A stretch of DNA of 64,000 bases from a virus (IMGVR_UViG_3300028800_000060:1-64000), one strand, 5' to 3'. Shown: positions 1 to 64,000, numbered from the stretch's first letter. Made by a program: numbers and translations. Notes: a model not told the origin generated them from the sequence alone.

Positions 1-423
1 TTAACAGAACTACAAGACAAAGTAAAAAAAGATTTAAAACTCCAACCCGATGAATTGACTTATGAATCTGTCCGTACACCGGAGGTTCATCACACATACA
101 ATAAGATGTTAATGACCGAACGTTTAGCTTTAAAAAAGTTGGAACGTAATTGGGATACATTATATCTCGAAAAATGGGAATATTATCGAAAAAAGAGTGA
201 TCCAGAAGTTTATCAGAAAAAACCACTCTTGAAGAAAATTCTGGATACCGATGTTAAATTGTACTTGACTGCCGATGAAGACCTACAGGCACTTAGAGCA
301 CAAATTGAATCCAAAGAAGAACTTATAGATTTCCTAAAACGTACAATGGATCAGGTTAATCAAAGAACTTGGTTAATCCGTAACGCCATAGAATATCTCA
401 AATACTTAGGAAATGAAAAATAA
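1..423 (+). CDS. uvsY: UvsY-like recombination mediator (5' end probably outside the window)
   Basis: Frame 1 is open from base 1. Helical protein with 'KLYLTADEDL...IDFLK...NQRTWLIRNAIEY', typical of T4-like UvsY; lies upstream of uvsW. Confidence 0.8.
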   Translation, partial: LTELQDKVKKDLKLQPDELTYESVRTPEVHHTYNKMLMTERLALKKLERNWDTLYLEKWEYYRKKSDPEVYQKKPLLKKILDTDVKLYLTADEDLQALRAQIESKEELIDFLKRTMDQVNQRTWLIRNAIEYLKYLGNEK

Positions 424-459
424 TGACTTGGTAACCTAATTTTCTAACTTTTCTTATAA

Positions 460-467
460 TATAAATA
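460..467 (+). promoter_or_regulatory. T4-type late promoter (TATAAATA)
   Basis: Exact TATAAATA followed by a purine-rich RBS (aaggaagaggag) before the 482 ORF; the window encodes gp55. Confidence 0.8.
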
Positions 468-481
468 AGGAAGAGGAGAAA

Positions 482-853
482 TTGGGTAAAATGATTGAAC
501 CTTCCCACTATGATATTTGTATTCCAAAAGGTGCGACATTTGATCAACCTTTTAATTGGAAAGACGATAACGGAAATACTTACGATTTGAGTTCATATAC
601 GGCGCGCATGCAAATACGTGTAACTGTAAATGCACCAGATCCTCCGATTATTTCACTTACAAGTGATGTGGGTGGTGGAATCACATTATCTGCTAGGGAC
701 CCAAATATTTCTCTTTTTATTAGTGCAACCATTACAGAGTCGGTAACAATTTCTTCGGGAGTGTATGATTTAAAACTTACCGATTCGAATGGAATTGTTA
801 CGCGATTATTAGAAGGAAAAGTTAAATTTAGTCCAGCGGTAACCAGGCCATAA
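482..853 (+). CDS. Small beta-rich virion/fibre-associated protein
   Basis: 'I.KGATF...W.D...[12 protein letters not shown]...GVYDL...V.RLLEGK' pattern, common in phage structural accessory proteins; under a late promoter. Confidence 0.55.
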
Positions 854-854
854 T

Positions 855-3740
855 ATGATCGAAGTTTTAAAACCCATACGCTTAAACCGGTTTGAAATAC
901 CTGTTTATGGACCTCAAGGACCAATTGGTCCTACGGGACCAACAGGACCAGGATTTACAGGAACAACAGGAACAACAGGATATACAGGTCCTACGGGTTA
1001 TACAGGTACTACAGGATATACAGGATCTGGTAACTTTACTGGATATACCGGTTATACCGGCCCCTTTGGTCCTACGGGTTATACAGGTACTACAGGATAT
1101 ACAGGATCTGGTAACTTTACTGGATATACCGGATATACAGGAGACATGGGTCCTACTGGATATACGGGTCCCGGTAACTTTACTGGATATACGGGATATA
1201 CCGGATATACAGGAATCACGGGTTCTACTGGGTATACAGGTCCTATTGGAATCTTGGGTCCTACAGGTTACACGGGAGGCACAGGTTATACTGGATATAC
1301 AGGGCCTGAAGCTACTGGTCCTACTGGTTACACAGGTCCTGGTAACTTTACTGGATATACTGGGTTCACGGGATTTACTGGGTATACTGGAAATACTGGT
1401 CCCACCGGATATACGGGTCCCGGAAATTTTACTGGATATACCGGTTATACTGGATATACAGGGCCTGAAGCTACGGGTCCTACCGGTTACACAGGTCCTG
1501 GTAACTTTACAGGATATACGGGGTACACGGGACGTACTGGATATACGGGATATACGGGATATACGGGTCCTGGTAACTTTACAGGATATACAGGTCCTAC
1601 TGGTCCTACAGGGTATACAGGACCAATGGGGTTAAATGGAGGAAATTCAGGAAGATTATATTATCCGGAACATAGTGTTATTTCTGATATAGCATCTGAT
1701 CCTGAAGTAAATGTAGGGCATACATTTTACGATATTGCTTCACCCGTTCCTTCTCCTAATCCAGAAAGTTTTTATTCAATTTTTATTCCAGTACCGCCGC
1801 AAGATGAATATTATTATTTTATTGGGGCATTTGCTACTACCCCCGATCAACCAAATATAACATTCCAACCTATGGGAACAGCATTTCGTTATGCTTACGT
1901 TGCATCATCATCGGGACTAGCAGAATTACGCACCGACTTATTACGTTATCAAACTACGGGCCTAGTTGCTGATACTGGAAGTATTCCTCTTATATTTAAC
2001 AATGCTTCTAATTATAATGGTTATCAAAATACTATTACCCGATCTTCCGGAAGTTTCATTACCGATGGTTTTACGTTCCATGCATTGATCACAATTACTG
2101 GTTCGGGTTCTAATGATGGTGTATATACCATTCAAAGTGTCGAAGATTCAGTACTTACATTAATGCAACAAAATTCTTTAATAATTGAATCTACTACAGC
2201 CCGAATAACCACAAAAGAAAAACAATTACGTACATCAGAATCAATAAGTTTTGATAATACAACGGTTCAATTAGTAGAATGGTCATATTCAGCATCACAA
2301 GGAGAAATATTCGCTTCTGATGACCGCTTGCTATTTAAGTGGTGGGCACAAAATCTTGATGTAACGCCAACAACAATTATCTTATACACCGAGGGTATCG
2401 CGCACGCATCATTTATACAAACTACTATTTCTTCAGGACTTCAAGGACCCACAGGGCCTACAGGACCTGGTAACTTTACCGGATATACGGGATATACCGG
2501 GTATACTGGAAATACGGGTTATACTGGACCTGGAGCATTTACCGGATATACCGGATATACCGGATATACAGGCGTTCAAGGCCTAACAGGTCCTACTGGA
2601 TATACCGGTACCATCGGTCCCACAGGATATACAGGTGTTCAAGGGCTAACGGGTTTTACGGGTTATACAGGTCCTGGAGCATTCACCGGATATACCGGAC
2701 CTACTGGGTATACTGGACCTACAGGGTATACGGGACCAGGAAACTTTACGGGTTATACAGGACCTACTGGTTATACGGGACCTGGTAACTTTACCGGATA
2801 TACTGGGTATACAGGACCTACGGGATACACGGGACCAGGAAACTTTACAGGATATACTGGATACACGGGACCAGGAAACTTTACGGGTTATACAGGATAT
2901 ACCGGATATACTGGTCCTGGTAACTTTACGGGATATACGGGATACACAGGTTTTACCGGATATACCGGACCAGGAAACTTTACTGGATATACGGGACCTA
3001 CTGGGTATACTGGATACACGGGATCCGGAAACTTCACAGGATATACGGGACCTACTGGATATACTGGACCAGGAAACTTTACGGGATACACCGGATTTAC
3101 TGGATATACTGGGTATACTGGACCAGGAAACTTCACCGGATATACCGGGTACACAGGACCTACTGGATATACCGGACCAGGAAACTTTACGGGATATACC
3201 GGACCTACTGGGTATACTGGATATACGGGACCAGGAAACTTCACTGGGTATACAGGACCTACTGGGTATACGGGTCCTGGTAATTTTACGGGATATACCG
3301 GTCCTACTGGATATACCGGATTTACAGGGCCCGCCGCTTCTTTAACAACTTCATCTGGAAATCTAGGTGCAAATGTTACTATGACAACTGCCAACACATT
3401 ATATACAGGTCCAACAACCGCAGCACTTGCAACAGGAACCTGGTTAATTTTAGCACAAGTTACGGTTGCATCTGCTACCAATACCGCACAAAGAGTAACT
3501 GCAAGAATTTGGAATGGTACAACTATAATTGCAACAGGAGAAGAAAGTATATCAGCACAAGGCCCAGGTACTTCAGGTTATGTGAGTGTTAGTCTTTCGG
3601 GAATCGCAACAACCGCAAATGATACCTGGAATATAAGTTGTGCTTCCACCGCAGCCAATAGTGTTATGAATAGAAATCCGGGTGATAATAGTCCGGCTGC
3701 AAATAACGCTTGTAAAATTACAGCAATTCGCTTGGCCTAA
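855..3740 (+). CDS. Collagen-like (Gly-X-Thr) fibre protein with two repeat blocks, a central globular domain and a C-terminal beta domain
   Basis: Long GYT/GPT/GFT triplet tracts (~909-1635 and ~2436-3330) punctuated by GPGNFT; in the late unit. Confidence 0.85.
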
Positions 3741-3743
3741 ATA

Positions 3744-5505
3744 TATGCTGAACTTCTCAATCGTATTAATTGCGCGTAATGAAGCAAAAACTCTTCCGCG
3801 CCTTGTGAAATCATTAGAAGAATTTCAAAGACGTGAAGGTGAAATAATCCTACTTGATACGGGATCTACCGATGGAACTCCAGATATCGCTAGATCCCTG
3901 GGTTGTAATGTTACCGAAGTTGGCGAACGATTCATTACAATCATAAACAAAAATCTTGCCCGAAAAATCAATACACAATTTATAGTTGACAATGAAACAC
4001 CAATAGTTAAAGAAGGTGATAAACTTTTTGACTATTCTGCCGCACGAAACTTTGCTGCCTCATTAGCATCTAATGATATGTGTGCAATGCCAGATTGTGA
4101 TGAGGTTTATACCGTATTAAATCTAGATGCAATTCAAAAAGTTATTGAACTTGGTCATGAACAATTAGAATATCATTTCGTTTTTTCCCACTACGAAGAT
4201 GGATCTCCAGCAATACAATTCATGCACTGTAAATTCTATGATCGTAGAAAAATGAAATGGACTGGTGTAGTTCACGAAATTCTTTCTGGAGAAGCAAAAA
4301 GATTGTATTTGGACACATCAGTAATCAAATTAGAACATTGGCAGAATCCTTCAGAACATAGATCCCGTTATTTGACTGGGTTAGCTCTTGATTGTTATTT
4401 AAACCAAAATAATGACAGAAATTCACATTATCTCGGAAGAGAATTAGTTTGGACCGGAAGACACAAATCAGGCATCAAAGAACTTCAACGGCATATAGAT
4501 ATGCATAAGTTCCCAATGGAACGCGCGCAATCTATGGTTTTTATTGGTGATGCTTATGAAATGCTTGGTGATGAAGAAAACGCTATAAAATGGTACAATC
4601 AGTCATTCATAGATGATGGAACTCGTAGAGAACCATTATTACGACTCGCCCAACATTTTTGGAAGAAAAATTGCGCCCAAAAAACAGCATGTTATTGTGC
4701 CGCCGCATTAGAGATTGGTGAAACTAATTTTTATGCCAATTATGCTGCGCACTATACATTTGAACCCCATGAACTGATGTATTGGGCGAAATGGTATCTT
4801 GGTGATCGAGAAGCATCCAAAAAGCATTGGGAAAAATGTCTAAGTTATACTCCTCTTTCACAAAAATATTTACATGATGCGAGGTTCTACCTTGATCTAC
4901 CAAAGGTGTCTATTGTAATTCCATCTCTGGGACGTGAAGAAAAATTATTACGGTGTGTTGCTGCAATTAAAAAGAACGCAAATTATCCAGAAGAACTCAT
5001 CGAAATAGTTATTGAACGAGATTCTTTTGATAATCGGCAAGGTGTTCCAAAAACATTAAAAACTGGTGTTGCAAAGAGTACTGGAGAATTTGTTTTGTAT
5101 TTGGGAAATGATTGTATTCCTGAAGAAAACTTCCTCATTCTTGCTGTATTACAAATGCTCAAGAATTTCCCACAAAGAGATGGTCTTATTGGTTTAAATG
5201 ATGGTCCTACAAATCAAAATCTAGCTAAACATTGGTTAGCTTCTAAAAAATTATTACCTGACTTAGATGGTGAATTTTTCTGTACGCAATATCATCATGT
5301 TGGTGTTGATAATGAACTAACAGCACGTTGTATGCAATTACATAAATATGTTTGGTGTAATGAGGCGAGAATTACCCATGAACATTTTACATCTGGTGCG
5401 GAATGGGATGAAGTCTATAAACTTGGTTGGGATGAAAAATGTGTTGCTGAAGACCGAGCATTATTAGCCGAACGTGCCAAATTATTGAATTTTGAGATTA
5501 TTTAA
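3744..5505 (+). CDS. Glycosyltransferase (GT2 - TPR - GT2)
   Basis: 'SIVLIARNE...LLDTGSTDGT...DCDE...VHE', then TPR-like helices, then a second GT2-like domain 'KVSIVIPS...YLGND'. Confidence 0.85.
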
Positions 5506-5616
5506 CACTTTTTTAACATTTTAACGATTTTAGAACGTATTTCATCAAATACACATAAAGGACGTCGTGGTAAGTCTGCCAAGAGAAACCAGACTATAAT
5601 GGCAAACGATTGAACA

Positions 5617-7164
5617 ATGATGCCTGACACTCTAGAAGATAAAACGCTTTATATCCGAAAAAAGAACGAAAGTTACTTAGAAGTCCTGGCGGTGGATAGT
5701 ATCCTTATGTCACTGTCGGACTTCTTTAGTTTTTTTGTTCCGGGTTACCAATTTATGCCAAAATTCCGCATGAAGATGTGGGATGGAAAATTACGTCTCT
5801 TTAATCGTAATACTTGTGAAATATATGTAGGATTACTACCGCATATTAAAGAATATGCGCGTATGAATAATTACATTGTTGAATATAGCGATGGTGATTT
5901 GGATATTGAAGATGAATTTTCTGTTGAAGAAGCTAAATCTTTTGCAAGTGAATTAAAACTCCATGCTAAACGTATAGAAGGTGATAAAGAGGTTTTTGTA
6001 CCAATTGTTCCCCATGATTATCAAATAGCAGCTTTCAGACACGCGGTACAAACAAAACGTTGTCTTTTATTATCACCCACAGCTTCTGGCAAATCCTTAA
6101 TAATCTTCTTACTTATACGACATTATCAGAAAATTATTGAATCTCACCGTAAAATTTTGGTAATTGTTCCTACTGTTAACTTGGTAAGTCAATTATATAC
6201 CGATTTTGGTGAATATTCTTATGCTGATAATTGGGATGTGCGTGATGAAGTTCATATGGTTTATCAGGGTCAGGATAAAGGTTCAGAAAAACAAATAATA
6301 ATTTCTACATGGGAAAGTATTTACAAATTAGGTATTGATTATTTTGGTAATTTTGATGTTGTGATTGGTGATGAAGCGCATGGGTTTAAGGCTAATTCTC
6401 TCACCAATATAATGCAACGTTCGTATAAAGCGCAATATAGATTTGGTACTACTGGAACACTTGATGGAACAAAAACACACAAATTAGTACTTGAAGGATT
6501 ATTCGGTAAGGTCTATAAAGTTACTACAACAAATGAATTAATGAAACAAGGCACACTGGCAACAATGAATATAAATTGCCTTATGCTTTATTATCCTGAA
6601 GATATTTGCAAGAAAATGAAAGGTGCCAAATATCAAGATGAAGTTTCTTTCATTGTTGAACATAAAGGCCGAAATAAATTCATACGCAATCTTGCTGTTT
6701 CCTTAAAAGGAAATACGCTCGTTTTATTTAATTTAGTTGACCGACATGGTAAAATTCTTTTTGAAGATATCAAAACTAAAGTAGCAGAAGGAAGAAAAGT
6801 CTTTTTTGTATCGGGCCAAACTGATGCTGAAATTCGTGAAGATATTCGCCAAATTACTGAGAAGGAAAATGATGCTATTATTGTTGCGTCATATGGAACA
6901 TTCTCTACTGGTGTAAATATTCGTAATCTTCACAATATTATATTTGCATCTCCAGCAAAATCTAGAATTCGTGTGTTGCAGAGTTTAGGACGTGGTTTGC
7001 GAAAAGGAGATATCAAAGATACTTTAGAACTTTTTGATGTATCCGATGTGTTGCAGTATAAAGCATATACCAACCACACTCTAAAGCATTTTATGAGACG
7101 AGTAGAGATTTACAATTCCGAAAAATTTTCCTATAAAATATTTAAGATTAGGATGAAATCATGA
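5617..7164 (+). CDS. uvsW: UvsW SF2 DNA helicase
   Basis: SPTASGKS, DEAH, TGT and QSLGRGLR motifs; 'WDGKLRLF' T4 UvsW signature. Confidence 0.95.
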   Translation: MMPDTLEDKTLYIRKKNESYLEVLAVDSILMSLSDFFSFFVPGYQFMPKFRMKMWDGKLRLFNRNTCEIYVGLLPHIKEYARMNNYIVEYSDGDLDIEDEFSVEEAKSFASELKLHAKRIEGDKEVFVPIVPHDYQIAAFRHAVQTKRCLLLSPTASGKSLIIFLLIRHYQKIIESHRKILVIVPTVNLVSQLYTDFGEYSYADNWDVRDEVHMVYQGQDKGSEKQIIISTWESIYKLGIDYFGNFDVVIGDEAHGFKANSLTNIMQRSYKAQYRFGTTGTLDGTKTHKLVLEGLFGKVYKVTTTNELMKQGTLATMNINCLMLYYPEDICKKMKGAKYQDEVSFIVEHKGRNKFIRNLAVSLKGNTLVLFNLVDRHGKILFEDIKTKVAEGRKVFFVSGQTDAEIREDIRQITEKENDAIIVASYGTFSTGVNIRNLHNIIFASPAKSRIRVLQSLGRGLRKGDIKDTLELFDVSDVLQYKAYTNHTLKHFMRRVEIYNSEKFSYKIFKIRMKS

Positions 7165-7224
7165 AAACCAGGTACATTGGAAAACCTTGTAGAAAATGTG
7201 GTGAAACTCTCCGATATGTGTCAA

Positions 7225-7621
7225 ATGGTTCAAGATATTTGGTTAGGATCTGAAGATGCGGCAAAATATTTGGTGTTGCTTTTGGTGCCATTCTCAATGT
7301 AGCTGCTGAATCTAATTATGCTATTTCTAAACCATATTTACATATCGATTTGTGGGACGGAAATTCTATTCCCAAAACAGACCTCGATAGGTGTATGGAA
7401 TTTCTTGAAGCTCAAGAACGAAATCCCGATATGATCTTGATTCACTGTATGGGTGGGAATATCAAGATCTTTTTCTGTTATGGTATGTTATGTGGCTCTG
7501 AAAATGAACTTATCTTTTCCGGAAGCATATAAATATGTTCTAGAAAAAAAGACCACAAGGCGATCCTGCTGGTCGAACAATTCTCAGTGTAAAGGAATAT
7601 TTGGATGACAGAAGAAAATGA
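7225..7621 (+). pseudogene. Frameshifted dual-specificity protein phosphatase
   Basis: Joining frames across three 1-nt shifts gives MVQDIWLGS...ILNVAAE...HIDLWD...ILIHCMGGISRS...YKYVLEKRPQGDP, containing the HCxxGxSRS P-loop. Confidence 0.75.
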
Positions 7622-8033
7622 AAACCAAACGGCCACTGAGGCCACAGAAAAACCACTTTTCACTGATGAGGAATTATATAATATCCGTTCTATCAAATTG
7701 AATAACGGAGAAACCATGCTCGCTTGTATTTTATGCACTGATGCCGAACATATGATTGTAAAACGTCCTTGCCAAGTACAAAAAATAAATGGTGATGATG
7801 GTTCAGTTGCTATGGTTCTTACTAAATGGCAACCATTTTCGGTAGATCCTAATCATGTCATTTTCAAACAGTCTTTGGTTTCTTATTGTAAGATTAACCA
7901 AGCAATGATTGATTTTTATATTCTGGCTGTCCAGAATCAGATAAATGAAGAAAACTCTTCTAAAGAACCTATAGTTGGTAAAGAATGGCCAGAGTGGATG
8001 GATTCTCCATTAAGTAAAACCCAACTTAATTAA
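7605..8033 (+). CDS. Conserved T4-like hypothetical protein (between uvsW and gp55)
   Basis: 'IKLNNGETML...KWQPFS' pattern and position. Confidence 0.6.
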   Translation: MTEENENQTATEATEKPLFTDEELYNIRSIKLNNGETMLACILCTDAEHMIVKRPCQVQKINGDDGSVAMVLTKWQPFSVDPNHVIFKQSLVSYCKINQAMIDFYILAVQNQINEENSSKEPIVGKEWPEWMDSPLSKTQLN

Positions 8034-8173
8034 CGGGTAAACATAAACCATAACCCGGCACATAATATGCCACATCCTATAAAGAATAATAATGTTCCTC
8101 CTAGGACCATCATTAGACCTTTCTTCCATCCAAATATCAAACTCAATACAATTAATAATCCTAATATAAACAT
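8030..8173 (-). CDS. Small two-TM membrane peptide (47 aa)
   Basis: MFILGLLIIVLSLIFGWKKGLMMVLGGTLLFFIGCGILCAGLWFMFTR, with an AAAGGAAAAG RBS and its own sigma70 promoter on the minus strand. Confidence 0.65.
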   Translation of the reverse strand: MFILGLLIVLSLIFGWKKGLMMVLGGTLLFFIGCGILCAGLWFMFTR

Positions 8174-8240
8174 ACTTTTCCTTTATGGTTCTTTAGGGCC
8201 TCATGGCCTTTAAGAGACCACATTAATAGGCTACACAGCC

Positions 8241-8333
8241 AGGATAGCATTTTGTCAAGTGTTTGTCAAGTATTATTTTAAAATATTTTAAATGTAGATT
8301 TTTCTTGCACTTAGCCGTAAAATATGTTATAAT
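8241..8333. promoter_or_regulatory. Divergent sigma70-type promoter pair
   Basis: Minus strand: TTGACA-17-TATCCT (8241-8269). Plus strand: TTGCAC-17-TATAAT with TG extension, driving gp55. Confidence 0.7.
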
Positions 8334-8381
8334 TGTATTAATAAAGAAAGAAATACTCAGAGATTTACCATTTGGAGAAAT

Positions 8382-9044
8382 ATGGCAAAGAAACCACACT
8401 ATGTGGATAATAAGCTCTTCCTAGAAGCCTTAACAAAATACCTTTTGGTTGTTAAACCCTTACGAGCCAAATATAACCTTGCGTGTAATAAATTGAAAAA
8501 GCAAGGAATTCCAAAAGATGAGTGGCCTGCTTTTGAACGTCCCCAGACACCTGAATACAATTATATTGGTGAATGTCTGTTGAAGATTGCCAATCATTTA
8601 TCCTACAGTCCCAAGTTTTTCCCAAATTTCCATAACCATTCTTTAAGAGAAGAAATGATTGGTGATGCATTGGAAAATTGCATCAAATATTTGGAAAACT
8701 TTGATCCTGCAAAGTCGAAGAATCCATTTGCATATTACACACAAGTTATGTGGTATGCATTCTATCGAAGGATTACTTCGGAAGCCAAGCAAACATATAT
8801 TAAGCAAAAAAGTCTTGAAAGTGCTATCGATTTCTTTGCTACACAAGGTGGAGATGATGGAGAGTATGCAAATACCTACATTAAATTCCTTCAAGAATCT
8901 AAAAATGATGTGATTGAAGATTTTGAAGAGCGGAAGAACAAAAAGAAGAAAACTACATCTGAGAATACCAAAAAACGTAAAAAGATTGATAACCCTGGTA
9001 TCGAGAGATTTATGGTCACTAGTACAGAACCTACATTTATTTAA
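8382..9044 (+). CDS. 55: Sigma factor for late transcription (gp55)
   Basis: 'HYVDNKLF...YIGEC.LKIA.HLS...REEMIGDA.ENC...FDP.KS.NPFAYYTQ..WYAF.RRI..E.KQ'. Confidence 0.95.
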   Translation: MAKKPHYVDNKLFLEALTKYLLVVKPLRAKYNLACNKLKKQGIPKDEWPAFERPQTPEYNYIGECLLKIANHLSYSPKFFPNFHNHSLREEMIGDALENCIKYLENFDPAKSKNPFAYYTQVMWYAFYRRITSEAKQTYIKQKSLESAIDFFATQGGDDGEYANTYIKFLQESKNDVIEDFEERKNKKKKTTSENTKKRKKIDNPGIERFMVTSTEPTFI

Positions 9045-9239
9045 ATGACCCAAGAGCAAAACAATATAATTGCAGAAGTCAGGAAAGTATTTCCTGAATA
9101 TGTTGCCGAAGAGATTTTATTTTTGGAACATAAACCTAACTGTTATTGTGAAGGGTGTTCTAATCTTCCTAATGAAGATGGAGTTTTGTGTCAGAGTTGT
9201 ATCGAGTTGTTGCGAGAGGCTTTTAAGAAATATAAATGA
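9045..9239 (+). CDS. Hypothetical protein, possible Zn-binding (CxC..C / CxxC)
   Basis: ORF abuts gp55 and overlaps the gp47 start. Confidence 0.5.
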   Translation: MTQEQNNIIAEVRKVFPEYVAEEILFLEHKPNCYCEGCSNLPNEDGVLCQSCIELLREAFKKYK

Positions 9240-10321
9240 GAACATTTGACACAAAGATAGGCCGGTGTGCTATCCTCGCAGATACTCATTTTGGTGCAAG
9301 AGCGGATAGTCCTGTTTTTCATGATTATTTCATGCGGTTTTATGAAGACGTGTTCTTTCCTTTCTTAGCCAAAAATAATATAAAGGTTGTCCTCCATTTG
9401 GGTGATTTTACTGATCGCCGTAAATATATAAATTTCGTGACATTGAATCGGCTCCGAAATTATTTCGTTCGTCGATTGCATGAACTTGGTATTACGTTGA
9501 TATGTACAGTTGGTAATCATGATACATTTTATAAGAATACCAATGAAATAAATTCGTTGCAAGAGTTATTTTTTGATAATCCTAATATTATTATCCTTAC
9601 AGAAGCTGAAGAGGTGATGTTTGATGGAACTAAAGTATTATTGGTTCCATGGATTAATGAAAATAACATTGAAAAAACATTGCAGTTGATTAAGGAAACT
9701 GATGCTAAGATTTGTTTTGGCCATTTAGAACTAAAAGGGTTCTTGATGAATCGAGGACAGAAATCTGAAATTGGTTTTGATGCTGCTATTTTCGAAAAAT
9801 TTGATTTGGTAGCTTCGGGACATTTTCATCACAAGTCTGATAATGGAAAGATTTTTTTTCTAGGAACTCCTTACGAACTAAATTTTGCAGATATAAATGA
9901 TCCGAGAGGTTTCCATACTTGGGAAATTGATACTACAGAACTTGATTTTTATCAAAATCCCCATAAGATGTTTTATAAAATTTATTATGATGATAAAGAT
10001 AAACCACTAGAAATCTTAACCAAGAAAATCACAGACAAATACCAAGGCACACACGTTAAGGTAATAGTACAGAATAGAACTAATCCAAATAATTTTGATA
10101 AGTTTATGGAATGTTTGTTTTCAATGTTACCTGCGGATGTTAAGATTGAAGAAGATTTATCCTTAGATGAAGGAAGTGAAGAAATGGTTGTTGATATGAC
10201 TGAGGATACTTTAACAATCCTTAATAAGTATGTTGATTGTTTGGAAATTGATACGGATAAAGAAAAGATTAAAGAAGAATTGAGGACACTCTATATTGAG
10301 GCGTCTAATATGGAAAGATAA
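9236..10321 (+). CDS. 47: Recombination endonuclease subunit gp47 (Mre11/SbcD-like)
   Basis: DTHFG, LGD, GNHD and GHFH phosphoesterase motifs. Confidence 0.95.
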   Translation: MRTFDTKIGRCAILADTHFGARADSPVFHDYFMRFYEDVFFPFLAKNNIKVVLHLGDFTDRRKYINFVTLNRLRNYFVRRLHELGITLICTVGNHDTFYKNTNEINSLQELFFDNPNIIILTEAEEVMFDGTKVLLVPWINENNIEKTLQLIKETDAKICFGHLELKGFLMNRGQKSEIGFDAAIFEKFDLVASGHFHHKSDNGKIFFLGTPYELNFADINDPRGFHTWEIDTTELDFYQNPHKMFYKIYYDDKDKPLEILTKKITDKYQGTHVKVIVQNRTNPNNFDKFMECLFSMLPADVKIEEDLSLDEGSEEMVVDMTEDTLTILNKYVDCLEIDTDKEKIKEELRTLYIEASNMER

Positions 10322-10330
10322 TTTTGGCAA

Positions 10331-20284: not shown

Positions 20285-20491
20285 ATGAATGTGCCTTTTA
20301 GTCCCGCCGAAACGGAAGCTATAAATCAAATGGCCAAAGTGTCAGATATTTCTCCTGAAGCTTTGGTGGTGCAAGCTGTTAGGATGTATCAATTGTGGAA
20401 AATGAATCGAATTAGATTAATTTGGCCAAGGATCTTGGAACACAAGCTTGTTGATGCAGAACCAACATCTATTGAACCGGTTTATGGTTAA
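20285..20491 (+). CDS. Small putative ribbon-helix-helix DNA-binding protein
   Basis: Beta-alpha-alpha pattern; strong sigma70 promoter TTGACG-18-TATAAT upstream. Confidence 0.45.
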   Translation: MNVPFSPAETEAINQMAKVSDISPEALVVQAVRMYQLWKMNRIRLIWPRILEHKLVDAEPTSIEPVYG

Positions 20492-20567
20492 TAGGGTTCT
20501 TTCTATTAATCCAAGTATCTATCCCAGCAAATATTGTAAATGTTCCTAAAAGAAGTATAACTGTCAT
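20469..20567 (-). CDS. Small single-TM peptide (32 aa)
   Basis: MTVILLLGTFTIFAGIDTWINRKNPINHKPVQ with an AGAGGA RBS and a late-like ATAAATA just upstream on the minus strand. Confidence 0.5.
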   Translation of the reverse strand: MTVILLLGTFTIFAGIDTWINRKNPINHKPVQ

Positions 20568-20633
20568 AAAGTCCTCTATTAATATTTATCTCTAAATGAC
20601 TCATTTTAAAAGATTTACACAAGGTGATGTAAA

Positions 20634-21698
20634 ATGCAACAAGTTTTAAGTTTTGATGATGTTCTTTTGGTGCCTAAAAGAACATTCGGTGGTAGTAGAT
20701 CGCAAGTAGATTTGACTACAACTATTTGCGGTTATCACATGAAAAATCCAATTTTTTCTGCCAATATGTCTTCGGTGACTGAATCTGCCATGGCTATAGC
20801 CATGCGAAGAAATGGTGGATTAGGTGTCTTGCATAGAATGTGTAGCCCTTCTGAGAACATTGAAATGGTGCGAGAAGTATATCTCGGCATATCTGAAGCC
20901 GATAATGTGAGCACACCAGCATTCGTTTCTCTCCCTTCTGATCCATACGAAGCATTTAACCGAATACGAGACACTAAGGATTTTGCTCCTTATGGCTACT
21001 GTATTGATGTGGCACATGCTGATTCTCCTGATGTCGAAGCTGTTGTTGTGCAAATTCTACAAGAGTTTCCTATGATTAAGTTGATTATTGGTAATTACGC
21101 TACTAAAAACGGAATCGATAATTTACTTGCATCTTTATATAAGAACAATTTACTGAATGAAGATTTTTACCAAAGAACCGCATTCAAAATTGGTATAGGT
21201 AGCGGTAGTCAATGCACTACTCGTATTGTTACGGGCTGTGGTATACCTACACTACAAAGCATCTTCGATATACGACAACGTTTTCCTGATGGTGATGTAA
21301 AAATTATCGCAGATGGCGGATTGAAGAATTCGGGAGATATTGTGAAAGCACTGGCCGCCGGAGCCGATGCTGTTATGCTTGGTAGCCTGATTGCGGGAAC
21401 AAAAGAAGCCCCCGGCAATGTCATTAAGAATGGTATGGGTCTCTATAAAGTTTATAGAGGATCGGCATCATTCGGACAGAAGTTTGAATCTGGAAAAGCT
21501 GGATACATTGAGGGTGCGGAGACACTTGTGCCTTATAAAGGACATGTGACTACCATTTTAACCCAATTGGTTGAAGGTATAAAATCTGGATTTTCTTATT
21601 GTGGTGCATTGAATTTGGAAGAATTGCGAGATAATGCGGAATTTGTGGAAATAACAAATGCAGGATACAGAGAATCACAAGATCATGGAAACCGTTGA
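20634..21698 (+). CDS. IMP dehydrogenase/GMP reductase family (no CBS domains)
   Basis: 'SFDDVLLVP', 'IDVAH', 'GIGSGSQCTTR', 'IADGG', 'GADAVMLGS'. GuaB vs GuaC not resolvable by eye. Confidence 0.9.
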   Translation: MQQVLSFDDVLLVPKRTFGGSRSQVDLTTTICGYHMKNPIFSANMSSVTESAMAIAMRRNGGLGVLHRMCSPSENIEMVREVYLGISEADNVSTPAFVSLPSDPYEAFNRIRDTKDFAPYGYCIDVAHADSPDVEAVVVQILQEFPMIKLIIGNYATKNGIDNLLASLYKNNLLNEDFYQRTAFKIGIGSGSQCTTRIVTGCGIPTLQSIFDIRQRFPDGDVKIIADGGLKNSGDIVKALAAGADAVMLGSLIAGTKEAPGNVIKNGMGLYKVYRGSASFGQKFESGKAGYIEGAETLVPYKGHVTTILTQLVEGIKSGFSYCGALNLEELRDNAEFVEITNAGYRESQDHGNR

Positions 21699-23862
21699 GG
21701 TTAATGTACCAGCAAAACATTTATTAGCAAAACTTCTGGCAACAGAATCAATTACCGTTGTGCATGCAGGAACTCGTACCGCAACATTTGATCCTGAAAA
21801 ACGTGTTTTGACTCTTCCTATTTGGAAGGATATGAATGGGGATTTGTATGATTTATTTGTTCTTCATGAAGTTTCGCATGCTTTGTATTCTCCCCAAGGA
21901 AATAAAGAACTTATCAAAGCTTGTAGGGATATTGATTCCAAATATCCACAATCTACCAAAAGATTTATTAATGTTGTTGAAGATGCCCGTATTGAACGAC
22001 TAATTAAAATAATGTATCCGGGTGGTTGTGGAGCATTTATTCGCGGTTATAAAGAATTGGTTGCTCGCAATTTTTTTGGTACGTCCGGAAAAAATATTAA
22101 TGATTTTGGAATTATAGATCGTATTAATATTTATTTTAAAACAGGAGATACAAGTATTAAATTTTCTGAAGAAGAAATGGTTTTTATTCGGGAAATTGAA
22201 AATGTTTTAACTTTTGATGGTGTTGTTGATATTTGTAAGAGATTATACAAATATGCTAAAGCCGAACGAGATAAGAAAAAGTCGGAACAAGAACCTCAGG
22301 ATGAGGAAGAAAGCGAAGAAATAAAAACCGCTTCTTCTTTTAAAGAAACGGAAGAAGATGAATCCGAAAAAGAAATTGATCCCGACCAATACGACCCTGG
22401 TTTGCCTGATGAGTCAGAAGATGAAGGCCAAACCACCGATGAAACCGAAGAGTCCTCTGAAACCGAAGAGTCCTCTGAAACCGAAGAGTCCTCTGAAAAT
22501 TCGGAAGATGACCCGGTTGAATCCTTAACAGAAAAAGCGTGGGAGCAAAGGCAATCACGACTAATAGATAGTTCGAGTATAATTAAGTATTTGGGTATAC
22601 CAAAACCGAAATTAGAAGAAATTATTATTCCTCATAAAAAAGTCCATTGTGGTATTAGGAAATTTTATGATGCAAACATTATAACTCGGTTTACCAAAGA
22701 ATTTGAAATTTTTAAAGAAGAAAATAAACCTATTGTCGATTGGCTATTTAAGGAATTTGAAATGCAAAAAGCGGCCGATCAATATGCTAGAACACAAGTT
22801 TCTAAAACAGGTATTTTAGATTTAAAACGTTTGAGCCAATATAAATTTTCGGAAGACTTGATGCTTAAAGTATCCACAGTATCGGGTGGGAAAAATCATG
22901 CTTTAGAAATTTTCTTGGATTGGAGTAGTTCGATGTCGACCAATATGATTGGTGCGGTACATCAATTACTTAATATTGCATTATTTGCAAGAAAAGCACA
23001 AATCCCTTTTAACGCTTATTCATTTGGAGCAAAAATCAAACATACTAGAGAAAAATATTTTTTGGCCAATGATGATAAGTTTAGCCATAAGGTTGATGAT
23101 TTTGCTTTTTATACAGGATTTTCCTTGCGTCAATTGCTTTCTAGTTCTATGTCTGCACTGGAATTTAATAATGCTTGTGTTAATTTATTATTGTTAGCAG
23201 AAAAGTTGCAAAATTGTGGATATAATAAAGAAATTCCTCCTACAGAAGAAATGTCAGGAACTCCTTTAAATGAAGCTATTGTTTCCGCAATAGATATTGT
23301 TGCTAATTTGCGTAAAAATACCAAAATACAGATTATCAATGTTATTTTTATTACGGATGGAGACGCTACGACAAATGGTTTTTTTGTTTCTGATAGTAAC
23401 GGAAATATAAAAGCTACAGACACTTCTAACCAAAAAGTTTATTTGCGGGATGAAAAAGCTCATATAGATTATCTGTTGAGTGAAAAAAATGGAGAAGAAA
23501 CAACGATTTTTTTAAAGATCCTACAAAGCAGAACGGGTGTTAATGTTGTTGGTTTTTATATTTCTAGTCCTGACGAAATATCAGTAGATGGGGACCTCAG
23601 AAAATATTGTCCGGAACAATGGCCAACACAAGCAGATGAGTTAAAAACAACATTGGAAAATGATGGTTATGTACTTATACCAAATATGGGATATAGTGAA
23701 TATTATTTTATCAGAGGAGGTAAATATTTGGTTGTAAACCTTGGAGAAAAAATAAATTCTCTAATGACAAACCAAAAGATGGTTTTAATTCTGTCTGAAA
23801 ATGGAAAAAATCAAAGAAAAAGAAGGATAGTTTTATCTAGATTTATTAAGATGATATCTTGA
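21685..23862 (+). CDS. Peptidase-like HExxH + vWA (CobT-like) protein, partner of the CobS/MoxR ATPase
   Basis: 'LAKLLATE', 'HEVSHALY', 'NVVEDARIE', acidic linker, MIDAS 'DWSSSM...GTPL...ITDG'. Confidence 0.85.
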   Translation: METVEVNVPAKHLLAKLLATESITVVHAGTRTATFDPEKRVLTLPIWKDMNGDLYDLFVLHEVSHALYSPQGNKELIKACRDIDSKYPQSTKRFINVVEDARIERLIKIMYPGGCGAFIRGYKELVARNFFGTSGKNINDFGIIDRINIYFKTGDTSIKFSEEEMVFIREIENVLTFDGVVDICKRLYKYAKAERDKKKSEQEPQDEEESEEIKTASSFKETEEDESEKEIDPDQYDPGLPDESEDEGQTTDETEESSETEESSETEESSENSEDDPVESLTEKAWEQRQSRLIDSSSIIKYLGIPKPKLEEIIIPHKKVHCGIRKFYDANIITRFTKEFEIFKEENKPIVDWLFKEFEMQKAADQYARTQVSKTGILDLKRLSQYKFSEDLMLKVSTVSGGKNHALEIFLDWSSSMSTNMIGAVHQLLNIALFARKAQIPFNAYSFGAKIKHTREKYFLANDDKFSHKVDDFAFYTGFSLRQLLSSSMSALEFNNACVNLLLLAEKLQNCGYNKEIPPTEEMSGTPLNEAIVSAIDIVANLRKNTKIQIINVIFITDGDATTNGFFVSDSNGNIKATDTSNQKVYLRDEKAHIDYLLSEKNGEETTIFLKILQSRTGVNVVGFYISSPDEISVDGDLRKYCPEQWPTQADELKTTLENDGYVLIPNMGYSEYYFIRGGKYLVVNLGEKINSLMTNQKMVLILSENGKNQRKRRIVLSRFIKMIS
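22441..22498 (+). repeat. 18-bp tandem repeat x3 (GAAACCGAAGAGTCCTCT; ETEESS)
   Basis: Perfect in-frame tandem copies in the acidic linker. Confidence 0.95.
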
Positions 23863-23904
23863 CTTTAAATCTATTTCATAGTATAATAGAATAATACGAA
23901 ATAA

Positions 23905-24255
23905 ATGCAAAATAAAATTAAAAACCCCTTTCAACCTAAAACGTTAACAACCGAACAGAGGATGTTGGTGGACCAATTGGTTACCCACCTGGGAGAAAAA
24001 CATACCAATGTGAAATTTAAAGATTTGCAACAAGCCGCGAAAGATGTATTGCATCTTAATTTTCCTCCTGGTTGGATTTCACGTAATATGAAAGTGAGAA
24101 ATAAAGAAAAGCGTGGAAGATATGATTTAAGCGCATTACTTAAATTGCCTGTTGTTGCTTTTAAGGAAGAACCGAAGAAACGAAAGCAGAAAGAGAAAGA
24201 AAGCATTCCTGAAATTGAATCTCCGTGGAATGATTGCTCCGAAATAAATCCTTAG
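23905..24255 (+). CDS. Hypothetical protein, similar in pattern to the N-terminal domain of the downstream ATPase
   Basis: 'P.WI...RGRYDL' resembles 'PTWI...RGKYKL' in the next ORF; sigma70 promoter upstream. Confidence 0.5.
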   Translation: MQNKIKNPFQPKTLTTEQRMLVDQLVTHLGEKHTNVKFKDLQQAAKDVLHLNFPPGWISRNMKVRNKEKRGRYDLSALLKLPVVAFKEEPKKRKQKEKESIPEIESPWNDCSEINP

Positions 24256-24259
24256 TAAC

Positions 24260-25426
24260 ATGACCAAAAAACAAAGTGAATTTGTTTCTCTTGTTATAAC
24301 CCGTTTTGGTCATAGGGAATATATTACTAGACAGGAAATTAAATCTATTGTTGATGATTTGGGCATTAAATGGCCAACTTGGATAGGATCTAAGGAATAT
24401 AGATTAGCGCGAGGTAAATATAAATTACCTTTGACTGGTTCTGAACCAGCGACAGCCATACACACTAAAGAAATTCCGAAAAAGATTCAGTTTCCTCAAC
24501 AGATATTGTTGGCTCCCACAGAAGGTTTAATTCCTTATAGTGATCCTACATTTGTTCCAAATGGTTGTTATAAAGATGTGAGAACAATTATTGAAAGTGG
24601 GGTATTTCTTCCCATTTATATTGCAGGCCCAACAAGATCTGGCAAAACATTAATTCCAATCCAAATATGCTCTGAAGTAAAAAAGCCCCTATACCGCGTC
24701 AACATTACAATTGAAACCGATGAGAGTGATCTCATAGGGGGATATAAATTAATTAATGGTGAGACTATATGGGAAGATGGACCTGCTGTTAAAGCTGCCG
24801 AGGATCCTAAAGGTGCTCTTTTATTATTAGATGAAATTGATTTGGGATCCAACAAGTTATTGTGTTTACAACCTCTATTAGAAGGAAATGGAATTTACAT
24901 AAAGAAAACTAATAGATGGGTACGTCCGGCTCCAAAATTTAATATTATTGCCACAGCTAATACAAAAGGACGTGGAAGTGAAGACGCGAAATATATTGGG
25001 ACCAACATAATGAATGAAGCTATGTTGGAAAGATTTCCTATTACGTATGAACAGGGATATCCATCTAAGAAAGTTGAGATGATGATATTAAAAAAGAATT
25101 TGGATTTATATGATACCAAATCTCCTGAATTCGTAGAACGTCTTTGCCAGTGGGCTGAAAATATTAGAAAAACGAAAGAAAATGGTGGTGTTGACGAAAC
25201 CATTAGTACTGGTCGTTTGGTTTATATCGTTAAAACATATGTTATTTTTGGAAATAATAGAATAAAAGCTGTCAAGGATAATATTTCCAGATTTGATTTG
25301 AACACCCAAGTTAGTTTTTTGGATGCATATACCAAAATAGATGCTAATGCTAAAGATGGACCCGATACCGTAATGATTCCGCAAGAAAATTTAGCTCCTA
25401 GTATTCCAGTAAAAACAACTTGGTAA
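24260..25426 (+). CDS. CobS/MoxR-like AAA+ ATPase
   Basis: GPTRSGKT, 'TDESDLIGG', LLLLDEID, 'ATANTKGRG', 'NEAMLERF'. Confidence 0.9.
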   Translation: MTKKQSEFVSLVITRFGHREYITRQEIKSIVDDLGIKWPTWIGSKEYRLARGKYKLPLTGSEPATAIHTKEIPKKIQFPQQILLAPTEGLIPYSDPTFVPNGCYKDVRTIIESGVFLPIYIAGPTRSGKTLIPIQICSEVKKPLYRVNITIETDESDLIGGYKLINGETIWEDGPAVKAAEDPKGALLLLDEIDLGSNKLLCLQPLLEGNGIYIKKTNRWVRPAPKFNIIATANTKGRGSEDAKYIGTNIMNEAMLERFPITYEQGYPSKKVEMMILKKNLDLYDTKSPEFVERLCQWAENIRKTKENGGVDETISTGRLVYIVKTYVIFGNNRIKAVKDNISRFDLNTQVSFLDAYTKIDANAKDGPDTVMIPQENLAPSIPVKTTW

Positions 25427-25477
25427 ATTTGACAATTAACAAATTATTGTGCTATAATAGAAAGAAAAGAGAAATGA

Positions 25478-25933
25478 ATGAGTATTTTTGAAGATTCGGA
25501 AGAATGTCAACCAGATCCTATTAAAAATGATCTTCCTGCTTCTTGGGATTTAGTATTGAATGATTTGGCCATGGCCAAACACTCTCACCCAGAACAAGAG
25601 AGGATGCAAAAATTATTAATTGAAGATATTAAGAAGCGGGATCTCTTAGGAGAGAAGCGGTACGGTGTAAGGTTGCAACCTTGTAATGGAAGAAATACCT
25701 TACAAGATGCATATGAAGAATGTTTGGATGCTATTGTGTATATGCGTTCCGCAGTTTTTGAGGAATTTAATTCAAATACACTCGTTGTTACTCCCGAAAC
25801 TGAATTTTTTAAGGCAGGAACAACACAATTGTATACTCACATATTAGATGTATCAATGAAACTAAAATTTTTGATTGAGAAAAAGAAGGAGCATAATGGC
25901 AGCAAAGAAGAAAACAGCATCATCCTCGGTTAA
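25478..25933 (+). CDS. Hypothetical protein, possible all-alpha NTP pyrophosphohydrolase-like
   Basis: 'R...GEKRYG..L...NGR..LQDAYEECLDAIVY' (EExxD). Confidence 0.5.
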   Translation: MSIFEDSEECQPDPIKNDLPASWDLVLNDLAMAKHSHPEQERMQKLLIEDIKKRDLLGEKRYGVRLQPCNGRNTLQDAYEECLDAIVYMRSAVFEEFNSNTLVVTPETEFFKAGTTQLYTHILDVSMKLKFLIEKKKEHNGSKEENSIILG

Positions 25934-26636
25934 TTTACTAACACCGGCAACGATAGAAATTCTAAAGAACCTAGCAACAATAAATGAAACCTTGTTATTT
26001 CCTCCCGGTAATTTGTTGGTTACACGTTCGGTAAAAAAGCATACTTATGCTGAGGTTACTGTTTCCGAAACGTTTCCTTTACGCCCATCGGGTGAAAAAA
26101 TTGTAGTTTATGATTTGAACCAATTTTTATCGGTAGTTACCCAGTTCGAAAAACCCACTTTAAATTTTGAAGCAGCATCGGAATATATGGTAATTTCTGA
26201 TGAAGTTGGAGGAATGTCAGTTAAGTTCCATTATGGAGATGAATCTTTAGCATATACTCCCGACCCAAATAAGAAAATTGAATTGCCTAGCACTGAAGTA
26301 GCAATGCAATTAACCGAAAAAGATTCTAAACAAATCATAAATATGGCGCGTACTTTAGGTACGCCAGAGTTGGCTATTGAAAGTGATGGTAAAAATCTAA
26401 AGTTAGTTGCGCGAGATATCAAAAATACAAGTACAAATACAACCGAATTGTTGATTGGTAAATCTCCAGATTCTACACCATTTTCGTTTGTATGGAAAAT
26501 TGAATATTTGAAACTATTGCCGGGAACCTACGATCTAGCCGTATCTAAGGAAGGTCTTAGTAGATTTAAGCATACTAGTTTGCCAATTACATACCACATT
26601 GTTTTAGAAGCAAATAGTAGTAAATATGGTGAATAA
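25896..26636 (+). CDS. 45: Sliding clamp gp45
   Basis: 'TIEILKNLATIN', 'YDLNQFL', 'LKLLPGTYD' and synteny with gp44/gp62. Confidence 0.9.
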   Translation: MAAKKKTASSSVNLLTPATIEILKNLATINETLLFPPGNLLVTRSVKKHTYAEVTVSETFPLRPSGEKIVVYDLNQFLSVVTQFEKPTLNFEAASEYMVISDEVGGMSVKFHYGDESLAYTPDPNKKIELPSTEVAMQLTEKDSKQIINMARTLGTPELAIESDGKNLKLVARDIKNTSTNTTELLIGKSPDSTPFSFVWKIEYLKLLPGTYDLAVSKEGLSRFKHTSLPITYHIVLEANSSKYGE

Positions 26637-26658
26637 TTAATAAGGGACGAGAAATTAT

Positions 26659-26880
26659 ATGAGAGAATTTTTGTTTACATTATTTTTTGGGTCAGATGAA
26701 ATTGCTTCCCGAATGTTTAACCTTTTGAACTTGCGACGGGCTGCCATTGCTCGGAACTTACAAAATAATCTACTTCGTTCCGAATTATATCGGGGTGAAA
26801 CTAGCTTAGTGCAGATTACCAATAAGTATCGAGTTGAACGTGAAGCTTTGGAATTGGCATACCGCTTAGAATTAGACTAG
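26659..26880 (+). CDS. Hypothetical protein
   Basis: ORF with RBS. Confidence 0.5.
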   Translation: MREFLFTLFFGSDEIASRMFNLLNLRRAAIARNLQNNLLRSELYRGETSLVQITNKYRVEREALELAYRLELD

Positions 26881-26893
26881 TTTAACTAGTCAT

Positions 26894-26971
26894 GGGGATG
26901 TCTTTGCTAATAGGTCAGGCAGCCACCCTTTCAAGGTGGAAATGACGGTTCGATTCCGTCCATCCCTACCA
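26894..26971 (+). tRNA. tRNA-Glu(TTC)
   Basis: GGGGATG/CATCCCT acceptor, CCACC-ctTTCaa-GGTGG, TTCGATT T-loop, ACCA end. Confidence 0.88.
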
Positions 26972-27070
26972 ATTTAAAGGAAAATTATGGAAATCGATAT
27001 AAAACTAAAGGAAGCATCTTGTGTAAAAGAGTTGCCATCCATCGATTACGGAACGGTAATTAATTAATTA

Positions 27071-27346
27071 ATGCCATCATCAAGTAATAGACCTAATACC
27101 AAATTACATTGCACACAATGTGGGAAAAAGCGTAAAATGCTTAATTTCCTGGCAATCAATACAGAACAAAAGGATAATGAAAAGAATGTATATCCCTTTG
27201 ATCTTCGACGCTTTTTGGATTTGATCAAAGGCGATTCGATGATTCGATTGCCTAGATATTATGCTGGCATTTGCAGTATATGTTTTGGTAAAACTTTTTA
27301 CCGTGCGCAAAATCACGGTAAAAATCTCGAAGTTGTTGTAATTTAA
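27071..27346 (+). CDS. Hypothetical Zn-finger protein (CxxC...CxxC)
   Basis: CTQC...CSIC. Confidence 0.5.
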   Translation: MPSSSNRPNTKLHCTQCGKKRKMLNFLAINTEQKDNEKNVYPFDLRRFLDLIKGDSMIRLPRYYAGICSICFGKTFYRAQNHGKNLEVVVI

Positions 27347-27354
27347 TTGTTCTG

Positions 27355-27428
27355 GAGAGTGTTGTTGAGAAGGTATGCCTCCTGATCCATAGGTCATGTT
27401 CCTATGGTGCCTCACCGAAAACACTCTC
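27355..27428 (+). ncRNA. Putative structured RNA (long rod hairpin)
   Basis: GAGAGTGTT/AACACTCTC closing stem with inner AGGTA/TGCCT and CCATAGG/CCTATGG. Confidence 0.4.
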
Positions 27429-27455
27429 AAATATTATTAAAAGGTGAATTAATTA

Positions 27456-28403
27456 ATGATTCGTGCTGAATTGATTTGGGTTGAAAAATACCGTCCGCAT
27501 ACAGTTAAAGATTGTGTCCTTCCTGAAAGTCTTCGAAGTATTTTCCAAGCATACGTAGATAAAAAGATCATACCAAATATGACATTATCTGGTGGTCCAG
27601 GTATTGGAAAAACTACTATTTCTAAAGCTTTATGTGATCAATTAGACGCCGATTTATTGGTAGTCAATTGTTCAGAAAATGGAAATATCGATACTCTCAG
27701 AAATGATATTCGCTGTTTTGCTTCCACAGTTTCCATGACGGGAGGAAGAAAAGTCGTCTTATTAGATGAAGCCGATGGGCTGACATTTACAACACAACAA
27801 GCTCTCCGAGCTTTTATGGAAGAATTTTCCGGAAATTGTTCGTTTATATTAACCTGCAATTTTAAGAATAAAATTATAGATGCATTACATTCAAGATGTC
27901 CCGTGATTGAATTTAAGCCTACCAAAGATGATAAAATCGGAATGGCAAAGCAAATGCATCAGCGAGCAGCGGAAATCCTAAAAAAGGAAAAAGTTCCTTT
28001 CGAAGATAAGATTTTAGCTCAACTGATTATGAAGTTTTTCCCAGATTTTCGTGAAACGCTGGGCACTCTTCAGAAATATTCTATTGTAGGAAAAATTGAT
28101 AGCGGTATTATTTCAATGATTTCTGAAGCACCAATTAAAGAATTGATAGGTGCTATGAAGGAAAAAGATTTTACAAAAGTCAGGAAGTGGGTTGCGAACA
28201 ATCTTGATAACGAGCCTGCACGAATTTACAGGCAATTGTTCGATTCAATGTACGAACATTTTAAACCAGCATTTATTCCACAATTTGTTTTGGTATTAGG
28301 TGATTATTTAGACCAGGCTGGCCGGTCTCTAGATCAAGAAATAACTCTTTTGGCTTTCTTAACGCGAGTTATGGCCGATGAGGAGTTTGAAGTGATACAA
28401 TGA
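27456..28403 (+). CDS. 44: Clamp loader large subunit gp44
   Basis: WVEKYRP, GPGIGKTT, LLDEAD, SRC. Confidence 0.96.
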   Translation: MIRAELIWVEKYRPHTVKDCVLPESLRSIFQAYVDKKIIPNMTLSGGPGIGKTTISKALCDQLDADLLVVNCSENGNIDTLRNDIRCFASTVSMTGGRKVVLLDEADGLTFTTQQALRAFMEEFSGNCSFILTCNFKNKIIDALHSRCPVIEFKPTKDDKIGMAKQMHQRAAEILKKEKVPFEDKILAQLIMKFFPDFRETLGTLQKYSIVGKIDSGIISMISEAPIKELIGAMKEKDFTKVRKWVANNLDNEPARIYRQLFDSMYEHFKPAFIPQFVLVLGDYLDQAGRSLDQEITLLAFLTRVMADEEFEVIQ

Positions 28404-28606
28404 CAGAACTATACCAACTAAAGAATGCTGTTATTGCTGCCATCGATTATATGGATCATGGAAGATTCTGTGAAATCGGCCAATGTGATGTTTGTACTTG
28501 CGGTATGGTAAAATCACGAGAAGAGTTAAAAACGGCATTTAATCTTGTACGACAGGTGTGTATCGATGCGGAGGTATCTAAGTGCCTGACCTCATCCAAT
28601 TCCTAA
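28400..28606 (+). CDS. Hypothetical protein
   Basis: Translationally coupled ORF with an H/C cluster. Confidence 0.45.
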   Translation: MTELYQLKNAVIAAIDYMDHGRFCEIGQCDVCTCGMVKSREELKTAFNLVRQVCIDAEVSKCLTSSNS

Positions 28607-28992
28607 GATCGATTAATAACACAAAAGATAATCTTTTTTCTGATCCAGATTTAGATCCAGTACAAACGGAAAAAGATTATACTAAATTAGCATATATAAT
28701 TAATAGGTGCGTAAGTTATCATCCAGATACTATTTTCTATGCACAGGAAATGAATATGAGATCTTCCTTAGATGGTAAGCCTCAGTACATTTTCTACTTG
28801 CATGGTGTCAGTAAACGCCCGAGATATGCCAAAGGCATGAAAGCGGATAACCCAGAACACCTGGAGATTGTTAAAGACTATTACGGTTATAGCACTAAAA
28901 AGGCTCGTAAAGCTTTAGAAGTACTTTCTCTTGATGACATTGAATATATAAAAGCTCGGTCCTACAAAGGTGGATTGAGCAAAAATAAATAA
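28582..28992 (+). CDS. 62: Clamp loader small subunit gp62
   Basis: 'SINNTK...IINR..S...DTIFYAQEMN...KDYYGYS..KA..AL.VLS'. Confidence 0.9.
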   Translation: MPDLIQFLRSINNTKDNLFSDPDLDPVQTEKDYTKLAYIINRCVSYHPDTIFYAQEMNMRSSLDGKPQYIFYLHGVSKRPRYAKGMKADNPEHLEIVKDYYGYSTKKARKALEVLSLDDIEYIKARSYKGGLSKNK

Positions 28993-29001
28993 GGAGACCT
29001 G

Positions 29002-29415
29002 ATGATGGGGTTATCAATTAATGAAATGATTGAAGTACGTTTGGCGGAAGAAGATGATTTTTTAAAGGTAAGAGAAACATTGACGCGTATTGGTATAGCT
29101 TCTCGGAAAGAACCAAAGTTATTCCAATCTTGCCATATTCTTCATAAGCAAGGACATTATTACATAGTCCATTTCAAAGAACTTTTTTCTTTGGATGGAA
29201 AACCAACAAATTTCTCGGAAGAAGATATTGGGCGAAGAAATACAATTGCCAATTTGTTGGCAGAATGGGGATTATGTACGTTAGTTGATTCCCAAAAGTC
29301 GGCCACGCCTGTGGCTGCTATTAATACTATTAAGATCATTTCTTTTAAAGAAAAAGATAAGTGGGAATTAGTTCCGAAGTACAATATTGGAAAAACAAAA
29401 CAGCGAGTACAATAA
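29002..29415 (+). CDS. regA: RegA translational repressor
   Basis: 'DDFLKVRETLTRIGIAS...QSCHILHKQG.YYIVHFKELF.LDG...KYNIG'. Confidence 0.97.
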   Translation: MMGLSINEMIEVRLAEEDDFLKVRETLTRIGIASRKEPKLFQSCHILHKQGHYYIVHFKELFSLDGKPTNFSEEDIGRRNTIANLLAEWGLCTLVDSQKSATPVAAINTIKIISFKEKDKWELVPKYNIGKTKQRVQ

Positions 29416-29743
29416 TTATGGAAGAGATTCAAAATGTAGTTGATCAGGCAACATATGATTATATCGAAAGCCAGAAGAGACATAATAATTCTCTTGGCCA
29501 GTTTTTACGGCAACGAGAACAAGCTTTCTTAACCAACAATCAATCTGAATCGGTTGTTGTTATGACTGATAGAAAATATCAGAAATTACCTAATGGATGG
29601 TCTTTACTTGAACAAGAAAATGTAGTAGAATAGGTACTGAAATGACAATTGAACATGCTGTTAAGATTTTCTTTTCAGGGCAAAAGCTTATTTTTGGTAA
29701 TACCGTGAATATTGTTATTTGATAGGAAGGTACTACTAAAATT

Positions 29744-30490
29744 ATGATCGGCAAGAAACACATTAATGACATTCGTGATGGTAAGGCACTTTCGCATTAC
29801 CTCGAATCAAAGGTTGGTCAACCGTGGGATAAAGTTTATTCCGAACTGTGTTCTCTTGCCGATCATCGTTCCAAAGTTGGAATGGATCTTCGCAAACGCA
29901 TCGGATGGAATATCGAACGCGATGTGTTTATCAGTGAAGATGGCAAACCTTTCACCATGGGCCGATACGGCCCTTATCCTGTACGCTGCCTCTATGTACA
30001 TCCCAAAACGGGATTGATTTGTATCCCACCCAAAACGGTAAAGAAAGTTACACCGAAGAAAATCGAGAAGGTTCGTTGGCACGATAACTTTTGGTTTGAG
30101 GTTGCGACTTTCAATACTGAAAATAATATTTGTGGATGCCGGCATTTCAAATTTCCGAAATACGACCCTACATACGACCCTACAGTATACCGATATCGTC
30201 CATATCATCAAGAAGTTGCAAAATGTATTCATGGTAATGAACCTACTCCACGTGATATTTGGTTTGTTGTTGAATATGGCGAACACAAATTGGATGAAGT
30301 TTATGAAGTTATAACTTTTAATGAATGTGGTTATGGAATGCGATATGCTTATGGGTTAAAAAATCCTGGAGATATACACGTCGTTCATTATCGGGATGTT
30401 CCTAATATTGACCGAAAATATATCATTCACAAAAAACAGGCCAATCATAAAGAATTGCAAGAATTGAAAAAGCTATTATTGTCTAAATAA
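29744..30490 (+). CDS. Hypothetical protein
   Basis: 248-aa ORF; 'YLESKVGQPWDKVYSE...LYVHPKTG'. Confidence 0.6.
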   Translation: MIGKKHINDIRDGKALSHYLESKVGQPWDKVYSELCSLADHRSKVGMDLRKRIGWNIERDVFISEDGKPFTMGRYGPYPVRCLYVHPKTGLICIPPKTVKKVTPKKIEKVRWHDNFWFEVATFNTENNICGCRHFKFPKYDPTYDPTVYRYRPYHQEVAKCIHGNEPTPRDIWFVVEYGEHKLDEVYEVITFNECGYGMRYAYGLKNPGDIHVVHYRDVPNIDRKYIIHKKQANHKELQELKKLLLSK

Positions 30491-30528
30491 AGTTGACATC
30501 CCTTTGCTTCTGTGAGAAAATAAAATAA

Positions 30529-30732
30529 ATGGCAAGACAAATAAACGATATTTTGGAATTAGAACAAGAAAACGAACAATTGAAGGAAGCCTTGTATTTA
30601 CTAAAACAGGGCATGCAAAGGTTAAAACTTGAGTATTTTACCGATTCATTATCGTTGAGTGAAACAGCTATTGAAGAGGTTGATGAGGATTTAAATTCTC
30701 TTATTTCAATTATTGAAACTACCTTATATTAA
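30529..30732 (+). CDS. Hypothetical acidic helical protein
   Basis: ORF after a TTGACA promoter. Confidence 0.5.
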   Translation: MARQINDILELEQENEQLKEALYLLKQGMQRLKLEYFTDSLSLSETAIEEVDEDLNSLISIIETTLY

Positions 30733-30915
30733 GGATTCATTATGGCAAATTTTTTGAAATTTGTATGTTGTATTCTTTTGTTGGTACCGTCTATAGTAGG
30801 TATCATGTGTTGCTTAACCAATCCCCCAATTGCAGGACTTTGGGTAATAACTACGGTTTGTTTATTATACGTGTTAATACAGAGCGCCTTAAACGGTGTG
30901 TCTCTTTAAAATATT

Positions 30916-31827
30916 ATGCTTAATTTGAAAGGTCCCGATGGAGATCTTGGAGTTATCATTGCGAGATTTCAAACTCCCAGTCTCACACCAGCACATTGTG
31001 AATTGATTGAAACTGTCCGAGATAGGCATAAGAAATTTCTTATTATTCTTGGTATAGCACCAGTTTGTCCCTCAACAAAAAATCCTATGGACTTTGCGAC
31101 CAGATGGACTATGATTCAGGTGACATATCCAAATACTATAGTATTAGGAATACCTGATAGTAGAAGTGATGAAATTTGGTCTAACAGAGTAGATTCAGAG
31201 ATTCGAAATTTATTCCCCCACGAAAAAGTGGTTCTTTATGGCTCTCGTGATTCATTCATCAAGCACTATACTGGAAAGTTTTCGACAGTGGAACTCGATT
31301 CCAACTTGCCTATTTCAAGTACAGAAATGCGTAAAAATGCCTTTCATACGATCCGAGATACAGAAGATTTTCGACGTGGAATCTGTTATGCATGTGGCAA
31401 TCAATACCGAAAGAACGTATTGTGTGTGGATGTGGCAATCATCAACCCTAACCAACAACAACTTCTTCTTGGAAGAAAATTGGAAGATAATGGAAAATGG
31501 CGTTTCTTTGGTGGGCATGTAAACGCTAAAGAAACAGCAGAAGCTGCCGCACGCCGCGAAGCTCTGGAAGAAACTGGAGCATCTATAGATGGATTACTAT
31601 ACCTCGGAACAGCTCCCATAGATGACTGGCGTTATTCGGGTATACCCGATAGCATTTTTACTATTTTTTATGCTGGTGTTTTTCAATATGGGCATATTAA
31701 AAGTTCAGATGATATTGATGGAGATATCAGTTGGTTTAATTATAACGAATTGAAAGCTGATATGTTCGTTCCAGAACACCGTATTTTATTTGAGTTATTT
31801 CGTGAAAAAATAATTACAAAGGAATAA
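30916..31827 (+). CDS. Bifunctional NMN adenylyltransferase / Nudix hydrolase (NadM-Nudix, NatV-like)
   Basis: 'ARFQ..LTPAH', 'NPMDF..R', 'SSTEMR' and Nudix box 'GGHV...ETAEAAARREALEETG'. Confidence 0.9.
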   Translation: MLNLKGPDGDLGVIIARFQTPSLTPAHCELIETVRDRHKKFLIILGIAPVCPSTKNPMDFATRWTMIQVTYPNTIVLGIPDSRSDEIWSNRVDSEIRNLFPHEKVVLYGSRDSFIKHYTGKFSTVELDSNLPISSTEMRKNAFHTIRDTEDFRRGICYACGNQYRKNVLCVDVAIINPNQQQLLLGRKLEDNGKWRFFGGHVNAKETAEAAARREALEETGASIDGLLYLGTAPIDDWRYSGIPDSIFTIFYAGVFQYGHIKSSDDIDGDISWFNYNELKADMFVPEHRILFELFREKIITKE

Positions 31828-31828
31828 T

Positions 31829-32097
31829 ATGCAAACTATTAATGTACACGCAGAAGACCAGGTAATTTACCAAATATCAACAAAAAATATACCTTCAGGT
31901 TTTTTGTAGGAACTATTGGGGCTTATACTGGTTTATTTTTTAGAAGTGAATATGATGTTACCTTTTTGGGATATAATGAAACAAAAACAACTCCTGATGG
32001 TAATGGTAATTATACTAATTGGGGATATTCTAGAACCGATGTAGGATGTCTGGTTTTGTATTATAGGCCCGTTTCTGTAGATATTAAAGTTTGGTAG
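31829..32097 (+). pseudogene. Frameshifted small hypothetical gene between the two NAD genes
   Basis: MQTINVHAEDQ...IPSGF, shift in a T6 run, then VGTIGAYTGLFFR...RPVSVDIKVW*. Confidence 0.45.
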
Positions 32098-32115
32098 ATA
32101 TTTAAAAGACATTTC

Positions 32116-33609
32116 ATGCTTACAATTGAAAATTTTTCCGATCTTCATCCTTTAGCTTATGAGCTATTGGTAAATGTTATCATGGATTCAGATAGTTACA
32201 AGACCAGCCATTGGATGCAATATCCTCCTGGAACAGAGTTTGTTGTTAGCTATCTTGAAAGCCGCGGCGGCCAATTTGCCAAGACACGACAATTTGGTTA
32301 TCAATATCTTATTAAGAATCAATTTGCGGGTGTTGTGATCACCCACGAAATGATTGATGTTGCCAAATTTATTATTGTCCAACATATGGGCGGTATTCCG
32401 GAATACTTTAATGAAGCGGGATGGCGCTATATTGTTGATGTCTGCGGTGGAAAATTACCGATTTCTATTAGAATTATTCCAGAAGGATATCTTGTAGAAG
32501 TCCATAATGCTTTAGCAGTAGTAATAAATACTGATCCTAGATGTTTTTGGTTAGTTAATTATCTTGAAACGGCATTTCATCGAGCGTGGTATCCTGTCAC
32601 CGTCGCCACTCTTAGTGGAGAAATTAAGAAAATTATTCTTGAATTCTTAGAAACTTCTGGAACTCCTGCTCTTATCGATTTCATGTTGCAAGACTTTGGT
32701 TCTCGTGGAGTGACATGTCGCGAACAAGCTATGATTGGTGGTGCTTCACATGCCGTCAATTTTAAGGGTTCGGATACAATGGTTGCAATTGGTATGCTTG
32801 CACGGTATTACAAAGCTTCGAAGGTTCCTTTTTTCTCTGTTCCGGCGGCCGAGCATAGCACGATTACAACATGGACAAAAAAACACGAAGTAGATGCAGT
32901 AGAAAATATGCTGGATAAGTATCCAACAGGAATTGTCTCTATCGTTGGCGATTCTTTTGATATTTTCAATTTCTGTAAAGAAATTCTTGGAAAGCAATTA
33001 CGTGAAAAAGTAATGCGCAGGAATGGTGTAGTTGTTGTCCGACCGGATTCGAGTGATGGAGTAAAATATACCATAGAATCCGTTGTGCTTTCATTGCTCA
33101 ATATCCTTGATGGGGCTTTTGGTTCAGAACTTAACTCTAAAGGATATAGAGTCCTTCCTCCCTTCATTCGTGTTTTGCAAGGTGATGGAATGAACATTCA
33201 TTCTCTGCGCCGTTTGTGTGCGGCTATTGTGGCTGCCGGTTGGTCGTTAGATAATATTGCTTGTTTTGGTATGGGTGGTAAATTATTACAAGGAGTGGAT
33301 CGCGATACTCAGAGATTTGCTTTCAAGTGTTGTGCCATTTATGTTAATGGTGTTTGGCAAGAAGTTTATAAAGATCCTATTACCGATCCTGGTAAGACTT
33401 CGATTCGTGGAATTCCACATGTACTTTATCGCCAGGGAAGTGGTTTTAGAACAATGACTAGTTTAGATCTTTCACCGAAATATGGTGATCGATTGGTTGA
33501 AATTTTCCATAATGGTGAAATAGTCGTTGAAACTACTTTTGATGAAATTTTGGAAAATGTCGCAAAAGATGATTATGGTATTGTTATGAGTACCAAGAAT
33601 GGAAAATAA
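32116..33609 (+). CDS. nadV: Nicotinamide phosphoribosyltransferase
   Basis: 'DSYKTSHW.QYP', 'DFGSRG', 'FKGSDT', 'SVPAAEHS', 'VRPDS', 'QGDG', 'FGMGG.LLQ..DRDT..FA.K'. Confidence 0.95.
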   Translation: MLTIENFSDLHPLAYELLVNVIMDSDSYKTSHWMQYPPGTEFVVSYLESRGGQFAKTRQFGYQYLIKNQFAGVVITHEMIDVAKFIIVQHMGGIPEYFNEAGWRYIVDVCGGKLPISIRIIPEGYLVEVHNALAVVINTDPRCFWLVNYLETAFHRAWYPVTVATLSGEIKKIILEFLETSGTPALIDFMLQDFGSRGVTCREQAMIGGASHAVNFKGSDTMVAIGMLARYYKASKVPFFSVPAAEHSTITTWTKKHEVDAVENMLDKYPTGIVSIVGDSFDIFNFCKEILGKQLREKVMRRNGVVVVRPDSSDGVKYTIESVVLSLLNILDGAFGSELNSKGYRVLPPFIRVLQGDGMNIHSLRRLCAAIVAAGWSLDNIACFGMGGKLLQGVDRDTQRFAFKCCAIYVNGVWQEVYKDPITDPGKTSIRGIPHVLYRQGSGFRTMTSLDLSPKYGDRLVEIFHNGEIVVETTFDEILENVAKDDYGIVMSTKNGK

Positions 33610-33612
33610 TAC

Positions 33613-34152
33613 ATGAAAAACTTTTTCTTTTCTTTTCTGTTAGTATGCTCCGTTTTATTTGGACAGACAGCACATGTAAATACCAGTATCGATAATACCA
33701 AATACGATAAAGAACTTGTTCGGATCCAAAAATGGGTCAGACAGTATCAACATAAGTTTGGTATGGATGGTATCGATATTGGAGTATCTGTTGTTTCTCT
33801 GAAAGACCTTCAACCAAATACATGTGGTGATTCTTTATGGATATTGAAATTTGGGTTTCATTATGGAATCATACATGTCTTGCGCTTTGAAGATTATAAT
33901 TTACCAGGAAAACCTTGTCATTTTGCAAACCCCAGAAAAGATCAGGAAAATACGGTTGTTCATGAATTTGGCCATTTTGTTTTGAAATATGCAGAAGATG
34001 AAGAAATGGCGGTTTCTGTCTTTTCGAATATAATTGTACCAGAAAAGCCTATTAAAGAAAAGCCGAAAAAGGAACTACCTAAAAAGAAACCAATACCCAG
34101 TGATCTGATTTTTAACGATTATCAAAACCAACATTATCAGAATTTCCAATAA
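33613..34152 (+). CDS. Exported zincin-like protein (signal peptide + HExxH)
   Basis: N-terminal signal peptide; 'VVHEFGH...EE'. Confidence 0.55.
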   Translation: MKNFFFSFLLVCSVLFGQTAHVNTSIDNTKYDKELVRIQKWVRQYQHKFGMDGIDIGVSVVSLKDLQPNTCGDSLWILKFGFHYGIIHVLRFEDYNLPGKPCHFANPRKDQENTVVHEFGHFVLKYAEDEEMAVSVFSNIIVPEKPIKEKPKKELPKKKPIPSDLIFNDYQNQHYQNFQ

Positions 34153-34162
34153 GTATTCACCA

Positions 34163-34207
34163 AAAAATAGCGTCAAAAGAGGCAAAACCTCTTTTGACGC
34201 TATTTTT
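34163..34207. terminator. Bidirectional intrinsic terminator (20-bp perfect inverted repeat)
   Basis: AAAAATAGCGTCAAAAGAGG-caaaa-CCTCTTTTGACGCTATTTTT. Confidence 0.8.
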
Positions 34208-34415
34208 GTTTGTCCATAGACTTTTGTTGTTCTGATAGCTTTAAGAGTACTTGATCCCCGACGATCCCAGACTGGCCATTCGATTTTCGAAGCTAGAATG
34301 ATGAAAGATGCTAGATTTTTATTATCCTATTACAAAAATGACGTTTATTTTTTCTTGACAAATTGATTGACAAGAGTTATAATTGTTGTGTAGCCTATTT
34401 GAGATGGTATAAATT

Positions 34416-35360
34416 ATGACTTGTTGGAACGAAATAAAGAAATTAACTGGACAAAATACAAATGTGTCCAAGTATGTTTTTTCTAAAGATGATGCGGTAG
34501 CAGAATCGGTACTTTATAAGTACCCCACATATCAAGAGAGAACGGTAATCTGTTGCTCCACCCAGAGTGGTTGTCCCGTAGGATGCCGTTTCTGTGGTTC
34601 AGGAGATTATTTTGTTCGTAATCTAACAACCAAAGAAATTCTTTCACAACCACTGGCTTTGTTGGAACAAACAGGAGTTGATCCTAATAGTATCAATAAA
34701 CTCCAGATTATGTTTATGAGTATGGGAGAACCTATGCTTAATCAAAAGCAATTATTTCCCGCACTACGTAAACTATATGAATTGTACCCCGAGGCAGCTT
34801 TACTCATTTCGACTATTGGTCCTTCATTGGATTATTATGAATTTTATCAAATTAGCCGAGAAATTCCGACAATTGGTTTACAATTCTCAGTTCATGAGAG
34901 TACTGATGTTGCCCGTGATCAATTGATTCCTTTCCGGAATAAAATGAGCTTACAAGAACTTGCTTGTGTTGGTGAAAATTGGTTTTATGAAACTGGCGGA
35001 AGACATCCATTTTTCAATTATTGCGCGAACGTACACAATACGACGGATGCGGATGTTGAGAGATTAGAACGATTATTTGATCCTTCTATATTCCAAGCAA
35101 CTATTTCGGTAATTTGTGAACGTGAAGAGACAGTGGCGGCATCTAATAGCCGTCAAAAGCAATTGGCATTAGATTTTATGCAAAAATTAAATTATTCCGG
35201 ATATTCTACCAGATGTTTTGATCCTGCGGGCCAAGATGACATTGGTGGTGGATGTGGTCAGTTATGGTATGTCCAAGATTGGATGAAAAATAACCCAGGA
35301 CATGTTCGTCCTAGTGTGGGACATGGTTTAGTTAGAATTCATACTCCTAAAAATAGTTGA
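34416..35360 (+). CDS. RlmN/Cfr-like class A radical SAM RNA methyltransferase
   Basis: 'CCSTQSGCPVGCRFC', 'MSMGEP', 'SVH', 'DIGGGCGQL'; both catalytic Cys positions are present. Confidence 0.85.
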   Translation: MTCWNEIKKLTGQNTNVSKYVFSKDDAVAESVLYKYPTYQERTVICCSTQSGCPVGCRFCGSGDYFVRNLTTKEILSQPLALLEQTGVDPNSINKLQIMFMSMGEPMLNQKQLFPALRKLYELYPEAALLISTIGPSLDYYEFYQISREIPTIGLQFSVHESTDVARDQLIPFRNKMSLQELACVGENWFYETGGRHPFFNYCANVHNTTDADVERLERLFDPSIFQATISVICEREETVAASNSRQKQLALDFMQKLNYSGYSTRCFDPAGQDDIGGGCGQLWYVQDWMKNNPGHVRPSVGHGLVRIHTPKNS

Positions 35361-35421
35361 AATCAGAATTATTTTGTGTTATTCTGTAAGTATAGAAAAA
35401 TGATAATGAAAAGGAATAATC

Positions 35422-36438
35422 ATGTCGGATCATAAATGTGAGGTAGTTCCAGTAGTGTTGGAAAAGCATCCAAATGCCGATGCTCTTTCCATTGTGAATG
35501 TGTTTGATGGATACCAGGTCTGTGTGCGTACGGCAGATTGGACGGGAGTCGATGTGGGGGTTTATATTCCTCCCGATTCTATAGTTCCTGATACCGAACA
35601 ATTCAAATTCCTTGAGGGACATTTGCGAATTAAAGCTAAGAAACTTCGTGGTATTGAAAGCTATGGTCTATTAGTTCCTGTTCCGTTAATGGATGACCCC
35701 ATTGGATGGAATAAGAAAGAATTTGAAATTGGAGAGGATCTTTCTGAGGAGATGGGAATCAAACACTATGAACCTGAAATGTCCTCATTCATTAAACGGT
35801 CGGTAGGTAATTTTTCTGATCCACCTCCCATCGCCGGTTCCATTTATGATATGGAAGCCTGGAAGAAATACGGACATGAATTTGTGGATGGAGAAGAAGT
35901 TGTAATTACTGAAAAGATCCATGGTACAAATTCAAGATATACATTCCAGAATGGACGAATGTATTGTGGATCTCATAATACATGGAAGAAACAAGATCCT
36001 GATGGTACGACTCAAAATATTTATTGGAACATACTTACAATCCATCCATGGGTAGAAGCGTTTTGTCGTTTGAATCCGAATGTTATTTTGTATGGAGAAA
36101 TTTTTGGTGAAGTGCAGAAAGGTTTTAATTATGGCTCAACTCAAGACAATCCTTACCAGTTTCGTGCTTTTGATGTGTACGCCGGTGGGCGTTTCCTTGA
36201 TTACGATGATGCTCTTGGCAACGCCAGCAGTGATTTTTTGGTTCCCGTCCTCTACCGGGGACCATATTCTTCTGAGGTTGTTGTAAAGCATACATCCGGT
36301 TTAACTACATTAGGACGAGGACATATTAGAGAAGGTGTTGTTATTAAACCCACCAAGGAACGTTATAGTGAAAGATTACGGGGACGTCTTATTCTCAAGA
36401 ATGTATCTATAGAATATTTGGAAGGAAAAAAGAAATGA
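35422..36438 (+). CDS. RNA ligase (DRB0094/Rnl5-like, with N-terminal OB domain)
   Basis: 'HPNADAL', 'LRGIESYGL', 'TEKIHGTN', 'YGEIFG', 'FDV', 'REGVVIK', 'LK'. Confidence 0.88.
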   Translation: MSDHKCEVVPVVLEKHPNADALSIVNVFDGYQVCVRTADWTGVDVGVYIPPDSIVPDTEQFKFLEGHLRIKAKKLRGIESYGLLVPVPLMDDPIGWNKKEFEIGEDLSEEMGIKHYEPEMSSFIKRSVGNFSDPPPIAGSIYDMEAWKKYGHEFVDGEEVVITEKIHGTNSRYTFQNGRMYCGSHNTWKKQDPDGTTQNIYWNILTIHPWVEAFCRLNPNVILYGEIFGEVQKGFNYGSTQDNPYQFRAFDVYAGGRFLDYDDALGNASSDFLVPVLYRGPYSSEVVVKHTSGLTTLGRGHIREGVVIKPTKERYSERLRGRLILKNVSIEYLEGKKK

Positions 36439-36725
36439 TTAAATTTGAAAAAACGCCGCAATTAAACGATCATACATATGAATCTGGGAATATTCCTCCC
36501 GGAAAAACTTTTATGTGCAGGTATAAAAATGATGAAAATGATTGTGATGACTGTCCTAATGCCATTTATATGATGGTAAATCCTAGAATGGATGGGGAGG
36601 GAGTATGTGACATCTTGGTTAACCTAAAAACCGGATTAGGTACTCCATGTATACAAGATGGCAAGTATTTGATGTTAACAGATTTCCGCTTTGTAGACAT
36701 TATGGCAAAGTGTAAAAACGCCTGA
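36435..36725 (+). CDS. Hypothetical protein
   Basis: Coupled ORF. Confidence 0.5.
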   Translation: MIKFEKTPQLNDHTYESGNIPPGKTFMCRYKNDENDCDDCPNAIYMMVNPRMDGEGVCDILVNLKTGLGTPCIQDGKYLMLTDFRFVDIMAKCKNA

Positions 36726-36903
36726 AAAATGAAGAACCAAAAAGAACTTATATGGTTAACTGACGACTTGATTGCTCGTCTTAACCATATAAGAAATCGG
36801 GCAAATAAACCCGATTTCTCTCGAAAAGAGTGGGAGTTATATATTAACCAGTTTTCGGTGTTAGAAATTGAAACTCTGAAAAATTGGTTGGGAATATAAA
36901 TAA

Positions 36904-37257
36904 ATGCCTAAAATAAAAACCAAAGTAAAAAAGCGAATCGAGGAAGTTAAAAATAAATATTTCCAGTGGACTTTCGAAGTCTCAGGAACTTATAATCCTG
37001 ATGGTGACTCTAACTTTTTAGGCAAAGTAAAAGATGAGGCTGGAAGAGTTGTAATGACCATTAAAGAAGATCCAGATTTCAATCAACTCTCACGCCTAAT
37101 TCGGACATCAAAATATCTAACTAAACCTACCGATATGAAAGGCCTGGCCGAATACATTTGGGATCGTAATTTACTTCCTATGGATCCTGAAGATAAAGCG
37201 GAATGGCAAAAGAAAAAGCGTATTCCTATTGACGTTAAGTATATAACCGTCATATAA
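36904..37257 (+). CDS. Hypothetical protein (late promoter TATAAATA upstream)
   Basis: ORF; YozE-like 'L.EYI' helix; tataaata just upstream. Confidence 0.5.
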   Translation: MPKIKTKVKKRIEEVKNKYFQWTFEVSGTYNPDGDSNFLGKVKDEAGRVVMTIKEDPDFNQLSRLIRTSKYLTKPTDMKGLAEYIWDRNLLPMDPEDKAEWQKKKRIPIDVKYITVI

Positions 37258-37265
37258 TAGTAAAT

Positions 37266-37532
37266 ATGCTTCAAGAAAAACGACAGCTATGTAGAGCTTG
37301 TGCTTTAGGTGATAATAAATTGAGCCATAATGGCGATCCCTATTCATGCATAAATGGAAGAGAAGAACTGATTAAATATCTTCCCGCAAAAGAACAATTG
37401 GTACAATTGTTAATACACGAGAGATTATCACATGATATGTTGGAATATATTGAAGCACTGGCAAAAGAAAGAAATAAAACTCCGATTGAAATTATTCGTG
37501 AGGAAGGATTAAATTTACTAGAAAATATTTAG
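37266..37532 (+). CDS. Hypothetical protein with C-terminal RHH-like segment
   Basis: ORF. Confidence 0.45.
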   Translation: MLQEKRQLCRACALGDNKLSHNGDPYSCINGREELIKYLPAKEQLVQLLIHERLSHDMLEYIEALAKERNKTPIEIIREEGLNLLENI

Positions 37533-37604
37533 CAGCCGTGGCTGCGTTATATATTTTCTAGTAAGATTCATTTTTGTTTGACATCCTAAACGAGGTATGA
37601 TACA

Positions 37605-37820
37605 ATGGTAGTGAAGAAGAAAGCTAGTCAGTTGCGTGTAAATGATAAGATTTTAGGCAATACAAATTATTATATTATTACATCTGTAAAAAATAGTACT
37701 TTTACCGGAAGTACATATCCAGTTATTGAAGTAGTCGATGCCTTTGGAAATAAAAAGACTATCGAAACTGGATCTAGTGAGAAGTTGCAGGATCATATTT
37801 ACGAAGTTGAAGTAATGTAA
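37605..37820 (+). CDS. Small SH3-like hypothetical protein
   Basis: 'KASQLRVNDKI'; sigma70 promoter TTGACA-17-TACAAT. Confidence 0.5.
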   Translation: MVVKKKASQLRVNDKILGNTNYYIITSVKNSTFTGSTYPVIEVVDAFGNKKTIETGSSEKLQDHIYEVEVM

Positions 37821-37824
37821 AAAT

Positions 37825-37914
37825 GGAGGGTTGGCAGAGTCCGGCTGATCGCGACTGGTTGCTAACCAGTTAGGCCTCGCAAGGGCCTCATAGGTTCAAA
37901 TCCTATATCCTCCG
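37825..37914 (+). tRNA. tRNA-Ser(GCT), CCA not encoded
   Basis: GGAGGGT acceptor, ACTGG-ttGCTaa-CCAGT, long variable arm, TTCAAAT T-loop. Confidence 0.9.
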
Positions 37915-37922
37915 GAGGTTTT

Positions 37923-37986
37923 TATGTAGTTAGTAAGGTGCTTACGTGTTAAATGGCTGATTCAGTCTTGCCAGGAAAGCTACATA
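37923..37986 (+). ncRNA. Putative three-way-junction small RNA between tRNA-Ser and tRNA-Arg
   Basis: TATGTAGTT/AGCTACATA closing stem; GTAAG/CTTAC and TGGC/GCCA inner hairpins. Confidence 0.4.
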
Positions 37987-37987
37987 C

Positions 37988-38063
37988 GCCCCTATCGTCT
38001 AATAGGATAAGGCATTGGTCTTCTAAACCAACAACCGGGGTTCGAATCCCTGTAGGGGTACCA
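37988..38063 (+). tRNA. tRNA-Arg(TCT)
   Basis: TTGGT-ctTCTaa-ACCAA, GGTTCGAATCC, ACCA end. Confidence 0.92.
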
Positions 38064-38086
38064 AATTATTTGAAAGGTGAATTATT

Positions 38087-38302
38087 ATGACAATTGACGA
38101 TGCTCTTATTAGACTCAACCAATTAAAAGAAGATTGGGGAGGTAATGAACCTTTGTTTCTTGTTGATAGAAGAGATAATCGATTATTCAACGAAAGACCT
38201 TTGGGTCATAATGACATGTGTCCTCCAACTGGTAAAATTTATATAGGTTATGGATACAATCAAAATGCTTCAATTGACATCTTTGATGATTTTTGGGATT
38301 AG
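38087..38302 (+). CDS. Hypothetical protein
   Basis: ORF with AAAGGTG RBS. Confidence 0.5.
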   Translation: MTIDDALIRLNQLKEDWGGNEPLFLVDRRDNRLFNERPLGHNDMCPPTGKIYIGYGYNQNASIDIFDDFWD

Positions 38303-38512
38303 GTGAATCTTATGAACGCAAGAACAACGCCCTTCTAAGGCGGGTGTTGGGATATGAAAATTTTGGTTGTTATTTTCCTTGCTCACTATGTGATTTATTA
38401 GATGCTAATAAATTTGCATGTGTCATGCAGGTAATGTTATATGATTTTAATAGGGATAACTAGATTGACATTTATGTTTCTTGTGTGATATACTTGATTT
38501 GTTGAAAGAAAT

Positions 38513-38587
38513 GGCCCCATAATTCAGTGGTAGAAAGCTCTCCTTATAAGGGGTATGTCGGTGGTTCGAATCCATCTGGGGCTACCA
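38513..38587 (+). tRNA. tRNA-Ile(TAT)
   Basis: GGCCCCA/TGGGGCT acceptor, loop ctTATaa, GGTTCGAATCC, ACCA end. Confidence 0.85.
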
Positions 38588-38631
38588 TATCAAAATCGAA
38601 CCTCTACAATATTTAGTAGAGGTTCGATTAT

Positions 38632-39128
38632 ATGAAATTTTGTCCTAAATGTAAAAAAGAACGTTCTAAACACGGAATATTTTGTAGTAGATCTTGTGCT
38701 AATTCTCGGAAATTTTCCGAGGTATCTTGTCAAAAGAAATCGGAATCTAATAAGAACTGGTATCTCCCGAATATAAAAAATCCTTATTAGAAAAAAGTAT
38801 TTTCTCAAAAAGAAGTATTGATAAATCCCAAAAGATTAAGCAACAAATAAAAGATGGACGTCTTTGGGAAGAGTTGTGTTATGATCTAAAGAAAGAAAAA
38901 GTAAGATTAGAACAAAATGGATTCTGTAATAAATGTGGTTTAAATACATGGTTAAATGAACCAATTGTATTGGAAATTCATCACATTGACCATGATAGTA
39001 TAAATGATACGCGAGAAAATTTAGAAGGTTTATGTCCTAATTGTCATTCGGTGACAGATAATTGGAGAGGTCGAGGAAAGAAATTTAAACGGAATAAACT
39101 TAACAAAAAGAAGATTTCTTCTTTTTGA
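38632..39128 (+). mobile_element. Free-standing HNH homing endonuclease, interrupted (stop/frameshift near 38790)
   Basis: N-part MKFCPKC...FCSRSCANSR; C-part 'CNKC...LEIHHIDHD..ND.RENL..LCPNCHS.T'; inside the tRNA cluster. Confidence 0.75.
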
Positions 39129-39241
39129 CATTTACACTTTGTTGTGATATATTAGATGAGTATGACAACACACAATTTTGTGGTTGTTTACCATTAGTTC
39201 ATTATGTAGGTGAATGTTCGCATGCGATATTTTAAAGTTTT

Positions 39242-39316
39242 GACCTGGTAGCTCAATGGTAGAGCTTTCGGCTTTTAACCGAAAGGTTGTGGGTTCGAGT
39301 CCCACCCGGGTCACCA
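39242..39316 (+). tRNA. tRNA-Lys(TTT)
   Basis: TTCGG-ctTTTaa-CCGAA, canonical D and T arms, ACCA. Confidence 0.95.
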
Positions 39317-39325
39317 AAAGTTTGT

Positions 39326-39419
39326 GTCCCTTAGTGGTGAAGGTATAGCCTTCCTCAGCAAAGAATAAACTTTGTCAGGGACCGCCCGTCTTAGACCACG
39401 GTAATTACCGTGAATCTAA
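39326..39419 (+). ncRNA. Putative structured RNA after tRNA-Lys
   Basis: GTCCCT/AGGGAC closing GAAGG/CCTTC and CAAAG/CTTTG hairpins, followed by the hairpin TTAGA-CCACGG/CCGTG-TCTAA. Confidence 0.4.
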
Positions 39420-39444
39420 ATCCGTAAAGAAAAAGGAAAACTAT

Positions 39445-39789
39445 ATGATTAAATTTGAAACACCGTATCTTGGAAAGGTAATTATCCGATTCAAGCATTA
39501 TCTTCCAAAAGTTGTTGTCCCTAACCAAAACAATTCTCTGGTTTCAATTGTGAATGGAATTAAGTTAATTCCTGGTCACACCGAATGTATTTTGCAGATT
39601 GATTGCGACCAGAATAATCAACCATTGTATCAATTTTTTGGTTTCGCAGATCTTCATCCTTCTGATAATTATAAGAAGGAGACGGGACGAGTTTTGGCTC
39701 TTAATCGTGCTGTTGAAGCTATGACCGAATCGGAACTTTTTGGAGATGCAGATTCACGCGCAGTTATGGCTGGATATTATAGTCGTTAA
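39445..39789 (+). CDS. Hypothetical protein
   Basis: 'G.A.LHPSDNY.KETGR.LAL.RA', a common phage motif. Confidence 0.55.
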   Translation: MIKFETPYLGKVIIRFKHYLPKVVVPNQNNSLVSIVNGIKLIPGHTECILQIDCDQNNQPLYQFFGFADLHPSDNYKKETGRVLALNRAVEAMTESELFGDADSRAVMAGYYSR

Positions 39790-39825
39790 AAGTAGTATGT
39801 GGCCTTCGGGCCACTGGAGTATTTT

Positions 39826-40077
39826 ATGAAATTAAAAATTGGTGATCTAATTAAAGCATACCATTCTGGTATTCATGAAGTAACAGTAGAACCCGGATAT
39901 GCTAAGACTGTTGGGTATAAACAAGTTTATACTAATGAAGGAAAACCTTTTAGGGGTAAAAATTATGTTTGTCATGTGGATTATTGCCGAAAGATTGACC
40001 CCGAATGGATTGAAGGGGAAGTTGCAATTCATAAACTAGTTATAAAGCAATTATATGATTTAATTAACCATGTTTGA
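39826..40077 (+). CDS. Hypothetical SH3-like protein
   Basis: 'MKLKIGDLI' with GGAG RBS. Confidence 0.5.
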   Translation: MKLKIGDLIKAYHSGIHEVTVEPGYAKTVGYKQVYTNEGKPFRGKNYVCHVDYCRKIDPEWIEGEVAIHKLVIKQLYDLINHV

Positions 40078-40822
40078 TCTCAGTATTTTTAATCTCGGTA
40101 ACCATATTGGTACACCTATTCTAATAGGTCAATTAGGTTCTAAAGCATACGGAACAGATACTCCCGATTCTGATGATGATTTCGTGAGTGTTGTTGTTTC
40201 ACCTCTTTCATATTATATCGGATTAAATTCTTGGGAAAATGACGGTTCGTTAAAGATTGAACGTAAAGAAACACATAATGCTGAATTAACGGCATTTGAC
40301 ATTAAGAAGTTTTTGAAGTTATGTTTGAATTTTAATCCTAATGTGATTCCTCTTTTATATTTACGTCAAAATGATTATGAATTTATGACGTCCGGAGGAA
40401 TTCGTTTATTGGCCGATCGGTCAGCATTTACCAGTAAAAGAGCTTACAATACAATGATTGGTTATGCCAAATCACAACGTAAAGCTGTTGTGAATGGTGA
40501 TACCGGTAAATTGGGAATGAAAAGAAAAGAATTAGTAGCAAAGTATAGCTATGATGTTAAATTTGCGAGCCATACTATTCGTATTTTAAAAATGGCCATT
40601 GAATTTTTCCGAGAGGGACAATTGAATGTTTATCGGGAGAATGATCGTGATTTGTTGGTTGGTATAAGACAAGGAAAATGGTCTTTGAAACAATGGTTAA
40701 ATGAAGTAGATTATTTACTTGAACAGGCGCAAAAAGCCGAAGCAGAAAGTAATTTACCAGAAACTCCAGATTACGAAAGGGTAAATGATCTTTGTATGGA
40801 TCTTATCAAGACTTATGCGTGA
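40070..40822 (+). CDS. Pol-beta superfamily nucleotidyltransferase (YcgL/RlaP-like)
   Basis: 'GSKAYGTDTPDSDDD', 'NPNVI', 'YD.KFASH.IR'. Confidence 0.85.
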   Translation: MFDLSIFNLGNHIGTPILIGQLGSKAYGTDTPDSDDDFVSVVVSPLSYYIGLNSWENDGSLKIERKETHNAELTAFDIKKFLKLCLNFNPNVIPLLYLRQNDYEFMTSGGIRLLADRSAFTSKRAYNTMIGYAKSQRKAVVNGDTGKLGMKRKELVAKYSYDVKFASHTIRILKMAIEFFREGQLNVYRENDRDLLVGIRQGKWSLKQWLNEVDYLLEQAQKAEAESNLPETPDYERVNDLCMDLIKTYA

Positions 40823-41273
40823 AATTACCGGTGATATTTGGGACTTTCACGAACAAGGTTTTCCTATCGTCATAACCACAAATTGTAATATAAATAGCCG
40901 ACATAATGCGGTAATGGGAAAAGGTATAGCTTCGGAAGCCAAAGAACATTTTCCTGGTTTACCAAAGATGTTGGGAGAACATATCAAATGTTTTTATGAT
41001 GCTGTAAAATATTTTCCCGAATTTAATTTATTTGTATTACCCACCAAATATAATTGGTGGGAAAAATCTGATTTGGAACTCATAGAACAAGGTGTAATAC
41101 AATTACGAAAAATAGTTCATTATAAACAGACGGTTATGCCTAAAGTTGGGTTTGATAAAGTTTATATGGTCAGACCTGGTTGTTCTAATGGCCACTTAAA
41201 ATGGGAAGATGTTAAACCTATTTTAGTAAATAATTTGGATGTTTCATTTTTTGTAGTAGAAAAAAGAACTTGA
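40815..41273 (+). CDS. Macro domain (ADP-ribose processing) protein
   Basis: 'ITGDIW', 'ITTN', 'VMGKGIA', 'PTK..W', 'RPGCSNGHLKW'. Confidence 0.8.
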   Translation: MREITGDIWDFHEQGFPIVITTNCNINSRHNAVMGKGIASEAKEHFPGLPKMLGEHIKCFYDAVKYFPEFNLFVLPTKYNWWEKSDLELIEQGVIQLRKIVHYKQTVMPKVGFDKVYMVRPGCSNGHLKWEDVKPILVNNLDVSFFVVEKRT

Positions 41274-41343
41274 CAAACCAAGTATTTTTTAGTATACTAG
41301 AATAGTTGAACAAAATATTGAGAATTTAGAAAGAAGGAATATT

Positions 41344-41544
41344 ATGAACTTTAAAAGAGCATTATCAATTTTGGCAAAGTTTTTCGTAATGAATGAAGAA
41401 GCATTTTCTCATGCCTTGTCCAAGGCAACTATTATTGCCTGGGCCGAACAGGTTAAGGAACAGACAGTCCAAGAGCTAGGCGATGTGTATCAGTTGACAC
41501 AACAGCAACATGCATTTTTAATTGGTGAAATTTTTTCTTTCTAA
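41344..41544 (+). CDS. Hypothetical protein
   Basis: ORF after TTGACA...TATACT promoter. Confidence 0.5.
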   Translation: MNFKRALSILAKFFVMNEEAFSHALSKATIIAWAEQVKEQTVQELGDVYQLTQQQHAFLIGEIFSF

Positions 41545-41553
41545 GGAATATTA

Positions 41554-41787
41554 ATGGCACAACATAGTTGTAGTAATCCGCGTTGTAATGATTTGGCTTC
41601 TGGAAGAAATTTATTTTGTGCGAAATGCTGGTTTCATATTCCAGATGGTCATCGAGAAGAAATCCGAGGTGACACCGAAAAGGCAGTTCACACATTGCGC
41701 GCCCATCCTAGCCGTGAGTGGCTTTCACGGGCACTGAAGTATATTACTGAACCACGAAGGCCGGCGCCCGCAGCTTCTGTACTATAA
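41554..41787 (+). CDS. Hypothetical Zn-finger protein
   Basis: 'HSC...C...LFC.KCW..IP'. Confidence 0.5.
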   Translation: MAQHSCSNPRCNDLASGRNLFCAKCWFHIPDGHREEIRGDTEKAVHTLRAHPSREWLSRALKYITEPRRPAPAASVL

Positions 41788-41818
41788 AAGAAATTGCGTC
41801 TTATTGAATTTTGAAGTA

Positions 41819-41886
41819 TTATTGAGGTCGTAAATAAATGGAACATGGAACCTGCTTCGGCACAGACACTGTACCAGCCTCAATAA
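41819..41886 (+). ncRNA. Putative structured RNA with a cUUCGg tetraloop
   Basis: 10-bp TTATTGAGGT/GCCTCAATAA closing stem; TGC-TTCG-GCA; ACAG/CTGT. Confidence 0.45.
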
Positions 41887-41906
41887 AGGGAACGATAGAC
41901 ACATTT

Positions 41907-41978
41907 GATATATCGTCTAGTGGCAGGACATTGCCCGTGAATAGGGTGAAAATGGTGGGTTCGAATCCCCGTATATCT
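41907..41978 (+). pseudogene. Degenerate tRNA (anticodon loop gtGAAta, Phe-like)
   Basis: Recognisable D arm GTCTAGTGGCAGGAC and GGGTTCGAATCCC, but irregular acceptor/T stems and no CCA. Confidence 0.55.
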
Positions 41979-42099
41979 TTTAGCCTTTAAAAGCTATTAT
42001 TGTGGAACAAATATAAATCGGTGCACCGATTTATAAGTGAGATCCGTCCCGCCGCGGTTTTATATATTATTGTAGTAATCTAACACCAAGAGAAATTTA

Positions 42100-42178
42100 G
42101 GGCTATGGAGATGCACGGGGTGTCTACTTCATTTGCAATGAAGAAAGCAGATCGGTTCAATTCCGATATGGTCCACCA
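42100..42178 (+). tRNA. tRNA-Ala(TGC), atypical D arm
   Basis: G3:U70 pair, CTTCA-ttTGCaa-TGAAG, ATCGG-TTCAATT-CCGAT, ACCA. Confidence 0.85.
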
Positions 42179-42180
42179 AT

Positions 42181-42276
42181 ATTTGTCTGTGGCAAAGTGA
42201 AGTCAGTTTAGTTTCCACCTAACTGTAGGGTTATAACCAGCGACTAAACGTAAGTCGCAACGTACAGTAGACAAAT
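42181..42276 (+). ncRNA. Putative multi-branch RNA between tRNA-Ala and tRNA-Cys
   Basis: ATTTGTCT/AGACAAAT closing stem; CAGTT(T)AG/CTAACTG, GGTTATAACC and GCGACT/AGTCGC inner elements. Confidence 0.45.
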
Positions 42277-42292
42277 CGGATGAGTTGATTAA

Positions 42293-42369
42293 GCATTGGA
42301 TGCCGAAGAGGTCGAGGCGATGGTCTGCAAAACCATTCTTAGAGAGTTCGAGTCTCTCCCTTTGCTCCA
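42293..42369 (+). tRNA. tRNA-Cys(GCA), two U-U mismatches in the acceptor stem
   Basis: ATGGT-ctGCAaa-ACCAT, GAGAG-TTCGAGT-CTCTC, U73 + CCA. Confidence 0.8.
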
Positions 42370-42394
42370 TAAATAGTGTATTAGAGAAATAAAA

Positions 42395-43084
42395 ATGTCA
42401 CAAAAAACGAGAGAGCAATTCAAAGACGATAATAAGCAACTTCGCTGCCAATTACGGCAGTCGCAACGTGAAGTTCACCAATTACAAGCGGATATTCTTG
42501 ATCTTGAGGAACTCCGTGATGAAAGTTTAGACGAACAAGAAGATTTGGTTGAGGATTTAGAAAAAGAATTGACCGTATTAAGACAAGATGTAGAAAGTTT
42601 GGAACGTGATTTAAATACAGAAACTGAAATTGTAGAACAATTGCGAACTGAGTTGAAAACTTCAGAAGATTCGAATACTTCTCTCCGTGATGAAATTTCT
42701 GAATTGGAAGAAGAGGCCGAAAATTTAAGATACCAACTTGAAGATTTGGAATCTGATAGTAATGAATGTGAAGAATTGCGCGAAGAACTTGCAGATGCTA
42801 ATCAGGACATTGATAATCTTCAAGAACGGATTAAAGAACTGAATTCCGAACGTACGGATGCTATGGATTCTGTCGATTATCTTCAAGAGGAAGTCGATTC
42901 TCTTCGTGATGAACTTGTAAATCTTCGAGATGATGAATGTATTCATGAAGACGAAAATACCGCTCTTCAAGATGAAATTGACTCTCTTCGAGACGAAAAT
43001 AACTCTCTTGAACAGGAAAATAGGGAACTTGGAGAGGAAAATGTTAGACTTTTAGGACAACTAGAAGATTACGAATCTCTTTAG
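42395..43084 (+). CDS. Very acidic long coiled-coil protein
   Basis: Continuous heptads rich in E/D/L; late-like CATAAATA upstream. Confidence 0.7.
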   Translation: MSQKTREQFKDDNKQLRCQLRQSQREVHQLQADILDLEELRDESLDEQEDLVEDLEKELTVLRQDVESLERDLNTETEIVEQLRTELKTSEDSNTSLRDEISELEEEAENLRYQLEDLESDSNECEELREELADANQDIDNLQERIKELNSERTDAMDSVDYLQEEVDSLRDELVNLRDDECIHEDENTALQDEIDSLRDENNSLEQENRELGEENVRLLGQLEDYESL

Positions 43085-43123
43085 TTTTATGTAGTCCGAA
43101 AGGACTACGGGGGTAGTTTATAT

Positions 43124-43202
43124 CCTCTCGTAGAACGGTAAAATCACTCCGTTCCATCTTTAGATGGATAGATGGTCGAGTCGTGACGATCCGGGAGGGC
43201 CA
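43124..43202 (+). ncRNA. tRNA-like cloverleaf with encoded CCA but non-canonical arms
   Basis: CCTCTCG/CGGGAGG + G-CCA; 6-bp GAACGG/CCGTTC 'D' stem; CATCT/AGATG; GGTCG/CGATC. Confidence 0.55.
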
Positions 43203-43210
43203 AATATTAT

Positions 43211-43300
43211 GGCCGTGTAGCAGAACTGGTACTTGCGCGAGACTCAAAATCTCGGTCGAACTAAGATTCATTGTGGGTTCGAATCCCACCATGGCCACCA
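43211..43300 (+). tRNA. tRNA-Leu(CAA)
   Basis: CGAGA-ctCAAaa-TCTCG, long variable arm, GGGTTCGAATCCC, ACCA. Confidence 0.92.
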
Positions 43301-43335
43301 AATCTCGAAATTAAAACTTAATAAGAGTGTAAAGC

Positions 43336-43548
43336 ATGCCTTACTACGATTATGAATGTACGAAATGCCATAAGCAATTTGAAGTTTTTCAGCATATGGT
43401 AGATGAACCTTTTACCGAATATCGGCATTTAGATAGATATCTTTGTACTTGTAATGGACCTGTTGTTCGGAATATATCCGTACCTTCGTTAAAATTTATA
43501 GGTAAGGGGTTTTTCGTTAATGATTATCCCAAGGACAGCAAATGCTGA
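43336..43548 (+). CDS. FmdB-family zinc-ribbon protein
   Basis: 'MPYYDYEC.KC...FEVFQ.M...F.GKGF..NDY'. Confidence 0.85.
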   Translation: MPYYDYECTKCHKQFEVFQHMVDEPFTEYRHLDRYLCTCNGPVVRNISVPSLKFIGKGFFVNDYPKDSKC

Positions 43549-43672
43549 ATTGGCAGTTAGATTATTATCGTTAAGTTATGGATATGAAAAAGAAGTAAAA
43601 TTGACAATGAAACAAGCTGCCGATTTATTAATTTGGATTCAAGAAGTAGACAAGTATTTAAAGAAACAAGTT

Positions 43673-43753
43673 TAGAGAGTAACCGCAACCTATTCGGTAT
43701 TAGGGATTATTAGTGGTAATAGGATAACACTAATATATAACTCCTGCTCTCTA
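43673..43753 (+). ncRNA. Putative multi-branch RNA before tRNA-Thr
   Basis: TAGAGAGTA/TGCTCTCTA closing stem; CCTA/TAGG and TATTAGTG/CACTAATA inner hairpins. Confidence 0.4.
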
Positions 43754-43765
43754 TTAAATTTAAAT

Positions 43766-43841
43766 GCCACAGTAACTCAGATGGTAGAGTGCCACACTTG
43801 TAATGTGGATGTCGGGGGTTCGAAGCCCTCCTGTGGCTCCA
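43766..43841 (+). tRNA. tRNA-Thr(TGT)
   Basis: CCACA-ctTGTaa-TGTGG, canonical arms, TCCA end. Confidence 0.93.
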
Positions 43842-43920
43842 TTTATTTCGGGCCGGCCGCCAAGCGACCAGCCCGATTTCTCTTATTGCTTTCCCCACAA
43901 AAAATTGATATAATGAGAAT

Positions 43921-44142
43921 ATGAAAAAAGAAAATTTGCTGCCTTCGGGCACGCGTGTTAAAGTACATTCTTTAGGTGACGGAAAAATTGGATATGGCAC
44001 CGTTTGCGGAGTCTATACAGCGGATATACATCCAAATTTTGCCATATATATTGTCTGGATGGCTCCAAGTAATCCTTGGAAAGATTATATGAATGGATAT
44101 ACTTGCATTACTGTTCCTAATGTCTGTTTATCTGTGGTATAA
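43921..44142 (+). CDS. Hypothetical SH3-like protein
   Basis: ORF after a sigma70 promoter. Confidence 0.5.
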   Translation: MKKENLLPSGTRVKVHSLGDGKIGYGTVCGVYTADIHPNFAIYIVWMAPSNPWKDYMNGYTCITVPNVCLSVV

Positions 44143-44297
44143 TTATGAAAAGAGAATTTCTATGTAAATTTAAGGACAATCGTCCTCATGAGGTATATTA
44201 TGGGGAATCTCTATTTGAGGTTTGGTACACATATATTCATGTACGCGGTTCCGAGTATATCGAACATATTATTTCTATTGAACGTGTGTGGTAGAAT

Positions 44298-45407
44298 ATG
44301 AAATTCCCAACATTATATCATAAAGGAAAAACTGGTGCTTTGGTTCAATGGGATATTTGGACCGAAGGAAGTACAATTTTTGCGCGACATGGACAAGTTG
44401 GAGGAAAACTTCAACTTACTCCCGGTATCGTTTGTGTGGGAAAAAATATCGGAAAAGCAAACGAAACTACTCCTTCTGAACAAGCTGATGCCGAAGCTAA
44501 AGCTATGTGGACGTTCAAGGTTGAACGGAAATATAGCGAAACACAAGAGGATGCTCAGGAAGAAGTTTTTCTTCCAATGTTGGCACATGACTATAAAAAG
44601 TTGACGGATAAAGCAAAGTCAAAGATTTCTTACCCAGTTGATGTTCAACCAAAACTTGATGGTGTCCGTGCCATGGCATTTTGGAGTGATGGACGTGTCG
44701 TGCTTTTCACTCGTGGTGGAAAAGAATGGATTGCACCAAAACACATTATTAAAGAACTTGAGAAGAAAATGCCACAGGAAATGGTTCTTGATGGAGAATT
44801 ATATATCCATGGTGTTGATTTTGAATCATTAACCTCTTGGGCAAAGAAGATTCATCCCGAAACGAAAGATTTACAATTCCACATTTTTGATATGCCCATT
44901 AATGAAATGGGTGCCCGGCAGCCTTGGTTTCAACGAGCTAAAAATTTAAAGAAATTTTTTACAGTTAACACCTTTAGTCATTCGGTGTTAGTTGATTGGG
45001 CAACGGCGAAAAGTGAAAAAGAAATTCTTCAAATGGAAGAAAATGCACTCGAACAAGGATATGAAGGTGTTATTGTTCGAACACTTAAAGGTGACTATAT
45101 CTTTGGACATAGATCTAAGGATCTTTTAAAGGTAAAAACATCGCAGGATGCTGAGTTCAAAATTATTGGTTTTGACCATGGGGTGGGTAAGTTTTCCAAA
45201 GCTATTGTTTGGAAATGTGAAACAAAAGAAGGAAAACCATTTAACGCTACTCCAAAAGCAACACAAGCTATTCGGGAAAAATTATATTCTGAAGGAAAGA
45301 AACATGTTGGTAAGTGGTTGAAGGTGAGATTTCAGAATTATACAGTAGAAGGTAAACCTCGATTTGGTAGAAGTTTGGGTTTTCGTGATCCCATTGATAT
45401 GGACTAA
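44298..45407 (+). CDS. ATP-dependent DNA ligase
   Basis: PMLA, QPKLDGVR, DGELY, FHIFD, EGVIVR, LLKVK, OB domain 'GKPRF'. Confidence 0.95.
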   Translation: MKFPTLYHKGKTGALVQWDIWTEGSTIFARHGQVGGKLQLTPGIVCVGKNIGKANETTPSEQADAEAKAMWTFKVERKYSETQEDAQEEVFLPMLAHDYKKLTDKAKSKISYPVDVQPKLDGVRAMAFWSDGRVVLFTRGGKEWIAPKHIIKELEKKMPQEMVLDGELYIHGVDFESLTSWAKKIHPETKDLQFHIFDMPINEMGARQPWFQRAKNLKKFFTVNTFSHSVLVDWATAKSEKEILQMEENALEQGYEGVIVRTLKGDYIFGHRSKDLLKVKTSQDAEFKIIGFDHGVGKFSKAIVWKCETKEGKPFNATPKATQAIREKLYSEGKKHVGKWLKVRFQNYTVEGKPRFGRSLGFRDPIDMD

Positions 45408-45415
45408 ATAAATAT

Positions 45416-45766
45416 ATGAAAACCTTTCGAGAAATATTTCGAGAATCAATACAGGCAACATTATTGAATTCTTATGGATATAGAGGTCCCTATCGTGGCG
45501 CTGATGGACATAACTCATTTATCTTAGATGAACATATTGAAATTTTAATTGATCTTCCTGGAAATGAGTGGCACTATGTTGTCGATGGTGTTGTAAAAAT
45601 TGTTGGTCATTTGAATGACCAATCATTGGTTGATTTCCTTCGAGGGAAAATAACTCCTCAAATGGAAACTGAAGAAACAGAAGATAATCGCTTAGCTAAA
45701 GCTAAGATATATGAACCTGATGGTGGTACATATTCAAGTACACCATCTACACCAGGAGATTCTTAA
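45416..45766 (+). CDS. Hypothetical late protein ('MKTFREIFRE', internal-head-protein-like N-terminus)
   Basis: TAAATA late-like element directly upstream. Confidence 0.5.
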   Translation: MKTFREIFRESIQATLLNSYGYRGPYRGADGHNSFILDEHIEILIDLPGNEWHYVVDGVVKIVGHLNDQSLVDFLRGKITPQMETEETEDNRLAKAKIYEPDGGTYSSTPSTPGDS

Positions 45767-45911
45767 ATGAAAACGAATTATGAAATTGTGTCGTTATTAC
45801 TTTTTGTACTTTTTGTTGTATTGATGTCTGTTGGTTGTTTTTTTGTGGGTGGAATAGCTGCGGGATTAATAGTTGCATCAATACTTGTTTTAATTTTAGC
45901 TCTTGTGATTC

Positions 45912-46124
45912 ATGCGATATATGAATGAAATGAATGACCAATTAGCAGATTACTTTTTCTTTTTTCTCTTGCGAGATCATCTTCCGGCGGGAGCAATAGC
46001 AGAAGCATTACAAGATGCCGAAAAATCTCTCGCGCAAGAAGTAATAAAAGATACCTTAATAACAGAAGGTATGTTAAATCTAGCTTCGAAATTTACAGAT
46101 AGATTTTTTGTGAAACAAATATGA
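45912..46124 (+). CDS. Hypothetical protein
   Basis: 'FFFLLRDHLPAG'. Confidence 0.5.
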   Translation: MRYMNEMNDQLADYFFFFLLRDHLPAGAIAEALQDAEKSLAQEVIKDTLITEGMLNLASKFTDRFFVKQI

Positions 46125-46330
46125 ATTGTTACGTCCTCATGAGGAACGATACGGGACAATATTACCGCGGTAATAATAAACCAATGTTTAAAGACCGATG
46201 GACGATGGATATAGAACAAGCAAAGAAATATAAACGTAAAGGTGATATTTCAAATGCGGTATCAATGATGCGTGACTATTCCAAAAAAGCGACAAAAATA
46301 TTACATTTACGGTGTACGTATATTCTTTAG
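46121..46330 (+). CDS. Hypothetical protein
   Basis: Coupled ORF. Confidence 0.45.
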   Translation: MNCYVLMRNDTGQYYRGNNKPMFKDRWTMDIEQAKKYKRKGDISNAVSMMRDYSKKATKILHLRCTYIL

Positions 46331-46339
46331 TGTACGCAG

Positions 46340-46624
46340 ATGAATACCAAATCTAGAGTAGTACATTGCAAAAAGGAACCATATGATGTTTATATTGGCC
46401 GTCCTAGTATTTGGGGAAATCCTTTTTCTCATATGGCCGGAACCCTAGCAGAGTTCCGTGTTAAAACCAGAGAAGAAGCCATCGAATGCTTCGCAAAATG
46501 GATCGAAAACCAACCCGGACTTATGGGACGTTTACCTGAACTCCGTGGGAAAGTTTTAGGTTGTTGGTGTTGTCCAAAAGCTTGTCACGGGGAAGTACTC
46601 GTGAGGCTTGCAAACAATGTATAA
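46340..46624 (+). CDS. DUF4326-like protein
   Basis: 'YDVYIGRPSIWGNPF...LRGKVLGCWC.PKACHG.VL'. Confidence 0.85.
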   Translation: MNTKSRVVHCKKEPYDVYIGRPSIWGNPFSHMAGTLAEFRVKTREEAIECFAKWIENQPGLMGRLPELRGKVLGCWCCPKACHGEVLVRLANNV

Positions 46625-46695
46625 ATAGTTGTGTAGTTAAATCAACTGGCTTTAAGCAGATGAGCACTTAGCCAGTGTGCTGAGAAAAGGACAAA

Positions 46696-47538
46696 ATGAT
46701 GTATCAAAGTGGCCTAGTTGCCGTTATTAAAGTTGGAGGCAAAGTTCTCCGCGAAGACCGGGGAGAAGTTTGTATTCCTTTTGGTTCAGAGTATTCGATT
46801 CTAGTAAAGAATCTAAAGGTACAGAGAGTTAAAATTAGAATAACCATTGATGGTGATGATGCCTTCGATGGAACAGAAATTGTAATTCCCGCCCATTCAG
46901 AGGTTGAATTGGAGAGATTTATTCGCAACGGTAATTTCTCATCTGGTAATCGTTTTAAATTCATCGAACGTATCGCGGATATTGAAGAGTTTCGTGGCGT
47001 TAAAGTTGATGATGGTTTAATTCGAATCGAATACTGGACAGAGAAAGTTCATAATCCATATGTATTGGTAAATAACGCTTGGAAACATGAATTTGGAACA
47101 AGCTATTCAAATCCTTGGAGAAGTGGATTTCATAATTTCGATTCTTTGGATTCAGGACAAGTAAAATCTCGTGGTATTACCGGATCGAGTTCAGACCCGT
47201 TTTTAAATTCTTGCCATACAATGAATTATTCCAGTGATGTGAATGCACGAGGAATTGAAATTAGCGCTTGTAATGTTACTAGATCATTCACTCCACCTAA
47301 GAATGAGAATGGCATTACTGTGGGCGGTGGCCAGAGTAATCAGAGATTTGCGACAGTAGAATGGTTTGAAACAGAACCACAGAGTGAAGTACTTTTATTG
47401 CATTTAGTGGGAAAGATTTCAACAACAAAAATAGAAACCCCCATTACGGTAGATATGAAGAAACAATGTCCCACATGTGGAAAAATGGGGTTAGGTAGGT
47501 TTTGTTCACGTTGTAGTACAGCTTTAAATTGGATTTAA
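46696..47538 (+). CDS. Hypothetical late protein with C-terminal zinc ribbon
   Basis: TATAAATA at 46620-46627; CPTC...CSRC at the C-terminus. Confidence 0.65.
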   Translation: MMYQSGLVAVIKVGGKVLREDRGEVCIPFGSEYSILVKNLKVQRVKIRITIDGDDAFDGTEIVIPAHSEVELERFIRNGNFSSGNRFKFIERIADIEEFRGVKVDDGLIRIEYWTEKVHNPYVLVNNAWKHEFGTSYSNPWRSGFHNFDSLDSGQVKSRGITGSSSDPFLNSCHTMNYSSDVNARGIEISACNVTRSFTPPKNENGITVGGGQSNQRFATVEWFETEPQSEVLLLHLVGKISTTKIETPITVDMKKQCPTCGKMGLGRFCSRCSTALNWI

Positions 47539-47543
47539 TTTAT

Positions 47544-47618
47544 TCCTCAATAGCTCAATGGTAGAGCTTTCGACTGTTAACCGAAGGGTTGTAGGTTCGA
47601 ATCCTACTTGAGGAGCCA
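47544..47618 (+). tRNA. tRNA-Asn(GTT)
   Basis: TCCTCAA/TTGAGGA acceptor, loop ctGTTaa, GCCA end. Confidence 0.93.
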
Positions 47619-47622
47619 AGTT

Positions 47623-47767
47623 TTGTGAAAGATAGACTAACAAGGAACATAGGGAGCCCTTAAAGCCTAATTATAAGTATGGATGCATACAGAACATAAA
47701 TAAATGGCAGCTAGGAGCGGGGTAAAGCGGACCGCAATCCGTAATCTCAGGTGAAATCCTTTCACAA
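47623..47767 (+). ncRNA. Putative ~145-nt structured RNA with tRNA-like acceptor/T-arm end
   Basis: TTGTGAA/TTCACAA closing stem abutting AGG-TGAAAT-CCT; inner hairpins TAGG/CCTA, GTATG/CATAC, GCGGA/TCCGT. Confidence 0.5.
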
Positions 47768-47878
47768 TGAAAGATATACATGAATTTTTTGAAAAAGATA
47801 ATAAATTTGATTCTGTGTATAATTTCGTTTTTGACTAAATATAACAGAGTTAAACTTGTAGCAACAATCGAGGGAAAT

Positions 47879-48190
47879 ATGTCAACACAATTAGTAGCAG
47901 GACAAGTAGCAACAGTTAAGTTGAGCGGTTTGGATGTAAAGGGAGATGTAGCTCCTGTTTATAATCTAGCTGGCTCTGTGGCCACGGCCGATGCCGCGGT
48001 ATTAGCAGTTACAGTTAACGCAGACGGCACTTTGTCTGTAACATCTCTAGGACCAATAGGAGCAGCAACAGTGACATTTACCGCCACTGATGCTGCTGTA
48101 AATGGGAATGTTTTATCAACAACTCTTGAATTTACTGTAGTAGCAGGACCTGCTGTGCAATTAGTAGCAACCGTTGTTTCTGTAGCGTAG
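47879..48190 (+). CDS. Ig-like (Big-type) virion-associated protein
   Basis: Val/Ala/Thr-rich beta protein 'VTVNADGT...GAATVTFTA'; CTAAATA late-like element and GAGGG RBS. Confidence 0.6.
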   Translation: MSTQLVAGQVATVKLSGLDVKGDVAPVYNLAGSVATADAAVLAVTVNADGTLSVTSLGPIGAATVTFTATDAAVNGNVLSTTLEFTVVAGPAVQLVATVVSVA

Positions 48191-48256
48191 TAGTAAAATG
48201 ATGTTGATAGTTTACCGACTATTGACATCCGGTGTAGTTAATGATACAATGAAATT

Positions 48257-48670
48257 GTGAAGATAATCAGACTTGGCTTTACTGGCACCAGAAAAGGAAT
48301 GACTGAAAGGCAAAAGAAAGAATTGTCTCTTTATTGCCGTTTATGGCAAAATTCTGGTAAAACAATTGAATGGCATCATGGATGTTGTATTGGTGCCGAT
48401 GTAGAATTTGATAATATCGTTCGTAATTACGAACGATATGGCCATTTACATCCTTCTAACAATACAAAAACATTTGTTGATTGTTTTGAAAATGGTGATA
48501 TTCTTTATCCAGAAAAACCACCATTAGTAAGAGATAGGGATATTGTGAATGCTGTTGAAATTTTAATTGCTGCCCCGTATCAAGAAAAAGAAATAATTCA
48601 CAGTGGAACTTGGACAACTGTTCGTTATGCGAAACAAAAAGGTATTGAGATTATTATTTTAAAAAGGTAA
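48257..48670 (+). CDS. SLOG-superfamily (DprA/YspA-like) nucleotide-binding protein
   Basis: 'GFTGTR', 'HHGCCIGAD', 'RDRDIV', 'SGTWTTVRYA'. Confidence 0.7.
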   Translation: MKIIRLGFTGTRKGMTERQKKELSLYCRLWQNSGKTIEWHHGCCIGADVEFDNIVRNYERYGHLHPSNNTKTFVDCFENGDILYPEKPPLVRDRDIVNAVEILIAAPYQEKEIIHSGTWTTVRYAKQKGIEIIILKR

Positions 48671-48675
48671 AATGT

Positions 48676-48751
48676 AGCCACGTAGCCCAATTGGTATAGT
48701 CCTTGCCTTAGAAGCAAGTTAGTGTGGGTTCGAATCCCACCGTGGCTACCA
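48676..48751 (+). tRNA. tRNA with TAG (Leu) anticodon but short variable loop
   Basis: AGCCACG/CGTGGCT, CTTGC-ctTAGaa-GCAAG, 5-nt variable loop, GTGGG-TTCGAAT-CCCAC, ACCA. Confidence 0.8.
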
Positions 48752-48936
48752 AATATTATGGCAAAAAAGAACGAAAAACAAAAACGGTTTATCATTCATG
48801 AAAAATTAACAGAAGGATCTGAAACTACTAATAAAATTGGTTCTTATGACACATATGAGGAAGCTTGCAATACGGTAGAAAGGCTTCCCGTTTCTAGAAT
48901 TCCGTTTTGTTCTATTGAAGATACTGGTGTTATTTC

Positions 48937-49230
48937 ATGAAAGCATTAGATGTATTTAAAAGACCTGTTAGTGTTGGAGATTTTGTAGCTGCTGCTACGA
49001 CATGTTGCAAAAGCACATCTCTTAGAGTTGGAAAAGTTATCAATATTACTGAACAAGGAAATGTGTCCATTAAACTGCCAGGAAGAAAATGGGTAAACAA
49101 AACCAATTGTATTGGATTTCCAGTGCATGGATATGTAGATGCATTGGTTTCAGTAACAATACATGCGGGTAAGTTTATTATCATTTCTCCGGATTCTCTA
49201 CCGGAAGATTTCAAAAGTAAATTGATATAA
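48937..49230 (+). CDS. Hypothetical protein
   Basis: 'D.F.RPVSVGDFV'. Confidence 0.5.
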   Translation: MKALDVFKRPVSVGDFVAAATTCCKSTSLRVGKVINITEQGNVSIKLPGRKWVNKTNCIGFPVHGYVDALVSVTIHAGKFIIISPDSLPEDFKSKLI

Positions 49231-49237
49231 TAGTTTC

Positions 49238-49313
49238 GGGAGTTTCGTCTAATGGGAAGGATTCCTCCCTCCAAAGGAGTAAGACGGGTGTTCGAGTCAC
49301 CCAACTCCCGCCA
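49238..49313 (+). tRNA. tRNA-Trp(CCA)
   Basis: GGGAGTT/AACTCCC, CTCC-ctCCAaa-GGAG, GGGTG-TTCGAGT-CACCC, GCCA. Confidence 0.88.
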
Positions 49314-49467
49314 TGGTTAATATTATGGAAACATACGAAAAAATTGATAAATTGCGGAATGTTTTGGATTTCTTAGTTGATACTCTGTCTAATAAGAAAA
49401 TTATTACAAGAGAAGAAGCCAAAAGATTCCATGAAGCATTGGATCGGGCTACAGAATAAATAGTTTT

Positions 49468-49938
49468 ATGGCAAAAATAATCGAAGCCCCAAATGTAGAT
49501 ACGAATAACCATATAAAATTATACTATACCATTTTCCTTGCTGGTTCCATTGAAAACGGAAAAGCAGAAAACTGGCAAGAAAAGCTAATAGAGACTCTTG
49601 TTAGATTTGATAATATAGTGATTCTCAATCCTCGCCGTAAACATTGGTCAGAACTAGAAAAGAATAATTTACGTTTTCAAATTGCATGGGAACAAGAAGG
49701 AATTGAAAAATCAGATCTTGTTGTTTTTTATTTTCATCCTGCAACCCAAAGTCCTATTAGTTTACTAGAATTGGGGCAATGTTTGGGATCTCATAAAAAA
49801 GTTATTGTTTATTGTCCACCAAATTTTTTCCGTTATACGAATGTGGAAATTACTTGTGAGCGGTATAGCATTAAACCTCACAAAGATTATCAGGTATTTA
49901 TTGCGGATATTATTAGTCATATATCGAGGTTTGCATGA
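49468..49938 (+). CDS. Nucleoside 2-deoxyribosyltransferase-like protein
   Basis: 'IFLAGSIE', 'WQ', 'LNPRR', 'QIAWE', 'SPISLLELG'. Confidence 0.85.
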   Translation: MAKIIEAPNVDTNNHIKLYYTIFLAGSIENGKAENWQEKLIETLVRFDNIVILNPRRKHWSELEKNNLRFQIAWEQEGIEKSDLVVFYFHPATQSPISLLELGQCLGSHKKVIVYCPPNFFRYTNVEITCERYSIKPHKDYQVFIADIISHISRFA

Positions 49939-50228
49939 AGCCATTAACATTTGCAGATTATAATAAAGAAGTTAGAGATTTCCCAGGTGTCGTTATTCTA
50001 TTTTTTACAGCACCATGGGCCATACCGGCCTTAAAAACTGCGTCATTTCTACGTTCATCAAATTTAGAAATTAAAATATTTTCCGTAGATTATGATTCCC
50101 AACGAGAATTGGTATCACTATTTTCAGTTAGAGAATTACCTTTTGTTTACTGTTTACGAAATGGACAGGTTAATTCATTCGCATGGCATTGCGAAACGGA
50201 ATCTGAGTTGAAAGAATTATTGAAATGA
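49935..50228 (+). CDS. Thioredoxin-fold protein lacking the CxxC cysteines
   Basis: 'LFFTAPWAIPA' in place of WCxPC; 'VD.D...L...FSVRELP'. Confidence 0.7.
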   Translation: MKPLTFADYNKEVRDFPGVVILFFTAPWAIPALKTASFLRSSNLEIKIFSVDYDSQRELVSLFSVRELPFVYCLRNGQVNSFAWHCETESELKELLK

Positions 50229-50482
50229 TACGCGGAGCAAATAAAACACCACTCACATTTTTGGTCCTAATTTTGTGTTCGTTATTACAAACAACACCAG
50301 AACGAAGTGAGATGTACCAAGATTTGTGTGATTCATTAGGTGAACGTAGAGTGTTGAATAAAATTAATACCTTGGAAAAACATGGTTACGTTGATATCGG
50401 TGTTTCAACCAGAACCGCTTGGATCAATTCTAACGGAAAAGAGTTGTTAGATGACCTTAGAAAAATTTTTAGTCCTAAATAA
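50225..50482 (+). CDS. Winged-helix-like hypothetical protein
   Basis: 'L.KHGYVDIGVSTRTAWIN.NGKE.L'. Confidence 0.55.
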   Translation: MIRGANKTPLTFLVLILCSLLQTTPERSEMYQDLCDSLGERRVLNKINTLEKHGYVDIGVSTRTAWINSNGKELLDDLRKIFSPK

Positions 50483-51227
50483 ATCAATCCTTTGTATTTC
50501 AGTTGCCGCTTCTCTCCTGGTTGTAACTCCCTTTATCGTTAACCGCCAATTGACAGCTTTTCGAAATGATGTTAATATACAATTGAGTAGTTTACGAAAC
50601 GATTCTAAAACATTGATTAATGAGCGGGCCGATAGTCTCCAATCGACTGTCGTTACTCTCTTCGATAAGACTAACGATAGAGTAAGTTCCCTTGAAAGGA
50701 ATACGTTTAATTTAGCAAATGATTTACGTGAAGATTCCTTTGGTGCGATTGGAGATGTTCGTAAAGATTTATTTGCGCGGGTCGATACATTAGGTGGTAC
50801 TCTAAATTCTAATCTCAATACGCAAATGTCTTCCTTGAATTCAACAATTGGAGATGTTGCTAAACCATACAAAGAGATGCCTGGTGTATTGGCTACACGG
50901 TTTGATAGGCAAACTGATTGTGACCATAACGCTTTATGTTGGCAAAATTTAACAACAGATGTTTTAACTAATTTCCGTTTTACTGGAAGAGATTTGAGTA
51001 CTTCAGCAAAAGTTTTTAGTGATGGATTTCCGGTTATAGAAACCGGTATACAAACATCGGTAACCAATTTTGCGTCTATAACTACAAATATTAATAAATT
51101 GACCACTCCAAAATGGTATGACAGACTTTTAGGTTATGGATTAAATGGTGTAATGATTTATCGAAATTTGAATCCCGTTACTAATTTGACAGTTAAGGGA
51201 ACGCAAGTGATATCTTCGTTGAAATAA
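50451..51227 (+). CDS. Membrane-anchored helical/coiled-coil protein
   Basis: N-terminal TM followed by apolipoprotein-like amphipathic helices. Confidence 0.6.
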   Translation: MTLEKFLVLNKSILCISVAASLLVVTPFIVNRQLTAFRNDVNIQLSSLRNDSKTLINERADSLQSTVVTLFDKTNDRVSSLERNTFNLANDLREDSFGAIGDVRKDLFARVDTLGGTLNSNLNTQMSSLNSTIGDVAKPYKEMPGVLATRFDRQTDCDHNALCWQNLTTDVLTNFRFTGRDLSTSAKVFSDGFPVIETGIQTSVTNFASITTNINKLTTPKWYDRLLGYGLNGVMIYRNLNPVTNLTVKGTQVISSLK

Positions 51228-51253
51228 ATACTAATATAGGAATGGCTGATTGA

Positions 51254-51619
51254 ATGACGACAATTTATAATGGTTTAGTCCAAAAAACATCAGAAGGACA
51301 ACAACCAATGTTGGAACAAACATCATGGGTAAAGATAAACAAACAATGCTATACCCTTGTCGACCAAAGTTTTAAAGTTTTTGCAATAATTACTACCGCT
51401 TATGATACAACAGATGGAGATGAATTATGTATTTGGGATGTAGAAATCGAAGGTGATGAATTTGGTTCTTATATAAGTTTGTACGCTGCAAAATTGGCAG
51501 TTCAAGAGGCCATAGCTCAATACGATGCGAAAGTAGCGGCGCAACAAAATCGGAAACAAAAGAAAAAGACTGTAGCAAAAAAGAAGACTGTAGAAAAAAA
51601 GAGTGTTAGTAGGAAATAA
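51254..51619 (+). CDS. Hypothetical protein with basic tail
   Basis: ORF with late-like ATAAATA upstream. Confidence 0.5.
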   Translation: MTTIYNGLVQKTSEGQQPMLEQTSWVKINKQCYTLVDQSFKVFAIITTAYDTTDGDELCIWDVEIEGDEFGSYISLYAAKLAVQEAIAQYDAKVAAQQNRKQKKKTVAKKKTVEKKSVSRK

Positions 51620-51814
51620 AATGAAAACATATGTCGTGGAATTAGAACGTAATTTACAATTAGTGCGTGTTGACGCATATAATATGGAAAGACTAGATGG
51701 TGATTTGGTTTTCTATAATAAATGCTATGAAGTGGTTGCGGCCTTTTCTAAAGGAAGTTGGAGCGTAGTTTTAAGTTCTTGACATTTTTATCGTAATTTG
51801 CTATATTATTATTA

Positions 51815-54478
51815 ATGAGTCGAGTATACACTAATTGCCAGGTTTCAGGCAATCAAATCCTCCTAAAAGAAATTGAAGACGGAAAACGAAAGAGATACAG
51901 AGTTGATTATAAACCAACTCTGTATGTCTCTGGAAAGCCAAATAGTACTTGGCATACATTGTCTGGGTTGCCTGTCGAACCTCTCCAATTTGGAAGTATA
52001 AAAGAAGCACGTGAATTCGTGAAGATGAATGGGGAAGTTAAAGACTATCCTCTTTACGGAAACACAATGTTTCAATATGCCTTCATTTCGGATGAATATC
52101 CAGAGCATGAGATACATTATAACATAAACGATATTTGTATTATTTCTTTGGATATTGAGTGTGAAAGTGAAAGCGGTTTCACACAAGACGCAGCACAAGA
52201 AACTCCGGAACGTATCAATGTAATTACCATTAAAGAATTTGGAAAAGATATGTATTATGTCTTTACTATTTTGGATGGTGATATCTACAATTCTTCCAAT
52301 TGTTTTGTTCCCAAAAGTAAAAACATAACACATTATGAATATGACTCTGAAGCAGAAATGCTACAGGGTTTCCTTACTTTTTGGCGTAAATTAGATCCCG
52401 ATATTGTTACTGGATGGAACTCCAGATTCTTCGATATTCCTTACATTTATAACCGAATCGTAATGCTATTCGATGAAAAAATGGCCCGCAAATTATCTCC
52501 TTGGGGACAAGTTCAGGAAGAAATTGTTAATTTCATGATGCGGGATCATAAGTGTTATGCCATTAGCGGTATTTCACAATTAGATTATCTTCAGATCTAT
52601 CGAAAAAATGTACTTGATCCGCGCGAGAACTACAAATTAGATCATATCACTAAAGTAGAACTAGGTGAAGGAAAAGTTGATTGGCGCGAAAAATACGACA
52701 CAATGAAGGAATTCTACCATAAAGATTTCCAATGGTTCGTAGAATACAATATCCAAGATGTTCGTTTGATTGAGATGTTGGAAAAGAAACGCTCATTGAT
52801 AAATCTTATCGTCAATGTTGCGTATATGACCAAGACCAATTATGTGGATGTTTTGGCACAAACCCGTATCTGGGATGTATTCATTTACAATTGGCTTAAA
52901 GAGGAAAAGATTGTTATTCCTCAAAAAGAATTCCAGTTTAAAAATGACCAATTTGTTGGTGCATATGTTAAAGACCCCCTACCTGGTTTATACAATAATG
53001 TGGTATCATTTGACGTAGCATCTCTTTATCCAAATATCATTCGTGTTTTGAATATTGGACCAGAAACTAAAAATACCGACCATCGTTTACAATTAACTCC
53101 TGAAGATTACCTTAATGAAACGGATAATTGGGAAGAAGCATTTGGTTATGCGACTTCGAATAATTGTAGTATAGCATCAAATGGAGTTTTCTACAGTAAG
53201 GAAAAATTAAGTTTTTATAGTCGTATGGTTGCGACTTTGTTTACCAATAGAAAGAAATACCAAGCTGAAGTTAAAAAAGCAAAGAGTGAACTGGAAAATT
53301 GTGCTGATCCAAAACGTAAAGAAGAACTTGGAAATATTGTAGCATCATTCGACATCAAACAAAAAGCTACCAAAATTATGATGAATTCGTTGTATGGTGC
53401 TTTTGGTAGCCAGTATTTTAGATATTACGATTTAGATAATGCGGTGGCTGTTACAGCCACCGGCCAATTTATAATTCAGTATATCCAACAGGGAATAAAT
53501 GAATATTTCAATGATCTATTCAAGACTGATAAAGTTGATTTTGTTATCTATTCCGATACAGATTCTGTTTACGTTTCTTTAGATAAAATTACCCAACATG
53601 TTTTTAAAGGGAAAAAGATAGAAAAAGTCAAATTGATCCAATTTATGGATAAAATCTGTAAAGATAAATTGGAACCAAAAATTGATAAATTATTTGAAAA
53701 TATAACCCATTCGTTTATTAATGGCATGCGTGCTGAGAAACCTATTCTTAGTATGAAGCGCGAGGTTATTTCTGATCGTAGTATCTTTGCTTCCAAAAAA
53801 CATTACATTTTACAAGTATGGAATTCAGAAGGGGAAAATTATTATGAATGTGATGATTGCCATAATAAGTTCTCCGGTTTTTCTGAGGTAGCACCACATT
53901 GTAATAAATGCAAGAGTGAAAAAACCAAACGAGTACCCAAATTAAAAATTATGGGTTTCGATATGGTTAAATCAAGTTTGCCACAATTTTCAAAAGATGC
54001 TATGAAAACAGCGGTGAACATTGTTATGACCGGTACTCAAAGTGAATTAGCGGATTATATTGAGAGTACTAGATTGAAATTTATGAAATTGCCGGTAGAG
54101 GATGTTTCTTGTCCTCGCGGCGCTAATAATCTTGAAAAGTGGAGTGATGACGAAGATACGTATACAAAAGGAACACCTCTTCCCGTAAAAGGTGTTTTAC
54201 TCTTCAATGAATATTTGGTTAAATTAGGATTACAAGCCAAATATCCACCAATTGCATCTTCAGAAAAAATTAAATTTGTTTACTTAAAACAACCAAATCC
54301 GATACATGATAAGGTTATAGCATTTAATGGTAAACTTCCTGAAGAATTTGGTTTGCACAAATATATTGACCACAACAAAATGTTTGAGTTAACAATATTG
54401 CAACCTATTTCAAAAATTTTAGATCCAATTGGTTGGTCTACAGAAAAATCCTACGATATGGAAAAATTCTTTAAATAA
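51815..54478 (+). CDS. 43: Family B DNA polymerase gp43
   Basis: DIE exo I, 'GWN..FFD', 'SFDVASLYP', 'K..MNSLYG', 'YSDTDS', 'KKHY'. Confidence 0.98.
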   Translation: MSRVYTNCQVSGNQILLKEIEDGKRKRYRVDYKPTLYVSGKPNSTWHTLSGLPVEPLQFGSIKEAREFVKMNGEVKDYPLYGNTMFQYAFISDEYPEHEIHYNINDICIISLDIECESESGFTQDAAQETPERINVITIKEFGKDMYYVFTILDGDIYNSSNCFVPKSKNITHYEYDSEAEMLQGFLTFWRKLDPDIVTGWNSRFFDIPYIYNRIVMLFDEKMARKLSPWGQVQEEIVNFMMRDHKCYAISGISQLDYLQIYRKNVLDPRENYKLDHITKVELGEGKVDWREKYDTMKEFYHKDFQWFVEYNIQDVRLIEMLEKKRSLINLIVNVAYMTKTNYVDVLAQTRIWDVFIYNWLKEEKIVIPQKEFQFKNDQFVGAYVKDPLPGLYNNVVSFDVASLYPNIIRVLNIGPETKNTDHRLQLTPEDYLNETDNWEEAFGYATSNNCSIASNGVFYSKEKLSFYSRMVATLFTNRKKYQAEVKKAKSELENCADPKRKEELGNIVASFDIKQKATKIMMNSLYGAFGSQYFRYYDLDNAVAVTATGQFIIQYIQQGINEYFNDLFKTDKVDFVIYSDTDSVYVSLDKITQHVFKGKKIEKVKLIQFMDKICKDKLEPKIDKLFENITHSFINGMRAEKPILSMKREVISDRSIFASKKHYILQVWNSEGENYYECDDCHNKFSGFSEVAPHCNKCKSEKTKRVPKLKIMGFDMVKSSLPQFSKDAMKTAVNIVMTGTQSELADYIESTRLKFMKLPVEDVSCPRGANNLEKWSDDEDTYTKGTPLPVKGVLLFNEYLVKLGLQAKYPPIASSEKIKFVYLKQPNPIHDKVIAFNGKLPEEFGLHKYIDHNKMFELTILQPISKILDPIGWSTEKSYDMEKFFK

Positions 54479-54481
54479 AAA

Positions 54482-54907
54482 ATGGAAAAAGAAATTTTAA
54501 AACAAACAGAAACCCCCACGATAATTTGGCCACCTAATACTGTAAAAGAAGTAGTTAAAATGCGAGATTTTGGAACAGGTGCCACCCGTGATAATGAAGA
54601 CGGAAAATTAGATTTTGAAGCATGTTGTAGTCCACTTGTGGAAGAACGTTTTGCTGAATATATGTTACAATGTAGTTATCTGCCTGATGGTACTAGGCGA
54701 GCAGATGATAATTGGCAAAATGGGATTCCCAAAACCTCGTACATGAAATCACTCAAACGTCATATTCATGATGTGTGGAAGCTTCATAGAGGATATAAAA
54801 CAACAGACGGAAAGACTGGTAAACCAGTTGATATGGAAACAGCTTTATGTGCCGTTCTTTTTAATGTCAATGGTTATTTACATGAGATTTTGAAAGAGAG
54901 AAAATGA
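54482..54907 (+). CDS. DUF5664-like dATP/dGTP diphosphohydrolase domain protein
   Basis: 'F.TGATRD..DGKLDF...NWQNGIP...SLKRH...LCAVLFN'. Confidence 0.7.
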   Translation: MEKEILKQTETPTIIWPPNTVKEVVKMRDFGTGATRDNEDGKLDFEACCSPLVEERFAEYMLQCSYLPDGTRRADDNWQNGIPKTSYMKSLKRHIHDVWKLHRGYKTTDGKTGKPVDMETALCAVLFNVNGYLHEILKERK

Positions 54908-54908
54908 T

Positions 54909-55583
54909 ATGCAGCAAATTACGGAATTGACTGGTGAAGCTTTATATAATCGTGAATTGAAAAGTGGGACGCCAAATGGATCTTATGAAAAGGGAACATA
55001 TATGGTTACATACACTGGTAAGCATATTTTTCCTTTAGATCCAAATCCCGATGATATCGATATTAAAGATATCGCACATGCTCTATCAAATAATTGCCGT
55101 TTTGGTGGGCATGTGAGACAATTTTATTCTGTTGCCCAACATTGTGTAATTGTTAGTCAGTTATGTGAACCTGAAAATGCTCTTGGTGGTTTATTGCATG
55201 ATGCATCCGAAGCATATTTGAGTGATATTATTCGTCCGGTAAAGTATACCGAACGAATGAAGGGATATTTAGAAATTGAACGCCAATTAGAAAAAGTAAT
55301 TGCTAAAAGATTTTCTATACCTTTCCCCATGACGGAAGATATTAAATATGCGGATGACATGGCATTGATTGCTGAAGGATATGCATTATTCAAGCCTATT
55401 CCTGATTGGGTTTTTCGTAGATTACAAGGTTCTGGATTATCTGAACCATTGTACCAACTTGAAACTTGTTGGACACCCCTAGTTGCGAAGGGTATGTTTT
55501 TGAAACGTTTTATGGAATTAAAGGGTGTTAAAATTTCTGTTCCCACACAAGAGGAGATAGATGCCGCGACCAAAGAAAATTAA
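54909..55583 (+). CDS. HD-domain phosphohydrolase (YfbR/YfdR-like)
   Basis: 'DIAHALS..CRFGGH..FYSVAQH...LLHDASEAY..D'. Confidence 0.88.
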   Translation: MQQITELTGEALYNRELKSGTPNGSYEKGTYMVTYTGKHIFPLDPNPDDIDIKDIAHALSNNCRFGGHVRQFYSVAQHCVIVSQLCEPENALGGLLHDASEAYLSDIIRPVKYTERMKGYLEIERQLEKVIAKRFSIPFPMTEDIKYADDMALIAEGYALFKPIPDWVFRRLQGSGLSEPLYQLETCWTPLVAKGMFLKRFMELKGVKISVPTQEEIDAATKEN

Positions 55584-56790
55584 AGAAAAAAAGGTAAAAA
55601 TACCTAAAGCTCCCCGAGAAAAAAAAATCCAAAGAATTAAGAAAGTTGCTTCAAATGATGGATTCTTTTCCTCATTAGTTGCAGCAACCGGAAATGAATT
55701 AGCATCGGCAGCATCGAATGGTATTGCTGCGGGTGATGTTACCGGATGGATCGACACCGGTGTTTATTACCTAAATGCCCAATTATCGGGTTCATTGTAT
55801 GGTGGTATTCCCGATAATAAGATTGTTGTGTTTGCGGGTCTGTCAGGTGTAGGAAAAACTTTCTTTGTGTTGAGCATAGTAAAATATTACCTCGATACGC
55901 ATCCTACTGGTGGTGTAATGTTTTTTGAGAGTGAAAGTGCTATTTCCAAGAAAATGTTGGAAGATCGTGGCATTGACACTAAGAGAGTATTCATTATTCC
56001 CGTTTCTACAATCCAAGAATGGAGAACACAGGCCCTTAAAGTTTTGGCGAAATACAAGTCTGTGGCCGAAGAGAAACGCCAACCAATGTTGTATTGCTTG
56101 GACTCTTTGGGTATGTTGTCTACCACCAAAGAGATGGAAGATTCTGAATCGGGTTCAGAAAAAGCGGATATGACCCGAGCCAAGATAATTAAGGCAGCAT
56201 TCCGAACACTGACATTGAAATTAGGTGTTCTTGGTGTTCCATTTATCATAACAAATCACACCTATGAGACACAGGGATTATTTTCTAAGAAAGTTCAAAG
56301 CGGAGGTTCCGGCGTACAATATGCGAATTCAATGACCGTGATGCTCGGTAAATCAACCGAGAAAGAGGGAGATGAAGTTGTTGGTGCCGTCCTCTACAGT
56401 CAATTAGAAAAGGGACGTCTCACAAAAGAGAAAACCAAAATTGAAATCAAACTGAGATATACAACAGGATTGGATAGGTATTACGGTTTACTAGATCTTG
56501 CTGAGAAGTACGGTATCGCCGTCAAAAAGAAGAAGGATAAAGATCCTTCCGATAAGAAGAAAACTGGATTAGAAGCCTTGAAGGAAAAGAAAAAGGCGAA
56601 GAGTGGAGATTTCACTATGGGAGGCCAAACGGCTTCAGATAAGGAAATTTACGCAAATCCTGAAAAGTACTTTACACCTGAGGTTATGGCTGATTTAGAA
56701 ATTGCCGCAGCTAAAGAATTTAATTATGGTATTTCTGTTGAGATAGGTGCCACGGATGAGGAACCCGTAATAGAACAAGATGAACTCTAA
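55561..56790 (+). CDS. uvsX: UvsX RecA-like recombinase
   Basis: 'DTG...N..LSG', GLSGVGKT, 'DSLGML', 'DMTRA', 'TNHTY', 'GG.G'. Confidence 0.95.
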   Translation: MPRPKKIKEKKVKIPKAPREKKIQRIKKVASNDGFFSSLVAATGNELASAASNGIAAGDVTGWIDTGVYYLNAQLSGSLYGGIPDNKIVVFAGLSGVGKTFFVLSIVKYYLDTHPTGGVMFFESESAISKKMLEDRGIDTKRVFIIPVSTIQEWRTQALKVLAKYKSVAEEKRQPMLYCLDSLGMLSTTKEMEDSESGSEKADMTRAKIIKAAFRTLTLKLGVLGVPFIITNHTYETQGLFSKKVQSGGSGVQYANSMTVMLGKSTEKEGDEVVGAVLYSQLEKGRLTKEKTKIEIKLRYTTGLDRYYGLLDLAEKYGIAVKKKKDKDPSDKKKTGLEALKEKKKAKSGDFTMGGQTASDKEIYANPEKYFTPEVMADLEIAAAKEFNYGISVEIGATDEEPVIEQDEL

Positions 56791-57109
56791 AATATTACCA
56801 GACGGATATTACACGCGCGATGAAGCAAATCCTTACCTCATTAGGCTCCGTATGGGGCCTTTTGAGGGCCTTTTGATTCAGATTTGTGAAGGAATCAAAA
56901 TTCGAAAAGAAATTTTGACTTCCACCCCACAACTGTTGTATGATTATCGTATACTTCATTATGGGCATCTTAGTGCTCATGAGTGCGAAACTTCTAAATC
57001 TCTTTCCCGTATTATTGCTGCCATTGCTGTAGAATTGGTTTCTGTTGACATACAGAATGGAACTAAAATAGAAAGCGTCACATGCCCGAGTCCCGGATCG
57101 AAACGATAA
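56780..57109 (+). CDS. Hypothetical protein (gp40 position)
   Basis: Lies between uvsX and gp41. Confidence 0.45.
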   Translation: MNSKILPDGYYTRDEANPYLIRLRMGPFEGLLIQICEGIKIRKEILTSTPQLLYDYRILHYGHLSAHECETSKSLSRIIAAIAVELVSVDIQNGTKIESVTCPSPGSKR

Positions 57110-58542
57110 TTCTAAAAAACCTTTTTAATAATGAAGATTACACGAGAAAAGTAATTCCTTATCTTAAGGAAGAATATTTCAGTTCTGAAGAAAAAATCAT
57201 ATTCCGTCATTCAAATAAATTTATTTCTGAGTGGAATAAATTACCTACAGTTTCTTCTATCGCAGTTTCTGTTGATGGAGATAAAGGTGTTGGTGAAGAC
57301 ACTTATAAAGAAGTTCTTGAAGTATTAGAAAATTTAGAAACAAATGAACCTGTTGATTCAGAGTGGTTGGTAAAACAGACTGAAGAATTTTGTAAAGAAA
57401 AGGCATTGGCAAATGCTGCATTCGCCGCTGTTGGTATCCTCGAAGGCAATAATAAAAAACTAGACAAAGGTGCCATACCAGGAATATTTGAGGATGCATT
57501 AGCTATTAGTTTTGATCCCCATATAGGACACGATTATATAGAAGATTCGGAATCTCGATATGACAAGTTACATGAATCGGTATATAAAATACCTTTTGGT
57601 GTAGATATTTGTAATAAGGTAACAAAAGGTGGTGTTGCAGCAAAAACATTGAACCTAGTTGCTGGTGGTGTATATGTGGGAAAAACATTGTTCTTGTGTG
57701 ATTTGGCTAAAAATTATATTTGTAATGGAAAAAATGTTCTGTACATCACACTAGAAATTAGTGAAGAAAATATCGGCCTTCGTATTGATTGTAACCTTTT
57801 AGATATATCAATTGATGATGCTGAAGATATACCAAAAGATGTATTCCTAAAACGTGTTGAAAAAGCTCGCGCTAAAGTTCCGGGCAAATTAATAATTCAT
57901 GAATATCCTGCTACAACAGTTCATGTAAATAATTTTAGGGCATTAATACATGAACTTAAATTGAAGTTGGATTTTATACCTGATGTAATTTTAATTGATT
58001 ACATTGGTTTGATGTTATCTTGCCGTGTTAAACCTAGTGAACCATCGCATGTGATTATTAAATCGGCCGCCGAAGAATTGCGGTCATTGGCACAGGAGTT
58101 AGGAATTCCTATTTGGTCTGCGGCGCAATTGAATGCTGAAGGTATGGGGAGTTCATCTCCTGGAATGACAGATACGGCAGGATCAAAAGTTGGATTGATT
58201 GCTACTTGTGATCTTATGTGGATGATTGTTTGTAGCGATGCTTTGCGCGAATTATCGCAATTATTGGTTATACAACACAAAAATAGATATAAAGATGCGG
58301 CCGATCATCCAAAATTTTATGTTGGTATTGATCGAAAGAAATTTAGATGGTATAATGTCGAACAAAAAGGACAAACTGACCCAGAACATGTTGATCCTTT
58401 GGAAGAGGATGCAGAAATTAAGCAAGCGGTTTCAAAAAAGTATGGGATGCAAGCTTATGAAAGTGCATACAAAAACGGCAAAACAGCCCAATTTGGGCCA
58501 AGAAAACCATTAAAGGAACGTTTCAAGGAATTTAAGGTATGA
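57082..58542 (+). CDS. 41: Replicative helicase gp41
   Basis: 'IE..ILKNL..NEDY.RKVIP', GVYVGKT, ITLE, IDY, 'AEELR', 'AAQLN', KNRY. Confidence 0.95.
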   Translation: MPESRIETIILKNLFNNEDYTRKVIPYLKEEYFSSEEKIIFRHSNKFISEWNKLPTVSSIAVSVDGDKGVGEDTYKEVLEVLENLETNEPVDSEWLVKQTEEFCKEKALANAAFAAVGILEGNNKKLDKGAIPGIFEDALAISFDPHIGHDYIEDSESRYDKLHESVYKIPFGVDICNKVTKGGVAAKTLNLVAGGVYVGKTLFLCDLAKNYICNGKNVLYITLEISEENIGLRIDCNLLDISIDDAEDIPKDVFLKRVEKARAKVPGKLIIHEYPATTVHVNNFRALIHELKLKLDFIPDVILIDYIGLMLSCRVKPSEPSHVIIKSAAEELRSLAQELGIPIWSAAQLNAEGMGSSSPGMTDTAGSKVGLIATCDLMWMIVCSDALRELSQLLVIQHKNRYKDAADHPKFYVGIDRKKFRWYNVEQKGQTDPEHVDPLEEDAEIKQAVSKKYGMQAYESAYKNGKTAQFGPRKPLKERFKEFKV

Positions 58543-58554
58543 AAGGATATTTAA

Positions 58555-59532
58555 ATGGCATTTCAACTTACACCACCGGCAATTAAAAGTATGCTTTTGA
58601 GTTTCGGTTATTCAAACGTACAAACTCTTCCATTAGGTGGAAATAAGATTTCGGGATTTTATATCGTTTTAGAATCCAAAAATGTTAGTTGGCGTGCACC
58701 AATTTTTGCCTATTTGAGAGATATAAAAATCTTTGGTGAGCCTAAATTAGGCAATTCAGGCAAAAAAGAGCATACATGGGAAACAGATTTTATCGATATT
58801 GGTGGATATAGGATTACAGCGGGACTGAAAGAACTTAAAAATATAAAAGTTTCTGCGGGTAAATCTAATGAATTAGTTTTATACCATACTATAAAAGAAT
58901 ATTTGGATCAATATAAAATAATTGATATAAAATTTCAGGAAGGTAATAGGAGATTTTTTCTTATTTCTGGTGTTACTGATGTTGCTGATGTTAGTAAGAA
59001 AACTGGGGAACGAAGAAAAAGTGATATAAACCTAACAGGTCAGTTTTCGGGCACCTTCGCACTGTCATTGAAAGAGAAAAAATTTCCTTCTTGGGAAACA
59101 GTAGAAACCTACTGGAAAGACAAACATAATGTTTTGGCTTATGCGATTGCTAATCAAAAAACTAAGGTAGAAACTATTGGTACAGAATTTTCTTTATCCC
59201 AAAGTATAGCTGTAAAATGTAAACCATTTGAAGCCCAGTCTGTTATTTTCGGTTCAGATATTCATGATAAAGGACTAATACTAACACAAACCTGGAAATC
59301 AGGTAATTTTGATTGGGATTATAAAAATAGAACACTGATTATCGAAACTGTTGATATAATACATGCTATGAGCGATGTTAGTAGTTCTATGTGGCCCTAT
59401 TTTCAATTGAGAAATCACAGTGGCCATAAATCAAAATTTCTTCCCGGAGTACATGCTTTAGCAGTTCCTTTTGATAATCTATCGTCAAAGGATGTTATCC
59501 TACCTGAAAGTTCTAGGACATATACAAAATGA
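58555..59532 (+). CDS. Hypothetical protein, possible PD-(D/E)xK-like nuclease
   Basis: 'NE' helix, 'KSDI' and 'SLK' spacing resemble restriction-endonuclease-like folds; weak. Confidence 0.4.
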   Translation: MAFQLTPPAIKSMLLSFGYSNVQTLPLGGNKISGFYIVLESKNVSWRAPIFAYLRDIKIFGEPKLGNSGKKEHTWETDFIDIGGYRITAGLKELKNIKVSAGKSNELVLYHTIKEYLDQYKIIDIKFQEGNRRFFLISGVTDVADVSKKTGERRKSDINLTGQFSGTFALSLKEKKFPSWETVETYWKDKHNVLAYAIANQKTKVETIGTEFSLSQSIAVKCKPFEAQSVIFGSDIHDKGLILTQTWKSGNFDWDYKNRTLIIETVDIIHAMSDVSSSMWPYFQLRNHSGHKSKFLPGVHALAVPFDNLSSKDVILPESSRTYTK

Positions 59533-59933
59533 GACATGATCGATTTATGAATACTGTTTTCCAAATTGCTCAAGAACTTCCTAAAACATCGGACCAGAGA
59601 GTTGCGGCAATTATAGCGTATAAGAATAATACCATTTCTGTTGGATGCAATCAACCCAAGACGCATCCAATGGTTGCGCAGAATAACTGCCATGAATGGT
59701 GTGAATATCTTCATGCCGAAACAAGTGCAATTATAAATGCATTACGGCAAATTAGTTCTAGAAAATTGGCTAAATGTGTTATGTATGTGTGCCGTGCCAA
59801 ATATAATAATGGCTCATATACTTGGGGAATTTCCAAACCGTGTATAGACTGTAGGAAGTTCTTGCAGAATTACCCAGTACATCGGGTATATTATAGTACT
59901 GAAGAAATAGGAGTATATGAGGTCCTTAAATAA
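59529..59933 (+). CDS. Cytidine/dCMP deaminase-family Zn protein
   Basis: HAE...KPCIDC. Confidence 0.85.
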   Translation: MRHDRFMNTVFQIAQELPKTSDQRVAAIIAYKNNTISVGCNQPKTHPMVAQNNCHEWCEYLHAETSAIINALRQISSRKLAKCVMYVCRAKYNNGSYTWGISKPCIDCRKFLQNYPVHRVYYSTEEIGVYEVLK

Positions 59934-60621
59934 AAAGAAGAAAGTGGTGCGTGGCTCGGAATTGGCCGGATACGGGTATCGCACAAAACAATGTGGTGCT
60001 GCTCTTTTAAAGATGACTGAAAAGAGGATGCAACTGAAGTGGAAATTAGATATAGTTTGTGCTGAATATGACCGCTATATCAAGACACAAGAATTAGATG
60101 CAAGTTTACTTGGAAATCCATTTAACTATAATCGTTTGAATGAGGACGAACAAGCGTTTGTCTGGGGTTTAACATTGAATGGTGTGGGTGGTGGAGACGA
60201 TAGTAAAGAAGGATACGAATTTAAAGCCGCCGAATATACGGGAATAAATAAGCGAACAAAGAAATTGAACGCACATTCAATGTCTTTTAATGGTAAGCCG
60301 GTATTCGATACTAAACGTAAAACACTGGATTATCTTGCCGATTATTTGTCTCATATTAAAGGTATCAAAATTGCAATAAGAACACCTATTGGCAAATATC
60401 TGCATTTTGAAAGTAAAATGAATGCCGCGACTAGACAGATCCTCTTGGCACATGGAGAAGAAAAGTATGAAGCATTACAAGAGGGTAGGAAAGATCCGCG
60501 CATGAATACCAAAATTACAACTTCCGAATTGCTAGCAATAAATAATCTTAAACTTTTAAAGGGAACAAATGAAGCTTTTGCAAGGCGATTTCTCGGAGAT
60601 ACCTATAACGAGGTTGTGTGA
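59917..60621 (+). CDS. Hypothetical protein, possible restriction-endonuclease-like
   Basis: 'GGDD...YEFK' PD-(D/E)xK-like; overlaps the MTase start. Confidence 0.4.
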   Translation: MRSLNKKKKVVRGSELAGYGYRTKQCGAALLKMTEKRMQLKWKLDIVCAEYDRYIKTQELDASLLGNPFNYNRLNEDEQAFVWGLTLNGVGGGDDSKEGYEFKAAEYTGINKRTKKLNAHSMSFNGKPVFDTKRKTLDYLADYLSHIKGIKIAIRTPIGKYLHFESKMNAATRQILLAHGEEKYEALQEGRKDPRMNTKITTSELLAINNLKLLKGTNEAFARRFLGDTYNEVV

Positions 60622-61297
60622 TTTAATTTGTTGTGATCCGCCATATAATATTTCTAGAGAACTTCATTGTTTGGATTGGGAAGGAAATACAATTCCGACA
60701 ATGAAGTTCGATAAAGATGATGATTGGGATTCAAAAACGCGCGAAGAATACATCTCGCTATTAAATCAATGGACATGTATTTTTGGTAAAGTTTTAAGGC
60801 CGGGTGGCCAATTTCTTTCATTTTGTGCTGATAGATATATTTCCCATTATTGGGAAGCATTAGAAAAAAATGGTATCATACCAAAACGAATATTTACGTG
60901 GGTAAAACCTAATGCTGTTCCATTTAATAGGAAATTTACTTTTTTGAGTAGTTGTGAATATGCACTCTGGGGAAATAAACCAGGTAAAAACAAAACATTT
61001 AATTATCAAAAAGAAAACCAACACAACTACAAAATATTGTCTGTAGTTCCCGGTAATAGATTACATCCAAATCAAAAACCTCTTGAGATCATAAAGTATT
61101 TTATTGAAACTTTATCCAATTCCGGTGATGTTGTTTTAGATCCTTTTATGGGTTCCGGAACAACAGGTGTGGCTTGTGTAGAAACGGGCCGAGATTTTAT
61201 CGGTATAGAAAAAGATGAGAAGTATTTCCAAATAGCTAAAAATCGGATAGAATCGACCGAACCAGAAACAGATTTTATTGATCGTTTTATGAAATAA
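60569..61297 (+). CDS. DNA amino-methyltransferase (beta class, N6A/N4C)
   Basis: DPPY, HPNQKP, DPFMGSGTT. Confidence 0.93.
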   Translation: MKLLQGDFSEIPITRLCDLICCDPPYNISRELHCLDWEGNTIPTMKFDKDDDWDSKTREEYISLLNQWTCIFGKVLRPGGQFLSFCADRYISHYWEALEKNGIIPKRIFTWVKPNAVPFNRKFTFLSSCEYALWGNKPGKNKTFNYQKENQHNYKILSVVPGNRLHPNQKPLEIIKYFIETLSNSGDVVLDPFMGSGTTGVACVETGRDFIGIEKDEKYFQIAKNRIESTEPETDFIDRFMK

Positions 61298-61336
61298 AGT
61301 TGTTTCCCTATTTGTTGTGTGTTAAACTATGATTGT

Positions 61337-62446
61337 ATGAAGAACACACATTTGCCCCATGTCGAAGATATGTTATTTATAACTGGAAGTCCGATTATAC
61401 CGGTCACATATCTTGAATCGATGTACCATTTTCTAGTTGGAAGACCCGAAATATTGACAACGGTAACCATTAAATATGACGGGTCTCCTGCTTTTGTTTT
61501 TGGAAAAGATCCTGAGAATGGTAAGTTTTTCTTGGGTACAAAAAGTGTCTTTAGTGGAAAAGTAAATTATTGTATCGGAGATATTATCCGGAATCATAAA
61601 AATCCTGCATTACAGATTAAACTCGAGGATCTTTTTGATGCATTAAAAGATATCGAATGGGATGGAGTATATCAAGGTGATTTACTTTGGACCGAAAACT
61701 CTAAGACGTATACAGATACCCAGTTTTCTTTTTGTCCCAATACACTGAGATACATTTTTCCAAAAAGTATTGACTCTGAAGTTGGAGCAGTAATCCATAC
61801 AAAATACTTAGGTGACACTTTCAAAACGATGAGGGCTGTCTTTGATTTTGATTTCCCAGTATATCAGACAACAAAGTACTTTTTATTTTCTCCCGAATAT
61901 GTTCCATGCCTTGATGGAATTTCGGAACAAGAAAATAGTTATTTGCGGTTTAAATTGAATTTCTTATATGAAATTTGTAAAGATTATGATCGCGAACGTT
62001 TTGCGGTAATTATGGCAATCAGAAACCCAAAATTTTTGGAAATATTCCAAAAGTATGTAAATCTGTCTGTGAAAACCGCGCACACAATTACTGCGGAGGG
62101 TTTTGTTGAATATTTGAGAAAAGAATTTTTAAAGCATGCTGATTCTCTGAAGTCCCAAAAGGGAAAAGAAAACGCCATTTCGGAATTGAATGCTTTTCAA
62201 GCTTCATTCGATTACAATGAACTTATTAGGGTTATAGAATTTTATAACTTAGTTACCGAGTTGAAAGTTGAAATGATTCGGAAACTTGACACTCATTCAA
62301 ATTATCTGATCTATTTACCTACAAATGTACCTTGTGGTCATGAAGGATATGTTATGAATAAATTTGACGTTCCCGTGAAGTTTGTGGATCGCAATACATT
62401 TTCGGCTGCTAATTTTAATAATGAAAAGGCGTGGTTGTTAAAATGA
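61337..62446 (+). CDS. Conserved T4-like protein with ligase-like motifs (DUF6267-like)
   Basis: 'NTHLPHVED', 'KYDGSPA', 'QGDL', 'PNT..Y', 'HEGYV', 'KFVDR..FS.ANF'. Confidence 0.7.
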   Translation: MKNTHLPHVEDMLFITGSPIIPVTYLESMYHFLVGRPEILTTVTIKYDGSPAFVFGKDPENGKFFLGTKSVFSGKVNYCIGDIIRNHKNPALQIKLEDLFDALKDIEWDGVYQGDLLWTENSKTYTDTQFSFCPNTLRYIFPKSIDSEVGAVIHTKYLGDTFKTMRAVFDFDFPVYQTTKYFLFSPEYVPCLDGISEQENSYLRFKLNFLYEICKDYDRERFAVIMAIRNPKFLEIFQKYVNLSVKTAHTITAEGFVEYLRKEFLKHADSLKSQKGKENAISELNAFQASFDYNELIRVIEFYNLVTELKVEMIRKLDTHSNYLIYLPTNVPCGHEGYVMNKFDVPVKFVDRNTFSAANFNNEKAWLLK

Positions 62447-63051
62447 CACAATTACCAGGAAATGAACATGCGTTGATGGTATTTGGTAGATTTCAACCAG
62501 TGACACTTGGTCACGATGCATTATTTCAAAAGGTGTGGAATCTATTCTATGCGCGTCCATACCGAAATGATTTTATCTTTATTTCTCCTACGGTCGACCA
62601 CAAAAAGAATCCTCTATCTCTCAAAGATCGGTATAACGTTCTCACTAAGTTATATCCGTATCACAATATAATTGCTGATCCTGAAATTAAAAATCCTTTT
62701 CAGGCAGTTGTTTGGTTAGGAAAACAAGGATATACCAAAATCGATATTCTCTCGGGACCAGACCGTGTAGACAAGTATGCATCGTTTTGCCAATACATTA
62801 ATCATCCTGATCCAGAAAAATGTATTACTAATGTTCAGGAAATAAATATCATTTCTTTTGGAGTGCGTGATCCTGATTCAGATGATAACATTCAAAAAAT
62901 CAGTGGTACCGCTGCGCGACAAGCTGTTAAGGATAATGATTTTATTAGATTTTCTAGTATGTTGCCCCATTGTTCCTTAGAAGACCAAATCCAGATATAT
63001 ATTAGTATACGAAAAGGATTAGGTCTAAATGAAACTTGCAAGAGACATTAA
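62443..63051 (+). CDS. Cytidyltransferase-like (HxGH) protein
   Basis: 'FGRFQPVTLGH', 'KNPL', 'GPDR', 'RDPD', 'SGTAAR'. Confidence 0.85.
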   Translation: MTQLPGNEHALMVFGRFQPVTLGHDALFQKVWNLFYARPYRNDFIFISPTVDHKKNPLSLKDRYNVLTKLYPYHNIIADPEIKNPFQAVVWLGKQGYTKIDILSGPDRVDKYASFCQYINHPDPEKCITNVQEINIISFGVRDPDSDDNIQKISGTAARQAVKDNDFIRFSSMLPHCSLEDQIQIYISIRKGLGLNETCKRH

Positions 63052-64000
63052 TTTCGGCGATAGAACAGCCAATGAGGATTGGACACAAAAAGTATCCTCT
63101 ATGGTAGAGAACACACATACTGCTCCATCATATTCATTTGCGGCATATTGTGAAGCTATAGAATCTGGAAAAAGAAAAAAGTATTTTGAAGAAGAATTCC
63201 ATCTTTCAGAATGCCGTAATGAAATTTTTGGTCCTGATAATGGTTGTGAATGTTGCTCTGGCACTGGATGGATGCCAGTAACAAAATCGAATATGGATGA
63301 ACCCTTAAGATCATTGTGGGTTCAAGCTGAAGAAGATACTCCCACCGAAGATGGTTTCCATCTAGTTCCCTGCCCCAAATGTAATCCTATCCGAGAAGAA
63401 CTTGACGAGCATATCGTTAAAAAGGGTTCTCAATTTGAACTTAAATCCAAAAAATCTGGTAAAAATTTAGGTACATACCATAGTAAATCTGGCGCTTTAA
63501 AGCGAGAACGCCAGGTTGAATATTTTAAACACCTTCACGAACATGAAGCTATAGGCCAATGGGCACCTGATAAAGTTCCAGATACTCGTCCTCTTCCTTG
63601 GAGATTACACGAAGATCATCCTCTTCCAGGACATCCACCCGATACTGGTTTTTCTGATTATGTAAAACCCGGCCATGAGAAACCTGCTGTGAGTGAAGAT
63701 ATGCAACCTAGCCAATATAATAAGACTCAGAGCCAAGCAAAAAAGGATCAAAAGAAAGCAGGAGAAACCAAAAAAGATCCTAATGCACCTAAGAAAGATC
63801 CGAATGAAACTGAGGAAGATCGTAAGGAAAAAGGAAAAGAAAAACGAGAAGAAAAAGAACGTTTAAGAAAATCAAAGAAGTTATTACCTTACGAATTTAC
63901 GGACCAGAAAGATGCTGAGAGAACTGCTGGGCACATGGGTATTCACGGCGCACATGCTACAGGAAATGGTATCTATAAACCTGGAACATCGGATTCTTCG
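63029..64000 (+). CDS. Large hypothetical protein, truncated at the window end (modular, internal-head-protein-like)
   Basis: Open frame from ATG 63029 to the end; DnaJ-like CxCxGxG...CPKC; 'EHIVKKGSQFELKSKKSGKNLGTY...RERQVEYFKH' module. Confidence 0.6.
   Translation, partial: MKLARDINFGDRTANEDWTQKVSSMVENTHTAPSYSFAAYCEAIESGKRKKYFEEEFHLSECRNEIFGPDNGCECCSGTGWMPVTKSNMDEPLRSLWVQAEEDTPTEDGFHLVPCPKCNPIREELDEHIVKKGSQFELKSKKSGKNLGTYHSKSGALKRERQVEYFKHLHEHEAIGQWAPDKVPDTRPLPWRLHEDHPLPGHPPDTGFSDYVKPGHEKPAVSEDMQPSQYNKTQSQAKKDQKKAGETKKDPNAPKKDPNETEEDRKEKGKEKREEKERLRKSKKLLPYEFTDQKDAERTAGHMGIHGAHATGNGIYKPGTSDSS

Follow-up and report, generated by a model that had tools for sequence, protein, structure and literature searches.

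The tRNA region of an uncultured phage of ~176 kb is a one-strand mosaic of short cassettes comprising tRNA genes, small ORFs and non-tRNA RNA elements. Within the stretch of this phage DNA that was analyzed (64,000 nucleotides, IMGVR_UViG_3300028800_000060:1-64000, hereafter the window), we consider it likely that three segments, s5, s6 and s7, represent conserved genes or elements for structured RNAs processed from tRNA transcripts, and that four others, s1 to s4, are not established as RNAs. The three conserved segments share the strand of the clustered tRNA genes among which they lie, and are neither tRNAs nor ORFs. Comparison among related phages indicates that they are folded non-coding RNAs absent from RNA databases. 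An initial annotation of the window had presented all seven segments as one set of unannotated multi-branch RNAs amid the tRNA genes. Its description of position and anatomy was accurate: the coordinates of all seven are correct, each has a terminal stem with inner hairpins, the distance to a tRNA or to a weak tRNA-like gene (41906-41979, + strand) is 1-19 nt in every case, no U-run follows any of them, and the claim that they share no obvious sequence agrees with the finding of no repeats within the genome. The comparison with related phages that it had recommended recovered homologues and covariation for s5, s6 and s7, for which the proposal of conserved, structured RNAs stood; it did not stand for s1, s2, s3 and s4, and the seven cannot be treated as a single class. 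The weak tRNA-like gene folds as a cloverleaf with a GAA (Phe) anticodon loop and scores 23.6 bits against RF00005, below the 29-bit cut-off; tRNA-Phe(gaa) occupies the same slot in the related phage L083.

A search of positions 36500-50500 with Rfam 15 gave no match to s5, s6 or s7. Apart from the 5' strand of s6, which overlaps the stop codon of ORF 43520-43675, no + strand ORF of at least 40 aa overlaps these three segments. Frame-breaking indels separate the homologues of the conserved segments, and conserved G-U pairs assign s5, s6 and s7 to the + strand, which is that of the tRNAs. Coding DNA of the window is 66-75% identical to that of L083 or L009, and other spacers give no match; s6 and s7 nevertheless align, and their conservation was counted as evidence because neutral DNA is unalignable at the same distance. 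The alignments contain two distinct sequences for s5, two for s7 and four for s6, which places them below R-scape-grade statistics, and the consensus structures were picked by RNAalifold to fit these same alignments. Pattern scans of IMG/VR for s5 and s6 returned contigs of the same small clade only, plus one chance match in coding DNA. With blastn, s5, s6 and s7 had no match at E<=0.01 among 50,697 records of cultured phages, in which T4 should be represented, and searches of prokaryote genomes yielded no further homologues. The conserved elements appear to be confined to a small phage clade.

Segment s6 (43673-43753, + strand), located 12 nt upstream of tRNA-Thr, has homologues in L083 (8513-8596), L171 (3179-3262) and L009 (9759-9842). 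Its covariation argues for a compact three-way junction with invariant junction nucleotides, held by a loop-loop (kissing) interaction. The structure consists of a 9-bp P1, a 4-bp P2 and a variable P3 joined by near-invariant junctions, with kissing between L2 and L3 (CCUAUU with AAUAGG). P1 is 100% paired across the four lineages, with changes on both sides at five of its nine pairs; over the whole structure 92% of cells are paired, eight pairs have changed on both sides and none of 500 shuffles reaches the covariation score, while slid controls pair at 31-45%. The kissing loops also covary: in three lineages their pairing extends over 8, 6 and 5 bp, and the paired sequence differs from one lineage to another. 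The L083 and L171 copies differ at 2 of 84 nt and have flanks 72-76% identical. A terminator-like hairpin with a U-rich tail (43848-43884, + strand), read directly from the sequence after tRNA-Thr, probably ends the transcription unit containing s5 and s6; the spacer that holds it (43842-43920) folds with z = -3.5.

Segment s5 (43124-43202, + strand), with a homologue in L089 (15211-15293), is predicted to be a tRNA-shaped RNA without an anticodon loop. Its 7-bp acceptor stem (CCUCUCG with CGGGAGG) is followed by a G discriminator (G73) and an encoded CCA (43200-43202); stem, G and CCA are kept in L089, with three compensatory pairs in the stem, and the G and CCA end resembles that of neighboring tRNAs. 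U8-A9, a D-like arm with a 6-bp D stem and a four-arm layout are also present. The anticodon-arm position carries a 5-bp stem with two compensatory pairs and a 4-nt loop, UUUA (CUUA in L089), and the T region is non-canonical, with a conserved AGUCG and no conserved 5-bp stem and 7-nt loop. In L089, where the ligase is 61% identical and the element occupies a different slot, between two tRNA-Leu genes, 19 of 19 pairs are kept, six of them by changes on both sides; the alignment is 100% paired, 5 of 500 shuffles score as high, and slid controls give at most one compensatory pair. After the homologues, the next matches of the s5 model (R2) are true tRNAs (tRNA-Asn and tRNA-Lys) at 13-23 bits. 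An ordinary tRNA was nevertheless rejected as the identity of s5, which has no 7-nt anticodon loop, no T-loop consensus and no match to RF00005 at E<=10 (gathering threshold 29 bits). Because a 4-nt loop takes the place of the anticodon loop in the predicted fold, s5 should be unable to decode, and its features suggest a tRNA-derived mimic. The decoy for anticodon nucleases that had been suggested is an unlikely role for s5, as the modeled structure offers no anticodon loop to cut. An antitoxin-like role for the segments, or a partnership with the RNA ligase, RlaP or radical-SAM genes, would be speculative.

Segment s7 (47623-47767, + strand) is a putative 145-nt multi-branch RNA with a 9-bp closing stem that starts 4 nt past the CCA of tRNA-Asn; its homologue in L083 (14102-14246) is 75% identical and starts 5 nt past tRNA-Asn. 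Between these two lineages 38 of 38 predicted pairs hold (100%), four of them compensatory, compared with none in slid controls. In L083 a perfect TTGACA-17-TATAAT promoter comes after the s7 copy, so that s7 would not be a 5'UTR element. A region of L091 (9845-9985) is tentatively a distant relative of s7.

Folding energy relative to shuffled sequence, a check proposed in the initial annotation, gave mixed results. For s2, z was -3.8 with the boundaries originally proposed and -3.6 for the whole spacer with annotation boundaries. The corresponding pairs of values were -0.7 and -0.5 for s1, -2.1 and -1.0 for s3, -3.4 and -1.9 for s4, -1.6 and -2.7 for s5, -2.3 and -0.5 for s6, where the whole-spacer boundary cuts through the stem, and -1.4 and -1.3 for s7. 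The minimum-free-energy z-scores of the conserved elements are modest (s5 -1.6 to -2.0, s6 -2.3, s7 -1.4, and -0.5 for the L083 copy of s7). Against 500 dinucleotide shuffles, the closing helices gave p = 0.008 for s1, 0.355 for s2, 0.024 for s3, 0.046 for s4, 0.251 for s5, 0.022 for s6 and 0.042 for s7, with 0.45 and 0.49 for two control spacers. Across 13 related lineages closing helices at p<0.05 are not enriched beside tRNAs (5 of 67 tRNA-adjacent spacers versus 6 of 50 others).

The remaining segments differ between the window and its relatives, in which 7-28 nt separate the same tRNAs. Between tRNA-Ser and tRNA-Arg lies segment s1 (37923-37986, + strand), a 64-nt spacer closed by a 9-bp terminal stem; the spacer at this site in L010 is only 28 nt. 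Segment s3 (41819-41886, + strand) is a 68-nt spacer with a 10-bp terminal stem at a site that in relatives holds tRNA-Val, directly after the homologue of ORF 41554-41787. Segment s4 (42181-42276, + strand) is a 96-nt Y-shaped spacer between tRNA-Ala and tRNA-Cys, which in L009 are spaced by only 13 nt. For s1, s3 and s4 no covariation was obtainable and folding was close to that of shuffled sequence, the two outcomes that the initial annotation had itself named as speaking against RNAs. These three spacers are lineage-specific and end in inverted repeats, and the terminal stem (p 0.008-0.046) is the sole support for them; s1 and s3 have no support as functional RNAs, and s4 is a candidate only. 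The single multi-branch RNA described at s2 resolves mainly into a conserved hairpin upstream of a gene and a window-specific insert. The insert, s2a (39326-39382, + strand), is a 57-nt three-way junction with a 6-bp stem and two hairpins that follows tRNA-Lys. It is absent from L009, where the tRNA-Lys trailer leads directly into the conserved hairpin, and nhmmer matches to the s2 spacer in L086 and L083 span spacer positions 58-127 only; s2a thus appears to be an insertion of ~57-60 nt specific to the window phage. The palindromic hairpin, s2b (39391-39419, + strand), lies ~25 nt upstream of ORF 39445-39789. A hairpin occupies this position in all relatives examined (L009, L010, L013 and L086), with a change from a C-G to a U-A pair between the window and L009, and in L013 it starts right after a TTGACA/TATACT promoter.

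For s1, s3, s4 and the 5' part of s2, we give a slightly better than even chance to the view that they are non-functional, either rapidly evolving filler or scars left where cassettes were gained and lost, with terminal inverted repeats that arose by chance or recombination. Their whole-spacer folding (z = -0.5 to -1.9), the lack of homologues among the relatives and cultured phages searched, the short spacers or tRNA at the same sites in relatives and the lack of enrichment of closing stems beside tRNAs all agree with this view. It accounts less well for the closing helices of s1, s3 and s4, which beat shuffles where two control spacers do not, or for the z of -3.4 for s4 with its original bounds; moreover, the ligase of the nearest relative available is only 71% identical, so that young lineage-specific RNAs would escape detection. 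A broader proposal, that all seven segments are passive processing spacers which position cuts by RNase P, RNase E or RNase III, or block exonucleases, for neighboring tRNAs or mRNAs and have no function after release, would explain their common distance of 1-19 nt from tRNA ends, the terminal stem as their commonest shared feature, and the lack of conservation in four of the seven. The overlap of s6 with the end of the upstream ORF also fits, since s6 would form the 3' end of that mRNA after RNase P cutting. We regard this proposal as unlikely: a simple hairpin would suffice for such a role, yet in s6 the junctions are invariant and the loop-loop contact covaries; s6 is also nearly unchanged (2 of 84 nt) between phages with flanks ~74% identical, and is retained in L171 although the downstream tRNA-like gene has decayed; s5 moreover sits in another slot in L089, and far shorter spacers (7-28 nt) are enough between the same tRNAs in relatives.

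Decay of tRNA genes into pseudo-tRNAs that retain an acceptor-like stem is suggested by the cloverleaf of s5 with its acceptor stem, G and CCA, by the cross-matching of its model to tRNAs, by the position of s3 in a tRNA-Val slot, and by clear aberrant cloverleaves in two relatives, one with an anticodon loop of 4 nt (L083, 8602-8672) and one with a loop of 5 nt (L169, 5871-5940). We judge this origin improbable for the segments, as RF00005 matches none of s1 to s7 at E<=10 and none is more similar than shuffles to the 187 tRNAs of the group (best local alignments of s1-s4, s6 and s7 at z = -0.7 to 1.7); terminal stems measure 9-10 bp rather than 7 in s1, s3, s4, s6 and s7, and the compensatory changes in s5 and s6 point to selection for structure, not decay. 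More improbable still is that some segments are self-cleaving ribozymes maturing adjacent tRNA ends in the manner of the HDV-like theta ribozymes, whose cleavage site adjoins phage tRNAs (PMC10879173). Beyond this precedent, s1, s2, s4 and s7 start 2-9 nt past a tRNA 3' end, and the junction fold of s6 is compact around an invariant core. However, no Rfam 15 ribozyme family matches the region even at E<=10, and the tRNA genes of these phages include CCA and are preceded by leaders of the ordinary type cut by RNase P; read by eye, the terminal stems start too near the tRNA for a 6-7-nt P1 strand, and s7 has no complement to the trailer.

Returning to the reading of s5, s6 and s7 as conserved structured RNAs, we think it most likely, by analogy with T4, that they are cut out of tRNA precursors. 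The precedent cited in the initial annotation is sound, as the T4 tRNA region gives rise to RNA C and RNA D (the species 1 and 2 stable RNAs), whose role is not known (PMC3014915, PMC9697503). Its suggestion of release by tRNA processing is plausible, given that the segments lie 1-12 nt from tRNA ends and on the tRNA strand and that s5 encodes a CCA, although it is inferred. Transcription from the sigma-70-type promoters of the region would yield these RNAs together with the tRNAs; RNase P would cut where the next tRNA begins and, in the case of s5, also at its own acceptor stem, and 3'-trailer processing of the preceding tRNA would free the other end. Terminal stems may then shield the released RNAs from exonucleases, so that stable small RNAs comparable to T4 RNA C and D would remain. 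As a best guess, s5 would occupy or titrate a factor recognizing the acceptor/CCA end of tRNA, and s6 and s7 would be binding modules for a protein or small ligand. A bolder version, to which we give little credence, holds that the clade maintains s5 and s6 as purpose-built RNA devices in its tRNA array. As an anticodon-less tRNA mimic immune to anticodon nucleases, s5 would use its acceptor/CCA end to sequester or mislead a host factor, or a defense toxin, that acts on tRNA 3' ends; s6 would be a three-way junction of a new kind, with kissing loops and with an invariant junction serving as its ligand-binding or catalytic core. If true, either device would represent a new class of phage counter-defense or regulatory RNA.

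Several known systems share features with these elements. The ends of Y RNAs bound by Ro60 (TROVE) are likewise paired around a branched or tRNA-like module; Y RNAs were rejected as candidates because the window phage genome (G000) has no TROVE gene and the Y RNA families of Rfam have no match in the window or in L089. A TROVE gene does occur in the related phage L089, located among its clustered tRNA genes. The theta ribozymes are also small structured RNAs adjoining phage tRNA genes (PMC10879173), but HDV-like ribozymes were rejected in that no such Rfam family matches at E<=10, and the nested double-pseudoknot layout was not recognized by eye. The s6 architecture resembles that of purine riboswitches, with a P1 closing stem, P2 and P3 hairpins joined by L2-L3 kissing, and conserved junction nucleotides. 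It differs in having no J1/2 strand and no expression platform, and in being flanked by an ORF stop codon and, 10-12 nt downstream, by a tRNA rather than located in a 5'UTR; with no Rfam riboswitch match, a known riboswitch family was rejected. Segment s5 shares with tRNA the 7-bp acceptor stem, discriminator, encoded CCA, U8-A9 and four arms, and departs from it in the 4-nt loop in place of a 7-nt anticodon loop, the 6-bp D stem, and the T-loop. With respect to T4 RNA C and D, the blastn comparison described above led us to reject s5, s6 and s7 as homologues of rnaC and rnaD, and the window elements also differ mutually in fold. Like the T4 RNAs, these elements would be small non-tRNA RNAs located within a phage tRNA cluster and on the tRNA strand.

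The window is the opening 64 kb of a 175,698-bp IMG/VR virus record; the tRNA region of this phage lies at 37.8-49.3 kb and comprises 11 tRNA genes on the plus strand with small ORFs between them. Most of these tRNA genes encode CCA, and the region contains several sigma-70-type promoters (11 of 12 positions matching) together with genes for an RNA ligase, an RlaP-family nucleotidyltransferase, an ATP-dependent DNA ligase and an HNH endonuclease. Megablast and blastn returned no near relative of the window among cultured phages. Relatives were anchored on the DNA ligase at 44298-45407; lineages are named here by locus (L) number and ranked by ligase protein identity. The closest available were L009 (71%), L086 (67%), L083 (66%), L089 (61%) and L010 (60%), followed by L090 and L091 (59%) and by L013, L167 and L169 (53-56%). 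The 179,687-bp contig L171, whose recorded ligase is 49% identical, was reached by a pattern scan. Conserved gene order among these relatives allows equivalent spacers to be compared; their coding DNA is 66-75% identical to that of the window, and ordinary spacers are unalignable. A small HNH endonuclease ORF lies within the cluster at 38874-39128, and GIY-YIG, NUMOD3 and HNH genes occur elsewhere in the clusters of the relatives, a placement that fits cassette-like turnover of the tRNA region. The 'RlmN/Cfr-like' ORF at 34416-35360 matches the Pfam Radical_SAM family below threshold (24.2 bits, cut-off 29.5), and its RlmN identity is putative.

The initial annotation had proposed seven non-coding segments of this region as multi-branch small RNAs released by tRNA processing: s1 (37923-37986), s2 (39326-39419), s3 (41819-41886), s4 (42181-42276), s5 (43124-43202), s6 (43673-43753) and s7 (47623-47767). 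All seven were recovered with their terminal stems, and the nearest tRNA (counting the weak one at 41906-41979) is 1-19 nt away from each. None has a U-tail, and no sequence recurs among the segments or between them and the remainder of the genome (0 repeat families). Rfam gave no match to s1-s7 at the gathering threshold or at E<=10, the window yielding tRNAs and noise only, as did L083 and L089 at E<=1; megablast and blastn found 0 matches to the segments in cultured phages. Within the proposed boundaries, drawn so as to take in the stems, s1-s7 had fold z scores of -0.7, -3.8, -2.1, -3.4, -1.6, -2.3 and -1.4; for spacers defined by annotation they were -0.5, -3.6, -1.0, -1.9, -2.7, -0.5 and -1.3. 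The best long-range helix of each spacer was also compared with 500 dinucleotide shuffles, giving p values of 0.008, 0.355, 0.024, 0.046, 0.251, 0.022 and 0.042 for s1-s7 and of 0.45 and 0.49 for two control spacers, so terminal stems are somewhat commoner than chance in the window. A general class of closing stems enriched beside tRNAs was rejected, as p<0.05 was reached in 5 of 67 tRNA-adjacent and 6 of 50 other spacers of 13 related lineages under an ORF mask that was crude and clipped some elements. The observation of unannotated RNAs among the tRNA genes is partly confirmed and its interpretation partly supported: s5, s6 and s7 have comparative support, whereas s1, s3 and s4 fail the refutation criteria of the initial annotation, as far as these could be applied.

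For s6, a profile search identified homologues in L083, L009 and L171. The fold is a three-way junction with a 9-bp stem P1, a 4-bp stem P2 and a stem P3 of variable sequence. Across the four distinct sequences 92% of cells are paired, compared with 81% in shuffles, and both bases have changed in eight pairs; P1, itself 100% paired, accounts for five of these. The covariation score was reached in 0 of 500 shuffles, and slid controls were 31-45% paired. In all lineages the P2 loop is complementary to the P3 loop, as in the kissing loops proposed for the window copy, through sequences that differ: CCUAUU with AAUAGG (window; loop-shuffle p of 0.03), AAUCUAAU with AUUAGAUU (L083 and L171; 0.0014-0.0021) and CCGAC with GUCGG (L009; 0.09). 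The junction strands, A-K-UAGGCGUU and AUAUAAUCUCC, are nearly invariant. Between L083 and L171 the element differs at 2 of 84 positions, with 1 compensatory pair, and its flanks are 72-76% identical. In every case s6 lies 3' of the same two small ORFs, encoding a Zn-ribbon protein and then a product of 48-51 aa, and overlaps the end of the latter ORF by 3-10 nt. The gap to tRNA-Thr is 10-12 nt in the window and L009; in L083 the element precedes a tRNA-like gene whose counterpart in L171 has decayed. No copy of s6 was found in the other lineages examined, in cultured phages or in IMG/VR outside the clade. The first motif pattern returned one chance match in coding DNA from IMG/VR (L166), and a scan of prokaryote genomes gave two matches, both by chance.

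The longest element, s7, is 75% identical to a copy in L083, which also begins 5 nt past the CCA of tRNA-Asn. The two copies differ in 37 columns, 10 of which fall within predicted pairs, with no pair broken; all 38 pairs are kept, four with both sides changed, and slid controls gave 0. With two sequences only, this result was equalled in 32 of 500 shuffles. Coding is excluded by frame-breaking indels and by the lack of an ORF. A reading as the leader or 5'UTR riboswitch of the downstream gene was rejected, as L083 has a perfect TTGACA-17-TATAAT promoter 3' of its s7 copy, between the element and the next gene. A candidate distant relative directly follows tRNA-Leu(tag) in L091 (20.9 bits, E = 0.017); its closing stem is wholly different, and the AGAUAGAC and GUGAAAUCC motifs are common to both. 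A 15-mer scan of IMG/VR for s7 gave 73 matches, all by chance. The s7 slot of L171 is occupied by a tRNA-like gene; at L171:8138-8233, following tRNA-Asn, lies a long gene of this kind that ARAGORN misses and whose acceptor stem, T arm and CCA are good.

The third element, s5, has one homologue, at 15211-15293 of L089, where it occupies another slot and is flanked by tRNA-Leu(tag) and tRNA-Leu(taa). Both sequences keep all 19 predicted pairs, and in six of these the two bases have both changed: the 7-bp acceptor stem accounts for three, the 'anticodon' stem for two and the D-like stem for one. Only five of 500 shuffles equal this result, and slid controls gave at most 1. In both copies the acceptor stem is followed by G and CCA, the T region contains an AGUCG motif, and a 4-nt loop, YUUA, takes the place of the anticodon loop. 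RF00005, the Rfam tRNA family, misses s5, and its plain alignment to 187 tRNAs is not significant; however, the next matches of a covariance model built from the pair are genuine tRNAs for Asn, Lys, Ile and Arg (13-23 bits), which indicates that s5 is tRNA-derived. It cannot decode, and its compensatory changes argue against a decaying pseudogene. An s5 pattern matched only the contig of L089 in IMG/VR, and searches of the complete L171 and L012 genomes with the s5 and s7 models gave 0 matches. Across the group, a strict cloverleaf scan returned 84 canonical tRNAs, one form with a 4-nt anticodon loop and one with a 5-nt loop (0 in shuffles), so short-anticodon-loop forms are rare and need not all be functional. 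The form with the 4-nt loop, at L083:8602-8672, lies directly downstream of the s6 homologue, in a stretch decayed in L171. Its cloverleaf is perfect, comprising a 7-bp acceptor, a D arm and a T arm that bears a 7-nt loop; GCCA is the 4-nt loop in place of an anticodon loop, and CCA is lacking. The form with the 5-nt anticodon loop is at L169:5871-5940.

Among s1-s4, blastn and nhmmer against more than 80 related loci found no homologue except for a hairpin of s2. This segment is a composite of that 3' hairpin (39391-39419) and a 5' three-way junction (39326-39382), the latter an insertion private to this phage. Every relative has an equivalent hairpin some 25-40 nt ahead of the homologous ORF. 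A compensatory change separates the window hairpin from that of L009, and the L013 hairpin lies directly behind a promoter. No homologue of s1, s3 or s4 was found in relatives or in cultured phages; in relatives, the s1 and s4 sites are spacers of 13-28 nt and the s3 site holds tRNA-Val. The support for these three consists of the terminal-stem statistic and, for s4, the z of -3.4 within the proposed boundaries. Separately, L010:5256-5335 holds an 80-nt element with a closing stem of ~17 bp and inner hairpins (z = -3.8, closing helix p = 0.005) that starts 2 nt after tRNA-Arg and is not homologous to any window segment. The Ala-Cys spacer at L013:7610-7718 appears to contain a short Cys-rich ORF (start MKDSKPCKNF) and not an RNA structure.

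Several tRNA genes are themselves unusual. The gene at 38513-38587, called tRNA-Tyr (anticodon ata) by ARAGORN, has its own promoter at 38465-38494 (11 of 12 positions); its slot holds tRNA-Ile(tat) in L009, L083 and L086, an alternative loop register reads UAU, and it is probably an AUA-decoding tRNA-Ile. The tRNA-Ser(gct) at 37824-37922 is the sole window tRNA without an encoded CCA, and its 3' acceptor strand and next bases, CCUCCGGAGG followed by UUUUU, are terminator-like. The weak tRNA at 41906-41979 (23.6 bits) has a GAA anticodon loop and an AU-only acceptor stem, and L083 has tRNA-Phe(gaa) in this slot. The neighbouring tRNA-Val slot is taken by s3, and ARAGORN called no tRNA-Val anywhere in the window. 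An odd tRNA-Arg(TCT)-like gene missed by ARAGORN follows tRNA-Ser at L013:4250-4370.

Known RNA classes were weighed as explanations for the segments. An origin as decayed tRNAs was rejected, as the segments showed no similarity to 187 tRNAs. Theta-type ribozymes adjoin phage tRNAs (PMC10879173); an HDV-like or theta ribozyme was rejected here, with 0 model matches and an unsuitable layout. A reading as Y RNAs bound by Ro was rejected as the window's own genome has no TROVE gene. A Ro60/TROVE gene is present inside the tRNA cluster of L089 (L089:3198-4673; ligase 61% identical) and suggests Y-RNA-like partners in that phage.

The comparisons, which draw on few homologues, establish s5, s6 and s7 as plus-strand elements under selection for structure inside tRNA transcription units. 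They would be co-transcribed with the tRNAs and could be released by RNase P and trailer processing, with the terminal stems presumably stabilising the released RNAs. We speculate that s5 is an acceptor-end mimic and that s6 and s7 are binding modules. That s5 acts as a decoy for anticodon nucleases, one of the roles suggested for the segments by the initial annotation, is unlikely because the loop cut by those enzymes is absent.

Phage tRNA clusters are currently viewed mainly as codon-usage aids or as substitutes for tRNAs destroyed by host defences. The window adds three sequence-defined small RNAs with comparative support, among them s5, a selected tRNA body whose anticodon loop has been lost, and the compact junction RNA s6. 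As s5, s6 and s7 are short, synthesisable and testable in vitro, the question of what cluster RNAs do becomes more approachable. The 'closed multi-branch' shapes spotted by eye beside tRNAs were mostly unsupported, which provides a useful calibration. The three elements are so far confined to a small clade of uncultured phages. Their nearest precedent is RNA C and RNA D of T4, for which a function was never assigned (PMC3014915, PMC9697503), and among the known non-tRNA RNAs of phage tRNA clusters s5, s6 and s7 are three new motifs.
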